A stretch of 64,000 nt of DNA from assembly GCA_017464805.1 (NCBI GenBank), contig JAFTYE010000003.1:10259-74258 (forward strand), given 5' to 3'. Shown here piece after piece: positions 1 through 64,000 of the stretch. Each line of letters begins with the position of its first letter. Within the stretch, counting starts at the first letter, position 1. The translations under genes were made by a program, and so were the position numbers. This stretch comes from Clostridia bacterium (lineage in GTDB: Bacteria > Bacillota > Clostridia > Oscillospirales > CAG-272). The notes under the pieces were generated by a model. That model did not search any database. It worked only from the letters and a program-made list of their open reading frames with translations, and was not told the origin of the DNA.

Positions 1-1148
1 ACATGGGCTCCTCTCACGTCAGAACCATCATGAGCGGCTGGGTTCCGGATGCAACCGTGGCGGCCATCGCAGACCTGGAGGATGCCAAGCTTGCCCGCAT
101 GAAGGAGCTGTATCCCGATGCAACCTTCGCCTGCTACAAGACCGGCGCGGAGCTGATCGCCGCAGGCGGTGTGGACGCCGTTGTCATCGCCGTTCCGCAC
201 TATCAGCACACCGTGCTGGCCATCGATGCCATGAAGCACGGCATCGCCGTCGTGTGCGAAAAGCCCGCCGGCGTATACACCAAGGACGTCAAGGAAATGA
301 ATCGCGTGGCCGAGGAGACCGGCGTTCCCTTTACCATGATGTTCAACCAGCGTACCAACTGCGTGTACCGCAAGATGCGCGAGATGGTGCAGTCCGGCGC
401 GATCGGTGAGGTCAAGCGCGTGAACTGGATCATCACCGACTGGTACCGTACCCAGTTCTACTACGACAGCGGCTCCTGGCGCGGCACCTGGCGCGGCGAG
501 GGCGGCGGCGTTCTGCTGAATCAGTGCCCGCACCAGCTTGACCTTCTCCAGTGGGTGGTCGGCATGATGCCCACCAAGCTGCAGGCACACGTGCACTTCG
601 GTAAGTGGCACGATATCGAGGTTGATGATGACGTGACCGCGTACTTCGAGTATCCGAACGGCGCGACCGGCGTGTTCATCACCACAACCGGTGACTACCC
701 GGGCTCCAACCGCTTCGAGATCCAGGGTACGAAGGGCCAGCTGATCTGCGACAGCCACCACAGCAAGGGTCTGGAATACATTCCGTTGCTGGAGGAGGAG
801 CGCGAGTATTGCCGTACCAGCAAGCAGGGCTTCGGCAACCCGAAGCCGGGCGAGAGAATTGCCGAGGTGGAGACCGATGGCCAGAACCGTCAGCATCCCG
901 CGATCCTCTCCAACTTCACCAACTATCTGCTCGGCAAGGAGGAGCTGTTCGTGGACGGCAAGGAGGGTCTGAAGGGCGTTATGCTGATGGACGCGATGCT
1001 GTTCTCCGGCTTCACCGGCAAGATGATCGAGCTTCCCTTCGATGACGAGGAGTTCTACCGCGAGCACCAGAAGCGCGTTGCTACCGGCCGCGTAAAAGAG
1101 GGCGAGAGCGTGGTTCTGGATACTGCGGGCTCGTACGGCAGCAAATAA
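1..1148 (+). CDS. Gfo/Idh/MocA family oxidoreductase (5' end cut by window edge)
   Basis: ORF 3..1148 runs into the window edge. It has the family core ...AVVIAVPHYQHTVLAIDAMKHGIAVVCEKPAG... (EKP motif). The N-terminal Rossmann GxGxxG is missing, so the true start is upstream of the window. Confidence 0.85.
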   Translation, partial: MGSSHVRTIMSGWVPDATVAAIADLEDAKLARMKELYPDATFACYKTGAELIAAGGVDAVVIAVPHYQHTVLAIDAMKHGIAVVCEKPAGVYTKDVKEMNRVAEETGVPFTMMFNQRTNCVYRKMREMVQSGAIGEVKRVNWIITDWYRTQFYYDSGSWRGTWRGEGGGVLLNQCPHQLDLLQWVVGMMPTKLQAHVHFGKWHDIEVDDDVTAYFEYPNGATGVFITTTGDYPGSNRFEIQGTKGQLICDSHHSKGLEYIPLLEEEREYCRTSKQGFGNPKPGERIAEVETDGQNRQHPAILSNFTNYLLGKEELFVDGKEGLKGVMLMDAMLFSGFTGKMIELPFDDEEFYREHQKRVATGRVKEGESVVLDTAGSYGSK

Positions 1149-1163
1149 GCTGAAGGAGAAATC

Positions 1164-2147
1164 ATGAAGGCAGCCATTATCGGCCTTGGCTGTATCAGCG
1201 TCCTGCACCGCCCGGCCATTGCCCTGGCGGGCGGGGAGCTGGTCGCCGTTTGTGATAACGACAAGGCCAAGCTGGATCGTTTTGCGGCAAAGGGCGGCAA
1301 GGCGACCATGTACACTGACTACCGTGACATGCTGGCACGCGAGCAGCTTGACGTGGTTCATATCTGCACCCCGCACTACCTGCATGCCGAGATGATCATT
1401 GACGCGCTTCGCGCGGGCTGCAACGTCCTGTGCGAAAAGCCCCTTTGCATCCGCGAGGAGGATATTGACCGTATTCTCGCAGCAGAGGCTGAGAGTGGCC
1501 GTCAGCTTGCCGTTTGCCATCAGAACCGCTACAACCAAAGTAGTGTCGAGGCTCTTCGGCTGATTTCCGAATCTCCCGCTGTGTCGGGCTTCGGCTATGT
1601 AGTCTGGAACCGCGATGCCGCCTATTATGCAAGCGGCGATTGGCGCGGCAAATGGGATACCGAGGGGGGCGGCGTGATGATCAATCAGGCTTTGCACACC
1701 CTGGATCTGATGCTTCTGTTGATGGGCGATCCCGACACCGTGCAGGCCACCTGCGAAAACCGTCGCCTTTCGGGCGTGATCGAGGTGGAGGATACCGCCT
1801 CCGCCCTCTTCCGCTATGCGGACGGCAGAATGTTTAACTTCTACGCTTCCAATGCAAACGCGGCCGATTTCCCCGTGGAAATGGTGCTGCGTACCGCCGA
1901 TAAGAGGACCTTGACCCTGACCGGCGCGACCCTTGCTGTGGACGGCGAGGCCGCCTCCTTCTCCCACGGTAAAATTGAGGGGGGCAAGAGCGAATGGGGC
2001 AACGGTCATGAGGCACTCATCTCGGATTTCTATTCCTGTATTCGCGAAAACCGCCCCTTTCCGATCAACGGAAAAGAGGGCGCGCGTGTGGTACGTGCCA
2101 TTCTTGGCATGTACCGCTCAAACAGCGAAGAAATTCCCCTGAAATAA
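1164..2147 (+). CDS. Gfo/Idh/MocA family oxidoreductase
   Basis: GAAGGAGA RBS upstream; N-terminal Rossmann MKAAIIGLGCIS; NVLCEKPL motif; 327 aa. Confidence 0.85.
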   Translation: MKAAIIGLGCISVLHRPAIALAGGELVAVCDNDKAKLDRFAAKGGKATMYTDYRDMLAREQLDVVHICTPHYLHAEMIIDALRAGCNVLCEKPLCIREEDIDRILAAEAESGRQLAVCHQNRYNQSSVEALRLISESPAVSGFGYVVWNRDAAYYASGDWRGKWDTEGGGVMINQALHTLDLMLLLMGDPDTVQATCENRRLSGVIEVEDTASALFRYADGRMFNFYASNANAADFPVEMVLRTADKRTLTLTGATLAVDGEAASFSHGKIEGGKSEWGNGHEALISDFYSCIRENRPFPINGKEGARVVRAILGMYRSNSEEIPLK

Positions 2148-2167
2148 CAAAAAAGGAGAAAGACCCT

Positions 2168-3211
2168 ATGAAGATGACCTTCCGCTGGTATGGTGAGAGC
2201 GACAGCATTCCGCTTTCCTATATCCGACAGATCCCGAACATGTCCGGCGTGGTCACTGCCGTCTACCGCGTCCCGGTAGGCGAGGTATGGCCCCGCGAGG
2301 ATATCGCACGTCTTAAAGAGCTGTGCGACCAAAACGGTCTTGAGATGGAAGTGATCGAGAGTGTTCCCGTACACGAGGACATCAAGCTCGGCCGCCCCAC
2401 CCGTGACCGTTACATCGCCAACTATGCCGAAAACCTGCGCCGCCTTGGCGAGGTGGGCGTAAAGTGCGTTTGCTACAACTTCATGCCCGTATTCGACTGG
2501 CTGCGTACCAACCTTAAGCTCGAAGCTCCCGATGGCTCCAACTCCCTATGCTACTGCCACGAGGAGTTAATGAAGCTCGACCCGAAGCACCTCTCCCTGC
2601 CTGGTTGGGATGAAAGCTATACCCAGGACGAGCTGCAGGGCCTGCTTGCCGCTTACGCAAACGTCAGCCACGAGCAGCTCTTTGATAACCTCGTTTATTT
2701 CTTGAAGGGCATTATGCCCGCCTGTCAGGAGGCAAAGATCGACATGGCCATTCACCCCGACGATCCGCCGTGGGATATGTTCGGCCTGCCCCGCATCATT
2801 TCCTCGGAGGCAGACTACGACCGTATGTTCGCCGCTGTGCCCGATCCGCATAACGGCATGACCTTCTGCACGGGCTCGCTGGGTGCAGGTAGATTTAACG
2901 ACCTCACCGCCATGGCTGCCAAGTACGCCAAGGCAGGACGCATTTCCTTTGCCCACATCCGTCAGATTCGTTACGAGGGCGAGAAGGACTTCGCGGAAAG
3001 CGGTCACCTCACGTCCTCGGGCAGCCTGGATATCTACGGTATCGTGCAGGCACTGGTGAAGAACGGTTTCGTCGGCTACGTTCGTCCCGACCACGGCAGA
3101 AACATCTGGGGCGAGGACGGCAAGCCCGGCTACGGCCTCTATGACCGCGCCCTCGGTGCGGCTTATCTCAACGGCTTGTTTGAAGCCGCAGAAAAGGAGT
3201 TACATACATGA
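2168..3211 (+). CDS. uxuA: mannonate dehydratase
   Basis: 347 aa. The N-terminus MKMTFRWYGESD... and the overall length and sequence are typical of UxuA. AAAGGAGA RBS. Confidence 0.9.
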   Translation: MKMTFRWYGESDSIPLSYIRQIPNMSGVVTAVYRVPVGEVWPREDIARLKELCDQNGLEMEVIESVPVHEDIKLGRPTRDRYIANYAENLRRLGEVGVKCVCYNFMPVFDWLRTNLKLEAPDGSNSLCYCHEELMKLDPKHLSLPGWDESYTQDELQGLLAAYANVSHEQLFDNLVYFLKGIMPACQEAKIDMAIHPDDPPWDMFGLPRIISSEADYDRMFAAVPDPHNGMTFCTGSLGAGRFNDLTAMAAKYAKAGRISFAHIRQIRYEGEKDFAESGHLTSSGSLDIYGIVQALVKNGFVGYVRPDHGRNIWGEDGKPGYGLYDRALGAAYLNGLFEAAEKELHT

Positions 3212-4044
3212 GCATGAATTTGCCTTTTTCCGTTGACCTTTCGGATAAGGTCGTGGTCGTGACGGGTGCGGGCGGCGTTCTGATGAGCGAATTTGCCTCC
3301 GCCCTCGCTGCCTGCGGCGCAAAGGTCGCCCTGCTTGACATCAATGCCGAGGCCGTTGCCAAGGTTGCCGAAAAGATCGGTGAAAACGCCCTGGCTGTTC
3401 CCACCAACTGCCTGGATAAGGCGGCTCTCGAAGCGTCTAAGAAGATCATCAACGAAAAGCTCGGCTCGGTCAACTTTCTCATTAACGGTGCCGGCGGTAA
3501 TAACCCCCGCGCCACCTGCGATAACGAGACCATGACCCCCGAGACCGATGAGGAGATCAAGTCCTTCTTCAAGCTGGAAGAGAGCGGCATTCGTTTCGTC
3601 TTCGACCTCAACATCACCTCTGCGTTCCTCACCACGCAGGTATTTGCGCAGGATATGATCAAGACGGGCGGTAACATCATCAACATCTCGTCCATGAACG
3701 GCTTCCGTCCCCTGACCAAGATTCCCGCGTACAGCGCGGCCAAAGCCGGCATCTCCAACTTCACCGAATGGCTTGCCGTTCACTTTGCCCCCTGCGGCAT
3801 CCGCGTCAACGCCATCGCTCCCGGCTTCTTCGTTACCCATCAGAACAAGGATCTGCTCTTCAAGGACGGCGAGCCTACGCCCCGTACCCACAAGATCCTC
3901 GGCCACACCCCCCAGAACCGCTTTGGTGAGGTGTCCGATCTGATCGGTACGCTCCTGTTCCTCGCATCCGATGCCGCATCCGGCTTTGTGACCGGTGTGG
4001 TGATTCCCGTTGACGGCGGCTTCAACGCTTACAGCGGGGTGTAA
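3208..4044 (+). CDS. SDR family oxidoreductase (mannonate/fructuronate reductase-like)
   Basis: TGAGGVLM NAD(P) motif and YSAAK catalytic motif. The start overlaps the uxuA stop (ATGA). The functional guess comes from its position next to uxuA. Confidence 0.8.
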   Translation: MSMNLPFSVDLSDKVVVVTGAGGVLMSEFASALAACGAKVALLDINAEAVAKVAEKIGENALAVPTNCLDKAALEASKKIINEKLGSVNFLINGAGGNNPRATCDNETMTPETDEEIKSFFKLEESGIRFVFDLNITSAFLTTQVFAQDMIKTGGNIINISSMNGFRPLTKIPAYSAAKAGISNFTEWLAVHFAPCGIRVNAIAPGFFVTHQNKDLLFKDGEPTPRTHKILGHTPQNRFGEVSDLIGTLLFLASDAASGFVTGVVIPVDGGFNAYSGV

Positions 4045-4059
4045 AAAAGGAGAGATAGC

Positions 4060-4845
4060 ATGAAACTTGCAGCACAAATGTACACCCTTCGGGAGTTTTG
4101 CCAGACCGAAGAGGATATCGAAAAAACCCTGCGGAAGCTGAAGGAGATCGGCTATAACGCCATCCAGATCTCCGGCTTCGGCCCCTACCGTGTCGAGTGG
4201 CTTGCCGACCTGCTCAAAGAGCTGGATATGGAGGTCTGCGTTCCCCACCTGGACTACAAACGCATCGTAAACGACACCGACGCGCTGATTGCCGAGATGA
4301 AGCTGTTGGGCAGCAACGGCATCGGTGTTGGCTCGCTGATGTACGACAAGAAGGATTCCACCGTTGCCGCCAAGACCTTTGACGAGCTGGCTCCCGCCAT
4401 CGACAAGATCCATGAGGCAGGCCTGGTGTTCGCCTTCCACAACCACTGGGGTGAGTTCCTAACCCTTCCCGACATCGGCATCAATACCTTTGACCAGTAC
4501 GCCGCCCGCTTCCCCGCAGACCGCGCACAGGTTATTCTGGACTTCTACTGGGTCGTATACGCCTGCCAGGATCCGATCAAAACGATCGAGAAGTACAAGG
4601 ACCGCCTGAATGCCCTCGTGCACTTTAAGGATATGACCATCAACGACAAGGGCGAGCGTATGTTCACCGAGGTCTTTGAGGGCTTCATCGATTACGAGGC
4701 CATCTTCAAGAAGCTGGATGAGTGCGGTGCCAAGTGGGTAGCGGTCGAAGAGGATAGAATCCCGAACGACGGCGATCCCTTCGAGGCTCTTGCCAAGTCC
4801 CTTAAAAACATCAAGGAACGCGGCCTGCCCTTCGAGAATATCTAA
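4060..4845 (+). CDS. sugar phosphate isomerase/epimerase (xylose isomerase-like TIM barrel)
   Basis: 261 aa with the family look (FHNHWGEF, VAVEEDR); AAAGGAGA RBS; last gene of the uxuA operon. Confidence 0.75.
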   Translation: MKLAAQMYTLREFCQTEEDIEKTLRKLKEIGYNAIQISGFGPYRVEWLADLLKELDMEVCVPHLDYKRIVNDTDALIAEMKLLGSNGIGVGSLMYDKKDSTVAAKTFDELAPAIDKIHEAGLVFAFHNHWGEFLTLPDIGINTFDQYAARFPADRAQVILDFYWVVYACQDPIKTIEKYKDRLNALVHFKDMTINDKGERMFTEVFEGFIDYEAIFKKLDECGAKWVAVEEDRIPNDGDPFEALAKSLKNIKERGLPFENI

Positions 4846-4852
4846 AACAAAC

Positions 4853-4884
4853 AAAAAAGAACCTGCTATGCAGGTTCTTTTTTT
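4853..4884. terminator. bidirectional intrinsic terminator
   Basis: aaaaaaGAACCTGCtatGCAGGTTCttttttt, an A-run and T-run flanking an 8-bp GC stem between convergent genes. Confidence 0.8.
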
Positions 4885-4889
4885 GTTTG

Positions 4890-5867
4890 TCAGTGAGGCA
4901 TATTGTCCGACACGCCGAAATCGGGGGATGTACCGCTCATCGAGCTGCCCTTAAAGACAAGATCCGCCTCGGGCGGGGTAGGCACGACGGTCGTGCCGTA
5001 GTTGCCCAGAGAAATGCGATAGTAACGAACGCCCTTTTCGGTGATGTCCATGGGCGTGCCGAAGTAGACGCACTTGCCGTCCTCAAAGCGAAGCACGGTC
5101 CTGCCCCAGCCCTGTGCGATCTGCTCGGCACTCATGATGGTTTCGATGCCTTCCGGCTCCATATAATATTCCTTTTTCACTTCGTCATAGGTGAAGTCCG
5201 AGAGGGCGAAGGGCATATTCGTGATGGGCGTGGCAAGCGAGTAGGGGTCGCCTGTATAGGAATACAACTCCCATTTACCGCTTTCGGGGTTGTAGTCGCC
5301 TCCCCAATAGGTGCCGTCACGCAAGAAGGCGCACTTGCTGCTAGTGATTTCACCGCCTGTGACCTGTTCCTCGTAAAAGACCGTCTTGCCGTTTTCGGTG
5401 GTCACATAGCTAACGGCGTACCCGTCGAAGGTCTCACCGTTTGAGAAAACGATCTCCACCCACTCCGAAAAATTGGCGGGCGTGACCTTCGCGGCTTCCC
5501 ATTCCTCGGCGGTCACGGTCGTGCGTGCATCGGGATCGGGAGCCGGGGGCTGCTCGGTGTTTTCGTCCTTGTCGCCACCGTCGGGCGTTTCGCCACCGTC
5601 GGGCGTTTCACCGCCGTCGGGCGTTTCGCCACCGTCGGGCGTTTCACCGCCGTCGGGCGTTTCGCCACCACCGTCGGGCGTTTCACCGCCGTCAGGCGTT
5701 TCGCCACCGTCGGGCGTTTCACCGCCGTCAGGCGTTTCGCCGCCACCGGGGGTTTCCTCGCCGCCCGCAGGGGGAATGCCGCCCGGGCCGCTACTCGGCT
5801 CGTTGCAGGCCGAAAGCACCCCAAGGCATAGGCATAGGATCAAAAGGATCGCAAAAAGTCGTTTCAT
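4890..5867 (-). CDS. lipoprotein with (G)ETPDG tandem-repeat linker
   Basis: Signal peptide plus lipobox MKRLFAILLILCLCLGVLSAC, followed by about 10 GETPDG repeats and a roughly 220-aa globular domain of unknown family. Confidence 0.8.
   Translation of the reverse strand: MKRLFAILLILCLCLGVLSACNEPSSGPGGIPPAGGEETPGGGETPDGGETPDGGETPDGGETPDGGGETPDGGETPDGGETPDGGETPDGGETPDGGDKDENTEQPPAPDPDARTTVTAEEWEAAKVTPANFSEWVEIVFSNGETFDGYAVSYVTTENGKTVFYEEQVTGGEITSSKCAFLRDGTYWGGDYNPESGKWELYSYTGDPYSLATPITNMPFALSDFTYDEVKKEYYMEPEGIETIMSAEQIAQGWGRTVLRFEDGKCVYFGTPMDITEKGVRYYRISLGNYGTTVVPTPPEADLVFKGSSMSGTSPDFGVSDNMPH
5569..5766 (-). repeat. coding tandem repeat, 18-bp unit (36-bp higher-order), about 10 copies
   Basis: Alternating gccaccgtcgggcgtttc / accgccgtcgggcgtttc units encoding GETPDG. 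Boundaries are approximate. Confidence 0.85.
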
Positions 5868-5879
5868 GTCATTCTCCTT

Positions 5880-5910
5880 AAAAAATCAACCGCGCAGGGA
5901 TGCGCGGTTG
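5880..5910 (-). terminator. intrinsic terminator of the 5935..6375 gene
   Basis: CAACCGCGCA-tccc-TGCGCGGTTG followed by ATTTTTT on the minus strand. Confidence 0.7.
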
Positions 5911-5934
5911 GTGTTTTTGGTTGTGGTGATCAGA

Positions 5935-6375
5935 TCAATCGTCGAAGATGTCGACCATTTCCTCAACGGAATCGTCCAGATCGAAGAGGTTGAGGACACA
6001 AGGAACAAGCACGCAGTTGCCGTTGATGTAGTCGGACTTCTCCTCCACTGCCATCAGATCCTCATAGTCCTTGTCGGTCAGTAGCTCATCAAGCTTTGCC
6101 TGTGCGTCCTTGTCTGCGTCGAATTCCAGAATGATCGCGTAGGTGAGCAGATCCTTTTTCAGGATATGTATGGTGCAGGAAACCTCGCCGTCCTCTTCGA
6201 GATCGGCAACGAAATCCATCACATCCTCACCATCCTCGTTCGTGGTGTCCACCACCTCGTAGCCTGCCTTCAGGAAGTTCTTTTCGATCTTGCCGTAGGA
6301 GGAGCAGGAAGCCAGCGTCAGCACAAGAGAGCAGAGAAGAACTGCCGTCAGCGCAAGCGTCAAAAACCGTTTCAT
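5935..6375 (-). CDS. small acidic lipoprotein, unknown function
   Basis: MKRFLTLALTAVLLCSLVLTLASC lipobox; 146 aa; own promoter and terminator. Confidence 0.75.
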   Translation of the reverse strand: MKRFLTLALTAVLLCSLVLTLASCSSYGKIEKNFLKAGYEVVDTTNEDGEDVMDFVADLEEDGEVSCTIHILKKDLLTYAIILEFDADKDAQAKLDELLTDKDYEDLMAVEEKSDYINGNCVLVPCVLNLFDLDDSVEEMVDIFDD

Positions 6376-6418
6376 GTCAGTACCTCACTTTGTAGAAATT
6401 CCCTTAAAGGGTACTGTT

Positions 6419-6447
6419 ATTATATCGGAAGTTTCCCGTTTTGTCAA
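6419..6447 (-). promoter_or_regulatory. sigma-70-type promoter (TTGACA-17-TATAAT)
   Basis: The minus strand reads TTGACAaaacgggaaacttccgaTATAAT about 45 nt upstream of the 6375 start. Confidence 0.6.
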
Positions 6448-6471
6448 CAGAAAAGGGGCAATTTCCAAAAA

Positions 6472-7323
6472 TTATTTCTCCTGGTTTTCTTTGTTTTGTG
6501 TCGCGGATAGACGCAAAAGTGCCTCCTTCGCCTCGCTGACCGCACCGAGTGTGCCGCCGTTTTCGGCAATGTAAGCGTACATGGCGCGCGCCTCGGACAC
6601 GCTCCCCTCGCGCTCATAGACCCGTGCAAGCCACAGACAGGCGGTGATCCTGTTCGCACGCGCCGTGGGACTGCCCGCACAGGCATTGACACGCTCCACA
6701 TATCGATCGCGCAATCCGACAAGGTCGCCCGTGTAAAAGCGATGTGCGTCCCGCACCGTGTCGATCGCGGCGCGTAGGGGGGCGGTGTAAAACGGGGGTA
6801 GCTTCATTTCGGAAAGTTGACGGTCAAGCTCCGCGATCAGGGCAGGAAGGGTATCCCGCGCGCCTTCATAGTGTGCGGCGGCGCAGGCGTGCGCCGTGTA
6901 AAGCTGAAATTTGGCGGGCGGGGGAAGTCTGTCTGCTGCGGGCAGACACTTTCCCAGCCATTCATAGGCTTCCTTTGCACGTCCCGCCGCATCCAGCCCC
7001 ACGCCGTAGTGAATGTCCAGCGTGATCCGATGCGAAAAAGACAAACGGCGGCGGCGCATAAAGGTCAGTGCGGTCAGATACGAAAGCGGGTCGCAGTCGC
7101 GCTCCAGCTTCAGCCGTGCATCGGTCAGAAGAACGCGATAGGCGGCGCGCACGGGTACGAGCAGCATCATCAGCAGCCATGCCGCCAGCAAAAGCGAAAA
7201 CAGCTCACCGAGAATTTTGAAATAATACAGCCCAAACACCACAAACAGTGCAGGGAGGTAGGGAAGGAGCACCGCGAGAACGGGGTGCGCGTACAAAAAC
7301 CGCATCAGACCGGGATGCTTCAT
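6472..7323 (-). CDS. membrane protein with helical-repeat (TPR-like) C-terminal part, unknown function
   Basis: Two N-terminal hydrophobic helices followed by an alpha-helical repeat-like region. Its start overlaps the stop of the upstream DMT gene (ATGA). Confidence 0.6.
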   Translation of the reverse strand: MKHPGLMRFLYAHPVLAVLLPYLPALFVVFGLYYFKILGELFSLLLAAWLLMMLLVPVRAAYRVLLTDARLKLERDCDPLSYLTALTFMRRRRLSFSHRITLDIHYGVGLDAAGRAKEAYEWLGKCLPAADRLPPPAKFQLYTAHACAAAHYEGARDTLPALIAELDRQLSEMKLPPFYTAPLRAAIDTVRDAHRFYTGDLVGLRDRYVERVNACAGSPTARANRITACLWLARVYEREGSVSEARAMYAYIAENGGTLGAVSEAKEALLRLSATQNKENQEK

Positions 7324-8297
7324 ATCTTTTCCTCCTTTTGCCGCTTTTCTTTTTCCTCCTCATGGGTTGCGATCAGCTGGGTATACAGAACGGCAACGAA
7401 CAAAATCGCACAGCCGATCCCCTCCTGCAAGGAGGGCATGGTGCCGAAGAAGAGGATGCCGCCCAGCATGCCGAACACCGATTCCAGCGACATCACCGAG
7501 CAGGCAACGGCGGGATGGGCGCGCCTTTGCGCCACGATCTGCAGGGTATAAGCAATGCCGCTCGAGCCGATGCCAAGGAACAGCAGGGAGGGCAGAGCCG
7601 AAACCAGATCAGCCCCTGTGGTCGAAGCCCCTTCGAAAATGAGGGACAGGGGAAGCGAGACCACGGAAACGACCGAAAACTGCACAAGCGAGAGGCGGAT
7701 GCCATCTCCCTTCGGGGAATAGCGGTCGATGGCCATGATCTGCAAGGCGAACATTACCGCGCAGGCCAGCACGAGAAGATCACCCGTCGAAAGGCCGATC
7801 GATTCCCCGCCCGAGAAATCAAAAGCAAGCACGAACGCTCCCGCGACTGCGCCCAGAACGCCGAGAAAGACGGGGAAGGAGGTGCGGCGTCCGAAAAACA
7901 GGCCGATACAGGGAACGAACACCACGTATAGCGAGGTGATGAAGGCGGTCTTGCCCGCCGACTGGTTAAAGGCCAGGCCGAACTGTTGGAGCATCGTGGC
8001 CATCGCCAGCGTGATGCCGCAGAAAATGCCGCCCACCAGCTCCGTGCGGGTCAGGTCGATACGGAATCTGCCGTTTCGCACGGAGAACAGATGTCGTCCG
8101 TTTCCGCGCACACGGTCAAAGCCCATGACGGCGAGCGAGATGGCCACCACCGCGATCACCGAGCGCACGCAGGTGATGGTAAAGCTGCCAAGGTAGGCAG
8201 TCGCCTGCTGCTGTGCGGAAAACGCAAAGCCCCAGATCATAGCGGCCAGCAGCAAAAGAATCGTTGCCACGGCGGGGGATAATGTGATTTTCTTCAC
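7320..8297 (-). CDS. DMT superfamily (EamA-like) transporter
   Basis: About 10 TM helices with two EamA-like halves. I chose the GTG start at 8297, 7 nt after AAAGGAGA. The longer track ORF (to 8528) reads through a tRNA gene. Confidence 0.85.
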   Translation of the reverse strand: MKKITLSPAVATILLLLAAMIWGFAFSAQQQATAYLGSFTITCVRSVIAVVAISLAVMGFDRVRGNGRHLFSVRNGRFRIDLTRTELVGGIFCGITLAMATMLQQFGLAFNQSAGKTAFITSLYVVFVPCIGLFFGRRTSFPVFLGVLGAVAGAFVLAFDFSGGESIGLSTGDLLVLACAVMFALQIMAIDRYSPKGDGIRLSLVQFSVVSVVSLPLSLIFEGASTTGADLVSALPSLLFLGIGSSGIAYTLQIVAQRRAHPAVACSVMSLESVFGMLGGILFFGTMPSLQEGIGCAILFVAVLYTQLIATHEEEKEKRQKEEKI

Positions 8298-8483
8298 GGT
8301 CGTTCTCCTTTCGCAAAAATGCCGCATACTCTTGCATCGCGGCCGAAAAAGTGCTATAATAGGGAAAAGAAAAATTCCGCACACAAGCCGTGTACGGAAT
8401 TTATCGGAGTGCCCTGCACCGACGATCGCCGCCAAAGGTTTCCCCCCGTTGAGCGGTACGAGATCGGAACAGGCACTGCCTGT

Positions 8484-8560
8484 TGGTGGAGACAACTGGA
8501 CTCGAACCAGTGACCCCTTGCATGTCAAGCAAGTACTCTAACCAACTGAGCTATGCCTCC
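8484..8560 (-). tRNA. tRNA-Val (anticodon GAC)
   Basis: The minus strand reads GGAGGCATAGCTCAGTTGGTTAGAGTACTTGCTTGACATGCAAGGGGTCACTGGTTCGAGTCCAGTTGTCTCCACCA. It has cloverleaf arms, the anticodon loop ttGACat, a GTTCGAGTC T-loop and an encoded CCA. Confidence 0.9.
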
Positions 8561-8637
8561 ATACCTGTGTATTATAGCACATGTTTTCGTGTTTGACAAG
8601 GGGTTTTTCAAAATTTTTCAAAAAAGAGGTGGTTTGC

Positions 8638-11037
8638 TTGCTGTTCGATGAAAAAATGGGCAAAATTCGGCTTTCGATCGGGGAGCTGGTGGCCCTTTCC
8701 CTACATCGCTATGCCAGCGAGGTGGCAAATGACCGCGACAACGATATCCTCACCCCCATGCCGCCCGTTCCTCGCGCGGGGGAGCACAGCATTCCCGTCA
8801 TACACGAATTTTTCGCTCACGGCCACGACTTCGTTTTGACGGGCGAGGCACAGGGGGACGAGCCATCCGCCATCCCGGGACTTCCACCCTGTGTCATTGT
8901 GCGCCGCGCCATCCCCTCGGATCCCGAATACCCCTCGCGCGAGATCCTTCGCCGCGTACGCGGCGAGGCCTTCGGGCTTGCCTACCTGTTTATCAAGGAG
9001 CACGATCTTCCCGCCGTGCGGATGCGCGTGATTCTCTCTTGCCCCGCGCAGGGCAAGGAAAATTCCCTCGAGGAGACCGTCACGCGCGCGGCGGCTGAAA
9101 AATTCTTCTCCCGCCTTACTGCCTGCCTTGCAGGCGTGGCGGCCGTGGAGCTTGACCGCGTGCGTCGCCGCATGCCCACTTTGCGCTCCCTTGCTTTCCC
9201 CTATAAGGTGAGAAGGGAAGCGCAAAACGATCTCGTGCAGGCCGCCTGGCACACCATCCGCAGGAAACGCCGTCTGTTCGTCTGCGCCCCCACGGGCACG
9301 GGCAAAACGGCAGGCGTTCTGTACCCCGCCCTGCGCGCGTTGGGAGAGGGTGACTGCGAGCGCGTGTTCTATCTCACCCCCAAAACCACCACCGCCCGCG
9401 CAGCGGCCGAGGCGCTGGAGCGCTTTGCCGCGACAGGGGCAGAGCTCCGCGCCGTGATCCTCTCGGCCAAGGAACGCATCTGTACCGAGGGCATGGCCTG
9501 TCGAGAGCCGCTTTCCCCCTGCCGAGTGTACGCCGCAGGCGGTGAGCGGGAGGAGGCCGCCGCGCGCGCCCTGTTCGAATCGGCCGTCACGGTCGTGACC
9601 GAGCGGGAGATCAAAGCGACCGCTGCCGAATTCGGCGTCTGCCCATATGAGCTTTCCCTGCGATACAGCATGCTCTGCGATGTCATCATCTGCGACTATA
9701 ACTACCTGTTCGATACTCGCGTATATTTGCGGCGGTACTTTGACCGCCACGGCCGCTACGTGTTCCTTGTGGACGAGGCGCACGAGCTGCCCGAGCGCGC
9801 AAGGGACATGTATTCTGCCTCGCTGTCCCTTTCTTCGCTTGACGGACTGCTTTTGCACGCGCGCACCGAGTCCGCCGCCGATAAGATCACCGCGGCCATC
9901 AAGGAGCTGCGTGCCCTGTTCATGTCAACCATGAAGAACGCCCTGTCGGGCGAGCGCAGCTATACCGATCCGGACGGTACGACCCATTCCTTCGCCTCGG
10001 GCAAGGAAGCCCCCTACGAGCTGATGTTCGCCGCCTCCCGCGCCGCGGAGCTGGGGATCGTCGCACAGGGCGACCGTACCCTGCCGCTTGCGTTCCGACG
10101 CACGCTGGCAAGCCTTTGTTACCCCCTGCGGGATTTTGCCGCCCGCGCCAATTTGTACGACGGTGGCTTTGAGACCTTCTACATACGAGAGGGCGAGGAA
10201 TTTACCGTGTCCGTGCGCTGTCTCGACCCTGCCGCTGTGCTGGACAGCCGCCTCTCGCTCGGGGACAGTGCGGTGCTCTTTTCCGCGACCCTGACACCCC
10301 CCGATTATTACCGCGCGGTGCTGGGCGGAAACCCGCACGACGAGGTGTTGCTGCTCGATTCCCCCTTTGAGGCGGAAAACCTCTGTGTCGCGGTCCTGGA
10401 TACCGTCAGCACGCGCTTTGCCTCGCGCACCGAAAGCGCACCCGCCATCGCGGAGGCCATCTATGCCATGGTGTCCGCGAAAACGGGCAACTATTTCGTC
10501 TTTTGTCCGTCCTTTGCCTACATGGACGAGGTCTGCCGCGTCTTTCACGCAAAATATCCCGCCGTTCGTCTGCGGGCGCAGATCAAGGGCGGCGGAACCG
10601 CCGCGCGCGAGGAATTTCTTTCCTCGTTTGTCGAAAATCCGACCGAAACGCTGGTCGGCTTTTGCGTCACGGGCGGTGTGTTTGCCGAGGGCATTGACCT
10701 TGTCGGCACGCGCCTGATCGGCGCGGCAGTGGTCGGCGTGGCCATGCCGAACCCAACCCCCGAGCGCGAGGCCATGAGCGCCTATTATGCCGACCGCTAC
10801 GAGGCGGGCCGTGAATTTGCCTATCTCTATCCCGGCATGAACCGCGTCCTGCAGGCCGCAGGGCGGGTCATCCGTACCGAGGGGGACAGGGGCACCTTGC
10901 TCCTTATCGACGACCGCTTCGGCGATCCCTTCTACCGTTCCCGCATCCCCGCCCATTGGCGGCATCTGAAATTTGTGGGGGACGCGCATGCCGTGTCCGC
11001 CCTGTTCCGCCGCTTCTGGCAAGAAAAGCAACCTTAG
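8638..11037 (+). CDS. DinG/Rad3-like ATP-dependent DNA helicase
   Basis: Walker A CAPTGTGKT, DEAH box (VDEAHEL), a Cys-rich insert (ICTEGMACREPLSPC) and C-terminal helicase motifs (QAAGRVIRTEGD). The start is uncertain. TTG 8638 has a GAGGTG RBS; the alternatives are ATG 8581 and ATG 8656. Confidence 0.8.
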   Translation: MLFDEKMGKIRLSIGELVALSLHRYASEVANDRDNDILTPMPPVPRAGEHSIPVIHEFFAHGHDFVLTGEAQGDEPSAIPGLPPCVIVRRAIPSDPEYPSREILRRVRGEAFGLAYLFIKEHDLPAVRMRVILSCPAQGKENSLEETVTRAAAEKFFSRLTACLAGVAAVELDRVRRRMPTLRSLAFPYKVRREAQNDLVQAAWHTIRRKRRLFVCAPTGTGKTAGVLYPALRALGEGDCERVFYLTPKTTTARAAAEALERFAATGAELRAVILSAKERICTEGMACREPLSPCRVYAAGGEREEAAARALFESAVTVVTEREIKATAAEFGVCPYELSLRYSMLCDVIICDYNYLFDTRVYLRRYFDRHGRYVFLVDEAHELPERARDMYSASLSLSSLDGLLLHARTESAADKITAAIKELRALFMSTMKNALSGERSYTDPDGTTHSFASGKEAPYELMFAASRAAELGIVAQGDRTLPLAFRRTLASLCYPLRDFAARANLYDGGFETFYIREGEEFTVSVRCLDPAAVLDSRLSLGDSAVLFSATLTPPDYYRAVLGGNPHDEVLLLDSPFEAENLCVAVLDTVSTRFASRTESAPAIAEAIYAMVSAKTGNYFVFCPSFAYMDEVCRVFHAKYPAVRLRAQIKGGGTAAREEFLSSFVENPTETLVGFCVTGGVFAEGIDLVGTRLIGAAVVGVAMPNPTPEREAMSAYYADRYEAGREFAYLYPGMNRVLQAAGRVIRTEGDRGTLLLIDDRFGDPFYRSRIPAHWRHLKFVGDAHAVSALFRRFWQEKQP

Positions 11038-11055
11038 ATGATAAAGGAGAAAACC

Positions 11056-11574
11056 ATGGAATTTGAAAAGCTGATCGCTGAGCGGTATTCGGTGCGGAAG
11101 TTCAAGCCCGAGCATCTTCCGCAGGACGTGATCGACAAAATGCTCGCCGCCGCAAGCCTTGCCCCCACGGGCTGTAACAATCAGCCGCAGCGAATCCTCG
11201 TGCTGAACACCGATGAAGCAATCGAGAAATTGCGCCCCTGCACCAAATGTCATTTTCACGCCCCCACGGCCCTGCTTGTGTGCCATAACACGGCGGAAAG
11301 CTGGCGGCGCGTGTACGACGGCGCGCTCTCCTCGCCCGTGGATGGAGCGATCGTTGCCACCCACGTGATGCTTGCCGCGCACAACGCGGGGGTCGGCTGT
11401 TGCTGGGTTATGCACTTTAACCCCGCCGCCCTGCGCGAGGCGTTTTCGATCCCCGAGGGGATTGAGCCGCTGGCTCTTTTGGTGATGGGATACCCCGCCG
11501 AGGATGCCAAGCCCCTGGAGCTGCACTACGCGACTCGCCCGACCGAGGAGCTGGTCGTTTACGATCATTTTTGA
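11056..11574 (+). CDS. nitroreductase family protein
   Basis: MEFEKLIAERYSVRKF... is a typical nitroreductase N-terminus. An AAGGAGA RBS precedes ATG 11056. Confidence 0.85.
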   Translation: MEFEKLIAERYSVRKFKPEHLPQDVIDKMLAAASLAPTGCNNQPQRILVLNTDEAIEKLRPCTKCHFHAPTALLVCHNTAESWRRVYDGALSSPVDGAIVATHVMLAAHNAGVGCCWVMHFNPAALREAFSIPEGIEPLALLVMGYPAEDAKPLELHYATRPTEELVVYDHF

Positions 11575-11590
11575 AAGAAAGGAACCCATT

Positions 11591-12124
11591 ATGTCAAACA
11601 TCTGGCACGACATTTCGCCGAAACGAATCACCCCCGAGGACTTCATGTGCGTGGTGGAGATCACCAAGGGAAGCAAAAAGAAGTATGAGCTGGACAAGGA
11701 AACCGGCTTCATCATGCTGGACAGGATCCTCTACACCTCGACGCACTACCCCGCCAACTACGGCTTTATTCCGCGCACCTTCGGTGACGACGGCGACCCG
11801 CTCGACGTTCTCTTGATATGCGCGGAATCCATTGAACCCATGACGCTGGTGCGCGCCTACCCCATCGGGGTCATTTCCATGGTGGACAACGGAAGGCAGG
11901 ACGAAAAGATCATCGCCATCCCCTTCGGCGACCCCAACTATAACCACTACACGAACATCGATCAGCTGCCCGTGCATCTGTTTGAGGAAATGCGCCACTT
12001 CTTCGCCGTCTACAAGAATCTCGAGAACAAGACCACCGCCGTCAACGAGGTCAGCCCGCGCGAGGACGCCGTGCGGATCATCGAAAACGGCATCAACAGC
12101 TATATTGATACCTTCTGTAAATAA
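11591..12124 (+). CDS. ppa: inorganic pyrophosphatase (family I)
   Basis: Signature ...YPANYGFIPRTFGDDGDPLDVLL...; 177 aa from ATG 11591. Confidence 0.92.
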   Translation: MSNIWHDISPKRITPEDFMCVVEITKGSKKKYELDKETGFIMLDRILYTSTHYPANYGFIPRTFGDDGDPLDVLLICAESIEPMTLVRAYPIGVISMVDNGRQDEKIIAIPFGDPNYNHYTNIDQLPVHLFEEMRHFFAVYKNLENKTTAVNEVSPREDAVRIIENGINSYIDTFCK

Positions 12125-12167
12125 AAACATCAAGCCCCGAACAGCGTTCGGGGCTTGATGTTTGTTG
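12125..12167. terminator. bidirectional intrinsic terminator
   Basis: ATCAAGCCCCGAAcagcgTTCGGGGCTTGAT with flanking A and T runs, between convergent ppa and the CYTH gene. Confidence 0.75.
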
Positions 12168-12170
12168 CGA

Positions 12171-12689
12171 TCACAACGGATCGCATGGCAACTCCTTTGC
12201 CAGTGCGGCGTTTTTGTACCGCTTATCGGCCGTGATCTCGCGTACCACGGACAGGCACGGGGGCAGAGAAAAGGCCTCGTCCTCGGATGCCAGCTCTACC
12301 TCGACCGTTGCGCGGTCGTGCCAGAACTCGTAGACATCCACCTCGGCCGTGTGGCCGTCCTCGCAGGGGATGGCGTAGCGCGTTTTTTCGATCGTCATGC
12401 GCGCCGTGTCGCGCTCGCCGAGCAAAGAGGCGTATTCAAGCAGGTCGATCTCCCGCTCACGCTCCTCTGCCGTGGCGGGACTGATCCGCACCTTCTCGGT
12501 ATAGAAATAGCGCAGGTCATTCCCCTCGCGCAAGCGGCGCACGCGGCGGGACAGTCCGCGCGGCGCGACGAGGTAGGTCTGTTCGATATGAAAGACATGC
12601 GCGCCGGCGGCGATAAGGTCTTCCGTGCGCGGCATGTGGATGAGAAACTTGCGCTCGATCTCGAGTGGTGGGGCATGCTTTTCTGCCAT
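12171..12689 (-). CDS. CYTH domain protein (triphosphatase/CyaB-like)
   Basis: The N-terminal EIERKFLI motif is characteristic of CYTH. ATG 12689 follows an AAAGGAAGTG RBS. Confidence 0.8.
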   Translation of the reverse strand: MAEKHAPPLEIERKFLIHMPRTEDLIAAGAHVFHIEQTYLVAPRGLSRRVRRLREGNDLRYFYTEKVRISPATAEEREREIDLLEYASLLGERDTARMTIEKTRYAIPCEDGHTAEVDVYEFWHDRATVEVELASEDEAFSLPPCLSVVREITADKRYKNAALAKELPCDPL

Positions 12690-12777
12690 AGGGTCACTTC
12701 CTTTCGCCCTTATTGTACCATAAATGTGAGCAAATAAAAAGGGGATTGTGAATTTTTTTCGCATCCCGAAAATTCTC

Positions 12778-12806
12778 TTGCAAGCAGGACGGCGGCATGA
12801 TACAAT
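12778..12806 (+). promoter_or_regulatory. sigma-70-type promoter (TTGCAA-17-TACAAT)
   Basis: TTGCAAgcaggacggcggcatgaTACAAT, 25 nt before the 12831 start. Confidence 0.55.
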
Positions 12807-12830
12807 AAAAGAAAAAAGGGGGAAAGCGGT

Positions 12831-13205
12831 ATGAAAGAAAAAACCAAACAGCTCTTACAAAAGACCCTTACCTTTTTGCGTCATCTTTGCTCCTTTTTCC
12901 TCAACCCGCGTTTCCTTCTCTGCTTCGGCATCGGCTGGATGATCACCAACGGCTGGAGCTACCTGTTTCTGTTCTTCGGCCTGCGCTTCGGCATCACCTG
13001 GATGACGGCCGTCGGATCGGCGTACATGGCGTTCCTCTGGTTTCCCTTCACCCCCGAAAAGATCCTGACCCTTATCATCGCCCTGTTTCTTTTGCGCCTC
13101 TTCTTCCCGAACGACAAGGCCACCTTGCAGGTGTTGCGCGATATGCTCACAAGCGAAAATCGCAAAGCCAAAAAGAAAAAAAACAAGGCCGAGCAAACCG
13201 AATAA
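12831..13205 (+). CDS. small membrane protein, unknown function
   Basis: Three predicted TM helices and a Lys-rich tail; RBS GGGGGAAAG; promoter and terminator present. Confidence 0.6.
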   Translation: MKEKTKQLLQKTLTFLRHLCSFFLNPRFLLCFGIGWMITNGWSYLFLFFGLRFGITWMTAVGSAYMAFLWFPFTPEKILTLIIALFLLRLFFPNDKATLQVLRDMLTSENRKAKKKKNKAEQTE

Positions 13206-13237
13206 AAAGCCGCTTGCAAGCAAGCGGCTTTTCTTTT
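13204..13237. terminator. bidirectional intrinsic terminator
   Basis: aaaaGCCGCTTGCaaGCAAGCGGCttttctttt between convergent genes. Confidence 0.8.
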
Positions 13238-15407
13238 ATCCCACCACCGAAAACCGTACGCGGCGGCGGGAGATGTCCGCCTCTTCCACGCGCACGCGCA
13301 GAGGCGTGCCGACGGTGTACACCGCCTCACCCGCGCGGAGTGTGTAGGTCCCCTCGTTAAAGTACACGTCATCCTCAAAGTCCTCGACGGGGATCATGCC
13401 CTCGCAGGTGTTGGGTAGCTCCGCAAACAGGCCAAAGGCCGCACAGCCCGACACGACCGCGTCGAATTCCTCACCCTCGTGGGCCTTCATATACGCGGTT
13501 TTGTAAAGGGCCTCGATCTCGCGCTCGGCTTCCAGTGCGCGCAGCTCGCAGTCGCTTGCCGCCTCGGCGGCGCGGACAGCGTAGCCCTTGTACCTCTTCG
13601 TCTCTTCACCGTCCAGCAGAACAGCCTTGAGCATGCGGTGGGTCGCCAGATCCGACAGACGGCGGATCGGCGAGGTGAAATGACAGTAATTTGCAATGCC
13701 AAGCCCGAAATGCCCCAGGCATTTTTCGCTGTATTTGGCCTTGGCCATCGCACGGAGCAGCGAGTAGGACACCGCGCGTGAGATGCCCTTTTCCTTTGCC
13801 TCGGTAAGCAGACCGGCAAAGTCGCGCCCGTCGATGTCCTCCTGCGCCTTGGCAGGTGTTTTCAGACCCAGGTTGTGTGCGTAAAGCAGAAATTCCTGTA
13901 GCTTGCCCGCCTCGGGCTTCTCATGCACGCGGTACACGCAGGGGATGCCGCGATCGCGGCAAAGGGTGGCTACGCCTTCGTTCGCCGTCAGCATAAACTG
14001 CTCGATCATGCGTTCAGCCTCGCCGCGCTCGCGGCAGAAGATGTCCTGCACGTCCCCCGCTTCGTCGAGAATCAGGATCGGCTCGGGTCGGTCAAAATCC
14101 ATCGCGCCCCGCGCCTCGGCGCGTGCGGCCAGGATGCCGTACAGCTCGCGCATGCGGCCAAGGGCGGGCGCGACCGCGCGGTATTTGCCCGCATATTCAC
14201 TCTCCTTGCCCCGTTCGAATAGATCGTTGACCTCCTCGTATACCCCGCGCACGCGGGAACGGATCAGGGTGCGGCGAACCTCGGTCTTTTGGATCTCGCC
14301 CTCGGCGGACAGCGTGAGAAAAGCGGAGAGGGCGTATTTGTCCTCGCCTGCGTTCAGCGAGCAGGCACCGTTGGACAGGGCCTTCGGCAACATGGGCACC
14401 ACGCGGTCGGCAAAATACAGGCTTGTGCCGCGGCGAATGGCCTCTTTGTCGGTCTCGCTGCCCGCCGTCACGTATTCGCTGACATCCGCGATGTGCACGC
14501 CAAGCAGCCAGCCGCCCTTCGGCAGGCGGCGCAGGGAAACGGCATCGTCCAGATCCTTCGCGCCCGCGCCGTCGATGGTCAGAATGGCCTCGTTTTCAAG
14601 GCGCACGCGCCCGTTTCCCTCGGAAAGCGGCAGGGCGGCGCGCTCCACGGCCTCGCGCTCCACGGCCTCAGGAAATTCCACCCGCACGTCCAGGGCGGAC
14701 AGGATCGCCTCGTAGTTGGCGCCGCGGTCGACGGCAGGCCCGAATACCCGCGAAATGCGGCCGTGAAGTCCCCGCGCACGGTCATCTGAGAGCAGGACCT
14801 CGACCTTGTCACCGTCCGCGCCCTCCCCCGAATCCGAAAGCCACACGTCCTGTCCGATTCGTGGGTTGTCCGCGCGCACGTAGGCGTAGGTTCTTCGGTT
14901 GCGGCCAAAGCCGCTGACCCCCGTGTACAGCGTGCCGATCAGATAGCGGCTTGCAAAAGAAAGGATACGTGTGACCTCGCCCTCGGTCTTTTCCTCCTCC
15001 TTGCCATCACGGCGGGAGGTAAAGCTGTGGTATCGCACGCGCACGGTGTCCCCGTCGGTCGCACCGTGAACGGCAACGGCAGGGATAAAGATATCCTCGC
15101 CGCCCCCGTCGGGGGTTACGAAGCCAAAGCCGCGCGCGGTGCCGTGGAAGATGCCCTCGGCGGACTTTTCATTCTTATTCGATGCCTTGTCGCGCAGTAG
15201 AGAAGAGCGCGGCCTGCCCGTGTGCCGCGCGGCCGCGGAACGCTCGAATTTGCGTCGGGCTCCCTCGGTGCGGCAGTCCTGTACCCCATCGGGCAGGGCG
15301 GCCATCATGTCGGCACGCTTGCGCGCGGCGCGCTTCGCGGCGATCATCTTTTGGCTTGCCTTGCGCATTGTTTGCTTTTTTTGTTGCTTTTTGCTTTGCT
15401 TCTTCAT
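13236..15407 (-). CDS. rnr: ribonuclease R
   Basis: 723 aa. It has a basic N-terminal tail, cold-shock-like domains, an RNB catalytic core (...LDDAVSL..., HFGLG..YCHFTSPIRR) and a C-terminal S1 domain. Confidence 0.92.
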   Translation of the reverse strand: MKKQSKKQQKKQTMRKASQKMIAAKRAARKRADMMAALPDGVQDCRTEGARRKFERSAAARHTGRPRSSLLRDKASNKNEKSAEGIFHGTARGFGFVTPDGGGEDIFIPAVAVHGATDGDTVRVRYHSFTSRRDGKEEEKTEGEVTRILSFASRYLIGTLYTGVSGFGRNRRTYAYVRADNPRIGQDVWLSDSGEGADGDKVEVLLSDDRARGLHGRISRVFGPAVDRGANYEAILSALDVRVEFPEAVEREAVERAALPLSEGNGRVRLENEAILTIDGAGAKDLDDAVSLRRLPKGGWLLGVHIADVSEYVTAGSETDKEAIRRGTSLYFADRVVPMLPKALSNGACSLNAGEDKYALSAFLTLSAEGEIQKTEVRRTLIRSRVRGVYEEVNDLFERGKESEYAGKYRAVAPALGRMRELYGILAARAEARGAMDFDRPEPILILDEAGDVQDIFCRERGEAERMIEQFMLTANEGVATLCRDRGIPCVYRVHEKPEAGKLQEFLLYAHNLGLKTPAKAQEDIDGRDFAGLLTEAKEKGISRAVSYSLLRAMAKAKYSEKCLGHFGLGIANYCHFTSPIRRLSDLATHRMLKAVLLDGEETKRYKGYAVRAAEAASDCELRALEAEREIEALYKTAYMKAHEGEEFDAVVSGCAAFGLFAELPNTCEGMIPVEDFEDDVYFNEGTYTLRAGEAVYTVGTPLRVRVEEADISRRRVRFSVVG

Positions 15408-15420
15408 ATAACTCCTTATA

Positions 15421-15452
15421 AAAGAAAAGCGCGGGAATCATCCCGCGCTTTT
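15421..15452 (-). terminator. intrinsic terminator after secG
   Basis: GCGCGGGAtgatTCCCGCGC followed by a T-rich run on the minus strand. Confidence 0.7.
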
Positions 15453-15454
15453 CA

Positions 15455-15787
15455 TCAGTCTTCCTCGACGATCTCGGTAACGGTGGTACTGTTATAAGGC
15501 GAAATGCCCCAATAATCAGCCGAGTTGACGATGGACTGCTTCACATCCGGCATAAGGATGTAAACGACCAACACGACCAGCACGAACACGACGCCGATCA
15601 CCGTCGTCCAACGGGAGATCAGACGATCGAATCGCTTGCCCTTCTCCTTGCCGAAAAAGGTCTCTGCACCGCCGGCGATCGCGCCGGAAAGACCGTGGGA
15701 TTTGCCGTGCTGCATCAGCACAGCGGCAACCAGGAACACGCCTGCTACAAGAAGCAGGATCTCAAAAATCAAAATTACGGTATCCAT
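15455..15787 (-). CDS. secG: preprotein translocase subunit SecG
   Basis: Two TM helices with ...LMQHGKSHGLSGAIAGGAETFFG..., typical of SecG; 110 aa. Confidence 0.8.
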   Translation of the reverse strand: MDTVILIFEILLLVAGVFLVAAVLMQHGKSHGLSGAIAGGAETFFGKEKGKRFDRLISRWTTVIGVVFVLVVLVVYILMPDVKQSIVNSADYWGISPYNSTTVTEIVEED

Positions 15788-15915
15788 GAGGGGAAAATTC
15801 CTTCCTTATTGTTGTATGTTTGTCGGCATTTTATCCATACCGATCATTCGCACACGGGTATTATACCACATTAAAGCACGGAATGCAAGAGGATTTTTAT
15901 ATTTTTTCGAAAACC

Positions 15916-17430
15916 TTACATTTTTCCGCTTTTCATCTGGGCGGCCAGCAGGGCGTCGCATGCCTTTTCGCTGAAAATACGGGACATGGCCAGCTTCGCA
16001 CCGATGGCACGCATCGCAGCCTCGGAGGGCAGAGGCAGATCAGCAAACTCGCTTGCGTTGATCTGCTTGGAGCGCGAAACGATCTGGTAATACTTGCCGT
16101 AAAGCGAGGAGTTGAGCACGGCAAACAAACCGTAGACCATGTTGAAGTCCATTTCCCGGTCGTCCTCGTAGTCGATGTAGTTGAGCTTATTGTGCGTGCT
16201 GATCAGACGGTCGCGCGGAGCCTGCGAGGCAAGGTAAACACCGCAGAACAGGGCCTTTTTGTCGCTCTTGGCGGGAACGCGCTTGATCATCAGCATGTTG
16301 CGGTTTTTCTGCAAAATCGAGGGAACGGCAGGCAGAATGTACTGCTTCTTCACGGCAGGGTTGGGGAACACCACCTGGCCGAGGCGAATGCCCGAGGGGT
16401 GGATCATCGGAACCGCACCGTCGCCCGGCTTCTCGCGGAGCAGGTCGGGATAGCGAGATTCCAGCGTCAGACCCGTTTTCATACGCAGGCCGAGAGAGGA
16501 CAGCGTGCAGGGGAACTTGGCAACGGTGGCCAGAACCGCGGCCTCTTCGTCACTTTTGAGCAGGAGCAGGGAATGCTCCTCGCCGCGCACCACGTCGCCG
16601 TAGGGCAGCTTCATATCCGACACCACGGCCGTGTCCTCACCGTAGGAGGTAGTTACGTGCACGGTGGCGGGCTTTTTGTCGGTGTTCTTAAAGGAAACGA
16701 TCATGTTCTTGCGCGCCTCGTCCAAGAGACGGTCACTCTGCGTACGATTGAGGAAGACGTGCGCGCCCGTCAGGACCGTGCGGTCGAACATGTAGCGGCG
16801 GATCTTTTCCACGTACGCGCCCGTCGCATACACGACGGGGAGCAGGAGCACGGCTTCGCCGTTCGGAACAAGCGAAGCGGAAACGGCGGCTGCAAACATG
16901 TAAGCGAGATCGGTCTCGCCGCTGCACAGGCGGCGGCAAACGGCGTACTCGGGGCTATCGGTCTTCATCAGCTCACGAGGCGGGTTGGAGATGGCCAGGT
17001 CATAGTAGACCTTGTCCAGCATCGAAACGCGCGGATCGTCGGGCGTCATCTTGCCCTGTGCGAGGATGTAGTTTTCCTCCTTCACCGTATAGCGCAGACG
17101 AACCTTGTAGTCGTGCAGCATCTTCTTGCGGATGCGCTCGAGGTTGTCCTTCAGCATCGGCAGGAATTCTTCGTTCGTCTCGTAGCAGTCAACGAAGATC
17201 TCCTTGGCCTTGCCGGCCTTGGCAAGCCTCTCGACCACGGCGGCAGCCAGAATACCCGTGCCCGAACCTGCATCCAGCACCGAAACGCTCTCCTTTTTCG
17301 GCAAGGTCAGCATGTCGGCCATGAGGGCGGCCTGTTCTTTTTTGGTAAAATAGCGTCCGATGCGGATGTTTTCCTCCTCCACCTTGCGGCGAATGAGCTT
17401 CTTGGTATTGCGAACGGCAAGACTGAGCAT
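15916..17430 (-). CDS. N6-adenine DNA methyltransferase-like protein (gamma-class, Eco57I/TaqI-like), orphan
   Basis: Motif I VLDAGSGTGIL comes before a motif IV-like DLAISNPPRE, followed by a roughly 250-aa C-terminal TRD-like region. GGAGGTG RBS. No nuclease partner is adjacent. Confidence 0.65.
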   Translation of the reverse strand: MLSLAVRNTKKLIRRKVEEENIRIGRYFTKKEQAALMADMLTLPKKESVSVLDAGSGTGILAAAVVERLAKAGKAKEIFVDCYETNEEFLPMLKDNLERIRKKMLHDYKVRLRYTVKEENYILAQGKMTPDDPRVSMLDKVYYDLAISNPPRELMKTDSPEYAVCRRLCSGETDLAYMFAAAVSASLVPNGEAVLLLPVVYATGAYVEKIRRYMFDRTVLTGAHVFLNRTQSDRLLDEARKNMIVSFKNTDKKPATVHVTTSYGEDTAVVSDMKLPYGDVVRGEEHSLLLLKSDEEAAVLATVAKFPCTLSSLGLRMKTGLTLESRYPDLLREKPGDGAVPMIHPSGIRLGQVVFPNPAVKKQYILPAVPSILQKNRNMLMIKRVPAKSDKKALFCGVYLASQAPRDRLISTHNKLNYIDYEDDREMDFNMVYGLFAVLNSSLYGKYYQIVSRSKQINASEFADLPLPSEAAMRAIGAKLAMSRIFSEKACDALLAAQMKSGKM

Positions 17431-17602
17431 AACGCACCTCCGATAAATTGGAAAAATCCGTTGTTTTTACTAAATTATAACATAAAATTAGGGCAGAATC
17501 AATAGCAAGGAAGGATATTTTTCGTTTTATCTTGCAAAATTTCGTCGAAAATGGTATACTTATTTCAAGAAAATTTCAAGAAAAGCAAATCGGAGGCGCG
17601 CC

Positions 17603-18757
17603 ATGGTAGAAAACCGAGAAAAAAGACCGATTCGTATCCTGCATACAGGGGATATCCACCTGGATAGCCCCTTCTCCCGCTTGCGCCCCGAAAAGAGCGA
17701 GGCGCGCCGCCGCGAGATGCGCGCGACCTTTTCTCGCATGATGGCACTGATCCGTGAGCGCGAGGTGGATATTGTCCTGATCGCGGGGGATCTTTTTGAC
17801 TCCGAATTCGTCACCTCGGTCACCGCCGCCCTGCTTGCAAAGGAAATGGAAGCCTGCGGCAGCTGCCGCTTCTTCATCTCCCCCGGTAACCACGACCCCT
17901 ACGTAGGCGGCGGTCTGTATGCCCTTGGTCGGCTGCCGAAAAATGTCACCGTTTTCTCCTCCGAGGAGCTGACGGCTGTCCCCGTTCCCGCCTGTAACAC
18001 CAACGTCTACGGCTGGGCGTTCACCTCCGCCCGCTACGAGGGCATGCCTCTGTCGGGAAAGCGGGCGAAAAAGGACGGTTCGCTTACGCTTGTTTGTGGC
18101 CATGCGGATATCGGCGTGCCGCTTACCAAATACGCGGATGTACCGATCTCGGACATCGCCGCCTTCGGTGCGCATTATGCCGCCTTTGCCCACCGCCATA
18201 TCCCCACCCCCGTCACGGATGCGGGCAACGGCGCACTGTACGCCTACTGCGGCTGTATGGAAGGGCGCAGCTTTGACGAGCCGGGCATCGGCGGTGCGTA
18301 CCTCGTAACCGCCATCCCCGACGGCGAGGACTGGAGAATCGAGACGGAGCGCGCGCCCTTGGCACAAAGCCGCTACGAGGTGCTCTCGCTTGACCTCACG
18401 GGCGTAGACACGGCGGCCGAGATCGCCCGCCGCATCCGCGCGGCGGTCGAGGAAAACGGCTATGGCGAGGACACCTTCCTGCGCGTGATATTCACGGGTG
18501 CCACACCCCCCGATTTCGCCGTTCCCGCGGCGGCGGACGGAAGTGCCCTCGGGCTTTACGAGCTGGAGCTTGTCGATCATACCACCCCCACCTTTGACGC
18601 AGCATTCCTCGAAAAGGACATGACCGTGCGCGGTGAGCTGTACCGCTCCCTGCTCCCCCGCCTGACGGAGGGAAGCCCCGAGGAGCGAGCCGCTGCGGCG
18701 CGCGCTTTGCGCATGGGCCTTGCCGCCCTCGCCGGCAACGATGTCACCACGCTTTGA
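17603..18757 (+). CDS. metallophosphoesterase, SbcD/YhaO-like DNA repair exonuclease
   Basis: ILHTGDIHLD, AGDLFD and GNHD calcineurin-like phosphoesterase motifs; 384 aa. Confidence 0.8.
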   Translation: MVENREKRPIRILHTGDIHLDSPFSRLRPEKSEARRREMRATFSRMMALIREREVDIVLIAGDLFDSEFVTSVTAALLAKEMEACGSCRFFISPGNHDPYVGGGLYALGRLPKNVTVFSSEELTAVPVPACNTNVYGWAFTSARYEGMPLSGKRAKKDGSLTLVCGHADIGVPLTKYADVPISDIAAFGAHYAAFAHRHIPTPVTDAGNGALYAYCGCMEGRSFDEPGIGGAYLVTAIPDGEDWRIETERAPLAQSRYEVLSLDLTGVDTAAEIARRIRAAVEENGYGEDTFLRVIFTGATPPDFAVPAAADGSALGLYELELVDHTTPTFDAAFLEKDMTVRGELYRSLLPRLTEGSPEERAAAARALRMGLAALAGNDVTTL

Positions 18758-18770
18758 ACGATAAAGTATA

Positions 18771-18801
18771 CCCCGTGTGTCGCGTGCGCGACACACGGGG
18801 G
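18771..18801. repeat. conserved palindromic hairpin element, copy 1 of 4 (terminator-like)
   Basis: CCCCGTGTGTCGCGTGCGCGACACACGGGGG, immediately after the 18757 stop and before the convergent pseudogene. Confidence 0.8.
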
Positions 18802-18809
18802 CTTTGCTT

Positions 18810-19084
18810 TTACAAATGGTGTTCTTTTATAAAACATTCTGCCGACAGGCGAACGCCGAGAGAAAAGGCATATTCGAAAGGCTCCTCGTCCGATAGATTG
18901 CCTAATTCCAATACATTGTCGTCATATCGTTCAAGCAGCTTTCGATCCTCTTCGGATAATACCACTTCGATCCTTTTTCGATCTCGTTCAATTCATATAA
19001 ATTTTGCATTTCCTTGCTGTTGGGATAAACATGCTCGTGCGGACAGATGTTTCCATACCAGAATTCCTTTAAGATGTTGTTCAT
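18810..19084 (-). pseudogene. frameshifted small gene (family usually found next to XRE regulators in Clostridia mobile DNA; DUF6809-like, name from memory)
   Basis: The track ORF 18902..19084 gives MNNILKEFWYGNICPHEHV...NEIEK. Near the A5 run at about 18972-18980 the sensible reading moves to another frame: ...EVVLSEEDRKLLERYDDNVLELGNLSDEEPFEYAFSLGVRLSAECFIKEHHL, with a stop at 18810. Confidence 0.6.
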
Positions 19085-19103
19085 TGATTTTTCCTTTCTG
19101 TAA

Positions 19104-19175
19104 CACCAAATGATGTTTTTTAAATAATCATACCATCATTTGATGTTTTTTTGTCAAGCGCATCATTTGATGTTT
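19104..19175. promoter_or_regulatory. repeated palindromic operator-like sites CATCATTTGATG (two full copies plus one half)
   Basis: Full copies at 19134..19145 and 19161..19172 and a half-site CAAATGATG at 19107..19115, all in the divergent intergenic region upstream of the XRE gene. Confidence 0.5.
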
Positions 19176-19207
19176 TGATAAAATAAGGAAAACGGAGGGG
19201 AGGATGT

Positions 19208-19420
19208 ATGTATCAGCGTGTAAAAGATTTGCGTGAGGATTCGGACAAAACGCAGAAGGAAGTTGCAAACGATCTTGGCTTATGGTTGAACACCTATCGC
19301 AATTACGAAACCGGAAAGAGAGAAATTCCGTTGGATATAGCCATAGCCATCGCCAAATACTATCATGTTTCTGTCGATTATCTTGCTGGTTTAACCGATG
19401 ATCCGCACAAATTGAAATAA
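19208..19420 (+). CDS. XRE family helix-turn-helix transcriptional regulator
   Basis: 70 aa; KTQKEVANDLGLWLNTYRNYETGKREIPLDIAIAIAKYYHVSVDYLAGLTD is a classic Cro/CI-type HTH. Confidence 0.9.
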   Translation: MYQRVKDLREDSDKTQKEVANDLGLWLNTYRNYETGKREIPLDIAIAIAKYYHVSVDYLAGLTDDPHKLK

Positions 19421-19423
19421 CAA

Positions 19424-19461
19424 GAACCCCCGTGTGTCGTGTACGCGACACACGGGGGTTC
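19424..19461. repeat. conserved palindromic hairpin element, copy 2 of 4
   Basis: GAACCCCCGTGTGTCGTGTACGCGACACACGGGGGTTC, 3 nt after the XRE stop. Confidence 0.8.
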
Positions 19462-19584
19462 TAAATTAATTATCCCTCCGGGAGGGGGCTTAGGAACGAA
19501 AAAATCCTTCTTTTCCCGCTTTACATTAAAAATAAAGTGTGATACAATATATCTGTCAAAAATTTTCGGAAGGGAGGCGGTTCT

Positions 19585-21576
19585 ATGCAAGCAAAGGAAA
19601 ACAAATTCAACCTTAAAAGCGACTACACCCCCACGGGCGACCAGCCCGAGGCGATCGCCGCCCTGACCGAAGGGTTTCTCGCGGGTGTTCGCGGTCAGAC
19701 GCTTCTCGGCGTAACCGGCTCCGGCAAGACCTTTACCATGGCCAATGTTATCGCAAACCTGAATCGCCCCGTCCTGATCCTCGAACCCAACAAGACCCTT
19801 GCCGCACAGGTATGCTCCGAGATGCGCGTCTTTTTCCCCGATGCAGCGGTGGAATACTTCGTTTCCTACTACGATTACTACCAGCCCGAGGCGTATATCC
19901 CCGGCAAGGATATGTATATCGAAAAGGATGCCCTGATCAATGATGAGATCGACAAGCTCCGCCACTCCGCAACCTCCTCGCTCTTTGAACGGCGGGACGT
20001 GATCATCGTCGCGTCGGTGTCCTGCATCTACACGCTCGGCGACCCCGCCGAGTACCAGTCGCTCATCATCGATCTGCGTGCGGGCATGCCCATGTCGCGC
20101 GAGCGGCTGATCGAACGCCTCATTGCCAACCAATACGAGCGCAATGATATGAATTTCACGCGCGACAAATTCCGCGTGCGCGGCGACACGGTCGAGATCC
20201 TACCCGCCTCGTCGGGCGAGCGTGCCATTCGTGTCGAATTTTTCGGGGACGAGATCGACCGCGTCAGCGAGATCCGCGCCTTGACGGGCGAGGTCATCCG
20301 TGAGCTGGAGTACGCCCCCATCTTCCCCGCGACCCACTACGCCGTGTCGGACGAAAAGCGCGAGGCGGCCCTCTGCGAGATCGAGCGCGAGATGCACGAG
20401 CGCGTGGAATTTTTTCGTTCGCAGAACAAGCTGCTCGAGGCCCAGCGCATCGAGGAGCGTACCAAATACGACCTTGAAATGCTGCGCGAGGTGGGCTTTT
20501 GCTCGGGGGTGGAGAACTACTCCCGCGTCCTGTCCGGCCGTGCCCCGGGATCTACCCCCTATACGTTGCTTGACTATTTTCCCTCGGACTACATCATGTT
20601 CATCGACGAATCGCACGTGTCCGTGCCACAGGTTCGTGGCATGAGCGGCGGCGACACCGCCCGCAAAAAAAATCTGGTGGACTACGGCTTCCGTCTGCCG
20701 TCCGCCTACGATAACCGCCCCCTGCACTTCGACGAGTTCGAGGAGCGCATCGGGCAGGTCTGCTTCGTGTCGGCCACCCCCGCTGCCTACGAGCGGGAGA
20801 ATTCGGACGGCGTGGTGGAGCAGATCATTCGCCCCACGGGTCTGCTTGACCCCGAGATCACCGTCCGCCCCATCGAGGGACAGGTGGACGACCTGGTCGG
20901 CGAGATCCGCGAAACGGTGAAAAAGGGCGGTCGTGTGCTGGTCACCACCCTGACCACCAAAATGGCAGAGGACCTGACCGACTACCTCGGCGAGCAGGAC
21001 CTCGCCGTTAAGTATATCCACCACAAGGTGGAAACCATGGAGCGACAGGAGATCATCCGTGACCTGCGCCTCGGTCTTTACGACGTGCTGGTCGGTATCA
21101 ATTTGCTCCGCGAGGGGCTTGACATTCCCGAGGTCGCGCTGGTCGCCATCCTCGACGCGGATAAGGATGGGCTTCTGCGCTCGGAAACTGCGCTGATTCA
21201 GACGGTCGGGCGCGCCGCGCGAAATGCGGACGGCCGCGTGATCATGTACGCCGACCATGTGACAAAATCCATGAAGGTCGCCATCGACGAGACCGCCCGT
21301 CGCCGCCGCATTCAGGCGGCCTACAATGAGGCGCACGGCATCACGCCACAAACCATCCGTAAAAACGTGCAGGCTCTCATCGAGATCGGCAAAAAAGAGG
21401 ACGCAGCCAAGAAGCAGACCCGTCTGCCGCGTGCGGGTGACCGCCTGGGAGCCTCCGAGAGGGAAGAGCTGATTGCCGCCCTGCGGCGTGAGATGCAGGA
21501 CGCCGCACGTCAGCTGGAATTTGAGCGAGCCGCCTTCCTTCGTGACAAGATCAAAGAATTGCAGGTAACGAAATAA
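19585..21576 (+). CDS. uvrB: excinuclease ABC subunit B
   Basis: 663 aa with [10 protein letters not shown] Walker A, helicase motifs and a C-terminal UVR domain ([16 protein letters not shown]). Confidence 0.97.
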
Positions 21577-24404
21577 TGGCAAGCAAGATCGTGATCCGCG
21601 GTGCGCGGGTCCACAACCTCAAAAATATAGACCTTGACATCCCGCGCGACAAGCTCGTGGTGCTCACGGGCCTTTCTGGTTCGGGAAAATCCTCTCTCGC
21701 TTTTGATACCCTGTACGCCGAGGGGCACCGCCGCTTTGTGGAGTCGCTTTCTTCCTACGCCCGCATGTTCCTCGGGCAGATGGACAAGCCGGACGTGGAC
21801 TCGGTCGAGGGGCTTTCTCCCGCCATCTCCATCGACCAGAAGACCACGTCGAAGAACCCCCGCTCCACCGTTGGTACGGTCACCGAAATTTATGATTATC
21901 TGCGTCTGCTTTACGCCCGTCTCGGCGTGCCGCACTGTCCCGTCTGCGGTAAGGAGATCCGCGGCCAGTCGATCGACGTGATCCTCGATAAGATCATGGC
22001 ACTGCCGGAGGGCACGCGTTTTATGGTGCTCTCGCCCGTGGTGCGCGGCGAAAAGGGCATGCACGAAAAGGTTCTCTCCGACGCGAAAAGGAGCGGTTAT
22101 GTCCGTGTGCGCGTGGACGGCAGCCTGTACGACCTCTCCGAGGAGATCAAGCTGGACAAAAATCAAAAGCATACCATCGACGTGGTGCTCGACCGCCTGG
22201 TCATGCGCCCCGATATTCGTTCCCGCCTCTCGGACTCTGCCGAGGCCGCGCTTCGTCTCTCGGACGGCCGTCTGACGGTGGTGATTTTGCCACGCGACGG
22301 CGGCGAGGAGACCGAGCTGACGTTCTCCCAGAAATACGCCTGCGAGGAGCATGCCGTCAGCTTCGGCGAGCTGGAGCCGCGCATGTTCTCCTTCAACAGC
22401 CCCACGGGTGCCTGCTCCGCCTGCGCGGGGCTTGGCGACCTTCGTGTGGTGTCCCCCGAAAAGATCATTCCCGACCTCTCCCTCTCCTTGCGGCAGGGGG
22501 CGATCACCTGTAACGGCTTCAAGACCATTGATGAGCAGTCCTGGAACGGCCCCTTGATCCTGGCCGCCCTTTCGGAGATCGGCTGCGATATCGACACGCC
22601 TCTGTGCGACTATTCCGAGATGGCCATGCACGCCCTGCTTTATGGCACGGGGCAAACGACCTACGACGTCGTTCGCTACTTCGGTAAGGAATCGCACCGT
22701 CAGGTCACCACCTACGACGGCATCATTCCGATCATCGAGCGTCGCATTCGTCAGAATCCCGGCATGGCCGATTATTACGAGGAATTTATCGAGGACGCGC
22801 CCTGTCCGAAGTGTAAGGGCCGCCGCCTCTCGGACGAGGTGCTTTCTGTTACCGTCGGCGGGCTGAATATCGACGAGATCTGCCGCCTCTCGGCAGAAAA
22901 GATGCTTGCCTTCGTGAACACCCTTACCTTCTCGCCCGAGGAAAGCAAGATCGCCGCCGAGATCTTAAAGGAGATCCGCGCGCGCCTGTCCTTCCTCTGT
23001 AACGTGGGACTTGGCTACCTCACGCTTGCCCGCAAGGCAGGTACGCTCTCGGGCGGTGAGGCACAGCGCATCCGCCTGGCCACCCAGATCGGCTCCTCGC
23101 TTGTCGGGGTCATGTATATTCTGGACGAGCCGTCTATCGGCCTGCATCAGCGGGATAACGACAAGCTGATCGCCACCCTCAAAAGCCTGCGCGATCTCGG
23201 TAACACGGTGCTGGTCGTGGAGCATGATGAGGACACCATGCGCGAGGCAGACTTCCTCGTGGATGTCGGCCCCGGCGCGGGTGTTCACGGCGGTGAGATC
23301 GTGGCGGCGGGTACGCCCGCCGAGGTGGCAAAATGTAATCAATCGATCACAGGTGACTACCTGTCCGGCCGCAAGTGCATCCCCCTGCCCATCACCCGCC
23401 GCGCGGGGAACGGCAAGACCCTGTCGGTCGTGGGTGCGAAGCAGAACAACCTCAAAAACATTCACGTGGACTTCCCGCTCGGCAAGTTCATCTGTGTCAC
23501 GGGTGTGTCGGGATCGGGGAAATCCTCACTGGTGACGGGCATTCTGTACCCCGCGCTGGCCAGAAAGCTCAACCGTTCCAACCAGCGTCCCGGCGCACAC
23601 GAGCGCGTAACGGGGACAGAGGAGCTGGATAAGGTCATCGCCATCGACCAAAGCCCCATCGGGCGCACCCCCCGCTCCAACCCCGCGACCTATACGGGGC
23701 TGTTTTCCGAGATCCGTAACCTCTTCGCCCGCACCAAGGACGCCAAGGCGCGCGGCTACGGAGCGGGACGCTTTTCCTTCAACGTGCGCGGCGGCCGTTG
23801 TGAGGCCTGCGAGGGCGACGGTGTGAAGTGCATCGAAATGCACTTTTTGCCCGACGTCTACGTCAAATGCGATGTCTGCCACGGTATGCGTTACAACCGC
23901 GATACGCTGGAGGTGCGCTATAAGGGGAAAAATATCTACGAGGTGCTGGAAATGACCGCAGAGGAGGGGCTATTGTTCTTCGACGGTATTCCCGCCATCA
24001 CAAGAAAGCTGAAAACCATGTGTGACGTGGGGCTTGGGTATGTTAAGATCGGACAGTCCTCCACCACCCTGTCGGGGGGTGAGGCACAGCGTGTCAAGCT
24101 GGCCACCGAGCTGTCCAAACGCTCCACGGGCAAGACCGTCTATGTCCTTGACGAGCCAACCACAGGCCTGCATACCGCGGACGTGGCCAAGCTCATTGAC
24201 GTGCTGCAAACGCTTGCTGATGCGGGCAACACCGTCATCGTCATCGAGCATAACCTCGACTTCATCAAGTGTGCCGACCATATCATCGACCTCGGGCCCG
24301 AGGGCGGGGACGGCGGCGGCACCGTGGTTGCCTGCGGTACCCCCGAGGAGGTCGCGCGCGTGGAGGGCTCCTATACGGGACAGTACCTAAAAAAGAAACT
24401 GTAA
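21576..24404 (+). CDS. uvrA: excinuclease ABC subunit A
   Basis: 942 aa with two ABC ATPase modules ([25 protein letters not shown] signatures) and zinc-finger Cys pairs. The start shares one nt with the uvrB stop. Confidence 0.97.
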
Positions 24405-24477
24405 CCTTCTCTCCTTCCCTTCATACAATACTATTGAAGGGACGCAAGCTCCCTTCCATTAACAGGAGGGTATCTTT

Positions 24478-24579
24478 ATGAATAACAACAACTGCCTTTG
24501 TCACATCTTCGACGACAGCTGCACCTGGGTCATCATCCTTGCTCTGATCCTCGTATTCTGCTGCTGCTGCAACAACTGA
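24478..24579 (+). CDS. 33-aa Cys-rich hydrophobic micropeptide (below ORF-track cutoff)
   Basis: An AGGAGGG RBS lies 7 nt before the ATG. The product is MNNNNCLCHIFDDSCTWVIILALILVFCCCCNN, and a strong terminator follows 14 nt later. Confidence 0.55.
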   Translation: MNNNNCLCHIFDDSCTWVIILALILVFCCCCNN

Positions 24580-24592
24580 TCCCACAACATAG

Positions 24593-24621
24593 AAAAAACC
24601 GCGGCGAGCCGCGGTTTTTTT
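24593..24621 (+). terminator. intrinsic terminator
   Basis: aaaaaACCGCGGcgagCCGCGGTttttttt. Confidence 0.8.
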
Positions 24622-24687
24622 GTTTGCATACCGCGCCCGCTTCTCGCATAGAATATAGCAAAAAACCGCAAAAGTGAGGGAAAAATT

Positions 24688-25158
24688 ATGCTGATCTGTT
24701 CTGTTCGGGCAAGCACCCTGAAATTCTTTGGCGTGGTGGTGCTTTCGCTTGCCGTTCTGTTCGGGTTGATGATCTTTGTGCCGGAGTACGGCGTGGCGAC
24801 CGCCGCCGCAGCCGTGGATTACACGGGCGTGCGTACCAACGAGGATCGCATCGCCTTTATTTCGCAGTTTGGGTATGAGGTGGAGGCCGAGCCGATCGAG
24901 GAGTGCGAGTTTACCGTTCCTGCGGAGCTTGACCGCGTGCTTGCAGGCTACAACGAGATTCAGCGCGCGCAGGGGCTTGACCTCTCGCGTTATGCCAAAA
25001 AGACGGTCACGCGCTACACCTACACCGTCAAAAATTATAAGGACTACGAGGGAACGGTCTATGTCAACCTCATCATCCACCGCGACCGCGTGATCGCCTG
25101 CGATATCTGCTCAGCCGATCCGTCCGGCTTTGTGGATGGGTTATATTTACCGAAATAA
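24688..25158 (+). CDS. membrane-anchored DUF4830-like protein
   Basis: N-terminal TM helix followed by ...NEDRIAFISQFGYEVEAEPIE...YNEIQRAQGLDLSRY... The family name is from memory. Confidence 0.65.
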   Translation: MLICSVRASTLKFFGVVVLSLAVLFGLMIFVPEYGVATAAAAVDYTGVRTNEDRIAFISQFGYEVEAEPIEECEFTVPAELDRVLAGYNEIQRAQGLDLSRYAKKTVTRYTYTVKNYKDYEGTVYVNLIIHRDRVIACDICSADPSGFVDGLYLPK

Positions 25159-25174
25159 TCTTTCTTCTTATGAC

Positions 25175-25203
25175 TTGACAGGTGGGCACTTTCATGTTAC
25201 AAT
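25175..25203 (+). promoter_or_regulatory. sigma-70-type promoter (TTGACA-17-TACAAT)
   Basis: TTGACAggtgggcactttcatgtTACAAT, 45 nt upstream of the 25248 start. Confidence 0.6.
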
Positions 25204-25247
25204 GGGGACGAAGTTCAAAAGACGCGAAAGCGTGAAAGGAGATCCCC

Positions 25248-26042
25248 ATGAAATTCGGAACCTGTGCCAACTGGAAAAAGAGAGATGAGCTGCTTGCCGC
25301 TAAGGCTGCGGGAGCAGAGTTTGTTGAATTTAATTTTTCTTCCCTTATTGACGCTACGCAGGAAGAGGTGAACGATCTTGCTGCCTTCCTGAAGGAGATC
25401 GACCTACCCTGCCTCTCCTACAACGGCATGCTGCCCGGCTCCTGCCGTGTAACGGGTGAGGACCGCGACTACGAAAAGGCCGCGAAGTTCCTTGACGATG
25501 TGATGACCAAGGTCGCTGTGCTGGATGCACGCAACGTCGTGTTCGGCTCCTGCGGTGCGCGTTGCCTGCGCGACGGCGAGGATTGGGAGACCGCCATGTG
25601 TCAGATGAGCGAATTCATCAAGGGATACCTTATTCCCGTTTTCGAGAAGCACGGCTTCATCTGTGCCATCGAAACGCTTTCGGAGTGCAACCTGGTCCAT
25701 ACCATGGAACACGGTCTGCGTCTGGTCAACGAGGCGAACCATCCCCGTGTACAGCTGCTATGCGATTTTTACCACGTCTGGAAGAACGGGGAGCCAATGG
25801 ATCGCTACGACATTTATGGCCCGCATCTGCGCCACGTGCACGTTGCTTCCGTTTCGCTGGGTCGTGCCATTCCGCGCCACGGCGATGGCGATGAGGAAAA
25901 GTATATCGAGATGTTCCGCATCCTCAACCGTGAGGGCTATGACGGCCCCGTCTCGCTCGAAGGCAGTCGCAAGACCGATGACTACACGGCAGAAACGAAG
26001 GAAGCACTCGATTATCTGCGCGAGTGCTACGCCAAGGCATAA
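25248..26042 (+). CDS. sugar phosphate isomerase/epimerase (TIM barrel)
   Basis: 264 aa with the xylose-isomerase-like TIM-barrel look (IETLSE, HVHVAS..., SLEG); GAAAGGAGA RBS. Confidence 0.7.
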   Translation: MKFGTCANWKKRDELLAAKAAGAEFVEFNFSSLIDATQEEVNDLAAFLKEIDLPCLSYNGMLPGSCRVTGEDRDYEKAAKFLDDVMTKVAVLDARNVVFGSCGARCLRDGEDWETAMCQMSEFIKGYLIPVFEKHGFICAIETLSECNLVHTMEHGLRLVNEANHPRVQLLCDFYHVWKNGEPMDRYDIYGPHLRHVHVASVSLGRAIPRHGDGDEEKYIEMFRILNREGYDGPVSLEGSRKTDDYTAETKEALDYLRECYAKA

Positions 26043-26057
26043 AAAGTAAAAAGTGCA

Positions 26058-26105
26058 GAAACAGGCACCCGTGTATTGCATACGCGACACACGGGTGCCT
26101 GTTTC
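26058..26105. repeat. conserved palindromic hairpin element, copy 3 of 4 (left arm degenerate)
   Basis: GAAACAGGCACCCGTGTATTGCATACGCGACACACGGGTGCCTGTTTC between convergent genes. Confidence 0.75.
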
Positions 26106-27229
26106 TATTCTCGAATCACGTCCGAAAGAAAGCGACCGCGGTAACCCCACTCGTACAGGTAACGGGCGGGATCCAGCACGCGTGCACGAAAATCGGACAG
26201 ATACAGCTCGTAATCCTCATAAAAATACTGCTCGTGGATCATGATCTCTATGTAGCCGCCGCGCGTCGGGCTGGCTACGGCTTCGGCGATCTCGTGTAAA
26301 TTTTCTTCGTTCGTGTTGCAGTTGAGCACGCTGTCAATGCGACCGAAGAACATGTCCGTGTCGGTGTCACAGAAGAAATCGCGCTTGTAAATATGCTCGA
26401 TAAGACGCTCGGATGTGTGGTAGGCAACGGGGTTGGGGCGGCCGGGGATGAAGTACCCCGCCATCACGCGGTAGCCCACGGCGCGCATCGCGCGCACGGC
26501 CGCCTCGTTTGCCGCGCCGAAATGCAGCGTGGTGCAGGTCGAAAGTGATTCCTCACCGGCGAAGCGCAAAATCTCGCGGTGCACCTGCATGCACTCGCGG
26601 GTGATCAGCTCCTTTGTGGCATTCTCGTAGGGGCGCATGGTGTTGCCCCGTGAATGAAAGGAAAGCTTCAGCCAGTCGGCGTTTTCTCGGAACTCGTCCT
26701 TGAATTGGTCGGTCATCATGGACAGATCAAAATCGGGCCGATCGGTCCGAAAATAGCTCTTGGCCTGACCTGTAAACTCATAGAAAAGGTTCAGATGCAC
26801 CTTCGCGTCGTATAGGTCGTGCGCTTCTTTGTAAACGGCCAGGTAGGGGTTGTCGAAGATCGAGGTGTATTCGTTCCTATGCGCGGTGATGTCGGCAAGA
26901 AACAGAATATTATCATCGGAGGAGATGCGGTATCCTCCCACCGAAAGAGGCAGACGGAAAACGCTTGCGCGGCACTCCGTCCCTGCCGTCAGGTCAACAG
27001 CAGACAGAACCGTGTGACGGTCAGCAATCTCAAGGTCTGTTGTATAAATGCCGTTTTCCTCGCGCGCTTCGCGCTCACCAATGCGTATGAGGTGACCTGT
27101 CGGAGCGGCCACCTTGACCGCCACGCGCACCGCGTTCCCGTCGGTTACGCCGTCCCGCTCGTTGATGCAGTCGCCGTCGATGGGAAAGAGGAAACGGATC
27201 GGGGCCTTTTCGTTGAAATGATCCTTCAT
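26105..27229 (-). CDS. hypothetical protein (374 aa), no family assigned
   Basis: AAAGGAGA RBS, own promoter (TTTACA-17-TATAAT at about 27255-27285) and a hairpin terminator. I could not recognise a domain. Confidence 0.6.
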   Translation of the reverse strand: MKDHFNEKAPIRFLFPIDGDCINERDGVTDGNAVRVAVKVAAPTGHLIRIGEREAREENGIYTTDLEIADRHTVLSAVDLTAGTECRASVFRLPLSVGGYRISSDDNILFLADITAHRNEYTSIFDNPYLAVYKEAHDLYDAKVHLNLFYEFTGQAKSYFRTDRPDFDLSMMTDQFKDEFRENADWLKLSFHSRGNTMRPYENATKELITRECMQVHREILRFAGEESLSTCTTLHFGAANEAAVRAMRAVGYRVMAGYFIPGRPNPVAYHTSERLIEHIYKRDFFCDTDTDMFFGRIDSVLNCNTNEENLHEIAEAVASPTRGGYIEIMIHEQYFYEDYELYLSDFRARVLDPARYLYEWGYRGRFLSDVIRE

Positions 27230-27324
27230 AGCAATCTCCTTTTGCGGCCGTTTGGTGCCATTTTATTATAATGTACTCGTCGCCCTTTGTAAAGAGGAAC
27301 TTCGAAAAAACAAATTTTAGATAC

Positions 27325-27372
27325 AAAAACCAACCCCTTGTGTCGCATGCGCGACACAAGGGGTTGGTTTTT
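27325..27372. repeat. conserved palindromic hairpin element, copy 4 of 4
   Basis: AAAAACCAACCCCTTGTGTCGCATGCGCGACACAAGGGGTTGGTTTTT, abutting the stop of the 27372 gene. Confidence 0.8.
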
Positions 27373-28412
27373 TATTTCAGATACCCTTGTGCAAAACTGT
27401 CCGCGTCCGCAGGAGCGGTGATGGGCTCGGCGTTGCCCAGTCTGTTGTAGACCGTGGTGCTCTTGGCCTCGGCAGAAAGATTGGGCTGATCCTCAAAGTA
27501 CATCGTGTAAGAGGTCTCCACGTGCGTGAGGTTGCCGTTTCGGTCAAAATGCACGTCGTAGTAGACCTTGTCGATGTTCACCCCTGCCGCCTCGGTCTTG
27601 CCGATGCGTTCCAGAGCCGCAAGCATCTCCTCGCCCCGCATAACCATGCGGATATAAGCACCCTCGTTTGTGTTGATAAAGCCCATCTCCGAGAACCAGC
27701 TCTCGGGCACGTTCATCAGGGTGCGCTCGCCCTCTTGTACATTGTAGAATTTGTCAAGGTAATCCTGCATGGACATGGCAACCTTGACTTTTTCTCCCTT
27801 GCGCGTGATCTGGTACAAAACGCCATCCGCATACCACGCTTCCTGGGCAAGATCCGCCACCAGATCGGGATCGCCCGTCACTACGGTGTGCACATGGCCG
27901 TCGCGCTCGTGTGCCACCACGACCATGTTCTGCGTCAGAACGGTGCCGTAACCGATCATGATCATATCCACTCTCGTGGTGGTAGTCGACTGGTAGTTCT
28001 TGGCAAACTGTACAAGCGTCGCGTTTGCCTGCTCGTAAAGCTCCTTTGCCGTCTGACCGCCAAGGGTCGGGCTGTCGCCCTTTTCCACGTAGCTTTCTTC
28101 GGCCTCGCCACTCATGCCGCCGTCCTCGGTTTCGTTGCCGCCTGGGGTTTCGTTGCCGCCTGGGGTTTCGTTGCCGCCTGGGGTTTCGTTGCCGCCTGGG
28201 GTTTCGTTGCCGCCTGGGGTTTCGTTGCCGCCTGGGGTTTCGTTGCCGCCTGGGGTTTCATCACCGCCGGGGGTCTCGTCCCGATCGAAAACACTCACAA
28301 AATCCTCGATAAGATCAAAGAAGGTGTCTGCGTCCGAGAGATCACAGGAGGTCAGCATCCCGCAAGAGAAGATGCAGGTGATGACGAGAAGAAGAGAGAG
28401 AAGCCTTTTCAT
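27372..28412 (-). CDS. lipoprotein with (N/D)ETPGG tandem-repeat linker
   Basis: MKRLLSLLLVITCIFSCGMLTSC lipobox; ATG 28412 follows a GAAAGGA RBS; 8 xETPGG repeats precede a roughly 240-aa domain of unknown family. Confidence 0.8.
   Translation of the reverse strand: MKRLLSLLLVITCIFSCGMLTSCDLSDADTFFDLIEDFVSVFDRDETPGGDETPGGNETPGGNETPGGNETPGGNETPGGNETPGGNETPGGNETEDGGMSGEAEESYVEKGDSPTLGGQTAKELYEQANATLVQFAKNYQSTTTTRVDMIMIGYGTVLTQNMVVVAHERDGHVHTVVTGDPDLVADLAQEAWYADGVLYQITRKGEKVKVAMSMQDYLDKFYNVQEGERTLMNVPESWFSEMGFINTNEGAYIRMVMRGEEMLAALERIGKTEAAGVNIDKVYYDVHFDRNGNLTHVETSYTMYFEDQPNLSAEAKSTTVYNRLGNAEPITAPADADSFAQGYLK
28116..28280 (-). repeat. coding tandem repeat, 18-bp unit, 6 perfect plus 2-3 degenerate copies
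   Basis: gccgcctggggtttcgtt occurs six times without a mismatch (28137..28244), flanked by variant units. It encodes NETPGG. Confidence 0.9.
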
Positions 28413-28461
28413 AAAAATTCCTTTCCGTGCCATGCGCGTGTAATGAATGCCGTTTGACGGC

Positions 28462-29049
28462 TTAAAATTGCTTAATGCGGTACCAAAGGATTAGCATACA
28501 TTGCAGGGGTAGGCCGACCAGATATAGCGGCCAGAGATTGTAGCCGATGAGCAGATATTGTAAGAATACCGCCACGATCAGCGTCCAGATGAACGCGGTG
28601 TTGACGATGAAACGAAAAAGCGTGTTCGTTTTGCCCCGCCAGAGGTAGCGCAGGGCAAGGGAGGTCACGGGCAAGGCCCAGATGAAGGCTATCCATTGCT
28701 TTGTGTACAGAAATACGATGGTTGCCACCAGCCAAACGACTGCCGCCATGAGGCCGTACAGGCAGAGACGGTAGGCAAGGCTGTCGCGTGCGGCACGCTT
28801 GTTCTCTTCGGGGGTGGGAAGCGGTCTCGTGGCCTCCGCATCCGCCGAGGTCAGAACGGTCATGTCGATGCCGTAAAATTCACATAAAAAATACAAAACG
28901 TTGATGTCAGGCAGGGTGTCGCCGTTCTCCCAGCGGGAGATCGCCTTGTCCGAATAGTTCAGCTTTTCGGCCAGCTCCGCCTGCGTCAGGCCGGCTTCAC
29001 GGCGAAAATAGCCGAGGTTCTTGGCAATAATAGGTTTGATGTCCTTCAT
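28462..29049 (-). CDS. XRE family HTH regulator with C-terminal transmembrane domain
   Basis: ATG 29049 follows an AGGAGG RBS. LTQAELAEKLNYSDKAISRWENG is the HTH, followed by 4 predicted TM helices. Confidence 0.8.
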   Translation of the reverse strand: MKDIKPIIAKNLGYFRREAGLTQAELAEKLNYSDKAISRWENGDTLPDINVLYFLCEFYGIDMTVLTSADAEATRPLPTPEENKRAARDSLAYRLCLYGLMAAVVWLVATIVFLYTKQWIAFIWALPVTSLALRYLWRGKTNTLFRFIVNTAFIWTLIVAVFLQYLLIGYNLWPLYLVGLPLQCMLILWYRIKQF

Positions 29050-29302
29050 GAATGTCCTCCTGTTTTCAAAATTTGTCCTTTTCCAAAAATGATACAGGCA
29101 CGCCTCTATTATACTCTCCGCCCTTGTAAAAATCAAGGGATTTTGTCATATTTTTTCGGCACTTCTACAAAAGTGAGAGTGGGAAATTCTACAAATCCAA
29201 GGGGTGAGAGTTACATTTGTAGAGTTGCGTGACAGGAGAAGTCCTTTGCTTTGCCTTGTATTTTTGGTATAGTAAGGTCAAAAGGTCGAAAGGGGAAAGA
29301 AC

Positions 29303-30097
29303 ATGCCGAACGCCCAAAGAATCGTGTATTACGACGACGAGCGCACCGACGAATTTTCGGGTATTTCTCGAAAAACCGTCACCGTGGACGAAAAATTCCC
29401 CTATCTGCGCCGCAGCCTTCTTTTCCGCTTTGCTGCTTTTTTCGCCTACCGCGTGATCATGAAGCCCTTTGCATTTCTTTATTGCAAGCTTCGCTTTGGT
29501 CTGCGAGCCAAGGGCGCGGACGCGCTCCGCTCGTTCCGCAAGAAGGGCTATTACCTGTACGCCAACCATACCCTGATGGCGGGGGACGCTTTTATCCCCA
29601 ACCTGCTGGATTTTCCCCAAAAAACCTACATCGTGGTGCATCCCGATAATATCTCTCTGCCCGTGGCTGGGACATTCGTTACGATGTGCGGTGCCATTCC
29701 CACCCCCACGACTCTGCACGCACACAAGCCGTTCCGAGAAGCGCTGTCCACTCGCATTTCGGAGGGGGCGTGTGTCGTGATTTACCCCGAGGCGCATATC
29801 TGGCCGTACTGCACGCGTATTCGAGAATTTTCCGACGTTTCCTTTGCGTACCCGGTTCGAGACGGCGCCCCCGTTTTTTCTGCCACCGTTACCTATGGGA
29901 AGGGGCGCATCGGCAAGATGCCGCGCGTGACCGTGTACGTGGACGGACCGTTCTATCCCGACACGTCACTTCCCCCGAAACAGGCGCGCGCCCGTCTGCG
30001 AGACGAGGTGCATGCCGCCATGTCTGCCCGAGCCGCGGAGCACAGCACCTACGAAAGAATTCGCTACGTCCAAAGAGAGGAGAAAACCCATGAGTGA
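29303..30097 (+). CDS. lysophospholipid (PlsC-like) acyltransferase family protein
   Basis: ANHTLMAGDAF (NHx..D-type block) and VIYPEAHIW (FPEG-like block). Confidence 0.65.
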   Translation: MPNAQRIVYYDDERTDEFSGISRKTVTVDEKFPYLRRSLLFRFAAFFAYRVIMKPFAFLYCKLRFGLRAKGADALRSFRKKGYYLYANHTLMAGDAFIPNLLDFPQKTYIVVHPDNISLPVAGTFVTMCGAIPTPTTLHAHKPFREALSTRISEGACVVIYPEAHIWPYCTRIREFSDVSFAYPVRDGAPVFSATVTYGKGRIGKMPRVTVYVDGPFYPDTSLPPKQARARLRDEVHAAMSARAAEHSTYERIRYVQREEKTHE

Positions 30098-30932
30098 GCC
30101 GATCTCGGTGGTATATGCCGGAAACGAGGGCATTTTCGACGGCATTCTGATCTCGCTTTCCTCGCTCGTAGAGCACACGCCCCACCCCATACACGCCTAT
30201 GTTCTGACCATGGATCTTTCCGAGCAGAATGAGAGATTCACCCCCGTCACCGAGCACCAGCGAGCTTTTTTGGAAGAGGTGGTGCAAGAGAAACATGGGG
30301 AAAGCCGCGTGACCCTCTTGGATGTCGGTTCGCTTTACCGAAAAACCCTGTACCATTCCCCGAACGCAAAAAGCGCGTACACGCCCTACGCCATGCTTCG
30401 CCTGCTTCTTGATCGACTGCCCGTGCCGAATAAATTACTGTATCTCGATGCGGACACCTTGGTCACGGCCGACGTGACCCCCTTGTGGGAGGAGGACGTG
30501 ACGGCATACGAATTTGCCGCCGTGCTCGACTATTACGGCAAAATTTTCATGGGCTACCACTACATCAATACGGGCGTTATGCTCCTCAATCTCGACAATA
30601 TCCGAAAAACAAACCTCTTTGCGCGGTGCATCGACCGCTTATGCCGTCGCCGCATCTTTTTACCCGACCAGACTGCCCTCAATCGGCTTGTCAAACGCAA
30701 AAAGCTGCTCCCCGTGTGTTACAACGAACAAAAGCACGACCGTGACGGCACCGTGATCCGCCACTTTTCCAAGACCATCATCTGGCATCCGTTCTTTCCG
30801 TTCTTTTACACCAAAAACATCAAGCCCTGGCAGACCGAACGTGTAAGAACCGAGTTGACCGACCGCTATAACGACACCCTCGACCGTTACCTTCGCCTGA
30901 AGGAGCGAATTGAAAAGGAGATATCTGTATGA
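30090..30932 (+). CDS. glycosyltransferase family 8
   Basis: ATG 30090 follows a GAGGAGA RBS and overlaps the upstream stop by 8 nt. It has the YLDADTLV DxD motif and a YINTGVMLLNL block. Confidence 0.8.
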   Translation: MSEPISVVYAGNEGIFDGILISLSSLVEHTPHPIHAYVLTMDLSEQNERFTPVTEHQRAFLEEVVQEKHGESRVTLLDVGSLYRKTLYHSPNAKSAYTPYAMLRLLLDRLPVPNKLLYLDADTLVTADVTPLWEEDVTAYEFAAVLDYYGKIFMGYHYINTGVMLLNLDNIRKTNLFARCIDRLCRRRIFLPDQTALNRLVKRKKLLPVCYNEQKHDRDGTVIRHFSKTIIWHPFFPFFYTKNIKPWQTERVRTELTDRYNDTLDRYLRLKERIEKEISV

Positions 30933-31867
30933 CCGAGACCGTGATTCCCGTCTTTTTCTCTGCGGACGACCGCTATATCCCCTATTGCGCCGTTGCTGTT
31001 TCCTCGCTGATTGAGGGGGCAGACCCCGCTTACACCTATCACATCCACATCCTGAACACGGGCATCGAAAAGGAGAGTGCGGCGCGCGTGCGGCAGATGG
31101 AGAGGGAAAACGTCCGCATCTTTTTCGACGACGTGACCGAAGGCATGAAGCGCATCGCCGGCCGCATGGACCTGCGGGACTACTATTCCGCGTCCATCTA
31201 CTTCCGCATCTTCATTCCCGCCCTGTTCCCGCAGTATGATAAAGGCATTTACCTTGATTCCGACGTGGTCGTTTCGGGGGATATCGCTCGCCTGTTTGAG
31301 GCCTCCCTTGACGGCAACCTCGTCGGCGCGGTGCCCGACGAGGTCATCGCGTCGTGCAAGGAATTTATCCGCTATGCCGAGCGCGGTTGTGGTATTCCTC
31401 ACGGCGAATATTTTAATTCGGGTGTGCTACTGATGGATCTTGCCGCTCTGCGGGATTTTGACCTGGAGGAGAGATATATCGACCTGCTCGTCCGCTACCG
31501 CTTTGACACCGTTTGCCCCGATCAGGATTACCTCAACGTCCTTTGTCGCGGCAGGGTGCGCCTTCTCGACAGGGGCTGGAATAAAATGTCCGTCTCCCGT
31601 GACTATGACGGTCTGCCGCGTCTGGTGCATTACAACATGTTCAACAAGCCCTGGCAGTACGACGGGATCCCCTACGGTGAGCTGTTCTGGAAGCACGCCG
31701 CCCGCTCTCCCTTTTATTCCGAGATTTGTGCGGTGAGAGACCGCTTTTCCGAGGCAGAGGCCGAGGTCCACCGCAAGGGACTTTCCGAGCTTGTGCGTCG
31801 CGCTACCGAAATCGCCGACAGCGAGCGCAACTTCCGCACCGTCCTGTTTGAGGGGGTAACAGTATGA
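30929..31867 (+). CDS. glycosyltransferase family 8
   Basis: IYLDSDVVV DxD motif, YFNSGVLLMDL and PDQDYLN blocks; ATGA overlap with the upstream gene. Confidence 0.85.
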   Translation: MTETVIPVFFSADDRYIPYCAVAVSSLIEGADPAYTYHIHILNTGIEKESAARVRQMERENVRIFFDDVTEGMKRIAGRMDLRDYYSASIYFRIFIPALFPQYDKGIYLDSDVVVSGDIARLFEASLDGNLVGAVPDEVIASCKEFIRYAERGCGIPHGEYFNSGVLLMDLAALRDFDLEERYIDLLVRYRFDTVCPDQDYLNVLCRGRVRLLDRGWNKMSVSRDYDGLPRLVHYNMFNKPWQYDGIPYGELFWKHAARSPFYSEICAVRDRFSEAEAEVHRKGLSELVRRATEIADSERNFRTVLFEGVTV

Positions 31868-32685
31868 GGAGCAAAAAAACCGTTCCCCAAGCCCTCGATC
31901 GGCTTGCGGTGCTGGAACGCATCCGCGCCTATGAGGTCGAGGGTGGGGAAGCCTTCTTCCGCAACGTCGAGGAGGATCCGCCCACCCGTCCGATTCTGCC
32001 GCACGAGGTGGATTATCTGTGCGAAAAGCCGTCTACCCGCGTAAGAACCGCCCTTGCCTCTCTGATCGAGGGCGTTGCGGGCGGCATTCTGTCCCGCACT
32101 CACGAGATCACCGTGATCGGGGAAGAGTATATCGCCGCCGTATCGGGCGGCATGATCCTGACCAGCAACCATTTTGCCAAGGACGAGAGCCTTTGCGTGC
32201 GTCTTGCCGTCCGTCGTGCGGGCAGACAACATCTCTACAAGGTGGTGCGCGAGGGCAACTTCTTTATGACCGGCATTATCGGCTTTCTTCTGCGCTACTG
32301 CCGTACCCTGCCCCTATCGTCCAATCTACACACCATGCAAAAGCTCGATCGCGCGCTCGGCACGCTCCTTTCGCGTGGCGAATGCGTGCTCGTTTACCCC
32401 GAGCAAGCCATGTGGTGGAACTACAAAAAGCCCCGTGAGTACCGTATCGGTGCCTACCATTGGGCAGCCAAGTACGGTGTGCCCGTGGTACCCTGCTTTG
32501 TCACGCTTTCGCCCATCGAAGGAAAGATCGGGGGCGACGGCTTTCCCGTCATGCGGTATACGGTGCACGTCATGCCCCCCCTGTATCCCGATCCCGCCGC
32601 CACCGTGCGCGAGAATGCGGAGCGCATGCGCGCCGAGAATAAACGCCTTTGCCTTGCCAAGTACCAAGAGGTCTACGGCCAATAA
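31864..32685 (+). CDS. lysophospholipid (PlsC-like) acyltransferase family protein
   Basis: LTSNHFAKDES and VLVYPEQAMWWNY blocks; ATGA overlap with the upstream GT8 gene. Confidence 0.65.
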   Translation: MRSKKTVPQALDRLAVLERIRAYEVEGGEAFFRNVEEDPPTRPILPHEVDYLCEKPSTRVRTALASLIEGVAGGILSRTHEITVIGEEYIAAVSGGMILTSNHFAKDESLCVRLAVRRAGRQHLYKVVREGNFFMTGIIGFLLRYCRTLPLSSNLHTMQKLDRALGTLLSRGECVLVYPEQAMWWNYKKPREYRIGAYHWAAKYGVPVVPCFVTLSPIEGKIGGDGFPVMRYTVHVMPPLYPDPAATVRENAERMRAENKRLCLAKYQEVYGQ

Positions 32686-32725
32686 CAATCCCCCTTTCCG
32701 CAGTTGCGGAAAGGGGGATTGTTTT
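32686..32725. terminator. bidirectional intrinsic terminator
   Basis: CAATCCCCCTTTCCGCagttGCGGAAAGGGGGATTGtttt between convergent genes. Confidence 0.85.
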
Positions 32726-34400
32726 ATTCTGCTTCGGCTGCTTCTGCAAATTCCCACTCGACGATGGCAAAGATGCCATCCACCGCCGTGGCGGTGCAGG
32801 TCATGTTCAGAACATCGCCCGCGCGAATGAGGATCAGGGCCTCATCGGATTCGAGGTCACCCTTGAACACCCGCCCGTCCTCGGCCGTCACGTACACGGT
32901 CGGCAGACCGCCAAGCGTCACGATCTCCCGGGTCTCGACCGTCACCGTCAGCTGCTCCTCACCGCCCGTCGGGTCGTCTCCGACTCCGCTTTGGGCAAGC
33001 CGCTTGCGGTAGGCGCGCATCGCATCCTGCTGGGTCTCACCCGTTGCCACGATGCTGTAGCGTTCCACATTGACCAGTGCATACAGCTTGACAAGACCGC
33101 CGCTGTCCTTGAGGACCATGATGTAGGTCGCTTCGCCCGACACGTTGATGAGAGAGGGGAAGGAGGCCACGTAGCCCTTTTCCTGCACCTCGCCCTCGGC
33201 GGCCGCCATGGCGGAATATTCCTCCGCACCGTTGACCGAGTAGTACTTGTACTCACCCGTGCGCGCGTTGGAAAGAATGAAGCCGATGTTGCTCTCGTCA
33301 CCCGAGGTCATGGAGGTGACACCCGTGAAATACCACACATCGTCCCCCAGCACCACATAACCGAAATCGTCGGTGGTCTGCTTGCAGCCCACGTTGCCAA
33401 TGATGCTGTTGAAGAAGCCGCCGGACAGCGTTCCATGCCAGTCGTATTTCTCGCAGGCCAGATAGCCCGTGTAGACGATGTCCACCCAAGCGGGCGTTTT
33501 TTCCACCGTCATAATCTCGGAGGAGCCGTCGTGCGGGTCAAAGAGGATGACCTCGGAAACGTCCATCGCACCGAACAGGCCAACCTGCGGCTTCATGCAG
33601 GATACCACGTAGTAGGGCTTTCCGTCCTCGTTGATCTCAAAGGATACCGAGCCGAAGATCTTGGTCGGATAGGAGAAACGGAGCTTGCGAGCAAGGTCAC
33701 GGTTGAAATACGCGCTCTCGGCGTAATACATCGGCTCGGAAAGCGGCACATATTCCGCATCGCTGTTTACGGGATCTACCATCACGATGCCGGGAATGCC
33801 GTTTTTGTTATTGCCCAGCCACTTGAAAAAGCCGTTGTATTCCAGGGGTGTGACCTTGCGGGGCGAGCCCTTGTAATTGATCTGCATATACGCGGGGTTG
33901 ATGGTGTACTGGGATACCACGTCCGAAAGCGGACCCAGCGTGCGGTTGCCGATCACGATCGCGGAATCGGTGTCCATGAGCGCGATATTCGACACCTCGG
34001 TGCTTTCGGGCATATCCTCGGCAAAGTCCGCACTCTGCACGTCGATCACCGAGGCGTACTGCTTCGCGTAAAACAGGGGTGCAGAGGAAAATAGGGCGGC
34101 CAAGCCGCAGAAGAGGACGGGCAGCACGCACACGCCCACAAGGATCAGCGCGGTGCGAGAGGGCATGTTGTTTTTGAAGGATATCCCCATCACGTACACC
34201 TTTCCGCGCTTTTTGCCGCGCGCGGGCTCGCCCGACGGAAGGAGGAACGGCCACGAAAATGCCGCGATCACAAAGGTGAGAAAGAACCAAAAGCCCACCG
34301 AATAGACCGAGAGGGCAGGGAGCCCCAGGTAGAACACTGTCAGGGTAAACACGATCCCCGAGACAAGGGACGCCACGATCTTTTTCTTCGTTGTAAACAT
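32724..34400 (-). CDS. conserved-looking membrane protein with large extracytoplasmic domain, unknown function (558 aa)
   Basis: ATG 34400 follows an AAAGGAAAAA RBS. Three N-terminal TM helices are followed by a roughly 430-aa soluble domain. The longer track ORF (to 34622) reads through the leader RNA. Confidence 0.7.
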   Translation of the reverse strand: MFTTKKKIVASLVSGIVFTLTVFYLGLPALSVYSVGFWFFLTFVIAAFSWPFLLPSGEPARGKKRGKVYVMGISFKNNMPSRTALILVGVCVLPVLFCGLAALFSSAPLFYAKQYASVIDVQSADFAEDMPESTEVSNIALMDTDSAIVIGNRTLGPLSDVVSQYTINPAYMQINYKGSPRKVTPLEYNGFFKWLGNNKNGIPGIVMVDPVNSDAEYVPLSEPMYYAESAYFNRDLARKLRFSYPTKIFGSVSFEINEDGKPYYVVSCMKPQVGLFGAMDVSEVILFDPHDGSSEIMTVEKTPAWVDIVYTGYLACEKYDWHGTLSGGFFNSIIGNVGCKQTTDDFGYVVLGDDVWYFTGVTSMTSGDESNIGFILSNARTGEYKYYSVNGAEEYSAMAAAEGEVQEKGYVASFPSLINVSGEATYIMVLKDSGGLVKLYALVNVERYSIVATGETQQDAMRAYRKRLAQSGVGDDPTGGEEQLTVTVETREIVTLGGLPTVYVTAEDGRVFKGDLESDEALILIRAGDVLNMTCTATAVDGIFAIVEWEFAEAAEAE

Positions 34401-34465
34401 AGTTTTTCCTTTCTTTATTTGCTTCGTATATTGGGTTTGCAAACCGCAAAGGGGGTCACGGGTAC

Positions 34466-34508
34466 AAAAAAAGACCTTGATTGCCATGCGCACCGCAATC
34501 AAAGTCTT
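34466..34508 (-). terminator. leader (attenuator) terminator inside the 5' UTR
   Basis: Minus strand AAGACUUUGAUUGCggugcgcaugGCAAUCAAGGUCUU followed by U7. Its 5' arm overlaps the 3' strand of the putative aptamer P1. Confidence 0.7.
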
Positions 34509-34602
34509 GTTCGTCTGTGTACAGGTCACCGAAGTCGAAAAACGCCTTGTGTTGACGGTGACGAGAACGGCAGGCGTAAGCCGCCGTGAACTACTCCCTT
34601 TG
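34500..34602 (-). promoter_or_regulatory. candidate yybP-ykoY (Mn2+) riboswitch aptamer
   Basis: The minus-strand RNA is CAAAG-GGAGUAG-[hairpin CGGCGGcuuacGCCuGCCG]-[GUCACCG...CGGUGAC]-[CUGuacaCAG]-ACGAACAAGAC-UUUG. The GGAGUAG and CAAGAC loops and the P1 closure resemble the family consensus as I remember it. Confidence 0.5.
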
Positions 34603-34612
34603 TACGGCGAAT

Positions 34613-34641
34613 ATTGTAACATATTCCTGTGAGTTTGTCAA
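34613..34641 (-). promoter_or_regulatory. sigma-70-type promoter (TTGACA-17-TACAAT)
   Basis: The minus strand reads TTGACAaactcacaggaatatgtTACAAT about 10 nt upstream of the aptamer. Confidence 0.65.
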
Positions 34642-34661
34642 GGGGTTTTACGAAAAATCCT

Positions 34662-35554
34662 TTATTTCGTAAGGATCTCGCACAAGATCTCTGCCGACGC
34701 GCCCGCAAGCTCCGAGGGAAGGATCCCGCGCTCGGAATAGCGGTGGGAAAGGGCTTCGCCTCCCTCGCCGTGCAGGTAAGCAGCCGCGAAGACCGCCGCT
34801 TCCGGGGCAAGTCCGCCCGCTAAAAGCCCGACCAGCATGCCGGCCAGTACGTCCCCCGTGCCGCCCTTGGCCAGGGCGGGCGAGCCGCTCGGGCAGACGG
34901 TAAAGCCGCCGTCCCGCCGCGCGATCACGCTGTCCGCCCCCTTAAGCAGGACCGTCACGCCCACCTCGGATGCGAACGCGCACGCGCTCCCCACGCGGTC
35001 GGCATGGATATTTTCAAGCGAAAGCCCCGACAGGCGGGAAAATTCCATCTCGTGCGGGGTCAGGATGACCTCGCGCTTGGCGTTCTTCAAATGTCCTTTG
35101 CGCCCTGCCGCGCAAGCAGGTTCAAGGCATCCGCGTCCAGTACCGCAGGGCCGCCCCGGGTCGAAAGAAATTCGACCATCGCACGGCAGAAGGCCGCCGT
35201 GTTCCCCTCTTGTCCGATTCCGCAGCCGACAAGACAGGCATCCGCCGTCGAAACATAGGGAAGATAGGCATCAAAGTCCTCGGTAATGGGGGGCATGACG
35301 CGGCAGATCAGCTCGGGCAGACGCACCCGCGCCGCCGCGACCGTTTCGGCCGACGAATACAGATAGGTCAGTCCCGCACCCATGCGGAGCGTCCCCTCGG
35401 CGGCAAGCAGAGCTGCTCCTGCGTATAGGGAGGAGCCGCAGGCCAGTGCCGCGCGGCCGTGGTCGCCCTTGTGGCTTTCCTGCTTGCGCGGCAAAAGTAG
35501 GGCGCGGATATACGCCCGCGCCTCGTCGCGGGTGGGATAGGCGGAAAACTCCAT
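34662..35554 (-). pseudogene. ADP-dependent NAD(P)H-hydrate dehydratase (YjeF C-terminal/NnrD-like), split by a 1-nt frameshift
   Basis: Track ORFs 35087..35554 (...HKGDHGRAALACGS...VLDADALNLLARQGAKDI*) and 34662..35090 (KNAKREVILTPHEMEFSRL...KGGTGDVLAG...) are the two halves of one carbohydrate-kinase-fold protein. The frames switch at ...gacatttgaagaac... (about 35085-35092). Confidence 0.75.
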
Positions 35555-35721
35555 GGTGGATCTCCTTTTGTTCGTTTTCTGCCGTCATTGTAGCACAAAA
35601 GTGTGAATTTGACAAGCACCGAAGCCCTAAAATGACAAAAAACACTTTACATTTCACAAAAACCGTGCTACAATAGAGCTAAAATATAGTCAAAATAACC
35701 AAAAGAGAGGAGGACGATATT

Positions 35722-36360
35722 GTGAGCAACCTTATCGTTACCATTGCACGGCAATACGGAAGTGGCGGCCGCGAGATCGGAGAGGCAGTAGCACGCCTGC
35801 TCGGCTGTACCTGCTACGATCAGCAGCTCATTACCATGTCCGCGGAACGCGGCGAGCTGAACGAGGGGGCACTCTCCCACGTGGACGAGGTGGCCGCGGG
35901 CAGTCTGCTTTACACCCTTGCCATGGGCTCGGGTCACGGCGTGCGCTTCTCCGCGCACCATCATCTGCCCATCAACGATAAGCTCTTTTATCTGCAATCC
36001 GACATCATCCGCGAACTGGCCGAGGAAAAGGATTGCGTGTTCGTCGGTCGTTGCGCGGACTACGTCCTGCGTGACCACCCCTGCACGCTCCCCGTGTTTG
36101 TTTACGCCGCCCACGAGTGCCGCATTGCCCGCATCATGGAGCGACATGATTTGCCCCGCAACAAGGCCGAGGATATGATGAACAAGATCGACCACCGTCG
36201 CGCCACCTACTATAACTTCTACACGGGTCAGAAATGGGGCAAGTACGACAACTACTCCCTCGCCGTGAACTCCTCGCTCCTCGGGATCGAGGACACCGCC
36301 AAAATGATCGCGGACTTCGCTCTTTCCATGAAATATAAACTGGAAAAAACCAAAAAATAA
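35722..36360 (+). CDS. cytidylate kinase-like family protein
   Basis: GTG start after a GAGGAGG RBS. IVTIARQYGSGGREIGEAVARLLG is typical of the cytidylate-kinase-like (AAA_28-type) family. Confidence 0.75.
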   Translation: MSNLIVTIARQYGSGGREIGEAVARLLGCTCYDQQLITMSAERGELNEGALSHVDEVAAGSLLYTLAMGSGHGVRFSAHHHLPINDKLFYLQSDIIRELAEEKDCVFVGRCADYVLRDHPCTLPVFVYAAHECRIARIMERHDLPRNKAEDMMNKIDHRRATYYNFYTGQKWGKYDNYSLAVNSSLLGIEDTAKMIADFALSMKYKLEKTKK

Positions 36361-36366
36361 TTTCCG

Positions 36367-36397
36367 CAAAAAAGGACGGCTCGCCGTCCTTTTTTTT
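36367..36397 (+). terminator. intrinsic terminator
   Basis: aaaaaaGGACGGctcgCCGTCCtttttttt. Confidence 0.8.
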
Positions 36398-36672
36398 GTT
36401 ATGGCAAAGCAAGCTCCATGGTACATAGAAAAGAGGACTTTTGTGCAAATTGCCCAATCAAAGTGAAAACATGTTTGCGAGGATGTCCCGACGCTCCTTT
36501 TTTCTCTTATCGAAAAAGGACTTGCGCCCTGTTGCGCACTGCTTTTTTCGATTGGATCAGCCCGCCGCAAAATGTGCCGGAAAATGACATTTTTTCAGAA
36601 AATTGTGAAAAAGCACGAAAAAATGGGCAAATTGCACAAAAAACACATGGAAAAGATATAACATTTGCCAAG

Positions 36673-36701
36673 TTGACAACCTGCATCCGTCGTGATAAAA
36701 T
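36673..36701 (+). promoter_or_regulatory. cassette 1 promoter, extended -10 (TTGACA-17-TGaTAAAAT)
   Basis: TTGACAacctgcatccgtcgTGaTAAAAT, 55 nt before the L1 start. TTGCACAAAA lies 35 nt upstream of the -35. Confidence 0.65.
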
Positions 36702-36755
36702 AGAAGCGTTAAGAACCACATATTCTTTCAAATACTTATTAAAGGAGAAACCACC

Positions 36756-39700
36756 ATGAGCAAGAAACTCTTGTCCCTTGTTCTCGCTGTCGTGATGCTG
36801 GTGCTTGCCGTTCCCGCGGTTGCGCTTCCCGTATTCGCGGCAGAAGAGGACGCTCCTGCCATAGCTACCGTCAAGGAAAGCTTTTCCACCAAGACGGACT
36901 ACACGGCAAAAACTCTGTTGACCGGAAAGAACGGTACCACGAACGTCTACGATGACACCGCTTATTTCATTCGTTGGTACGAGAGCGCAACCAGCGAAAG
37001 CTACTACACTACGGCTGCTGACGTCATTCCCGAGACCGCAGTGGCCAAGATCAACCCTGCGTTGATTGAGAAGGGCATCGTTTCGGCTGACGACAGCTTT
37101 ACCGTTGCCTTCAATAAGTGGGTCGCCTACGTTCAGGAAGCATCCTCGATCACCTTCAAGGAGAACTGGGCTGTCGGTAGTATCGATGCGGCAAACGTGT
37201 TTACCCCCCTTCACGACATCAGCTATTCCAGCGGTAAGACTGCCTTCAACCTGAAGGTCCGCAGCGGCAACCAGACGCTGGACTCCGAATGGGATGGCAA
37301 CCACTTCTACGTCACCAAGGTGAACAGTGACGGCCTGTTCAAGGGTATGTACAACCGCCTGTCCCAGGCGATCAGTGCCTCCACCCAAGTAAAGGATATT
37401 GCCGTTCCTCTCGCTACTGCCGTTGGTATCACCGGCATCTGTGGCTATGCATATCAGGGTAGTGCTATGTCCTACATCTCCGGTGGCTGGCTGCGCAACA
37501 CGCCCGGCACCACCGCTCCCGGTGCTCGCCTTACCGGCGTTCAGTGGACCTCTACCTACACCGGCTACGCCAAGATCAGCTTGGATCTGTTGCACCGCCA
37601 CAGCGGCGCAGAAACCGCCTTTGGCGTTATGCACAACGGCAACCTGATCGTGAATTACACCAACGTAACCGATGCGGCTACCGCGAATGCAGCCATCGGC
37701 GATCTGGAAATCCCCGTATTCCCCGGCGACACCATCGCTCTGGTATTCGGCCGCACTGCAACCGTCACTCCCACCCTGACGATCGAGGCTACCGTTGAGG
37801 TAGATACCTCTCGCATGCCCCCCGAGACATGGACCGGTAGTGAGTACAACGCGACCATGGGCCTCATTGCGGACGATAGCAAGTACTTCTTTGCTTGGTA
37901 TGACGGCGGCTCCAAGGTCGATGCCGGTGTATCCGTTTCGGATAATGCAGTCGGTAAGGTTAACCCCACTCTTATTGAGATGGGTATCATCTCCTCGACC
38001 GACACCGTGAAGAAGGCCTTCGATAAATGGGTCGATTACATGAAGCAGACCACCAAGATCACCTACAACGGTGCATGGGAGATCGACAACGTGTACGGCA
38101 CGAAGCTCGCACCCATCGCTTACCACAACTACTACAACAACCGTCCTGCTTTCGTCATCGCGGGCTCGGCGGGTGCCTACAAGACCTCCAGCCTCAATGA
38201 TACCTATTGGGTGACCGAGGAGGGTATTGACAGAATCTACGCCGGTATGTGGAACTGCATCGTAAAGACGCTGTCGGGTAGTGAGGTCGTCTCCACAGTC
38301 GAGGTAAGCACCGCAGACGCATACAAGAGTGTGATCACGCCGCACTCCTATCAGGTCAGCTCGACCCTGCAGGGTACCTCCTACACGCTTCGTCCCGGTG
38401 CCAACCCGAACGCAGGCTACACGATCGCTTACACATGGACCTCTCACGGCGCAGGATGTGCAAAGATTACGTTTGAGAACATCAGCGGCGGTAACGCACA
38501 GTACACTGTCGCTGTCAATGGCGTGGCTCTGATGGACTATCAGACCCTCAACCTCAACGATGCAAGCGCATTGGAAACGCTCAACGAAACCATCGCGGCT
38601 TTGGAGATCCCCGTCTTCGAGGGGGACAAGGTTTCCGTTATCTTCGCCCGTAACGGCAGTGCCATCGGTGTAAAGGGTGCTGTCAGGGCCGAACTGGATA
38701 CCGAGAAGATCCCCGTTGCCTACAAGCGCGGCGAAACGATTCTGCAAACCTTTGTGGTCAAGGCAGGCGACGCTCTGCCGGAGCTGACCGGCGTGTCCAG
38801 CTTCGGTACTGCGGGCTACTTGATCAACGGCAAGTATGCCGCCACCCTTCCCGAAACCGTGGAACAAGGCTTGCTGATCGAGGACTACACCATCCGTTCC
38901 TCTACAAGCATCACCATCAATAACCGCTACATCATCAATGTGTACGTTCAGGCCGATGAGGATGCCACCGGTGCTGGTGTCATTGTAAACGGTCGTATGA
39001 TGAACGGTGTGAAGCAGGAGGACGGCTCTTGGAAGGTGATCGCCATGACCGTTCCCGCAAGCAAGCTCCAGAGTGCGGTTGTGACTTATAAACCCTTCCA
39101 GACCTATGCGGACGGCTACCGCGTCAGTGTGGCCGAAACTACCGTTAGTGCCATGGATCTTCTCAATACCTATATAACCGGCAACTTCGACGCCACCACC
39201 AAGGCTCTTGCCCAGGGCGTTATGGACTACGCAGAGGCGTTGCGCGCATTCATGACCAATGTCGATGTGTCCGCCGATGTTAAGCTCCGCTTGAGAGGCG
39301 AGGCAACCATTAAGGGTGTTCCTTTGTCCGGCAAGAACGAGATCTACCTCGGTACGCTGAAGTATATCTCTACGGGCGAGGTTCCGAAGTACATCTCGGC
39401 CAACCAGGATCAGACCTTCGTTCCCGATCCTACCGTCACCGAGGCTGACAAGGTGAAGATGGGCTTTGAGGAAGGTGTGGACCCGTCCTCTGACGAGTAC
39501 AAATATGCCATCAAGGATGTCACGCTGAACATGGAAACCCAGATCGGCTTCGCCTTCCGCGTCGTTGCCAACGGCGACAACAAGATCTCCGACCTGCGTC
39601 CCGGCGGCCTGTACGCCGTGAAGGTAAGCTCCGATGTGGTGGACGAAATCTACTACGATGCCTTCCTGTATGAGGGCGATGACAGAACCACCAAGGCCAT

Positions 39701-39932
39701 CGTGGTGGACGGCGTTCCCGCATCCCGCTACGATCAGGATATGGAATTTACCATTGTAGAGAAGCAGGCAGACGGCAGCTATGTTGAGGTCAGTGCAACC
39801 CTGACATACAGCGTTAAGGCTTATGCCGTACAGACCTATCGCTTCGGCGACTGGGGCTACAAGCCCATGCTGGCACAGGCCCTGTTCCGCCTTGGTGTGC
39901 TGGCTGACGAGTACGTGGCTGCACACGCATAA
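36756..39932 (+). CDS. large secreted repeat protein L1 (1058 aa), unknown family
   Basis: AAAGGAGA RBS. The Sec signal peptide is MSKKLLSLVLAVVMLVLAVPAVALPVFA|AEE. It has two roughly 330-aa internal modules and a 407-aa C-terminal region paralogous to L2. Differences between the paralogs are mostly synonymous in this frame. Confidence 0.85.
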   Translation: MSKKLLSLVLAVVMLVLAVPAVALPVFAAEEDAPAIATVKESFSTKTDYTAKTLLTGKNGTTNVYDDTAYFIRWYESATSESYYTTAADVIPETAVAKINPALIEKGIVSADDSFTVAFNKWVAYVQEASSITFKENWAVGSIDAANVFTPLHDISYSSGKTAFNLKVRSGNQTLDSEWDGNHFYVTKVNSDGLFKGMYNRLSQAISASTQVKDIAVPLATAVGITGICGYAYQGSAMSYISGGWLRNTPGTTAPGARLTGVQWTSTYTGYAKISLDLLHRHSGAETAFGVMHNGNLIVNYTNVTDAATANAAIGDLEIPVFPGDTIALVFGRTATVTPTLTIEATVEVDTSRMPPETWTGSEYNATMGLIADDSKYFFAWYDGGSKVDAGVSVSDNAVGKVNPTLIEMGIISSTDTVKKAFDKWVDYMKQTTKITYNGAWEIDNVYGTKLAPIAYHNYYNNRPAFVIAGSAGAYKTSSLNDTYWVTEEGIDRIYAGMWNCIVKTLSGSEVVSTVEVSTADAYKSVITPHSYQVSSTLQGTSYTLRPGANPNAGYTIAYTWTSHGAGCAKITFENISGGNAQYTVAVNGVALMDYQTLNLNDASALETLNETIAALEIPVFEGDKVSVIFARNGSAIGVKGAVRAELDTEKIPVAYKRGETILQTFVVKAGDALPELTGVSSFGTAGYLINGKYAATLPETVEQGLLIEDYTIRSSTSITINNRYIINVYVQADEDATGAGVIVNGRMMNGVKQEDGSWKVIAMTVPASKLQSAVVTYKPFQTYADGYRVSVAETTVSAMDLLNTYITGNFDATTKALAQGVMDYAEALRAFMTNVDVSADVKLRLRGEATIKGVPLSGKNEIYLGTLKYISTGEVPKYISANQDQTFVPDPTVTEADKVKMGFEEGVDPSSDEYKYAIKDVTLNMETQIGFAFRVVANGDNKISDLRPGGLYAVKVSSDVVDEIYYDAFLYEGDDRTTKAIVVDGVPASRYDQDMEFTIVEKQADGSYVEVSATLTYSVKAYAVQTYRFGDWGYKPMLAQALFRLGVLADEYVAAHA

Positions 39933-39955
39933 GCGGTTGAAAGGAGAATAGCAGC

Positions 39956-40117
39956 ATGAAATACGAAAATCCCGAAATGAAATGGCTTCTTTCCACCGAT
40001 GATGCCATCATGGAATCCGTAGAGCAGCCGCCCGTCGACATTCCCGAGGAGGATATGAAAGACTTCACCGAGGAGAATAAAAATGTCCTCGATAAAGGCT
40101 GGGTAAGCCTGTTCTGA
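39956..40117 (+). CDS. 53-aa acidic peptide s1 (below ORF-track cutoff), cognate to L1
   Basis: A GAAAGGAGA RBS is present and the gene starts 23 nt after the L1 stop. The product is MKYENPEMKWLLSTDDAIMESVEQPPVDIPEEDMKDFTEENKNVLDKGWVSLF. It is 48/53 identical to s2 and a terminator follows. Confidence 0.7.
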   Translation: MKYENPEMKWLLSTDDAIMESVEQPPVDIPEEDMKDFTEENKNVLDKGWVSLF

Positions 40118-40131
40118 TCATTCCCGAAACC

Positions 40132-40166
40132 AAAGCCCCCCGACGCATCGCGTTGGGGGGCTTTTT
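40132..40166 (+). terminator. intrinsic terminator of cassette 1
   Basis: aaaGCCCCCCGACGcatcgCGTTGGGGGGCttttt. Confidence 0.8.
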
Positions 40167-40528
40167 GCATCTTCGAACATGCACGCGCCCGAGATCCTTC
40201 GCCGCACTTTGCTGTCGCAGGGCGGCTCTGGGATGACACGGGCGGAAGCAGACCGTCGAAGGAGTCCCCCGCAACAAAGGTGTTCTGCTTCGCTGTATGG
40301 CATCTTGGCATGAGACGGCGCCCTCGACGTCCCGTGAAAGGCAGAAAAGCACCGCGCGGGTTGTCGAGGAGCACGCAGACCATCTGTCCCGCTTGCAAAA
40401 TGAAATAGGGAAAAGAGAAGTCCGCAAAAAGCCCGCAAAGGCTTCATTTTTTTGCAAAACGGCCGAATTAAAACAAAAAATAGACAAATTGCACAAAAAG
40501 AGGACTAAAAAATGTACATAGTGCCGAA

Positions 40529-40557
40529 TTGACAAATTGTCCAATTCGTGATACAAT
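40529..40557 (+). promoter_or_regulatory. cassette 2 promoter, extended -10 (TTGACA-17-TGaTACAAT)
   Basis: TTGACAaattgtccaattcgTGaTACAAT, 57 nt before the L2 start. TTGCACAAAA lies 34 nt upstream of the -35. Confidence 0.65.
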
Positions 40558-40613
40558 AGTAGAAGAATTCCTGTATTCTTTTTTTGGAAATATACACAAG
40601 GAGAAAAAACACC

Positions 40614-43600
40614 ATGAGCAAAAAACTTCTATCTCTCTTTCTCGCTGCTGTGATGCTGGTGCTGGCGATCCCCGTTGCGGTGTTGCCGACGTTCGCTACC
40701 GCGGCTGCGACCGCAACCGCAGAAGGCTTCACCACGACCTTCTCGGATGCCGAGGACATAGTCCCCGAGAATGCCAACAAGGCAGATTACACCACGGGTA
40801 CGATCATCGAGTTTCCCGCAGGCTGGGAGATCGGTGCCATGTCCGCCGCAACTTGGAATGAAAGCTACCACATCACCAACGTCTCCATGAACAACGGTGA
40901 GTGCTTCCACGGCGGCGGCGGCTGGATGGAGGGCGCCAGCGGCGGCGGCTTCTATTTCGGTAGCGGTCAGCTGGTTGCGGCCATCCGTTATATCAACGAG
41001 ACCGAGGATCTCAATGGTGACGGCGCACAGAATGCCGACGACCGTACCTTCGGCCAGTTGGATGCCAACATCATGATCCGTTACACCGCTCCCTACTTCG
41101 GTATCGTCTCCGTTGACGTGACCAAGCTGAATTTCAACAACACCTGGAACGCCATGTTTGCCATCCTGCTGAATGGCGAGCCTGTCGGTCAGTTTGACAC
41201 CGCTGATTTTGATTATGCAAGCGGTGAGGGCTGGTTCAAGCCTACGGACGTTGACTCCACCGATGCGATTGACTCCATCGTAAGTCTGGATGTCAAGAAG
41301 GGCGACAAAATCGACTTCGTCTTCCGTGGCACAGGCGTGGATTCCACTAGCGTCGCAGACTTCAACTACAACAACTGTAAGCGTCTTGCCAACGACTGGG
41401 GTTTCTCGGTTGAGTACGAGGCAGGTTATGCTCTCGTGGAGGATATGGATGCTTGGGCAAACGAGCAGACTGCCGACGTGATTGTCAATAACACCGCCGG
41501 TATCTACTTCTTCGCTTGGTTTGACGGCGATGTGCAGAAAACAAGCGGTTCTTTGTCCGACGACGCCGTTTTGAAGATCAACCCCTATCTGGTTGACAAC
41601 GGTGTCGTATCCGCTACCGATACGGTAGAGCAGGCGTTCGACAAGTGGGTCGCTTACATGAAGGATACCACCAAGATCACCTATAATAGCAACTGGTCGA
41701 TGGGCTCTATCAACGGTAGCACATATCTGCCCATTCTGTACCACGGCTTCCTGTCCGATCGCTCTGCCTTCCATCTGGACGGCACCGCGGGCGCTTATAC
41801 GTTCAGTGGCTGGGACAACCAGTACTGGATCCCCGAGGCAGGCGTGGACGCACAGTTCAACAAAATGTATTCCCTGATCACCGGGGTCATTGCTGCAGAC
41901 ACGGTCGTGTCTACCATCGAAATGAATCCTACCGATGCGATGTCTCGCGCCTCCGGTAATAAGATCACTCCCTCCACCTCCACCGGCTACGGACACGCCG
42001 GTAGCAAAAGTGGCGGTCGTACCAATCCCTTCTGGGGTCGTTCCGTCGGAAACAAGGGCGGCGTTAACATAGCGTACACCTGGACGGCTCCTACCGCAGG
42101 CTATGCAAAGTTTGAGATCGGCAGCATTCAGTATCAGGATAATGCTCCCGTTGATTTCGCCGTGATGCTCAACGGCTCGACCCAGCTCGGCTACGTGACG
42201 GTTGATCTGTCCGAGGCAGATGCGCTGGATCAGCTCAACGCCCTGCTGGCAGACTTTGAGGCTCCCGTATTCCAGGGCGATCAGGTCTCGCTGGTGTTTG
42301 CCCGTGTGAACGGCAACGCTGCCCGTGTCAACCTCACCGCCAAGGCGAACCTTGACACCTCCCGCATTCCTCCCGTATACGAGGCAGAGAACACCTGGAC
42401 GGGCGACTCCGCTTCTGCCACCGTTGCCAAAAACACGACCGATGGTATGTATCTGTTCCATTGGTACCGTAACGGCGAGCGGGTGGCTAATGGTGCCGAG
42501 TTGGCAAGCGGTGATGTTTTAAAGGTTAACCCCTACCTGATCGAGAACGGCATCGTCGCCGCAACCGACACCTATAAGGTAGCATTTGATAAGTGGATTG
42601 CCTACGTCAAGGAGACCTTCCACATCTCCTATAATAACAACTGGTCTATGGGTGCGATGAGCCCTGCCGGCATTTACGAGCCCATTCTGTATCCCGGCTT
42701 CACCTCCTATTGCTCGCTTCTGAATGTCACTGAAAGCGGCCAGGTCGGCGGTTGGGATAGCCAGTTCATGGTAACCGCGTCCTCCTTTGAAGCGATGACC
42801 AACGACACCTATAAGCGTTCGCTTGACTTTGTGAAGGCAAACGCGCTTGTTTCCGATATTGCCATCGGCTACAAGGCTGAAATGCACTACAAGGCTCTGG
42901 CCTCCACCAGCTCCGGCTGGGCCACCGGCGGTAACAGCAACGCATGGAATGATCCCTTCTGGACCCGTCCGACCAACAATGTTGGCTCCGGTAGCTACGG
43001 TGCATACGCTTGGACCGCTCCCGTGTCCGGTGTGGCCACCTTCAAGGTCAACGGCATCAACTTCAGAGAGGGCTCTGCCGGTGTGATGCCCTACGCCATC
43101 ATGCTCAACGGCGTGATCGTCCGGGATTGGACCAACTTCAACATCACCAGCTCCTCGGCACTCTCGGACATCAATGCACAGATCGGCACGGTTGAATTCC
43201 CCGTGCAGGCAGGCGATCAGGTTGCCATCGTGACCGCCCGTTACAACGGCAGCGCGACCCGTCTGGATCTCGACATCGCCGTTTCCATGGATACCACCCG
43301 TGTTCCCGTCGTGTACAAGAAGGGTGACACCGTGCTGGCGACCTACGTGGTCGAAAGAGGCGAGGCTCTGCCCCAGCTGACCGGCGTGTCCGATTTCGGT
43401 ACGGTCGGCTATCTTGTAAACGGCAAGTTCGAAAAGACCCTTCCCGAAACCGTTGAGGACGGCCTGCTTATCGAGGACTATGCTATCGAGACCTCCGTCA
43501 GCGTGACCATCAACAACCGCTACGTCATCAACGTATACGTGCAGGCCGATGAGGACGCTACCGGTGCCGGTATCATCGTAAACGGTCGTTTCATGTACGG

Positions 43601-44525
43601 CATCAAGCAGGAGGACGGCTCCTACAAGGTAGCTGCCCGGGTTTTGGCAGCCAGCCAGCTCCAGACCGCATCCTTGACCTTCAAGGCATTCCAGACCTAC
43701 GAGGACGGTTACCGCATCAGCGCGGCAGAGACCACCGTTACTTCCATCGGTCTGTTTGAAGCCTACGTTAACGGTGACTACGATGCCACCACCAAGGCGC
43801 TTGCCTCCGGTGTTCTGGACTTCGCAGAGGCACTGCGCGCTTATATGACCGGCATTGACCTGAATGCTACCGTCAAAAACCACCTCAAGGGCACCTACAC
43901 CATCTCCGGCAACTACCTCAGCGGTAAGCACGATGTTTACCTCGGCACGTTGAAGCAGATCACCACTGGTGAGGAGGCGAAGTACATCGCCAACTTCAAG
44001 GATGCCGTGTTCGCTCCCGATCCCACCGTTACCGAGGCTGACAAGGTGAAGATGGGCTTTGAGGAAGGTGTGGATCCGACCTCCGACGAATACAAGTACG
44101 CCATCCAGGCCGTTACGTTGAACCTCGAAGATCAGATCGGCTTTGCTTTCCGCGTTGTGGGCAACGGCGACAATGCTGTTGCTGACCTGCGTCCCGATGG
44201 CGTGTATGCACTGCGTGCAGACTCCGGCGTTGGTGACTATTCCTACTACGATGCTTTCCTGTATGATGGCGATGACAAATCTGCCAAGGCAATCGTTGTA
44301 GACGGTCTCCCCGCATCCCGTTACGATCTGGATCAGAACTTCACGATTGTAGAGAAGCAGGCAGACGGCAGCTACGTTGAGGTCAGTGCGACCCTGACGT
44401 ACAGCGTTAAGGCTTACGCGGTTACCACCTTTACCTTCGGCAAGGCAGACTATGCAAGCTATCTGGCGCAGGCCCTGTTCCGTCTGGGCGTACTGGCTGA
44501 CGAGTATGTAGCCGCACACGCATAA
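40614..44525 (+). CDS. large secreted repeat protein L2 (1303 aa), unknown family
   Basis: ATG 40614 follows an AAGGAGAAAAA RBS. The signal peptide is MSKKLLSLFLAAVMLVLAIPVAVLPTFA. An N-terminal module is related to the L3 N-terminus, followed by two roughly 330-aa modules and a C-terminal 407 aa paralogous to L1. Confidence 0.85.
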   Translation: MSKKLLSLFLAAVMLVLAIPVAVLPTFATAAATATAEGFTTTFSDAEDIVPENANKADYTTGTIIEFPAGWEIGAMSAATWNESYHITNVSMNNGECFHGGGGWMEGASGGGFYFGSGQLVAAIRYINETEDLNGDGAQNADDRTFGQLDANIMIRYTAPYFGIVSVDVTKLNFNNTWNAMFAILLNGEPVGQFDTADFDYASGEGWFKPTDVDSTDAIDSIVSLDVKKGDKIDFVFRGTGVDSTSVADFNYNNCKRLANDWGFSVEYEAGYALVEDMDAWANEQTADVIVNNTAGIYFFAWFDGDVQKTSGSLSDDAVLKINPYLVDNGVVSATDTVEQAFDKWVAYMKDTTKITYNSNWSMGSINGSTYLPILYHGFLSDRSAFHLDGTAGAYTFSGWDNQYWIPEAGVDAQFNKMYSLITGVIAADTVVSTIEMNPTDAMSRASGNKITPSTSTGYGHAGSKSGGRTNPFWGRSVGNKGGVNIAYTWTAPTAGYAKFEIGSIQYQDNAPVDFAVMLNGSTQLGYVTVDLSEADALDQLNALLADFEAPVFQGDQVSLVFARVNGNAARVNLTAKANLDTSRIPPVYEAENTWTGDSASATVAKNTTDGMYLFHWYRNGERVANGAELASGDVLKVNPYLIENGIVAATDTYKVAFDKWIAYVKETFHISYNNNWSMGAMSPAGIYEPILYPGFTSYCSLLNVTESGQVGGWDSQFMVTASSFEAMTNDTYKRSLDFVKANALVSDIAIGYKAEMHYKALASTSSGWATGGNSNAWNDPFWTRPTNNVGSGSYGAYAWTAPVSGVATFKVNGINFREGSAGVMPYAIMLNGVIVRDWTNFNITSSSALSDINAQIGTVEFPVQAGDQVAIVTARYNGSATRLDLDIAVSMDTTRVPVVYKKGDTVLATYVVERGEALPQLTGVSDFGTVGYLVNGKFEKTLPETVEDGLLIEDYAIETSVSVTINNRYVINVYVQADEDATGAGIIVNGRFMYGIKQEDGSYKVAARVLAASQLQTASLTFKAFQTYEDGYRISAAETTVTSIGLFEAYVNGDYDATTKALASGVLDFAEALRAYMTGIDLNATVKNHLKGTYTISGNYLSGKHDVYLGTLKQITTGEEAKYIANFKDAVFAPDPTVTEADKVKMGFEEGVDPTSDEYKYAIQAVTLNLEDQIGFAFRVVGNGDNAVADLRPDGVYALRADSGVGDYSYYDAFLYDGDDKSAKAIVVDGLPASRYDLDQNFTIVEKQADGSYVEVSATLTYSVKAYAVTTFTFGKADYASYLAQALFRLGVLADEYVAAHA

Positions 44526-44553
44526 GCCGAACGGTTGAAAGGAGACCCTACGC

Positions 44554-44715
44554 ATGCAATACCAAACCCCCGAAATGACATGGCTTCTTTCTACCGATGA
44601 TGCCATCATGGAATCCGTAGAACAGCCGCCCGTCGACATTCCCGAGGAGGATATGAAAGACTTCGCTGAGGAGAATAAAAACGTCCTCGATAAAGGCTGG
44701 GTAAGCCTGTTCTGA
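44554..44715 (+). CDS. 53-aa acidic peptide s2 (below ORF-track cutoff), cognate to L2
   Basis: A GAAAGGAGA RBS is present and the gene starts 28 nt after the L2 stop. The product is MQYQTPEMTWLLSTDDAIMESVEQPPVDIPEEDMKDFAEENKNVLDKGWVSLF, and a terminator follows. Confidence 0.7.
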   Translation: MQYQTPEMTWLLSTDDAIMESVEQPPVDIPEEDMKDFAEENKNVLDKGWVSLF

Positions 44716-44731
44716 TCATTCCCCAAAACCC

Positions 44732-44766
44732 AAACACCCCGACGCGATGCGTCGGGGTGTTTTTTC
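44732..44766 (+). terminator. intrinsic terminator of cassette 2
   Basis: aaACACCCCGACGCgatGCGTCGGGGTGTtttttt. Confidence 0.8.
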
Positions 44767-44775
44767 ATGCAGCTC

Positions 44776-44804
44776 TTGCAATTTTCGGGAAAAAGCCGTA
44801 TAAT
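44776..44804 (+). promoter_or_regulatory. sigma-70-type promoter (TTGCAA-17-TATAAT) of the LysR gene
   Basis: TTGCAAttttcgggaaaaagccgTATAAT, 35 nt upstream of ATG 44840. Confidence 0.6.
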
Positions 44805-44839
44805 ATAAAAAGTGATAGATTCCGACAAAGGAGCAGGCT

Positions 44840-45682
44840 ATGGAGCTGTTGCAGTTAAAATACCTTTGCACCGCCGCGCGGTTTGAAAATTTTTCCCGTG
44901 CCGCGAAATTTCATAACATCCCGCAGTCCGCGATCTCCAAAACCATCGCCCAACTGGAGCGGGAGCTCGGCACGCAGCTTTTCACGCGGAACGGCAATCG
45001 TGTCACCCTAAACGAGCGCGGCAAGCTGTTTTGCCGTGAGGTCAGCCGCGCGCTCGGCATCCTGGGTGACGCCGCACAGGCCGTCAAGGAAACGGTCTCC
45101 CTGCACGGCGAGGTACGACTTCTGGTGCAGGAGCATCTATATGAGGTGCTTTCGGTCATTTCGGAGTTCAAAAAGGAATACCCCGACGTGTCGGTGTCGG
45201 TGGTGACCGAGCCGCGTGAGGGCTTTGCGGACGACCTCCGCATCTGCTCTGCCTCGGCGGCGGGAGATCGTCTCGGCTTTGAAAAGCTGCATGACGCGCG
45301 CGTGTCCCTTCTTTTGCCCTTGCATCACCCCCTCGCGGGGGAGCGCATTCAGGCGGCATCTCTTGCGGGACAGCGGCAGATCCTGTTTACCCGCGATACC
45401 ACCTGCGCCCGTGTGGCGCGGGAGCGGCTTGCACAGGCAGGCGTGACGTTGGAGACGGCCATGTCCTGCGATGACCGCAGCAGCCTGCTTTCCTGCGTGG
45501 CATCGGGGCTTGGCGTGGCGTTTACCTCGGACATCTCGGAACGGGAGGCCGAGGATGCCGGCGTTGCCGTTTGCCGCTTGCAGGAGGATTGGCGGTACGC
45601 CACCTGTCTTTCTTACCGCCGTGCCCTTTCCCCGGCAGGGGAGGCACTGCGCGCGCTGATCCTTATTCGCTTGGGGATGTAG
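44840..45682 (+). CDS. LysR family transcriptional regulator
   Basis: N-terminal winged HTH MELLQLKYLCTAARFENFSRAAKFHNIPQSAISKTIAQLERELGTQLFTR followed by a substrate-binding domain; 280 aa. Confidence 0.9.
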   Translation: MELLQLKYLCTAARFENFSRAAKFHNIPQSAISKTIAQLERELGTQLFTRNGNRVTLNERGKLFCREVSRALGILGDAAQAVKETVSLHGEVRLLVQEHLYEVLSVISEFKKEYPDVSVSVVTEPREGFADDLRICSASAAGDRLGFEKLHDARVSLLLPLHHPLAGERIQAASLAGQRQILFTRDTTCARVARERLAQAGVTLETAMSCDDRSSLLSCVASGLGVAFTSDISEREAEDAGVAVCRLQEDWRYATCLSYRRALSPAGEALRALILIRLGM

Positions 45683-45736
45683 CATAATTCCGAAAAAAGG
45701 TTATACTGTTAGAAAACCGAACAAGGGGGACACGTC

Positions 45737-46663
45737 GTGTCAGACCTACGCTTACAAACCATTTTACAGGAAACAGAGGCCGACCTCGCCGCCTGCGTGG
45801 CGCGCGCGGAGCAGGCCTATCATGAAAGGCTCCGTTCCGTGGCAGAAGCCCTGCTGTCCGACCGAAAAAAAGTCGTTTTGCTGGCAGGGCCCAGCGGCTC
45901 GGGCAAAACTACCACCGCAGGCTTTCTCGCCGCCCTTTTGTCGGCGGCGGGGCATCACGCCGCTGTGGTGTCGCTTGACGATTTTTACCGCAATCCCGAG
46001 GAAGCGGGATACCCGCGCACAGGAAACGGTGAGCTGGATTTTGAGGCCGTGGATGCCCTCGCCGTGGACGAAATACACGAGTGCATCGACGCGGTGCTCG
46101 CGGGTAGAGAATTCCTCTTGCCCCGCTTTGATTTCAAGCGCGGCCGCCGCGCGCCCGAGCGCGTGCCGCTCCTCGTCCCCGAGGGTGGCTATGTCATCAT
46201 TGAAGGGCTTCATGCCCTCAACCCCCGCCTGACCGAGGGCATTGACGGCGCGGGACTTTTCCGTTTGTTTATCAGCGTGTCCACCAATGTCCTGGACAAG
46301 GCGGGCGATCGCCTTCTTTCGGGGCGGCGTATCCGCTTCTTGCGCCGCGTCAGCCGCGATCACCTGCACCGCAACGCAAGTGCCGCCCGCACCTACGAGC
46401 TCTGGCTCGGAGTGGTAGCGGGTGAGGAAAAATATCTTTACCCCTTCCGCAATACCGCAGATGTTCAGCTCGACACCTTCCACCCCTACGAGGTGGGGGT
46501 CTTGCGCGCCTTTTGCGATCCCTTGCTCGCCGCGTCCGACGCGCCGAAGAACCCCTACGTGGACGAGATCCGACGCGGCCTGGCGCATTTTCCCATCATC
46601 CACGCATCCTGTGTGCCAAGCGACTCGCTTCTTTGTGAATTTATCCCCAATCCAACCGTATGA
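45737..46663 (+). CDS. uridine kinase/phosphoribulokinase-family nucleoside kinase-like protein
   Basis: GTG start after an AAGGGGGA RBS; P-loop LLAGPSGSGKTTTA; VSLDDFY block. Confidence 0.7.
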   Translation: MSDLRLQTILQETEADLAACVARAEQAYHERLRSVAEALLSDRKKVVLLAGPSGSGKTTTAGFLAALLSAAGHHAAVVSLDDFYRNPEEAGYPRTGNGELDFEAVDALAVDEIHECIDAVLAGREFLLPRFDFKRGRRAPERVPLLVPEGGYVIIEGLHALNPRLTEGIDGAGLFRLFISVSTNVLDKAGDRLLSGRRIRFLRRVSRDHLHRNASAARTYELWLGVVAGEEKYLYPFRNTADVQLDTFHPYEVGVLRAFCDPLLAASDAPKNPYVDEIRRGLAHFPIIHASCVPSDSLLCEFIPNPTV

Positions 46664-46712
46664 CGCACGCGCACGCGCGCATAATAAATAATAAAAAGGT
46701 AGGTACACTCCC

Positions 46713-48143
46713 ATGAAGCGCGCAAGCGGCGTCCTTCTTCCCGCATTTTCTCTGCCGGGCGATTATTCGGTCGGCTCTTTCGGGCGAGAGGCGAAAAAAT
46801 TCGTTGATTTTCTGTATGAGGGTGGCTTCTCGTGGTGGCAGGTGCTTCCGTTTTGCTTGCCCGGGGCAGGGAATTCTCCCTACAAATCCTACTCTGCCTT
46901 CAGCTATAACTACGCCTTTGTGGACCTGCCTACTCTTTACGACGAGGGGCTTTTGACCCGAGCGGAGCTGGAGGGCGCGCGCGGACGCGGCCCCTACGTG
47001 TGCGAATACGACCGTATGGAGAACGAACGCTTTGCGCTCCTCTCTCGTGCTGCCGCCCGCTTCACCGACCGTGCCGCCGTATACGATTTTTTGCAAAAAA
47101 ACCCCGCAACCGAGCAGTTCTGCCGCTTTATGGCCCTGCGCCGTGCAAACGATGACCGCCCGTGGCGGGAATTTGTGACCGACCGCTTTGACGAAAGCTA
47201 CTACTACGCCTGGGCCTTTACTCAGTATGCCTTCTGCCGCCAATTTGACGAACTGCACCGCTATGCCGCCGCACGCGGTGTCCGCATCATGGGCGACATT
47301 CCCATCTATGTGGACTACGAAAGTGCGGACGTGTACGAAAGCCGTCACCTGTTCCTTTTGCGGCAGGACAACACCCCTGCCGCCGTGGCGGGCGTACCAC
47401 CCGATTATTTCTGCGAGGACGGTCAGCTGTGGGGAAACCCCTTGTACGATTGGGAGGCCATGCAGGCGGAAAATTATGCCTGGTGGCGAGGCCGCCTACG
47501 GCATACGCTGTCGCTGTTTGATGGCGTTCGCATCGACCATTTCCGCGCGTTTGCGTCCTATTTCAGTATTCCCGCAGGTGCCGAAACGGCCAAGGAGGGA
47601 AGCTGGAAGGTCGGCCCGGGCGAGGAGCTTGTTGACCGTCTGCGCGAGGTAGCGGGAGATGCCCTGATCGTGGCGGAGGATCTGGGCGGCGAGTCGTCCG
47701 ACGTGCGAAAGCTCCTTTCGTACAGCGGCTTCCCCGGGATGCGTGTTCTGCAATTCGCCTTCCTCGGTGACATGGAGAGCCTGCACCTGCCGCATCATTA
47801 TCCGCACAATTCGGTCGCCTATACGGGCACGCATGATAATGATACGCTCCTTGGGTACCTTTTTTCGATGCCCGAGGAACGTCGCCGCCACGTATTCCGC
47901 TATTGCGGCTATAACGGCGAGGATATGCATAGCGGCTTCACGGCCGTTCTGCGTACCATGTACGCCTCGCATGCGGGATTGCTCGTTCTGCCGGTACAGG
48001 ATCTGTTGCGCTTTGGCGAGGACACGCGCATCAACCGTCCCGGTACGCCGTCGGGCAACTGGGGCTATCGTCTGACCGAGGAGCAGCTTGGCAGCCTTGA
48101 CCCTGCGCCTTTCCGAACCCTGTCCAATCTGTACGGACGATGA
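46713..48143 (+). CDS. malQ: 4-alpha-glucanotransferase (amylomaltase, GH77)
   Basis: 476 aa with SGVLLPAFSLPG, VRIMGDIPIYV, RIDHFRAF, IVAEDLG and YTGTHDNDT GH77 blocks. Confidence 0.92.
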   Translation: MKRASGVLLPAFSLPGDYSVGSFGREAKKFVDFLYEGGFSWWQVLPFCLPGAGNSPYKSYSAFSYNYAFVDLPTLYDEGLLTRAELEGARGRGPYVCEYDRMENERFALLSRAAARFTDRAAVYDFLQKNPATEQFCRFMALRRANDDRPWREFVTDRFDESYYYAWAFTQYAFCRQFDELHRYAAARGVRIMGDIPIYVDYESADVYESRHLFLLRQDNTPAAVAGVPPDYFCEDGQLWGNPLYDWEAMQAENYAWWRGRLRHTLSLFDGVRIDHFRAFASYFSIPAGAETAKEGSWKVGPGEELVDRLREVAGDALIVAEDLGGESSDVRKLLSYSGFPGMRVLQFAFLGDMESLHLPHHYPHNSVAYTGTHDNDTLLGYLFSMPEERRRHVFRYCGYNGEDMHSGFTAVLRTMYASHAGLLVLPVQDLLRFGEDTRINRPGTPSGNWGYRLTEEQLGSLDPAPFRTLSNLYGR

Positions 48144-48144
48144 A

Positions 48145-48178
48145 ACAAAAAAGAGAGAGCATCGCTCTCTCTTTTTTT
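48145..48178. terminator. bidirectional intrinsic terminator
   Basis: aaaaaAGAGAGAGCatcGCTCTCTCTttttttt between convergent malQ and s4. Confidence 0.8.
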
Positions 48179-48193
48179 GCGTTTTTGTTGGTA

Positions 48194-48484
48194 TTAGCCC
48201 ATCTGCATGGGAGGCAGCTCAATATTGGTGTTGCCGCCCCAGGAGCCGCCGTTGAGAAGGCCGCCCGAGCTCTCCTCATCCGATTCCATGAGGATGTCCG
48301 TTGGCATATCCTCCACGGATAAGGCAGGGGGAGCGTAGCTCTCGGATGCATTCATGGGAATGGGCGGAAGCTCGATCGCGCCGCTACCGCTTCCACCGCC
48401 TCCCGGCGTTTCGGAGGACAGCATCAGAATGTCCTCGGCATTCGTATAAAAGATCATGTTCGGCATGGTGTATCGGTTCTGCAT
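48194..48484 (-). CDS. 96-aa acidic protein s4, stand-alone member of the s1-s3 peptide family
   Basis: An AAGAGGA RBS lies 7 nt before ATG 48484. MQNRYTMPNMIFYTNAEDILMLSSE aligns with the s1-s3 N-termini. The track ORF extends to 48574 but that stretch is the promoter and leader. Confidence 0.55.
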   Translation of the reverse strand: MQNRYTMPNMIFYTNAEDILMLSSETPGGGGSGSGAIELPPIPMNASESYAPPALSVEDMPTDILMESDEESSGGLLNGGSWGGNTNIELPPMQMG

Positions 48485-48545
48485 GAAGAAGTCCTCTTTT
48501 CGTATCATGGCCGCTCCGCCTGTACGGCGAGCCCGAATTTCCTTT

Positions 48546-48574
48546 ATTATACCATGTCTTTCGCCTCTTGTCAA
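48546..48574 (-). promoter_or_regulatory. s4 promoter, extended -10 (TTGACA-17-TGgTATAAT)
   Basis: The minus strand reads TTGACAagaggcgaaagacaTGgTATAAT. TTGCACAAAA (48630..48621, minus strand) lies 50 nt upstream. Confidence 0.6.
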
Positions 48575-48692
48575 CCGTCATGCCGCGTTGCGCCCTCTGT
48601 TTTTTATAAGAATGGGAAAATTTTGTGCAACCTGAACAAAAAACGGACGCTATTTTTGGCAGTTGGATTTTGGGTTGAAAGGCAATATTTTA

Positions 48693-48721
48693 TTGACAAA
48701 ACAAAATAATTGTGTTATTAT
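48693..48721 (+). promoter_or_regulatory. cassette 3 promoter, extended -10 (TTGACA-17-TGtTATTAT)
   Basis: TTGACAaaacaaaataattgTGtTATTAT, 60 nt before the L3 start. A TTGCACAAAC copy sits in the 5' UTR (48747..48756). Confidence 0.6.
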
Positions 48722-48781
48722 ATATATGTGTAAAAGTCTGTGTTACTTGCACAAACAAACAACCATCGAAAGGAAAACAAC

Positions 48782-51196
48782 ATGAAACAGCGTATTTTGA
48801 GCTTTGTTTTGGCAGTTTGCATGATCGCCGTGGCTATCCCGGTCATTGCGCTTCCCGCAGTGGCTGCCGAGGGCCGTGAGGGCTTCACGACTTCCTTGGA
48901 AGTCGGTGGCGAGAACTGGCCTGTTGCTGTGACCGATGACGGCACGAACTACTATCCGGAATATCAGAACGGATGGAGTGTCGGTAAATATGAGTACGGC
49001 AAGTACTATGAGTTTAACAGCATCAGAAACGAGGGTGTCAAGCCCGCATATTTGACCTATAACCTGTTGATGTGGAACGCAAACGGTCCTTTCCTGTACA
49101 TCAGCGACGGTCGCGGCACCTTGCTGGGTGAGTCCGCCAACAATTGGGATGGCGGTACCGGCCCCGGTGCATACTATGCAGAGAAGAACAACTCGGGTAC
49201 CCCCGCAAACGGTCAGGCGTTCGTCTATACATACACCGCTCCCTACGAGGGCGTGGTTGACATCAGCGTCAAGGACCTGGTCATCTCGAACATGGGTGCG
49301 GGTACCACCGAGCCGCCTGCTCCCGAGCTTCCCGAATACTACAAGGCTTACTTCTCCATCTACGTCAATGACGTGATGGTATGGCCTACCGAGGGCGGTT
49401 CTATCACCGATCCTGATGATTGGGCTATCGTCCCCGAGATGGTAGACGGTGAGAAGGTTACCGAGGTTGTAGCCGATGCACTCAAAAACATTGAGGTTGC
49501 CGTTGGCGATACTATCCGCTTCGCAGCTGCCCGTTACAACTGCCGTGTTGCGAAGTACACCCCTATCATTACATATCACGACGATTATAACGTCGCTCCG
49601 GAGAGGAAGACCGAAACCTTTAGTAATGCCGATATCACCTGGCCCGTCAGCCGTAACACCAACGGTGTGTCCGTGCTGAAGCAGAAGGATGCCGACTGGA
49701 TCCTCGGTCAGTTCGATTCTGCAACCAAAACCTTCGTTTCCTTCGCTAACCAGAAGCGTGAGGGCTCTGAAGTTTGGGTTTGCACCGGCAACGATCCCGA
49801 TATCCTGGGCAACAACGGTATTCTGATCAGCTCCGCCTTCGCCGAGAACATCGGTGCGTTCATGGTTGGTGCTGATGAGACCAATCTGAAGCCCGCTTAT
49901 CAGTACACCGCCATGGCTACCGGTACGGCAACCGTTGGCTTGGTAGACGGCTTCGTGCTGATCGACGAGAACTCCGAGGCTGCCGCGAACGCTTCCGCCA
50001 AGATCGCTTTCTATAAGAATAATGTTCTGCTCGGCGAGGTGACCATCACCACCGATGCAAACGGTGTTGCTACCGCTTCCGCAGCTCTTTCCGCCATTGA
50101 GGTGGTAAAGGGTGACAAGATTGCCTTTGTGGCAAGTGAGGTCAGCGGCGGTGCCGTACAGGTTGCGGCCGCGCCCGTTGTACAGTACACGGCCATCAAG
50201 TCCTTTGTCGGAATAGAAACCACCGAAAAGTACGTTTTGGCTATGGATGCTGCTTCCATCATCGTGGGCGATAAGATCGCTTTGAGTTTCTCCACCTACG
50301 GCACCCGCGACGTATATCAGGATGCCGATGAAGTGAAGCTCCGCATTTGGGACAACACCGTTGAGGGTGAGAAGACCAAGGATAATGTGGTAGCCGAGAT
50401 CGTCATGGAAGCTGATGTTATGGGTGACTACGCTTATACCTGTATTTATGAGGAGTTCGCTCCCAAGCAGATGACCGATACCGTTGCTGTACAGGCATAC
50501 ATGGTTATGGGTGATGCAGAGGTGAAGGCCTCCGAGATCCAGGAGGTCAGCCTGGCCGGTATCGCATTCGAGCAGTATGAAAAGGCTGTTGCCGCCCAAG
50601 AGCAGGAGCAGGCAAACCTGATGGTTGCCGTTCTGAACTACGGCGCAGCTGCCCAGAAGTACTTTGGCTACAAGGTAGATGACCTGGCGAACAAGAACCT
50701 TCCCACGGAGCTCCAGGTAGTGGAGCAGAAACCCGACGGCTATTACAGTGCCGCTATTATGGATTCCGTTGATCCCGATGCCGCTCTTTATGCGTATTCC
50801 GAGATCACGGCCGCATCCCTGGTATTCGAAAGCACCATTGGCATTCGTGTCTACGTTGACGTAGCACCCAGCGAGGCCGACAAGCCGATCTCTATGCGTT
50901 ATGGCCTGACCTCGGAGGAGCTGGCAGGCAAGGGCGAGAAGGTTGACGGAGCTTACTCCTTTACCATCTCGGGCATTGGTCTGACCGGTCTGAAGACGAC
51001 CCGTTACTTCCAGGCGGTTGTCGAGTATACCCGTAAGGTTGGTAACAAGGAGATCCCCGCATACTACAGCGGTAACTACTTCAGCTACAGCGTAGAAGCT
51101 TACGTTGCCAGAATGGCATACGAAACCGATAAGCCCGAGTTGGCGAACCTGTTGCATGCTCTGATGAACTTGAGCGATGCCGCCGCTGCTGTTTAA
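48782..51196 (+). CDS. large secreted repeat protein L3 (804 aa), unknown family
   Basis: ATG 48782 follows a GAAAGGAAAA RBS. The signal peptide is MKQRILSFVLAVCMIAVAIPVIALPAVA|AEG. It has two copies of the YxYTA...GDxIxF module shared with L1/L2 and a distinct C-terminal region. Confidence 0.85.
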   Translation: MKQRILSFVLAVCMIAVAIPVIALPAVAAEGREGFTTSLEVGGENWPVAVTDDGTNYYPEYQNGWSVGKYEYGKYYEFNSIRNEGVKPAYLTYNLLMWNANGPFLYISDGRGTLLGESANNWDGGTGPGAYYAEKNNSGTPANGQAFVYTYTAPYEGVVDISVKDLVISNMGAGTTEPPAPELPEYYKAYFSIYVNDVMVWPTEGGSITDPDDWAIVPEMVDGEKVTEVVADALKNIEVAVGDTIRFAAARYNCRVAKYTPIITYHDDYNVAPERKTETFSNADITWPVSRNTNGVSVLKQKDADWILGQFDSATKTFVSFANQKREGSEVWVCTGNDPDILGNNGILISSAFAENIGAFMVGADETNLKPAYQYTAMATGTATVGLVDGFVLIDENSEAAANASAKIAFYKNNVLLGEVTITTDANGVATASAALSAIEVVKGDKIAFVASEVSGGAVQVAAAPVVQYTAIKSFVGIETTEKYVLAMDAASIIVGDKIALSFSTYGTRDVYQDADEVKLRIWDNTVEGEKTKDNVVAEIVMEADVMGDYAYTCIYEEFAPKQMTDTVAVQAYMVMGDAEVKASEIQEVSLAGIAFEQYEKAVAAQEQEQANLMVAVLNYGAAAQKYFGYKVDDLANKNLPTELQVVEQKPDGYYSAAIMDSVDPDAALYAYSEITAASLVFESTIGIRVYVDVAPSEADKPISMRYGLTSEELAGKGEKVDGAYSFTISGIGLTGLKTTRYFQAVVEYTRKVGNKEIPAYYSGNYFSYSVEAYVARMAYETDKPELANLLHALMNLSDAAAAV

Positions 51197-51214
51197 GCAT
51201 AAGGAGGAACGAAC

Positions 51215-51361
51215 ATGAAGAAATACATCTCTCCTGACGTAGAGCTTCTGGCACTCTATGCAAAGGATGCCATCATGGCTTCCGGCGAGAAGGGTCCGAA
51301 CGAGACCGACCTCGACGAGTTCATGAACGATCTGACGATCGACGAAATCCAAACCATCTAA
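51215..51361 (+). CDS. 48-aa acidic peptide s3 (below ORF-track cutoff), cognate to L3
   Basis: A TAAGGAGGA RBS is present and the gene starts 18 nt after the L3 stop. The product is MKKYISPDVELLALYAKDAIMASGEKGPNETDLDEFMNDLTIDEIQTI, and a terminator follows. Confidence 0.65.
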   Translation: MKKYISPDVELLALYAKDAIMASGEKGPNETDLDEFMNDLTIDEIQTI

Positions 51362-51367
51362 AAAACC

Positions 51368-51397
51368 AAGGAGGGCTTTGCAAAAAGCCCTCCTTTT
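51368..51397 (+). terminator. intrinsic terminator of cassette 3
   Basis: AAGGAGGGCTTTgcaAAAGCCCTCCTTttt. Confidence 0.8.
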
Positions 51398-51440
51398 TCA
51401 TGCAAAGAGCCCCGCGCGTTGCGCGGGGCTCGGTTCATTT

Positions 51441-52601
51441 TTAATCAACGATTGGCTGTGCAAAAAACGCCTCGATCTCGGCGCGTGGCATAGGCACGCT
51501 ACCCTGGATCAGCTCATCATTCCCGCCGCCGCGAAGCGAAAGCCCCTCGCGGAAGTAGGCAAGCCGCTCCTTCAAGGGGAGGTGTGCGGACGCGATCATC
51601 GCACGGAAATCGCCTTCCTTGCCGTACAGCACGGCGCAAACACCCTGTACGCGGGACGCACCGATCAGTGCGGCGCGGCGCAGGGCATTTGCGTCGGTTT
51701 CTGCAGAGAAATAGACCAAGTTTCCCGCCTGGTTTTCGGCAAGCGCGCCGATCTCCGCCTCGGTCAGCGCGCGCAGGTAGGCGGCTGCCGCCATCTTTCG
51801 CTCACCAAGCTCGGTCTGCAAGCGTCGTGTGCCCTCGGCACATTCGTTCTGCGGTACGGAAAGCAGGCGGGAAACCGCCGTTATCTCGCGGCACTTCGTG
51901 CGGTAATCGACCAGCGCACGCATGCCGCAGGCCGCGTGGATGCGAACGCCCCCCTTATAATGGATGAAATCCAGTAGCTTGATCAGCCCGATCTCGCCCG
52001 TGCTCGCCACGTGCGGCGCACAGCAGGCGCACAGATCCACGTCCCCGATCTGCACCAGCCGCACGCGGCCGGAAAGCCCGTCCTTGGCGCGGAAGGGTAG
52101 GGTAGCAAGAGTCTCTTCGGCGGGATAATAGGCTGTGACGGGCAGGTTTTCAAAGATCGCGCGGTTAGCCTCGTCCTCAATCTCGTCGAGCTGCTCACGG
52201 GTCAGCACTCCGTCAAAGTCCATGGTCATGTCCTCGTCGTTTAGGTGAAAGCCTACGTTGTGAAAGCCGTAACGACGGAATACAATACCCGACACGATAT
52301 GCTCGCCGCTGTGGTTCTGCATACGGTCAAAGCGCGCGGCGAAATCCAGCCGCCCCTCCACCGTCCGGCCAACCGCCAGCGCGGCGTCGGTCCTGTGTAG
52401 GATCACGCCGTCCCTCTCCTGCACGTCGATTACGTGCGCATCGCCAAGGGTGCCCGTGTCGGCATACTGTCCCCCCTCCTCGGGGAAAAAGGCGGTCGCG
52501 TCCAGTGTTACGAAAAAGCCTCCCTCGGTCTGCTTGCAGGCAAGCACCGTGGCGGTAAATTCCCGCCGATAGGCGTCCTCGTCAAATATGCGTTTTGTCA
52601 T
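51441..52601 (-). CDS. alanyl-tRNA editing protein (AlaX-L-like, AlaRS-related)
   Basis: The HSGEHIVSG and CCAPHV zinc-binding editing-domain motifs are followed by a C-terminal DHHA1-like part. AAGGAGA RBS. Confidence 0.85.
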   Translation of the reverse strand: MTKRIFDEDAYRREFTATVLACKQTEGGFFVTLDATAFFPEEGGQYADTGTLGDAHVIDVQERDGVILHRTDAALAVGRTVEGRLDFAARFDRMQNHSGEHIVSGIVFRRYGFHNVGFHLNDEDMTMDFDGVLTREQLDEIEDEANRAIFENLPVTAYYPAEETLATLPFRAKDGLSGRVRLVQIGDVDLCACCAPHVASTGEIGLIKLLDFIHYKGGVRIHAACGMRALVDYRTKCREITAVSRLLSVPQNECAEGTRRLQTELGERKMAAAAYLRALTEAEIGALAENQAGNLVYFSAETDANALRRAALIGASRVQGVCAVLYGKEGDFRAMIASAHLPLKERLAYFREGLSLRGGGNDELIQGSVPMPRAEIEAFFAQPIVD

Positions 52602-52610
52602 ACATTCTCC

Positions 52611-53498
52611 TTAAAGCGGCAAAATCGAGGCAAGCCCCGTCAAGTCGAAGAGCAAGCCGAACAACAAGCCAAGCCCCACAAGGGACAGGGCGATCAGGAT
52701 GTTTTCCTTTGCGCGGTGATTGGTGCGGAAGAGCACCAGAATGCCAACCCCCGAGCCGACAAGCAGACCCGACAGCATCGCGCCAAGCGACAGCGCACCG
52801 CCAAGATACAGCTCACACAGCACCACCGATGCGGCGCAGTTCGGCACCAGCCCGATCACGGCGGCAAACAGATGTGACACGAACGGGATCCGCAGGGGTA
52901 GGGAAGAAAGACGCTCCTCGCCGATCAGCTCCAGCCCGGTGTGTAGCACAAAGGAAACGATAAAGATAAACAAGAGCACGCGCGCCGCATGTAAGAGGGC
53001 GGCAAGGAACAGGCTCTTGCCCTTGCAATGGCAGCCCTCCTGCTCGCACAGCTCCTCGACCTCCTCCTGTGCCGCGTCTTTCCGGCGGAACAGAAGATCG
53101 CAGGCAAAGCCGCACAGAATGGCGATCACCGCCTTCAAAAGAACCAGGATCACAACCGTGGGGATGGGCATTTCGCCCGCAATCAGCACGGGGATCATCT
53201 CGTCGGAGGTAGAGAGAAAGACCGCGATCAGCGTGCCTAGCGACACCACCCGCCCCGCGTACAGACCCGCCGCGGCGGCTGAAAAGCCGCATTGCGGCAG
53301 GATGCCCAGAACACCGCCAAGCAACGGCCCCACCTTGCCCGAACGGCGTATCAGGTCGTAGGTGCGTTCCCCCGCCTTGTGCTCCAGTAGCTCCATCAGC
53401 AGATAAGAAACGTATAAAAGAGGAAAAATTTGCAGGCACTCCTGCAGAGTGTGCAGAAGTCCGTGTTCAGCTATATGCAAAAATCCTTGTAGGGTCAT
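52611..53498 (-). CDS. putative manganese/heavy-metal transporter (ArsP_2-like 10-TM family)
   Basis: ...LLELLEHKAG..., LPQCGFSAAAAGLYAGRVVSLGTLIAVFLSTSDEMIP... and a central Cys/Glu-rich loop (CEQEGCHCKG). ATG 53498 overlaps the Fur-like stop (ATGA). The family name is from memory. Confidence 0.7.
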   Translation of the reverse strand: MTLQGFLHIAEHGLLHTLQECLQIFPLLYVSYLLMELLEHKAGERTYDLIRRSGKVGPLLGGVLGILPQCGFSAAAAGLYAGRVVSLGTLIAVFLSTSDEMIPVLIAGEMPIPTVVILVLLKAVIAILCGFACDLLFRRKDAAQEEVEELCEQEGCHCKGKSLFLAALLHAARVLLFIFIVSFVLHTGLELIGEERLSSLPLRIPFVSHLFAAVIGLVPNCAASVVLCELYLGGALSLGAMLSGLLVGSGVGILVLFRTNHRAKENILIALSLVGLGLLFGLLFDLTGLASILPL

Positions 53499-53899
53499 CG
53501 GGCATCTCCTTTTTGGCAGGCAGCGCATTTCCCGTAAAGCAGGGTGCGGCTGTCATCCAAGGCAAATTCATGATTCTCGCGCAGGCTCTTTTCAAACAGG
53601 GCGGACTGCTCACGCCCCAGGTGGATCACTCGCCCGCAGGAAAGGCATTCGAGGTGCAGATGGTGGGTGCAGGCGCTTTCCCGCAAATAGCGATAGGTAT
53701 AGCCCCTGCCGCCCTCCTTGGCGTAGCGGCGGACCGAGCCGGCCTCGTATAGCCCCGCCACCAGACGATAAACCGTGCTTTTTCCTACCCCATGCCTTTG
53801 CATCTCATCGGCCAGCTCCGAGAGAGTGAAGGCGCGATCTGCATGCGTGGAAAGATAAGAGAGCAGCTCGGTTTTCTGTTCGGTACGGTACTCTTTCAT
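53495..53899 (-). CDS. Fur family metal-responsive transcriptional repressor
   Basis: A winged helix (STVYRLVAGLYEAGSVRR) plus HHLHLECLSCGRVIHL and C-terminal CAAC metal sites. ATG 53899 follows an AAGGA RBS. Confidence 0.85.
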   Translation of the reverse strand: MKEYRTEQKTELLSYLSTHADRAFTLSELADEMQRHGVGKSTVYRLVAGLYEAGSVRRYAKEGGRGYTYRYLRESACTHHLHLECLSCGRVIHLGREQSALFEKSLRENHEFALDDSRTLLYGKCAACQKGDAR

Positions 53900-53932
53900 T
53901 GGTTTGTCCTTCATTTTTATAATACGCGGAAT

Positions 53933-53961
53933 ATTATACCCCAACTTGCCCCATCTGTCAA
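53933..53961 (-). promoter_or_regulatory. sigma-70-type promoter (TTGACA-17-TATAAT) of the fur-like operon
   Basis: The minus strand reads TTGACAgatggggcaagttggggTATAAT. Confidence 0.65.
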
Positions 53962-53964
53962 TAG

Positions 53965-53987
53965 AAATTGAAAATAATTCTCAATTT
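53965..53987. promoter_or_regulatory. Fur-family-type 7-1-7 palindromic box
   Basis: AAATTGAAAATAATTCTCAATTT, with core TGAnAATnATTnTCA (compare the Fur-type TGATAATnATTATCA). It ends 3 nt upstream of the -35. Confidence 0.55.
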
Positions 53988-53995
53988 CAGTGAAA

Positions 53996-54029
53996 TACAA
54001 AGGGGAGAACGGTTGTTCTCCCCTTTTTG
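53996..54029. terminator. intrinsic terminator after hpt (bidirectional hairpin)
   Basis: AGGGGAGAACggttGTTCTCCCCT with flanking T and A runs. Confidence 0.8.
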
Positions 54030-54569
54030 TTATTTTTCATAAACCTTGCGGGATAAGATGTACACCTCGGGCAGGTTCCGGTAACGCTCCGCGTAATCAA
54101 GACCGTACCCGACCACGAATTCGTCGGGGATCTGGAAGCCGCAGTAGTCCACCGTGACGTCTACCAACCGACGCTCGGGCTTGTCCATGAGCGTGCAAAG
54201 ACGTAGCGAGGCAGGGTCGCGCGTTTTGAGCAGCTCACACAGGTGTGATAGAGTCGTGCCCGTATCGATCAGATCCTCCACGATCACCACGTGGCGGCCT
54301 GCGATCGGACGGCCAAGATCCTTGATAATCTTGACGTATCCCGAGGTCGTGTCCCCGTCTCCGTAGCTGGACACCGCCATAAAGTCGATCTCTGCGGGAA
54401 TGGTAAGCGCCTTGAGCAGGTCGGTGAAAAAGAACACGCTCCCCTTAAGAATACAGATGAAAAGGGGGTTTTTGTCCCCGTAGTCGGCATCCAAACGAGC
54501 AGCCAGCTCTGAAATACGGGCCTCGATCCGCTCACGACTGATGAGTACACTGTCAAAATCGGAATGCAT
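54030..54569 (-). CDS. hpt: hypoxanthine phosphoribosyltransferase
   Basis: 179 aa; VVIVEDLIDTGTTL PRPP-binding motif; FVVGYGLDY. Confidence 0.92.
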   Translation of the reverse strand: MHSDFDSVLISRERIEARISELAARLDADYGDKNPLFICILKGSVFFFTDLLKALTIPAEIDFMAVSSYGDGDTTSGYVKIIKDLGRPIAGRHVVIVEDLIDTGTTLSHLCELLKTRDPASLRLCTLMDKPERRLVDVTVDYCGFQIPDEFVVGYGLDYAERYRNLPEVYILSRKVYEK

Positions 54570-54584
54570 ACAAGCCTCCCTTAC

Positions 54585-55649
54585 TTACAGGCCCAGACGA
54601 TTTACGGTGCGGTAAAGCGACTCGATATAGGCCAGACGGCGGGCACAAGCGGCCTGCATCTCGGAGATCTGCTCCTTCGAGAAAGCGTCGAGATCCCCGT
54701 CCTTGAGGGTCTTCTTGTACATACGATCCAAAATCAGGGCATACTGGATATCCACAGCTGCGATCTCGTTGTTGATGTTACAAATCACCTCGTCGGAGCG
54801 GCCGTTCATCAGCTCGTCAACGGCGAACTCACCCATACGGGAAGCCAGCAAACGGTCGCGCAGGGTAGGCATGCCGCCGCGAAGAACGTGTGCCAGACGC
54901 GCAAAACGGGATTCCACGCCCGTCTCGGCCTCAATGCGGCGGGTCAGCTCCTCGCCAAAATCACCGCCAAGGCCCTCGGCAACCACGATGATGAAGTTGC
55001 GCTTGCCGAGTGTGCGGGATGCTTTGATCTTCTCGATCAAAGCATCGGTGTCCGGCTTGATCTCGGGAACGATCGCTGCGGTCGCACCAACGGCAATGCC
55101 GACCTGTAGAGTGATGTCGCCCGCATCGCGGCCCATGACCTCGACCACGTTGCAGCGTGCGTGCGATTCACAGGTGTCGCGCAGACGGTCGATCATATCC
55201 ACGGCGGTGTTCATCGCCGTGTCGAAGCCAATGGTATAGTCGGTAGCGGTGATGTCGTTGTCGATGGTAGCGGGCAGGCCGATGCAGGGAATGCCGCGCG
55301 AGGACAGGTCGGTCGCACCGCGGAAGGTGCCGTCGCCGCCAATGGCAACGATACCGTCAATGTTGTTACGGCGGCAGGTTTCAATGGCCGCCTTCATGCC
55401 CTCCTCGGTCTTGAACTGGGGTGCACGGGCAGAATACAGCATCGTACCGCCATGGTTGACGATGTTGGAAACGTCACGCACGCCAAAGGGGCGAACGTCC
55501 CCGTAAATGAGCCCCTCGTAGCCCGAGTAAATGCCCATGACCTCCACGCCGTAGCCGATTGCCGTACGGGCGACTGCGCGCACGGCGGCATTCATGCCGG
55601 GTGCGTCGCCGCCGGAAGTCAATACACCGATTTTTCTGAAGCTTTTCAT
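54585..55649 (-). CDS. pfkA: ATP-dependent 6-phosphofructokinase
   Basis: IGVLTSGGDAPGMNAAVRAV, IGGDGT, GLPATIDND and MGRDAGD motifs; 354 aa. Confidence 0.92.
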   Translation of the reverse strand: MKSFRKIGVLTSGGDAPGMNAAVRAVARTAIGYGVEVMGIYSGYEGLIYGDVRPFGVRDVSNIVNHGGTMLYSARAPQFKTEEGMKAAIETCRRNNIDGIVAIGGDGTFRGATDLSSRGIPCIGLPATIDNDITATDYTIGFDTAMNTAVDMIDRLRDTCESHARCNVVEVMGRDAGDITLQVGIAVGATAAIVPEIKPDTDALIEKIKASRTLGKRNFIIVVAEGLGGDFGEELTRRIEAETGVESRFARLAHVLRGGMPTLRDRLLASRMGEFAVDELMNGRSDEVICNINNEIAAVDIQYALILDRMYKKTLKDGDLDAFSKEQISEMQAACARRLAYIESLYRTVNRLGL

Positions 55650-55665
55650 GATCTATCTCCTCCTG

Positions 55666-56145
55666 TTAGGACAGTAATTCTATCAGCATATCCGTCATTG
55701 CGTTCACCGCGCCAAGGCGGATCTCCTCACGCGTGCCGCGCAGATCGAAGGAGTGTACGACCGTTTCCTCTTTTGCGCGGCAAACGGCAACAAACACGCG
55801 ACCAATGGGGATTTCTTCGCTTCCGCCGCCGGGGCCGGCAAGCCCCGTGACCGAGATGCCGATGTCGCTGCCCGTCAAACGGACAACCCCCTCGGCCATC
55901 GCGCGCGCAACAGGGGCGGATACCGCCGTATGCGCCTCGATCAGCGCATGGGGAACGCAAAGCACATTCTCCTTGACCGCATTGACATAGGAAACGACAC
56001 CGCCGAAAAAGACTGCACTGGCACCCGAAACGTCCACCACGGACTTGGCAAACCAACCGCCCGTGCAGGATTCCGCCGCCGAAAGGGTAAGCCCTCGCCG
56101 CAAAAGAAGGGCAACAAGCTCTTCGCTTTTCGATCGGTTTTCCAC
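55666..56145 (-). CDS. CinA C-terminal domain / nicotinamide-nucleotide amidohydrolase (PncC-like)
   Basis: LTLSAAESCTGG motif. I preferred GTG 56145, which follows a GGAGGTG RBS; the track start at 56178 has no RBS. Confidence 0.8.
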   Translation of the reverse strand: MENRSKSEELVALLLRRGLTLSAAESCTGGWFAKSVVDVSGASAVFFGGVVSYVNAVKENVLCVPHALIEAHTAVSAPVARAMAEGVVRLTGSDIGISVTGLAGPGGGSEEIPIGRVFVAVCRAKEETVVHSFDLRGTREEIRLGAVNAMTDMLIELLS

Positions 56146-56262
56146 GGTGCACCTCCGCACGATTTCAATCATCTTCATTATTATACAACAAATGCGACCG
56201 TTTTACAATATCCTGCAAAAAAATTCTTTCGTTTTTCTTCGCGTAAAATTCGCCCTTGATGA

Positions 56263-56291
56263 TTGACACGGGAGGGATAATATAGTATAAT
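56263..56291 (+). promoter_or_regulatory. sigma-70-type promoter (TTGACA-17-TATAAT)
   Basis: TTGACAcgggagggataatatagTATAAT, 36 nt upstream of ATG 56328. Confidence 0.65.
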
Positions 56292-56327
56292 AATAGAAAT
56301 AGTACTTTCACAAGGAAAAGGTGCAAG

Positions 56328-57143
56328 ATGAGCGACGAGCGCAAAAAAATCGAACGGATCTGGCTCACCCCCGCCAAGGGCGGTGTGGGGGTCGGCTTTG
56401 CCTCGGTCAATCTGGCTCTTGCCCTGTGCCGTCGCGGAAAGCGTGTGCTCCTTGTGGATGGCAGTGTGTTCGGCCGCTCTCTGGATACGGTCCTTTCCTG
56501 CGCGGAGGACGTGATCTACGACATTGGCGATCTAGCCGCCCATCGTGTGGAAATGGATAAGACCCTGCTCCGTCCTCTTGGGGAAAACGGCCCCGCCCTG
56601 CTCCCCGCCGCCTTCTCGGGTGAGGATGCCGTCACGGGACAGGCCCTTTCCACCCTTTTATCCGAGCTATCGGATACGGGAGAATTTGACTATATTCTCG
56701 TAGATGCTCTGGCTCTTACCGACGCGCTTGTCTGTGCAAAGACATACGACCGCGTTCTGGTTGTCACCGACCCAACCCCCGCCTCGCTCCGCTCGGCGGA
56801 GATGCGGGGCGTATCCCTTCGTGGTGCGGCTGTGGCGAGCGTGTCGCTCCTTATCAACCGTTTTTCACTGTTGCCGCCGCGCGAGAGCGGACAGGACAAG
56901 GCCATCTTGATGATGGACCAGGCCTCTTTGCCTCTTCTCGGCATCATTCCCACGGTCGGGGAGCTTTCGGAAACGGCACACAAATACGTGGGGAAATATC
57001 CCCTGCTTGAGGGTCGCGCCTTCCGCGCGGAGCCTGCCCTCGCCGCCTTTGATAACCTGGCAGGCCGCCTTTTGGGCGAAGAAGTACCCCTGCTTTCGAA
57101 CATCCGTGCGGTGCGCTCGTACCGACGGAAGCTTTTGTATTGA
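56328..57143 (+). CDS. MinD/ParA-like P-loop protein with degenerate Walker A
   Basis: It aligns along its length with MinD, but the Walker A is AKGGVGVGF instead of GKGGVGKTT. The C-terminal basic/amphipathic tail is RRKLLY. Confidence 0.7.
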   Translation: MSDERKKIERIWLTPAKGGVGVGFASVNLALALCRRGKRVLLVDGSVFGRSLDTVLSCAEDVIYDIGDLAAHRVEMDKTLLRPLGENGPALLPAAFSGEDAVTGQALSTLLSELSDTGEFDYILVDALALTDALVCAKTYDRVLVVTDPTPASLRSAEMRGVSLRGAAVASVSLLINRFSLLPPRESGQDKAILMMDQASLPLLGIIPTVGELSETAHKYVGKYPLLEGRAFRAEPALAAFDNLAGRLLGEEVPLLSNIRAVRSYRRKLLY

Positions 57144-57166
57144 TACACAGAAAGGGAGGATCTTTC

Positions 57167-57595
57167 ATGGAAATTGCCATCATCGCAGACGATACGAAAA
57201 AAGAACTGATGACCCAGTTCTGCATCGCCTATTGCGGCATTCTGGGCCACCACAACCTCTGCGCCACCCAGACTACGGGTCGTTATATTGCCGAGGCTAC
57301 GGGTCTTTCGATCGATGCCCTGTTGCCCGGTGATATCGGTGGCATGGAACAGATCCTTTCCCGCATTACCTATAACGAGATCGACATGCTGCTCTATTTC
57401 CGCGATAGCGTGGGCGATGAGCCCGAGGGCGAAACGGGACGTATGATCCTGCGGGAATGCGATATCAACAATGTGCCCGTTGCCACCAATATCGCCACCG
57501 CCGAGGTGCTGGTTCTGGCACTGGAGCGCGGCAGTCTGGATTGGAGAGAGATCGTCAACCCGCGCTCGGAGTACAACCGTCGCCGCCGTGGCTGA
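57167..57595 (+). CDS. methylglyoxal synthase-like protein (catalytic residues not conserved)
   Basis: ATG 57167 follows a GGGAGGA RBS. It has the MGS fold signature (CATQTTGRYIAEATG, NNVPVATNIATAE), but AHD is replaced by ADD and GGDQQ by GGMEQ. Confidence 0.75.
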   Translation: MEIAIIADDTKKELMTQFCIAYCGILGHHNLCATQTTGRYIAEATGLSIDALLPGDIGGMEQILSRITYNEIDMLLYFRDSVGDEPEGETGRMILRECDINNVPVATNIATAEVLVLALERGSLDWREIVNPRSEYNRRRRG

Positions 57596-57604
57596 CACAC
57601 CTAT

Positions 57605-57640
57605 GGCAGCCACCGCCTTTCGCGGTGGCTGCCCTTTTTG
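57605..57640 (+). terminator. intrinsic terminator
   Basis: GGCAGCCACCGCctttcGCGGTGGCTGCCcttttt. Confidence 0.8.
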
Positions 57641-57648
57641 GAGGAGCT

Positions 57649-58083
57649 ATGCAAAACGAATATCCCGTGTCCGTTTCGATCGTCACTCTCCGCTTTGACA
57701 GAGATGGTAGCGGCGAGAAGGAAGCCTATACCTACGCGGGCCGCGTCAGCGAGGGGGATCGGTACACCCTCACCTACACGGCGAGTGAGGATGGGCAAAA
57801 AACCGTCCTCTCCTTTTGCAAGGAACAGCCTGAAACAATCTGCCTTTTGCAAAGCGGTGAGGTTTCCTGCGAGCTTTGCTTTGAGGCGGGCAGAGGCTAC
57901 ACAGCCCTGTACCGCGTGGCGGGGGCAGGGGAGTTGGATATCGAGATCAAGCCTCGCGTGGTAACCAATGAAGCGGGTGAACGCGCGCGGCGCATCCGCC
58001 TGGACTACGAAGCTACCATCGGCGGCGCGCGTATGCGTACCGTCATGACCCTGATTGTCGAGAGAATCGACATAGAAGCGTAA
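57649..58083 (+). CDS. DUF1934-like beta-barrel protein (YwiB-like)
   Basis: ATG 57649 follows a GGAGGAG RBS; 144 aa with an alternating beta-strand pattern. The family name is from memory. Confidence 0.65.
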   Translation: MQNEYPVSVSIVTLRFDRDGSGEKEAYTYAGRVSEGDRYTLTYTASEDGQKTVLSFCKEQPETICLLQSGEVSCELCFEAGRGYTALYRVAGAGELDIEIKPRVVTNEAGERARRIRLDYEATIGGARMRTVMTLIVERIDIEA

Positions 58084-58103
58084 ACAAGAAAAGGAGAAGC
58101 GGC

Positions 58104-59138
58104 ATGACCGTAGACGAGCTGAAGGCACAACTGAAAAACGGCAATCTGTCTGGAGTCTACCTCTTTTGTGGGGAAGAAGCCTTTTTGCGCCGTTATTATC
58201 TTGGTGAGCTGCGCGCCGCCATCCTGACCGACCCCGCCTTCGATGCCTTTAACCGCATCGTCATGGAGGGGGAGGAGATCGACTTCCCGCGCCTGTCCGA
58301 GGCGCTTTGCTCGCCGCCCATGATGGCTGACAAGAAGCTGGTCGAATGGCACCTTGCCGACCTTTCAAGCCTTAAAGAAACCCTGCTTCGCAAGCTCACC
58401 GAGTTTTGCGAGATGGCAAAGGACTACCCCGAGACCGTCACGGTCTTTGTGGTGGATGCCGACTGTCTTGATGTCGGCAATCTGCCGAAGCGTCCGTCCA
58501 AGGCCTACACGGAGCTTTCGAAGATCATGTCGGTCGTCTGCTTTGAGCGGTCAGGCGAGGCGGCTCTTGCCGGCTGGATTGCACGGCATTTTGCGCACGA
58601 GGGAGTTAGGGCTACCCGTGCGGTCATCGAAGCCCTGCTTGCCCAAAGCGGCACGTCCATGGACGCGCTTTCGGGCGAGATCGTTAAGCTCGCCGCCTTT
58701 GTCAAGCAGAACGGGCGGGAGGAGATTACCGAAAAGGATGTCGAGGAGGTCGCCAGCCGCGCAAGCGAAAGCGATGCCTTCGGCTTGACCAATGCGATTT
58801 TAGAGGGCAACGCCCCCCGCGCCTACGCCTGCTTACAGGATATGAAGGGGCGCAAGGTCGAGCCAACCCTCGCCATTGCCTCGGTTGCACGCACTTATGC
58901 CGATCTGTTGACAGTCCGCTCCTGTGCGGAGGCGGGTCTTTCGCAAAAGGAGATCGGCGCGCGCCTCCGAATGCACGAATACAAGGTCGGCCTGTTCCTG
59001 CGTGCCGCGAAGAAAAGAAGCGCGGGACAGCTGGAGGCGGCACTTGCCTTTTGCAGCCGTGCGGACACCGCCTCGAAAACGGGCATGGGCATCGGCGGCT
59101 ACCTTGCGCTGGAATATCTGATCGCCCGCACCCTGTAA
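58104..59138 (+). CDS. holA: DNA polymerase III subunit delta
   Basis: 344 aa. ...VYLFCGEEAFL... is a typical HolA N-terminus and a helical C-terminal domain follows. Confidence 0.85.
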   Translation: MTVDELKAQLKNGNLSGVYLFCGEEAFLRRYYLGELRAAILTDPAFDAFNRIVMEGEEIDFPRLSEALCSPPMMADKKLVEWHLADLSSLKETLLRKLTEFCEMAKDYPETVTVFVVDADCLDVGNLPKRPSKAYTELSKIMSVVCFERSGEAALAGWIARHFAHEGVRATRAVIEALLAQSGTSMDALSGEIVKLAAFVKQNGREEITEKDVEEVASRASESDAFGLTNAILEGNAPRAYACLQDMKGRKVEPTLAIASVARTYADLLTVRSCAEAGLSQKEIGARLRMHEYKVGLFLRAAKKRSAGQLEAALAFCSRADTASKTGMGIGGYLALEYLIARTL

Positions 59139-59164
59139 AAAATCAACCGAAAGGAGAGCCCGCC

Positions 59165-59734
59165 ATGTCGGAGCGTATTTGTATTCTGTCCTCGGAAGCG
59201 GCCTTTGCCCAGATGCTTCGACTGGAGTTGGAGGATGCGGGCTATGCCGTTTCGGTCTTGCGTCGGGATGCGCGATTGCCGCAGGCAAGTGTCTATCTCG
59301 TTGATCGGGATGCTTTCCCGACTGTCCTACCCCCCGCATCCCGAGTAGTGGGATACGGCCACGGCCGGGGAACGGATGGGCTTTATCTTGCCCGTCCCTT
59401 TTCACTTGCCGCCCTTTGTGCCGCGTTGCGCGGGGAAAGGGAGGAGGCGCGCGGCATCTCGCTTGCCGCGGACGGTACCGCCGTCTACCTGGACGGTACG
59501 CGCATTCCTCTTTCCCCAAAGGAATATGCCCTGCTCGCCTGTCTAGTCCGTGCGGGCGGTTCCCCCGTATCCCGTTCTGCCCTGCTTACTGAGGTGTGGG
59601 GGGAAGGATACGGAGAGGGGGTCGTGACAGTCTACCTGCACTATCTGCGTAAAAAGTTGGAGCGCGGCGGCAGAAAGCTGCTGTTTGCTGTGCGCGGAAG
59701 CGGCTATGCCTTGCGATCGGAGGAACAACCATGA
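59165..59734 (+). CDS. OmpR/PhoB-type winged-helix protein with short atypical receiver-like N-terminal domain
   Basis: The C-terminal part LSPKEYALLACLVRAGGSPVSRSALLTEVWG...VTVYLHYLRKKL...VRGSGYAL is a trans_reg_C domain. The N-terminal part of about 95 aa lacks the DD acidic pair (ICILSSE). Confidence 0.75.
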   Translation: MSERICILSSEAAFAQMLRLELEDAGYAVSVLRRDARLPQASVYLVDRDAFPTVLPPASRVVGYGHGRGTDGLYLARPFSLAALCAALRGEREEARGISLAADGTAVYLDGTRIPLSPKEYALLACLVRAGGSPVSRSALLTEVWGEGYGEGVVTVYLHYLRKKLERGGRKLLFAVRGSGYALRSEEQP

Positions 59735-62700
59735 TCCGTATACTGACAGGCGATTTCGGAAGCGGAAAAAGCGAGGCGATCGCCGCCGCCATCCGCCGCG
59801 ATGTAGAGGCGGGAAAACGTGCCTATCTGCTCGTGCCCGAGCAGGGAACGCTCTTTTCAGAGCAGCAGATGGCAGACCTACTTCCCCCCTCGGCCCCCCT
59901 GTGCTTTGAGGTTACAAACTTTTCTCGTCTTGCCAATACCGTGTTCCGCCGTGAGGGCGGACTTTCCTATCACTATGCCACCTCCGACGTGCGCACGCTG
60001 ATCATGTGGCGCACGATGGGGGAGCTTTTGCCCCTGTTGCACGAAAAGCAGGGAGAACAGGAGCTTGGGCGTGTACGGAAGATGAGTGCTGCCATGGCAG
60101 AGCTTTCCGCGCTCTCCCTCACCCCCGCTGCCCTGTCCGCCGCGGCAAAAAAACTGCCCCAGGGCGAGCGGTTGCGTGAAAAATTGGAGGACCTTTCGCT
60201 CCTGTCTGCCCTCTATCACAGCTTTTTGCGCGAGCAGTACGACGATATGACAGAGGATCTTGACCACCTTGCCGAGCTTTTGCTCGAAACGCGCTTCCTT
60301 TCGGGCGCACACCTGTACGTGGACGGCTTTATCAGCTTCACTGAGCAGCAGTGGCGCATTCTCCGTGCCGCCGCCGCAACCTGCGACATGACCGTTACCC
60401 TCACCCTGCCTGCGGCGCGTGAGGATGACCTAACTTTTGAGGAAACGCGCGACACCTACGCGCGTCTTTTGCGCATGGCGGAGAGGGCGGGCGTGTCCCT
60501 TACCCGCGAGGATCTGGGAGAAAATAAACGAACCGATTCCCCCGTTCTGCTCGCACTCCTACCACAGCTGTTCGGCCGTGAAAAACCGAATGTCAAGAGG
60601 GGTGTGTGTTGCAAAGACGGGAAAAATGAGGCCGTACGCCTCGTGTCCGCGCCCGATGCCTTCTATGCCTGCGCCTATATTGCCGCCGACATTGCCCGCC
60701 GCGTCAAGGACGAGGGGGCACAGTACCGCGATTTCGCGGTGATTGCCCACTCGGCAGATGCCTATGCGGGCATTCTTGATGTGTGCATGCAGGATGCCGA
60801 TGTTCCCTGCTTTATGTCCAAAAAGACGGATATCGATGCTTATGCCGCCGTGAAGCTGCTCTACACCGCCTACGCCATCTGCACGGGCGGCTGGCGGCGT
60901 GAGGACGTGATCTCTTACCTGAAATGCGGCATGTCGGGTATTTCCGAGGAGGATATCGATCTCTTTGAGATCTACGTCACCCGATGGAACCTGTACGGCC
61001 GCCGCTTTACCGATGAGGTAGGCTGGAACATGAACCCCGACGGCTATACCGATCGCCTCACCCCGCGCGGGGAAGAGGTGCTTCGCCGCGTCGAGGGGGT
61101 GCGTCGTACTCTCCTTGAGCAGCTTGCCCCCCTCACCGACCGCCCGTCCCGTAGCGGCGTGACCGAGCATTGCCGAGCCCTGTACGATTTTATGTGCCGC
61201 CTGGAGGTGGAAAAACAACTCTCTGCGCGCGCAGAAGAGGCCCGTGTGTTGCAAAACACCGAGGAAGCCGACATTTTGTCCCGCCTTTTTGTCGTCCTGT
61301 GTGACGCGCTCGACCGCCTTTGTGACACGCTGGGGGATACCGAGGTAGGGAACGAGCAGTTTTTGGATCTGCTGCGGCTGATGCTGTCGGAGCAGGAGCT
61401 TTCCCGAATCCCCTCGGCCATTGACCAGGTGACCGTCGGCTCGGCAGATCTGCTTCGCACGGCGGGCGCGCGCCACGTCTACCTGCTCGGCGTGAACGAG
61501 GGCGAATTTCCCGCCGCCGCGAGATCCGGCGGCGTGTTCAGCGAGGGAGACCGCCGCGTCCTTTCGGAGCTTGGCCTCTCGGTTGAGCCGAACCTGACCC
61601 TGTACGCCGCGCGAGAGTTGTTTTGCCTGGCCCGTGCCTTTGCCACAGCAAAGGAAAGCGTTACGCTTCTTTCATCGGACACCACTCTGTCGGGTAGTCC
61701 CCAGCAGCCTGCCGCCGTCTTTAATCGCATAAAGGAGCTGACCGGTCTGCCCATCATCCGCACGACCAATTTACCTGTGCTGGATCAGCTTTTCCGCCCT
61801 CATGCCTCGGCCGATTACCTTGGCATTCTGCGCGGCACGGTGGAGGGCGAGGCCCTTGCCCGCGTTCTGTCGCGCGATCCGCGCTATGCCGAGGCTGTTG
61901 TGCGGCTGGATACCCCGCTTTCGGATACCGATTGCCGCCTGAACCCCGCCACGGCAAAGGCCCTGTACGATAAGCAGATCTCGCTTACACAGTCGCGCAT
62001 CGACCGCTATGTTAGGTGTCCCTTTTCCTATTTCTGTCAGTACGTTTTGCGCCTGGATGCCGCGCGCGTGATCGAATTTGATTATTCCGATGCCGGCAAC
62101 CTGCTTCATACGGTGCTGGAACGCTTCTTCGATCGCCTGCAAAAAAGCGGACGGCAGGCAAGAGCTCTCACCCCCGCCGAGGTCGAGAACATGTCGGACG
62201 AGATCATCGCCGAATACGTAAGGGCCATTTGCCCCGACAGCGTGCGAAGCACCCCGCGATTTTTGCATCTGCTTTCCACTTTGCGCCGCGCCGCTCTGCC
62301 TGTTCTGCTCGAAATGGTGGAAGAATTTTCGCAAAGCGACTTCGTCCCCACCTTTTTTGAGTTGGGGATTGCGGACGGCGAGGACGCGCCCGAGGGACTG
62401 CCCTTTACCCTGCCAAACGGCACCCGTGTGTCGCTATATGGCCGTGTTGACCGTGTCGACACCTACCGCAAGGGGGATCAAACCTACCTGCGCGTCATTG
62501 ACTACAAGTCGGGGGATAAGAGTTTCTCGCTTTCGGATATCGAGCGCGGACTGAACACCCAGTTGCTCGTTTACATGATCTCCATGTGGAAGAGCGAAAA
62601 CCCCGCCTTCCGCGCCCGCCTGTGCGGGGAAGGGGGCGAGATCCTACCCGCGGGTGTGCTGTACACGGGTGCGCGCATCAAGGATGCGACCTGTGACAGC

Positions 62701-63051
62701 CCTGCCGAGGCGCGTGAGCTTGCCGATCACCTCGGTGCAACCGTCAAGCGCAGCGGCCTGTTGCTCAACGATCCCGAAATTCTGCGCGCTATGGATCACG
62801 AGCTTTCGGGACGCTATATCCCCGTCAAGCTTGATCCAAAAAGTGGTAAGTTCGAAAAAGCCTCTCTCCGATCGCTTGCCTCGCTTGAAAAAATGGGAGA
62901 GCTGGTCGGTAAGATCGACGAGGTGATCTGTCACATCGCGGGGGAGATGCAAAGGGGTCACGCCTCTGCCCGCCCGCGTGATGAGGGCAAGCGGAATCGA
63001 GCCTGCGAATATTGCGACATGCGTGCCGTTTGCCGATCGGTGGAGCTTTGA
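59731..63051 (+). CDS. addB: helicase-exonuclease AddAB, subunit AddB
   Basis: 1106 aa. It has the N-terminal P-loop GDFGSGKS and a C-terminal RecB-like nuclease with Fe-S Cys ligands (RCPFSYF ... CEYCDMRAVC). The start overlaps the upstream stop (ATGA). Confidence 0.9.
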   Translation: MIRILTGDFGSGKSEAIAAAIRRDVEAGKRAYLLVPEQGTLFSEQQMADLLPPSAPLCFEVTNFSRLANTVFRREGGLSYHYATSDVRTLIMWRTMGELLPLLHEKQGEQELGRVRKMSAAMAELSALSLTPAALSAAAKKLPQGERLREKLEDLSLLSALYHSFLREQYDDMTEDLDHLAELLLETRFLSGAHLYVDGFISFTEQQWRILRAAAATCDMTVTLTLPAAREDDLTFEETRDTYARLLRMAERAGVSLTREDLGENKRTDSPVLLALLPQLFGREKPNVKRGVCCKDGKNEAVRLVSAPDAFYACAYIAADIARRVKDEGAQYRDFAVIAHSADAYAGILDVCMQDADVPCFMSKKTDIDAYAAVKLLYTAYAICTGGWRREDVISYLKCGMSGISEEDIDLFEIYVTRWNLYGRRFTDEVGWNMNPDGYTDRLTPRGEEVLRRVEGVRRTLLEQLAPLTDRPSRSGVTEHCRALYDFMCRLEVEKQLSARAEEARVLQNTEEADILSRLFVVLCDALDRLCDTLGDTEVGNEQFLDLLRLMLSEQELSRIPSAIDQVTVGSADLLRTAGARHVYLLGVNEGEFPAAARSGGVFSEGDRRVLSELGLSVEPNLTLYAARELFCLARAFATAKESVTLLSSDTTLSGSPQQPAAVFNRIKELTGLPIIRTTNLPVLDQLFRPHASADYLGILRGTVEGEALARVLSRDPRYAEAVVRLDTPLSDTDCRLNPATAKALYDKQISLTQSRIDRYVRCPFSYFCQYVLRLDAARVIEFDYSDAGNLLHTVLERFFDRLQKSGRQARALTPAEVENMSDEIIAEYVRAICPDSVRSTPRFLHLLSTLRRAALPVLLEMVEEFSQSDFVPTFFELGIADGEDAPEGLPFTLPNGTRVSLYGRVDRVDTYRKGDQTYLRVIDYKSGDKSFSLSDIERGLNTQLLVYMISMWKSENPAFRARLCGEGGEILPAGVLYTGARIKDATCDSPAEARELADHLGATVKRSGLLLNDPEILRAMDHELSGRYIPVKLDPKSGKFEKASLRSLASLEKMGELVGKIDEVICHIAGEMQRGHASARPRDEGKRNRACEYCDMRAVCRSVEL

Positions 63052-63063
63052 ATACACCGCGAG

Positions 63064-63093
63064 GAAGGACAGCCAACGGCTGCCCTTCTTTTT
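63064..63093 (+). terminator. intrinsic terminator after addB
   Basis: GAAGGACAGCCaacGGCTGCCCTTCttttt (one mismatch in the stem). Confidence 0.7.
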
Positions 63094-63267
63094 GAGAGCA
63101 TAAAGCCGAACAAATAAATGAGAAAATAGGCAGAATACACAAAAAAACACAAGCAGAATTGGAGAAATTGCCGATTGACCCAACCACTCGCTTTGTTATA
63201 TAATATATTCGTGTTAAAATATCATAGTGAAATTGCCGCATTCGCGGTGATGAAAAAGGAGAAAAGT

Positions 63268-64000
63268 ATGAAACGTTTGATTGCCATTCTCATGCTGGCT
63301 TGCACGCTGTTTATGCTGTGCGCCTGCCCGGGAGACGGCCCCGTCGAGCCTCCCGTCGGCGGCGACGTGTGTGATGTATGCGGCAAGAATCCCTGTGAGT
63401 GTCCCGACGACACAGACCCCAAATGTCCCACCTGCGGACAGAACCCCTGCGTTTGTCCGCCTCCCGCTGTGGTTGTAGATCCCGTCTACGCCCGGACCTA
63501 TCCTTATACGGATGACGAGGGTGTGGTGCATATCCGCTATCAGGATACCTATAATTTCGGCCGTGATATTCAGGAGATCACCGATGTCGTGATCACCTCC
63601 ACCGTCACCGGCACCACCGAGAAGGACGCGAATCTGCTCGTTGAGCAGAAGGACGGTCAGTCGGTCTACGCGGACGGTTGCGGCACCGCGACCGTCAAAT
63701 TTCGCGGCAATCAGGTGGTAAAGATCCAAGTCGACCCCTCCCCCATCAATATGCTGTTCGTGACCGGTCAGTCCAATGCCTCGGGAGACCCCCAGAGCGG
63801 TCTGAAGCCCGGTTTTTCCAGCCAGTATGCGGATGACTACATTCGTTCTCCTGAAACCATGGCCTACCTGACCTGGACGGGTCAGCAGGTGTCCATCGAT
63901 CCCGAGGGCGACCTCGAGGATTACACCTGGGCGTGGAACAACGGCGGCACGCTGTGGCCCGCCACCTCTCCTGCGCAGATCAAATTTATCGACTACAAAA
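63268..64000 (+). CDS. lipoprotein, 3' end beyond window; Cys-rich linker plus possible SGNH/DUF303-type esterase domain
   Basis: The ORF is open to the window end and so is absent from the track. AAAGGAGAAAAG RBS; MKRLIAILMLACTLFMLCAC lipobox; a duplicated CxxCGxNPCxCP motif; and a GQSNASG block resembling the GQSN motif of sialate O-acetylesterase-like SGNH hydrolases. Confidence 0.6.
   Translation, partial: MKRLIAILMLACTLFMLCACPGDGPVEPPVGGDVCDVCGKNPCECPDDTDPKCPTCGQNPCVCPPPAVVVDPVYARTYPYTDDEGVVHIRYQDTYNFGRDIQEITDVVITSTVTGTTEKDANLLVEQKDGQSVYADGCGTATVKFRGNQVVKIQVDPSPINMLFVTGQSNASGDPQSGLKPGFSSQYADDYIRSPETMAYLTWTGQQVSIDPEGDLEDYTWAWNNGGTLWPATSPAQIKFIDYK

Follow-up and report, generated by a model that had tools for sequence, protein, structure and literature searches.

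Operons and peptide genes of the locus

The window (the whole 64,000-nucleotide stretch analyzed here, from Clostridia bacterium, GCA_017464805.1 JAFTYE010000003.1:10259-74258) harbors four small ORFs, s1 to s4, each present exactly as first quoted in the first-pass annotation. s1 (positions 39956-40117, plus strand) encodes a 53-aa acidic peptide, s2 (44554-44715, plus strand) a 53-aa peptide that is 91% identical to s1, and s3 (51215-51361, plus strand) a 48-aa acidic peptide. s4 (48194-48484, minus strand) encodes a 96-aa peptide when read from its MQNRY start, and the NCBI call is a 104-aa protein that begins at an upstream Met. Strong Shine-Dalgarno sites were found for s1 to s3 (GAAAGGAGA, AAGGAGGA) and a weaker one for s4 (AAAAGAGGA), and an intrinsic terminator lies just 3' of each of the four genes.

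s1, s2 and s3 each occupy second place in an operon organized as promoter, large gene (L), s gene and terminator, a layout present in three copies in the window and also in every syntenic relative. The L1-s1 operon has a sigma70-type promoter (36673..36701, plus strand; TTGACA-17-TAAAAT, 11/12 with a TG extension), followed by L1 (36756..39932, plus strand), a 1058-aa signal-peptide protein with multiple beta-sandwiches; the s1 ribosome-binding site, GAAAGGAGA, is found 23 nt past the L1 stop, and the terminator at 40132..40167 (plus strand) reads GCCCCCC…GGGGGGC and then a T-run. The L2-s2 operon is led by a promoter at 40529..40557 (plus strand; TTGACA-17-TACAAT, 11/12 with TG), continues with L2 (40614..44525, plus strand), a 1303-aa L1 paralogue with 47% identity over ~1000 aa, and ends at a terminator at 44734..44765 (plus strand). 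In the L3-s3 operon, the promoter (48693..48721, plus strand; TTGACA-17-TATTAT, 11/12 with TG) precedes L3 (48779..51196, plus strand), an 805-aa signal-peptide protein whose likeness is limited to its N-terminal ~170 aa for L2 and its first ~70 to 85 aa for L1, and the terminator lies at 51368..51398. s4 is transcribed from its own promoter, a perfect consensus (48546..48574, minus strand; TTGACA-17-TATAAT, 12/12 with TG), toward a bidirectional terminator hairpin (48147..48177) that serves both malQ (plus strand) and s4. A LysR regulator gene also lies within the locus (44840-45682). We reject an extension of L into s by read-through or frameshifting: L1 and s1 are in different frames, as are L2 and s2, and every s gene carries a ribosome-binding site of its own.

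The L proteins match no family in Pfam or NCBIfam. The AF2 model of L1 (pLDDT 72) retrieved only adhesin, CBM and Ig-like modules with Foldseek, and L1 homologues formed only 11 clusters among 5.8e9 proteins; among GTDB species genomes, the L family was found in one MAG only. The best-conserved part of the family is the C-terminal ~260 aa, which is poorly modelled by AF2.

Comparison with orthologues in five other genomes gave dN/dS values of ~0.05 for the s1 type, 0.08 to 0.14 for s3 and 0.3 for s4, at dS values of up to ~2. s1 to s4 are genuine, translated-looking genes under purifying selection. Their products (pI ~4.05) are acidic, intrinsically disordered and members of a single unannotated peptide family, with a unit of ~45 to 55 aa, two such units being fused in s4. 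For s4, AF2 predicted disorder (pLDDT 58, pTM 0.12), in line with a precursor peptide. Searches of Pfam-A and NCBIfam returned no match at E<=1 for s1, s3 and s4; among eight distant members searched at E<=10, two gave weak chance matches (E>=0.07, ~11 to 12 bits). A PDB sequence search with the head profile and a literature search for head sequence strings had no match either. As to an RNA explanation, an Rfam scan detected only a tRNA, and the GC-rich spacer at 40170-40450 contained no significant structure.

The common head and its tails

The four peptides begin with a common module of ~22 residues, M-(K)-K-Y-x-x-P-x-h-x-h-h…[DE]-D-h-h-M-x-S, encoded at 39956-40018 in s1 (Y3..P6..S21), 44554-44616 in s2 and 51215-51283 in s3 (Y4..P7..S23). 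YxxPx[V/M/L] falls at residues 3 to 10 in s1 to s4 and again within s4 at aa 50 to 55. A regular expression and a local HMM, run on six-frame translations of the window plus ~40 kb of flanks, recovered head copies in these four genes only. When orthologous families were aligned with hhalign, heads came into register between the s1 and s3 families (P=6e-8), the s1 and s4 families (P=1e-4) and the s3 and s4 families (P=2e-3). On these profile alignments, the head similarity among the three families exceeds chance, which upholds the head proposed earlier for the four ORFs. They are, however, not four independent instances, since s1 and s2 are paralogues of 91% identity, and three independent families are left. 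At the nucleotide level, s1 and s2 share 57 to 59 of every 60 positions; the adjoining L 3' ends share 35 to 57 of 60, mostly 40 to 50.

The head was previously described as being followed by unrelated acidic tails. The conserved head and the acidity hold, whereas "unrelated" does not: the tails are kept along their full length within each orthologous family, including the 48-aa s3 family, and all families also have in common another, weak motif beyond the Ser (IPEEDM / LDEFM / IELPPIPM). Moreover, s4 consists of two complete modules in tandem (module 1, 48338-48484; module 2, 48194-48337; both minus strand), each with YxxPxh…D-h-L-M-x-S, a Gly-rich stretch and then IELPPxxM, and its N and C halves align with P=1.2e-13 in hhalign. 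The head is therefore also internal, at aa 50 to 68, and together with the conserved tails this makes an N-terminal signal plus an unrelated tail too simple a description. At locus L018, the s4 modules occur as two separate genes.

The spacing between the Tyr and the conserved Ser is +18 in s1, s2 and both s4 modules and +19 in s3; among nine distant members tabulated, it is +18 or +19 in eight, and +20 in the one from L024. The sequences also bear out that s1 to s4 have no Cys and no hydrophobic signal sequence: the heads contain no hydrophobic run of >=7 residues and are amphipathic and acidic, with no Sec/Tat-type h-region after a basic n-region, and no GG motif ends them.

Distant relatives and known leader peptides

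Searched beyond this genome, with tabulation of neighboring genes as the first-pass annotation had suggested, the head motif recurs in metagenome loci, mostly behind large secreted proteins. These distant relatives were found by the head pattern only; word-indexed searches and an exhaustive HMM search of 1.84e9 representatives yielded, apart from the one narrow lineage, only three distant members. Two eukaryotic matches (P0033 and P0036) were rejected as spurious on inspection. tblastn with distant members found nothing in plasmid and phage collections, and scans of viral contigs gave a single locus, L031, whose family member has no large protein upstream. In all nine informative metagenome loci, a long ORF on the same strand ends 10 to 95 nt ahead of the relative. 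These upstream ORFs encode proteins of mutually unrelated families, and a common C-terminal domain among them was rejected by all-against-all BLASTP. Co-transcription behind a large secreted protein is the most consistent context of the peptides.

Downstream of some relatives, a second kind of neighbor was observed. In L028, the peptide gene and a terminator are followed by a PqqD protein (PF05402, 53.8 bits, E=2.6e-14) and then by an NTP_transf_5 protein (E=1e-43), the only one among the fetched loci. In L021, L023 and L025, the peptide gene and a terminator are followed by a 163-aa soluble archaeal-type signal-peptidase-I-like (SpI-like) protein, which matches TIGR02228 at E=8e-11 and 42 bits, below the cutoff of 51.85, and carries RGTSM and LHR catalytic motifs like S29/H68 of LppS. 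An HprK-like kinase was found beside none of the relatives in the fetched loci, where most contigs are short. Around the window peptides themselves, no gene for a PqqD, SpI-like or NTP_transf_5 protein, a kinase or an exporter was detected in the window or in the 10 kb past each of its ends, nor was any such enzyme found within 104 kb, and the syntenic loci of six relatives lack them as well (Pfam tables, and phmmer against six frames). Gene and family tables likewise confirm the earlier statement that the window has no maturation enzyme, C39 peptidase or ABC exporter, and neither a lasso cyclase (Asn-synthetase-like) nor a B2 cysteine protease appears in the gene tables of the window or of the relatives' loci.

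PqqD, TIGR02228 and NTP_transf_5 are the markers that define clusters of the lasso-related pathway of linear polyphosphorylated peptides (LPP), published in 2026 (Nat Commun, PMC13381572). Its LppA precursors are known from Paenibacillus alginolyticus and other Bacillota; LPP precursors have 35 to 200 aa, a conserved N terminus and a variable C terminus, and number one to three per cluster (PMC13381572). Lasso, PQQ and LPP leaders have in common the RRE-binding motif [Y/W]xxPx[L/V/I/A/F], which is bound by PqqD-type elements, and Y-16 and P-13 are required for this binding; the LPP leader consensus is YxxPxVLxHQxIxFETxxS (PMC13381572). The s peptides resemble LPP precursors in being small, with a conserved N terminus, a variable C terminus and several copies per genome, in carrying YxxPx[V/L] near the N terminus and a conserved Ser 18 residues past the Tyr, and in that the genes adjoining their distant relatives encode the three marker types. 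In LppA, rebuilt from published primers (…KLYARPMVLSQQPVRFET/AQS), the phospho-Ser is also 18 residues past the Tyr (PMC13381572). Agreement with the LPP consensus is limited to the Y, the P, a hydrophobic residue at +5 and the Ser at +18/+19: the s-family consensus is PE-h-E-h-h…[DE]D-h-h-x-x-S rather than VLxHQxIxFETxxS, and F-3/E-2/T-1 of LPP have no counterpart. The window peptides differ further in being orphan and operonic with large secreted proteins, in the two leader-plus-tail modules of s4, in that their relatives were not seen to have an HprK-like kinase or an MsbA-like exporter as a neighbor, and in their host, an uncultured Clostridia/Eubacteriales lineage, possibly with non-Bacillota carriers too. 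The head profile scored -2.2 bits on LppA (a score equalled or exceeded by 154 of 300 shuffles), 0.7 bits on PbaA and 8.1 bits on FusA (reached by 0 of 300 shuffles). Since it fails on LppA, the LPP link is one of motif and genomic context and not of homology.

Other known leaders are also similar in part. Lasso leaders of Bacillota and Actinobacteria (PbaA/paeninodin type and FusA) have an N-terminal MKK-[Y/W]-x-x-P-E-h-E-h-h strand motif recognized by discrete PqqD-type RREs, and NTP_transf_5 is also a paeninodin-type tailoring gene. PqqA is likewise a short peptide with a WxxPxh-type N-terminal strand bound by PqqD, but the s peptides lack its E-x3-Y core, have no pqq genes and are of other size and composition.

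Candidate roles of the peptides

The explanation we favor, at roughly even odds (about 0.5), is that s1 to s4 serve as precursors in a linear RiPP pathway that depends on an RRE and is similar to LPP or to paeninodin tailoring. Given that no pathway enzyme was found within the searched stretch, the enzymes would have to be encoded elsewhere, and the four peptides would be orphan precursors. The first ~22 residues would act as a PqqD-type RRE-binding leader, with K-Y-x-x-P-[ED]-h-x-h-h followed by [DE]-D-h-h-M-x-S and an invariant Ser 18 to 19 residues past the Tyr. A discrete PqqD protein may dock on YxxPxh and present the D-h-h-M-x-S region to an SpI-like leader peptidase and to Ser-directed tailoring enzymes, by which an acidic Gly/Pro-rich product would be set free. 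Three of the four precursors come from the 3' cistron of an operon that has a strong promoter and encodes a large secreted beta-sandwich protein. Binding to an RRE, cleavage and modification of the Ser are inferences, as is any link between the s peptides and L. The leader-like, RiPP-type build noted in the first-pass annotation thus gains from the YxxPxh motif, the Ser spacing and the neighbors of the relatives, and loses from the lack of an enzyme near the window peptides and the failure to score LppA. Strong purifying selection and several paralogous precursors per genome argue for an LPP-like reading; the internal leader repeat of s4, unusual for RRE-dependent precursors, the absence of enzymes from the searched stretch and a homology to known leaders that is not detectable outside the short motif argue against it. 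If the window peptides are LPP-like, the family reaches into uncultured Clostridia, its precursors can sit far from their enzymes and be missed by cluster-based genome mining, and the operon tie to very large secreted proteins provides a concrete hypothesis for the peptides' purpose.

A different role, which we hold to be unlikely, is that the s peptides are not RiPPs and serve as dedicated partners of the upstream L proteins, made stoichiometrically with L and binding it. They could be a holdase in the cytoplasm or time the export of L, donate a strand or motif that completes its C-terminal domain, or be released along with it as a ligand; what the conserved head docks on would then be either a factor or an L feature common to all. 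This agrees with the operon layout, which the window repeats and all syntenic relatives have, with the close upstream ORF in 9/9 metagenome loci despite unrelated upstream families, with the duplication of L and s as one unit, with tail types that track L types (L1/L2 with the s1/s2 type, L3 with s3), and with an L C-terminal region that is both the most conserved and poorly modelled. However, s4 is transcribed from a promoter of its own with no L gene ahead of it, the L031 member has no large upstream protein, four adjoining paralogous lipoproteins have no s gene, and L is Sec-exported whereas the s peptides have no signal peptide. A common docking site for the head is also hard to see, because the upstream proteins have no detectable common domain, and the PqqD, NTP_transf_5 and SpI-like neighbors are left unexplained. 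Immunity or antitoxin genes and lasso precursors are both very improbable. A small gene directly 3' of that of a very large secreted protein, duplicated with it as a unit and with a tail type that co-varies with L type, does resemble a polymorphic toxin-immunity pair, and yet L has no toxin domain (none in Pfam or NCBIfam, and a fold search giving adhesin/CBM-like sandwiches only), the peptides are disordered and 48 to 53 aa only, their head is conserved across unrelated upstream proteins, and a cytoplasmic immunity protein is not needed when L is Sec-exported; of all the readings, we consider this one the least probable.

The lasso possibility, for its part, would have the YxxP leader cut before the conserved Ser, with Ser1 joined to an Asp/Glu at position 8. 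The YxxPxh leader is like those of the Bacillota lasso peptides PbaA (MKKEWLKPELEVLDV) and FusA (KKKYTAPQL), s1 has D8 and s3 has E8 when the Ser is residue 1, and several distant relatives have a Thr two residues before the Ser. Nevertheless, neither the window nor the surroundings of the relatives contain a cyclase or B2 protease, the window peptides carry Met and not Thr at -2, positions 7 to 9 lack an acidic residue in the s4 modules and in the L018 peptides, D/E at these positions is expected by chance in tails this acidic, and the putative cores are long (26 to 33 aa), the tails being much longer and more acidic than in lasso precursors. Somewhat better, although still improbable, are exported signalling pro-peptides of the quorum-sensing or pheromone kind, from which a housekeeping protease would remove the head so that the acidic tail reports surface-protein expression. 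Their small size, conserved head and family-specific tails, the co-transcription with highly expressed surface genes and the LysR gene would fit; no exporter, receptor (RRNPP, histidine kinase) or processing gene is nearby, there is neither a signal sequence nor a double-glycine motif, the tails, with 25 to 30 very acidic residues, do not resemble the Gram-positive pheromones that are known, and the LysR, PRK and GH77 genes resemble ordinary housekeeping neighbors.

Returning to the orphan-precursor explanation, the L-s operon context has not been described for LPP or lasso clusters and suggests a different or additional role. As far as we found, this two-gene pairing has no description in the literature; the first-pass annotation had mentioned the operon link in passing, and a RiPP model leaves it unexplained. 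It is conceivable, if rather doubtful, that an operon of a large secreted surface protein, an RRE-leader-type acidic peptide and a terminator, recurrent in unrelated gut or rumen anaerobes, forms a functional unit in which the peptide acts on or with the surface protein. In one version, the peptide would be matured by a trans-encoded LPP-like system to a phospho- or glyco-peptide that could act, e.g., as a dedicated ligand, an anchor, a counter-ion or a maturation factor; the second version has the YxxP head repurposed as a docking signal that involves no RiPP enzymes. In both versions, RRE-type peptides would gain a biological role and a genomic logic for which there is no description yet. 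If the peptides are not RiPPs, a lasso-type recognition motif serves in a new context, and either way two unannotated families, the L proteins and the s peptides, gain a testable partner.

Small acidic peptides and their shared module

All four small open reading frames (ORFs) were present exactly as quoted in the first-pass annotation. As seen, s1 (positions 39956 to 40117), s2 (44554 to 44715), and s3 (51215 to 51361) lie on the plus strand, and s4 (48194 to 48484) lies on the minus strand, its MQNRY start being internal to a longer ORF (the NCBI product has 104 amino acids [aa]). Shine-Dalgarno sequences are strong for s1 to s3 and weaker for s4. The peptides are all acidic (pI of ~4.05) and, as had been stated, sequence analysis found neither Cys nor a hydrophobic signal sequence in any of the four; nor was there an Rfam match at their ORFs. 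The window belongs to a 'Clostridia bacterium' MAG (NCBI locus tags IJ009_012xx); at least five other metagenome-assembled relatives have orthologues in an identical gene order, and GCA_045632565.1 and GCA_965334785.1 are among its relatives. The dN/dS ratios (Nei-Gojobori) were ~0.05 for the s1 type (dS up to 2), 0.08 to 0.14 for s3, and 0.3 for s4; therefore, conservation acts at the protein level.

The N-terminal ~22 residues, or head, were compared by hhalign-type profile-profile alignment. The s1 and s3 families aligned N-terminus to N-terminus and in register (P=6e-8), as did, in register from the N-terminus, s1 with s4 (P=1e-4) and s3 with s4 (P=2e-3). Judged by these profiles, the head similarity among the three orthologous families exceeds chance, and the shared head proposed earlier is retained, except that s4 carries it internally too. 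Within the head, Met1, Tyr, Pro (Tyr+3), Asp, Met, and Ser (Tyr+18 or +19) do not vary. The tails had been regarded as unrelated, but within each family they are conserved end to end; s1 and s2 are 91% identical. Regex and HMM searches of six frames of the window and ~40 kb of extra flank gave no further head copies.

The s4 peptide consists of two complete modules, each with YxxPxh…D-h-L-M-x-S, a Gly-rich stretch, and IELPPxPM, and its N- and C-terminal halves align with P=1.2e-13. In the most divergent syntenic genome (locus L018), each module has its own gene (59 aa, 10001 to 10180; 56 aa, 10246 to 10416), with a terminator-like hairpin in between. Comparison of these predicted genes with s4 shows that fusion or fission of genes has taken place in the peptide family. 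Together, the tandem modules and the split genes indicate that the head, rather than being strictly N-terminal, belongs to a module of ~50 aa. AlphaFold2 (AF2), given an 11-sequence alignment, predicted s4 to be fully disordered (pLDDT 58, pTM 0.12).

Coupling to genes for large secreted proteins

The s1, s2, and s3 genes start 19 to 29 nt past L1, L2, and L3, which encode signal-peptide proteins of 1058, 1303, and 805 aa. Upstream of every L gene is a near-consensus extended -10 promoter (score 11/12), and downstream of every s gene is an intrinsic terminator. The s4 gene is monocistronic and divergent from L3, with a perfect (12/12) extended sigma70 consensus promoter, TTGACA-17-TG-TATAAT, at 48546 to 48574 on the minus strand. 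Judged by promoter match, transcription of s4 and the L genes is probably among the strongest in the region.

No L protein had a Pfam or NCBIfam match. L1 and L2 are 47% identical across ~1000 aa; L3 resembles L2 over the N-terminal ~170 aa only and L1 over the first ~70 to 85 aa only. The L1 family comprises just 11 clusters among 5.8e9 proteins and occurs in a single GTDB species genome. AF2 modelled L1 (pLDDT 72) as a series of beta-sandwiches, which matched adhesin, CBM, and Ig-like modules only. The family's densest invariant columns fall in the C-terminal ~260 aa (L1 residues ~796 to 1058; gene at 36756 to 39932), much of which was modelled at pLDDT 31 to 60, whereas the less conserved beta-sandwiches were confident; this region may be a partner-requiring domain or a new fold.

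Within the tandem L1-s1/L2-s2 duplication, conservation is highest in the s ORFs (39937 to 40116 versus 44535 to 44715), with 57 to 59 identities per 60 nt in s1/s2, against 35 to 57, mostly 40 to 50, in the adjacent L 3' ends. A similar contrast was found in relatives, e.g., in L014, a relative's locus where the s copies differ by dS=0.03 and the L proteins are of very unequal length (1048 and 1310 aa). This near-identity suggests that s is either homogenised (gene conversion) or very strongly constrained. A GC-rich spacer of ~300 nt (40170 to 40450; just ~230 to 250 nt in total in relatives) separates the s1 terminator from the L2 promoter, and gene callers put a minus-strand ORF of 163 aa in it; the spacer had no significant RNA structure (z of -1.6 and -1.3) and no Rfam match.

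The genes between and around the L-s units are housekeeping (LysR, PRK-type kinase, GH77, AlaX, Fur, PFK, UvrAB, AddB, and others). The absence of a maturation enzyme, C39 peptidase, and exporter, previously noted for the window, holds for the flanks as well, with no RiPP enzyme detected (10 kb on either side; total, 104 kb). As a control, four tandem paralogous putative lipoprotein genes just past the right end (window ~63175 to 64000 onward; 13445 to 22037 of L030, which extends past that end) have no head-motif peptide downstream. They encode 690, 665, 637, and 740 aa (41 to 77% identical), each with its own terminator, and matched no Pfam family at full strength, one giving a faint SASA match. 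The sole RNA gene detected in the window is a tRNA-Val (GAC) at 8484 to 8560, minus strand.

Distant relatives and their neighbours

The head was found outside this genome, both in relatives and in metagenome loci. Three more distant members, e.g., MKKKYLTPEMEIFEIYAEDVIMTSSEEIETGGEGGWEGDLP, came from an exhaustive HMM search, and a metagenome scan with head-derived patterns gave ten loci, with peptides such as those of L021 (MKKYETPEMELLEIEAEDIMTASGKPGEIEGDLGED), L028 (MEKKYTTPEMEITEFEAEDVITTSGGANGNNEYEHGGSVID), L027 (MKKYLTPEIEIAEVKTSDIITSSPGVETPWYEESDGIWDFSINP), and L022 (MKKYMTPEMELVDLEIRQILCASGKTGDDEAIIPGQLDDDDEP). These peptides have 35 to 60 aa, a conserved head, different tails, and a Tyr-to-Ser distance of 18 to 20 residues; all are acidic except that of L020 (pI 8.1), and searches against Pfam and NCBIfam gave nothing above weak chance matches. 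In 9/9 informative loci, the peptide gene lies 10 to 95 nt 3' of a long same-strand ORF and is followed by a terminator. These nine, with L019 excluded as close kin of the window lineage, represent approximately four independent groups, L020 being a further, uninformative locus. L031 departs from this placement, with genes for a MarR regulator and two MsbA-like ABC exporters next to the peptide gene.

Where complete, the upstream ORFs encode signal-peptide proteins of 1097 to 1570 aa, each of a family quite different from the L proteins, with InlB B-repeat and F5/8-type-C domains in the L021 group and an MBG domain in L022. Head-motif peptides are also carried by low-GC contigs devoid of Shine-Dalgarno sites (L022, 4259 to 4390; L024, 1399 to 1512; L020, 158 to 295). 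The upstream proteins on these contigs, notably those of L022 and L024, have C-termini (…GWYNLNG…KGVYI.NGKKVVVK) that look like T9SS sorting domains, although Pfam and NCBIfam models did not bear this out. These features suggest that the family extends outside Bacillota.

In L028, the peptide gene is followed by genes for an 87-aa PqqD-family protein (PF05402, 53.8 bits) and an NTP_transf_5 protein (E=1e-43). In L021, L023, and L025, the next gene encodes a 163-aa soluble, archaeal-type signal-peptidase-I-like (SpI-like) protein with RGTSM and LHR motifs, matching TIGR02228 below cutoff (E=8e-11). Right behind it (L021, 6780 to 9261; also L023 and L025) is a gene for a signal-peptide protein of ~830 aa with a caspase-like Peptidase_C14 domain and Big_2 repeats, which may be a further processing enzyme or a further surface protein.

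Resemblance to polyphosphorylated peptide precursors

Linear polyphosphorylated peptides (LPPs) were described in Bacillota in 2026 (PMC13381572). The markers that define an LPP cluster are a TIGR02228-type SpI-like leader peptidase (LppS), a discrete PqqD RRE (LppB), an HprK-like kinase, an NTP_transf_5 protein, and an MsbA-like exporter; LPP precursors, of 35 to 200 aa, combine a conserved N-terminal YxxPxVLxHQxIxFETxxS with highly variable C-termini (PMC13381572). YxxP is also the RRE-binding motif of lasso and PQQ leaders; in LPPs, cleavage of the leader falls after T-1, and the core is polyphosphorylated at Ser3 (PMC13381572). In the precursor LppA, reconstructed from primers in PMC13381572 (MEENTKREQKLYARPMVLSQQPVRFET/AQSWNK), Tyr and phospho-Ser are 18 residues apart, as in s1, s2, and both s4 modules, compared with 19 in s3. 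The paeninodin-type lasso leader MKKEWLKPELEVLDV (PMC13381572) closely resembles MKKYETPEMELLEIE. With the head HMM, LppA (-2.2 bits) and the lasso precursor PbaA (0.7 bits) did not exceed shuffled controls, and only FusA, also a lasso precursor, did (8.1 bits; 0/300 shuffles). Since LppA and PbaA score at shuffle level, the resemblance consists of a short motif, its spacing, and shared genomic partners; by profile scoring, homology of the heads to known leaders is not demonstrable.

We give about even odds (0.5) that the window peptides are precursors of an LPP-like, RRE-dependent linear RiPP pathway whose enzymes would be encoded elsewhere in the genome. The RiPP-precursor reading offered by the first-pass annotation gains from the motif, the Ser spacing, and the PqqD, SpI-like, and NTP_transf_5 genes near relatives, and loses from the failure to find maturation genes within 104 kb. 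The observation on the peptides stands firm, and the pattern in their context is striking; the key mechanistic steps are those we infer by analogy, in which YxxPxh would join PqqD as an extra beta-strand, cleavage by a protease would fall near D-h-h-M-x-S, and the invariant Ser would be the modification site. The LPP-like pathway gives no reason for so regularly placing a precursor as the last cistron after a huge secreted-protein gene, and it leaves the internal leader repeat of s4 unaccounted for. The main rival, in which each peptide is instead a partner of the large secreted protein encoded upstream, seems rather improbable; as a sole explanation, this is opposed by upstream proteins that share no detectable domain and by the PqqD, SpI-like, and NTP_transf_5 neighbours of relatives. 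A signalling pro-peptide, a lasso precursor, and an immunity protein are minor, less likely readings.

No curated model covers the peptide family, and no mention of it was found in the literature. If the RiPP reading is true, the peptides are a variant of a kind described only very recently, and three of their features appear to be undescribed: the scattering of precursors as orphans, the operons that pair them with large secreted proteins, and the precursor with two modules. Approximately 4 kb upstream of L1 (29302 to 32684), two GT8 glycosyltransferases are clustered with two acyltransferases, flanked by unannotated proteins of 558, 374, and ~316 aa and an HTH_3 regulator; LPP clusters have been reported in polysaccharide loci, which may or may not bear on this cluster.

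Follow-up and report, generated by a model that had tools for sequence, protein, structure and literature searches.

The s4 gene and its surroundings

The window, that is, the whole 64-kb stretch of DNA that was analyzed, encoded exactly four peptides of one small family, s1 to s4, alongside three large proteins, L1 to L3 (Table 1). Among these, s4 was convergent with malQ and divergent from L3. It was small, acidic and Cys-free, as is usual in the family, and at 96 aa had twice the usual size owing to an internal duplication. As an earlier note on this DNA had reported, it was also the only one of the four without a large gene in front of it, whereas the family is otherwise characterized by genes located 11-30 nt after that of a large Sec-signal protein on the same strand. 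Searches of Pfam and NCBIfam with s1-s4 and L1-L3 yielded no meaningful match.

Table 1. Positions of the s4 gene, its signals and repeat units, and of the L genes and other family peptides in the window.
Feature	Position	Strand	Description
L1	36756..39932	+	1058 aa, paralogue of L2 (47% identity)
s1	39956..40117	+	53-aa family peptide, 23 nt after L1
L2	40614..44525	+	1303-aa Sec-signal protein, ATG 40614, RBS AAGGAG
s2	44554..44715	+	53-aa family peptide, 28 nt after L2
Bidirectional intrinsic terminator	48147..48177	both	common to malQ (+) and s4 (-)
s4 ORF as listed	48194..48574	-	TTG start at 48574
s4 coding sequence	48194..48484	-	96 aa + stop, ATG 48484 (MQNRY...PPMQMG)
s4 unit 2 (aa 45-96)	48197..48352	-	head-like YAPPALSVEDMPTDILMES 48281-48337, Gly-rich spacer with GGSWGG 48233-48250, tail IELPPMQM 48200-48223
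s4 unit 1 (aa 1-44)	48353..48484	-	head MQNRYTMPNMIFYTNAEDILMLS, GGGGSGSG spacer 48380-48403, tail IELPPIPM 48353-48376
s4 ribosome-binding site AGAGGA	48492..48497	-	7-nt spacer to ATG 48484
s4 promoter TTGACA-17-TGgTATAAT	48546..48574	-	12/12 consensus matches, TG extension
Conserved intergenic block TTTTGTGCAA-nn-TGAACAAAAAA...ATTTTTGGC	48621..48660	between two divergent promoters	candidate operator
L3 promoter and 5′ leader	48693..48781	+	TTGACA-17-TATTAT at 48693-48721; leader highly conserved
L3	48782..51196	+	804-aa Sec-signal protein
s3	51215..51361	+	48-aa family peptide, 18 nt after L3

The TTG from which the s4 ORF had been listed turned out to be the -35 hexamer of the gene's own promoter, so that translation has to start further downstream. 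The 96-aa reading frame with the family head that had been described was present, and its start codon, which the earlier note had proposed to map, is placed at the ATG at 48484 by the ribosome-binding site, the starts of homologues and the conserved flanking DNA. Specifically, four of six database homologues began with MQN[RK]Y, and the DNA of relatives kept a GAGG at the place of the ribosome-binding site and lacked the eight-codon N-terminal extension. The NCBI model of s4, which is eight codons longer (104 aa, MIRKEDFF...), includes this extension, which was not conserved.

The signals around the gene were likewise as described. The promoter was a perfect match to the sigma-70-type consensus with a TG extension and was kept in all seven of the aligned loci, and the promoter, ribosome-binding site and terminator were all conserved among relatives. 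The terminator hairpin lay between an A-run and a T-run and folded with -19.0 kcal/mol on the minus strand (z = -6.0) and -19.7 kcal/mol on the plus strand (z = -3.8), and hence should be able to terminate both malQ and s4. An Rfam search over 48100-48850 returned only sub-threshold, terminator-like matches. At least eight homologues of s4 were found, those at 46-59% identity had the whole architecture retained, and pairwise dN/dS among six orthologues ranged from 0.16 to 0.42. s4 is a real, conserved gene.

The encoded peptide contained 13 Asp/Glu residues and a single Lys/Arg, had a pI of about 4, and was devoid of Cys and of a signal peptide. The AlphaFold model (pLDDT 57.6, pTM 0.13) predicted no fold of its own.

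Internal duplication of s4

The two pairs of sub-motifs that had led to the proposal of an internal duplication, together with the Gly/Ser linker GGGGSGSG (aa 28-35), were all found in s4. These were the tail pair IELPPIPM (aa 37-44) and IELPPMQM (aa 88-95), and the box pair EDILMLS (aa 17-23) and TDILMES (aa 62-68). The duplication was larger than had been recognized, however, since a further pair, YTMPNM (aa 5-10) and YAPPAL (aa 50-55), had the same 45-residue offset, and the whole unit was repeated. The stretch from Y5 to M44 aligned with that from Y50 to M95 at this constant offset, with Y, P, D, M, and S in register, and each unit had the order YxxPxh, D-I-L-M-x-S, Gly-rich spacer, and IELPPxP. 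All five head residues (Y-x2-P-x9/10-D-x2-M-x-S) were kept in s1-s3 and in both units of s4, where they corresponded to Y5/P8/D18/M21/S23 and Y50/P53/D63/M66/S68. Local alignment of the two halves scored 63, against 26.6 ± 5.7 for shuffled sequences, with none of 5000 shuffles scoring as high. No repeat was detected within s4 at the DNA level, so the duplication is old.

The double form, at 95-98 aa, was present in every locus in which L3 was at least 60% identical (the window, L001, L186, and L188). It was likewise found (100 and 108 aa) on L002-L004, short contigs in which L3 was truncated or missing. In the identical slot, more distant relatives had a single unit (L005, 41 aa; L006, 49 aa; L187, 44 aa; for example, MKYTEPKILWLALAADALMASGDSDGDNTQGGGWDGDGGYIELPPIPQN), as did distant genomes (L029, 57 aa; L102, 48 aa; L059, 46 aa). 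Unit 2 of s4 resembled these single-unit outgroup peptides, with the form ...GGW...IELPPIP. On the alignments, one unit of 41-57 aa is what the s4 slot holds in its ancestral or outgroup state, and the 96-aa s4 is two fused tandem units of about 45 residues, a form confined to the closest relatives.

A divergent module with L3 and s3

The s4-type gene was divergent from a pair of L3-type and s3-type genes in 10 loci, across which L3 identity ranged from 28 to 100%, and malQ was convergent on it in eight of the 10 (the exceptions being L102 and L059). The earlier description of s4 as a stand-alone family member is therefore misleading, in that it was a constant divergent partner of L3-s3 down to 28% L3 identity. 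Nor was an L gene lost here, and s4 is not what is left of a longer, decayed gene, two possibilities that the earlier note had raised for checking: in seven metagenome loci with shared synteny and in three genome loci of distant relatives, the slot contained an intact small gene, and no L remnant was seen. By these synteny comparisons, the arrangement of an s4-type gene divergent from L3-type and s3-type genes is an old, conserved three-gene module.

Between the two promoters, the block at 48621-48660 was near-invariant over seven aligned loci, even though the L3 proteins of these loci were 48-100% identical. In addition, the element TTGCACAAAC (48747) in the L3 leader was the reverse complement of TTGTGCAA at 48623. 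A gene for a LysR-type regulator lay two genes from s4 and was conserved among relatives.

With respect to the large proteins, the L3 model (pLDDT 76) was a predicted chain of beta-sandwich modules with C-terminal helices. Foldseek searches with this model returned only generic beta-sandwich, FN3, and CBM-like matches (TM ~0.1) and no catalytic fold, and sequence searches of the PDB with L3 and L2 found nothing.

The wider class of head peptides

An exhaustive profile search of 1.84 billion proteins retrieved 36 representatives at E ≤ 1e-3. Nearly all of these were 37-98 aa in length, with the head MKKYxxPEhEhh...DhIMxS and acidic, variable tails; the exceptions were two long proteins (348 and 4,941 aa) with partial matches. 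Applying a degenerate DNA pattern for the head to 185,579 species genomes exposed about 50 such peptides, in Clostridia. At 41 of these 50 loci, an ORF of 250 aa or more preceded the peptide on the same strand, with a median gap of 18 nt, and 21 of the 25 upstream large ORFs with a complete N-terminus had a signal-peptide-like start. The loci with an L protein that matched the C-terminal region of L3 all had peptide tails of the form ...D-L-x-I-x-x-I-x-x-I. A few head-like peptides were also observed in Bacteroidales, after proteins with T9SS-type C-termini.

A scan of the genome collection with the s4 alignment itself returned no relative, indicating that the s4 subfamily is rare. Ten diverse members of the class had no match in NCBIfam, and no description of the peptide class or of the kinase-PqqD-S24-ABC-NTP cassette considered below was found in the literature, including papers on RiPP recognition elements (RREs). 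Thus, acidic peptides of 35-60 aa encoded beside genes for large secreted proteins apparently form a widespread and undescribed class in gut Clostridia.

Connection to a kinase-PqqD-S24-ABC cassette

At four of the approximately 50 genome loci (L027, L079, L044, and L035), the head peptide was located beside a cassette encoding an HPrK-like kinase, a PqqD protein, an S24-like peptidase, and an ABC exporter. The kinase was a P-loop protein of 230-240 aa, nearest to ScmC/HprK_rel_A, and the top NCBIfam match of the PqqD protein was the lasso PqqD chaperone; both the kinase and the S24 peptidase matched their own families below curated cut-offs. The S24/S26-like serine peptidase had no hydrophobic N-terminus and is hence probably cytoplasmic. 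In alignments of the exporter (~555 aa) with peptidase-containing exporter models, its residue 5 already corresponded to model position 128 or later, implying that it lacks an N-terminal C39 peptidase domain.

Using the kinase as bait, we recovered at least 466 metagenome loci, of which 80 were fetched. The order kinase-PqqD-S24-ABC recurred in metagenome loci of at least 9 kb, usually followed by NTP_transf_5 (PqqD PF05402, 63 bits; NTP_transf_5 PF14907, E 1e-48). A head-type peptide, for example MKKYERPELDVELFDVEDVITASG..., was present in 20 of the 80 kinase loci fetched, so that only about a quarter of kinase loci had one in their flanks; with the four genome loci, peptides of the class adjoined the cassette in 24 loci in total. 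In cassette loci, the gene immediately before a head peptide usually encoded a large signal-peptide protein with Flg_new, GLUG, or CBM_X2 domains. When the 80 kinase loci were searched by tblastn with L1-L3, no L-like protein was found beside the cassette.

Profile-profile comparison (hhalign) of the window family with the cassette-adjacent peptides gave a probability of 95.9% (E 5.8e-9, 26 columns), and the s4 family alone gave 71% (E 3.6e-5). With an HMM built from the cassette-adjacent peptides only, s3, s4, s1, and s2 were top-ranked among 726 small ORFs in the window; s4 itself scored 5.8-7.3 bits (E 0.1-0.35), and given this weak direct score, its connection to the cassette rests on profile-profile similarity and on intermediate sequences. 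The s4-type tails, which are Gly/Asp-rich with a Trp and a short C-terminus, were also reminiscent of cassette-adjacent tails such as ...GGWGDIL, ...DDGWY, and ...DGWTDI. As judged by profile similarity, the head of s4 is homologous to the heads of peptides that adjoin cassettes in other genomes.

A scan of window ORFs for RiPP enzymes turned up only housekeeping, sugar, and glycosyltransferase genes. Searches by tblastn and with HMMs of the four cassette proteins were negative in the window, L001, L005, and L006, and the HMMs were also negative in the ±10 kb flanks of the window, L189, and L190. Overall, PqqD, the kinase, S24, a peptide-type ABC, and NTP_transf_5 were all absent from the 84 kb made up of the window and its flanks, and from the syntenic loci L001, L005, and L006.

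Possible processing of s4 and alternative readings

Tentatively, and with slightly less than even confidence, we read s4 as a double leader-core precursor that is processed and exported in trans. In keeping with a RiPP-type peptide, the 36 class representatives had a conserved leader with YxxPx(L/M) and a variable C-terminal part; proximity to RRE maturation genes was seen for distant class members only and not for s4. Inferred in this reading are the binding to an RRE, any chemical modification, the places of cleavage, the export, a tie to the L proteins, and the existence of a cassette in this genome. The head, composed of Y-x-x-P-x-(L/M), about eight residues, and D-I-L-M-x-S, would be the handle for a PqqD-type RRE; a flexible, Gly-rich acidic spacer comes next, and the unit closes with a short tail, conserved as (I/L)-x-(L/F)-P-P-x-P. 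Transcription of the gene would be strong, driven by its own consensus promoter in the direction away from L3-s3 and probably governed by a shared operator. A maturation set whose genes lie elsewhere in the genome would then use its RRE to bind the heads of the unstructured product; the set would consist of the HPrK-like kinase, PqqD, the cytoplasmic S24-like serine peptidase, the ABC exporter, and the NTP_transf_5 nucleotidyltransferase. The peptide might be phosphorylated or nucleotidylated, although the tails are Cys-free with no obvious modification motif. Cleavage would occur behind S23 and S68, the small residue that is invariant in each M-x-S box, in the manner of a -3/-1 type site. Export would release two related acidic ...IELPPxP peptides, whose tails would, outside the cell, probably engage L-type surface proteins or the cell envelope. 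Action in trans, which the earlier note had raised, is plausible in that it fits the wider class, in which shared maturation genes lie at one locus and the peptide genes are scattered. We also note that the tight coupling of L and s genes across the class is unexplained by a plain RiPP model.

That coupling bears on a different reading, which we think unlikely but deserving of serious weight, in which s4 and its kin stay unmodified and, as intrinsically disordered acidic peptides, partner the L surface proteins by escorting them, assisting their assembly, or acting as adaptors for anchoring. A conserved L domain would gain a strand or a helix from the head, with specificity residing in the tail; this lineage could do without dedicated maturation machinery, and s4 would be bivalent, bridging two partners. 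The short distance between peptide and upstream large gene on the same strand at most of the head-peptide loci suggests stoichiometric co-expression, and the frequent signal-peptide-like starts of the complete upstream genes, the constant company that the s4-type gene keeps with L3, the lack of a cassette within 84 kb of s4, and the lack of a predicted fold in s4 are all in line with partnership. The class of the peptide tail also tracks that of the neighboring L protein, but this co-variation may be mere co-inheritance of modules. Moreover, the L proteins have a Sec signal and the peptides have neither a signal nor a membrane segment, which would leave the two in separate compartments unless the peptides are exported otherwise, and the repeated linkage of the class to the PqqD, kinase, peptidase, and exporter set would go unexplained.

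Quite improbable, in our estimation, is a role for s4 as a signaling or regulatory peptide, for instance a pheromone released from the cell or a modulator inside it that adjusts expression of the divergent L3-s3 operon. Such a role would agree with the strong promoter that s4 has to itself, divergent from L3-s3, with the near-invariant intergenic block and the inverted TTGTGCAA/TTGCACAA elements in the L3 5′ leader, with the conserved LysR-type regulator two genes away, and with a size and acidic tail that recall exported signaling precursors. Against it, no receptor, histidine kinase, or RRNPP-type regulator adjoined s4, the peptide has no Cys or cyclization residue, the ORFs scanned included no AgrB-like gene, and most family members belong to structural L-s pairs and not to regulatory loci. 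That s4 is a non-functional remnant, whether a decayed L fragment or a chance ORF served by a chance promoter, is barely credible and is refuted by the comparisons among relatives: it has in its favor only the small size and the low-complexity, Gly-rich stretches, which stand against intact orthologues in the identical slot at 10 loci, the conserved start codon, ribosome-binding site, promoter, and terminator, the dN/dS values, the five invariant head residues in both units, and the lack of similarity between s4 and the L proteins.

A broader picture can also be drawn, which we regard as possible though on balance somewhat doubtful. Gut and rumen anaerobes would produce many large Sec-secreted surface proteins, each with the gene of a tiny leader-bearing peptide, and one kinase, PqqD, S24-peptidase, ABC-exporter, and nucleotidyltransferase cassette would serve all of these peptides in trans. 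Once modified and exported, the tails, matched to their L proteins, would anchor, activate, or assemble these surface proteins, in effect as sorting tags with genes of their own; two such peptides would operate in the L3 module, with s4 being the fused, bivalent form of one.

Should the precursor model hold, s4 would be a case in which a complete leader-plus-core unit has been duplicated inside one bacterial precursor, and the class would constitute a new RRE-dependent peptide system with hundreds of loci in gut and rumen Clostridia, to which peptides that follow T9SS cargo genes in Bacteroidales may be related. The class would also tie the maturation of ribosomal peptides to large cell-surface proteins and not to antibiotics, give a function to many 'hypothetical' genes of 40-60 aa that are often missed by gene callers, and explain the 'incomplete lasso clusters' that genome-mining tools return for rumen bacteria. 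Even on a cautious reading, the gene model of s4 is fixed and its divergent arrangement with L3-s3 is an old module.

Comparison with known systems

Several familiar identities for s4 were considered and rejected: the head is not a Sec signal peptide, given the charged residues inside it; the tail is not a sortase LPXTG motif, since IELPPIP lacks the T-G; and an AgrD-like precursor was discarded because s4 has no Cys and no AgrB was seen.

Like double-glycine-leader peptides, the s4-class peptides are small, leader-bearing, and free of a signal peptide, with an ABC exporter in related loci. They differ in that no GG/GA/GS site occurs at a fixed distance after the head and in that the cassette ABC is without a C39 peptidase. 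Multi-core RiPP precursors, such as those of the cyanobactin PatE type, contain repeated recognition sequences. Similarly, the one s4 precursor holds two copies of a recognition element and a product-like segment, but the repeat in s4 takes in the whole leader and goes beyond short recognition sequences at the flanks. Neither a protease nor a heterocyclase of the cyanobactin type was found, and the processing of s4 is a proposal only.

The HPr-rel-A and SynChlorMet sets (TIGR04352/TIGR04353 and TIGR04249/TIGR04248), which are uncharacterized combinations of an HPrK-like protein and PqqD, resemble the cassette in that its kinase matches ScmC/HprK_rel_A best and its PqqD weakly matches ScmD and PqqD_rel_X. 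The cassette proteins, taken from other loci, nevertheless fell below the NCBIfam cut-offs (ScmC 33.5 of 125 bits, HprK_rel_A 24.4 of 200, PqqD_rel_X 17 of 35), and the cassettes lack radical-SAM/SPASM genes, so that these sets are distant relatives only.

Lasso-peptide leaders carry YxxPxL at positions -17 to -12, with Firmicute leaders of the form MKxWxxPxhExLxI..., and HPrK-like kinases are known to act on such precursors, phosphorylating them if the B1 RRE is co-expressed (PMC10368454, PMC7533575). The precursors of lasso systems with a split B1, a PqqD-type RRE, and above all those of Firmicute and kinase-containing clusters (paeninodin type; BsfA/BsfB1/BsfK), share with the s4 class a short length and a leader with aromatic-x-x-P-x-L, a motif that reads YAPPAL in unit 2 of s4, YIAPRL in close relatives, and YTMPNM in unit 1. 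The related cassette adds to this likeness, as a lasso-type PqqD, an HPr-kinase-like kinase, an ABC exporter, and a PF14907 nucleotidyltransferase are common accessories of lasso clusters. In contrast, neither an Asn-synthetase-like cyclase nor a B2 transglutaminase-type cysteine protease was found among the window ORFs scanned or at the cassette loci, where an S24-like serine peptidase takes the place of B2. The head of the s4 class has about five more residues, its end reads D-h-h-M/T-x-S where lasso leaders have T-x, and no Gly1...Asp/Glu7-9 ring pattern follows it; in s4, S23 is followed by SETPGGGGS and S68 by DEESSGGLL, with no acidic residue at positions 7-9 of a plausible core. The peptide genes of the s4 class are, furthermore, dispersed and tied to genes for large secreted proteins. 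A lasso peptide was rejected as an identity for s4 on the lack of a cyclase, of B2, and of the ring pattern. 'Incomplete lasso clusters' have been reported in rumen genomes (PMC7533575), and these may include the class of s4 and its cassette. Most plausibly, s4 is a variation on leader-type precursor peptides, in a class that may be RRE-dependent and seems new to Pfam, NCBIfam, and the literature.

Probable duplication of head-bearing peptide genes

The large Sec-signal proteins L1 and L2 were paralogues (47% identity), both with an internally repeated module of ~280 residues, and the small peptides encoded directly after them, s1 and s2, were identical at 48 of 53 residues. The paralogy of the large proteins, together with the near identity of the small ones, suggests that a whole L-s cassette was recently duplicated in tandem. 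At four loci from other genomes or metagenomes, two separate genes for peptides bearing the same conserved N-terminal motif (the head) lay in tandem, plausibly the precursor state of the fused double unit in s4. Longer peptides (82-134 aa), one of them from Roseburia porci, began with a related head, MKKYEKPE...EG(I/K)(F/Y)M(A/G)SG, and continued into regions with Cys residues; these may form a different leader-bearing class sharing the same head type.

Features and their coordinates
Feature	Locus	Position	Strand
L1	window	36756-39932	
L2	window	40614-44525	
Extension in NCBI s4 model	window	48485-48508	-
Intergenic block	window	48621-48660	
Conserved L3 5′ leader	window	48722-48781	
Tandem head-type genes	L106	3030-3320	
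Tandem head-type genes	L138	4475-4751	
Tandem head-type genes	L089	66-372	
Tandem head-type genes	L027	about 2.5-2.9 kb	
Related-head peptide	L012	3605-4009	
Related-head peptide (R. porci)	L071	2629-2877	
Maturation/export cassette	L027	5659-6376	
Maturation/export cassette	L111	6001-10387	
Maturation/export cassette	L106-L185 generally		
Repeat lipoprotein	window	27372-28433	-
GT8/acyltransferase genes	window	30012-32685	
632-aa membrane-associated protein	window	32724-34622	-
Four large proteins	L190	13445-22037	

The s4 start and the s4-L3 intergenic region

The NCBI model of s4 (104 aa, MIRKEDFF...) starts 8 codons 5′ of the conserved start, and this extension was missing in relatives. 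In the region separating the divergent promoters of s4 and L3, a block (TTTTGTGCAAnnTGAACAAAAAA...ATTTTTGGC) was near-invariant across seven loci with protein identity down to ~48%, and the L3 5′ leader, which includes TTGCACAAAC, the reverse complement of TTGTGCAA, was strongly conserved across the same seven loci. Neither matched Rfam; they resemble an operator or leader-RNA element.

Putative maturation, export and surface genes

Genes for an HPrK-like kinase, PqqD, an S24-like peptidase, an ABC exporter and NTP_transf_5 recurred as a set in gut, rumen and fermentation metagenomes (at least 466 matches with the kinase as bait), often adjoined by genes for capsule or cell-wall polymers (Wzz/CpsD-like, CpsB, LCP). 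The cassette loci contained no lasso cyclase.

The window also encodes a lipoprotein in which ETPGGN is repeated eight times in tandem. Elsewhere in it, two GT8 glycosyltransferase genes and one acyltransferase gene lie consecutively, upstream of a membrane-associated protein without family; this region near the L cassettes is possibly a cell-surface glycan locus. Past the right edge, 3′ of addB, four large proteins (637-740 aa) had no confident Pfam match; proteins one to three have N-termini like those of lipoproteins and resemble one another at the C-terminus (...F[ST]F[DE]..V.[TK]....S...[FV]..Y.G..Y..[EF]....[EY]R), and one of them carries GGETPGG repeats.

Head-like peptides in Bacteroidales

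Four loci from Prevotella/Bacteroidaceae genomes (L047, L051, L053, L080) encoded head-like peptides (MKKYIKPEMEICVV...M.LS...), putative homologues of the Clostridial class. Their genes lay 21-86 nt 3′ of large-protein genes, and the C-termini of those large proteins resemble T9SS sorting domains (...KGIYIVNGKKVxxK).
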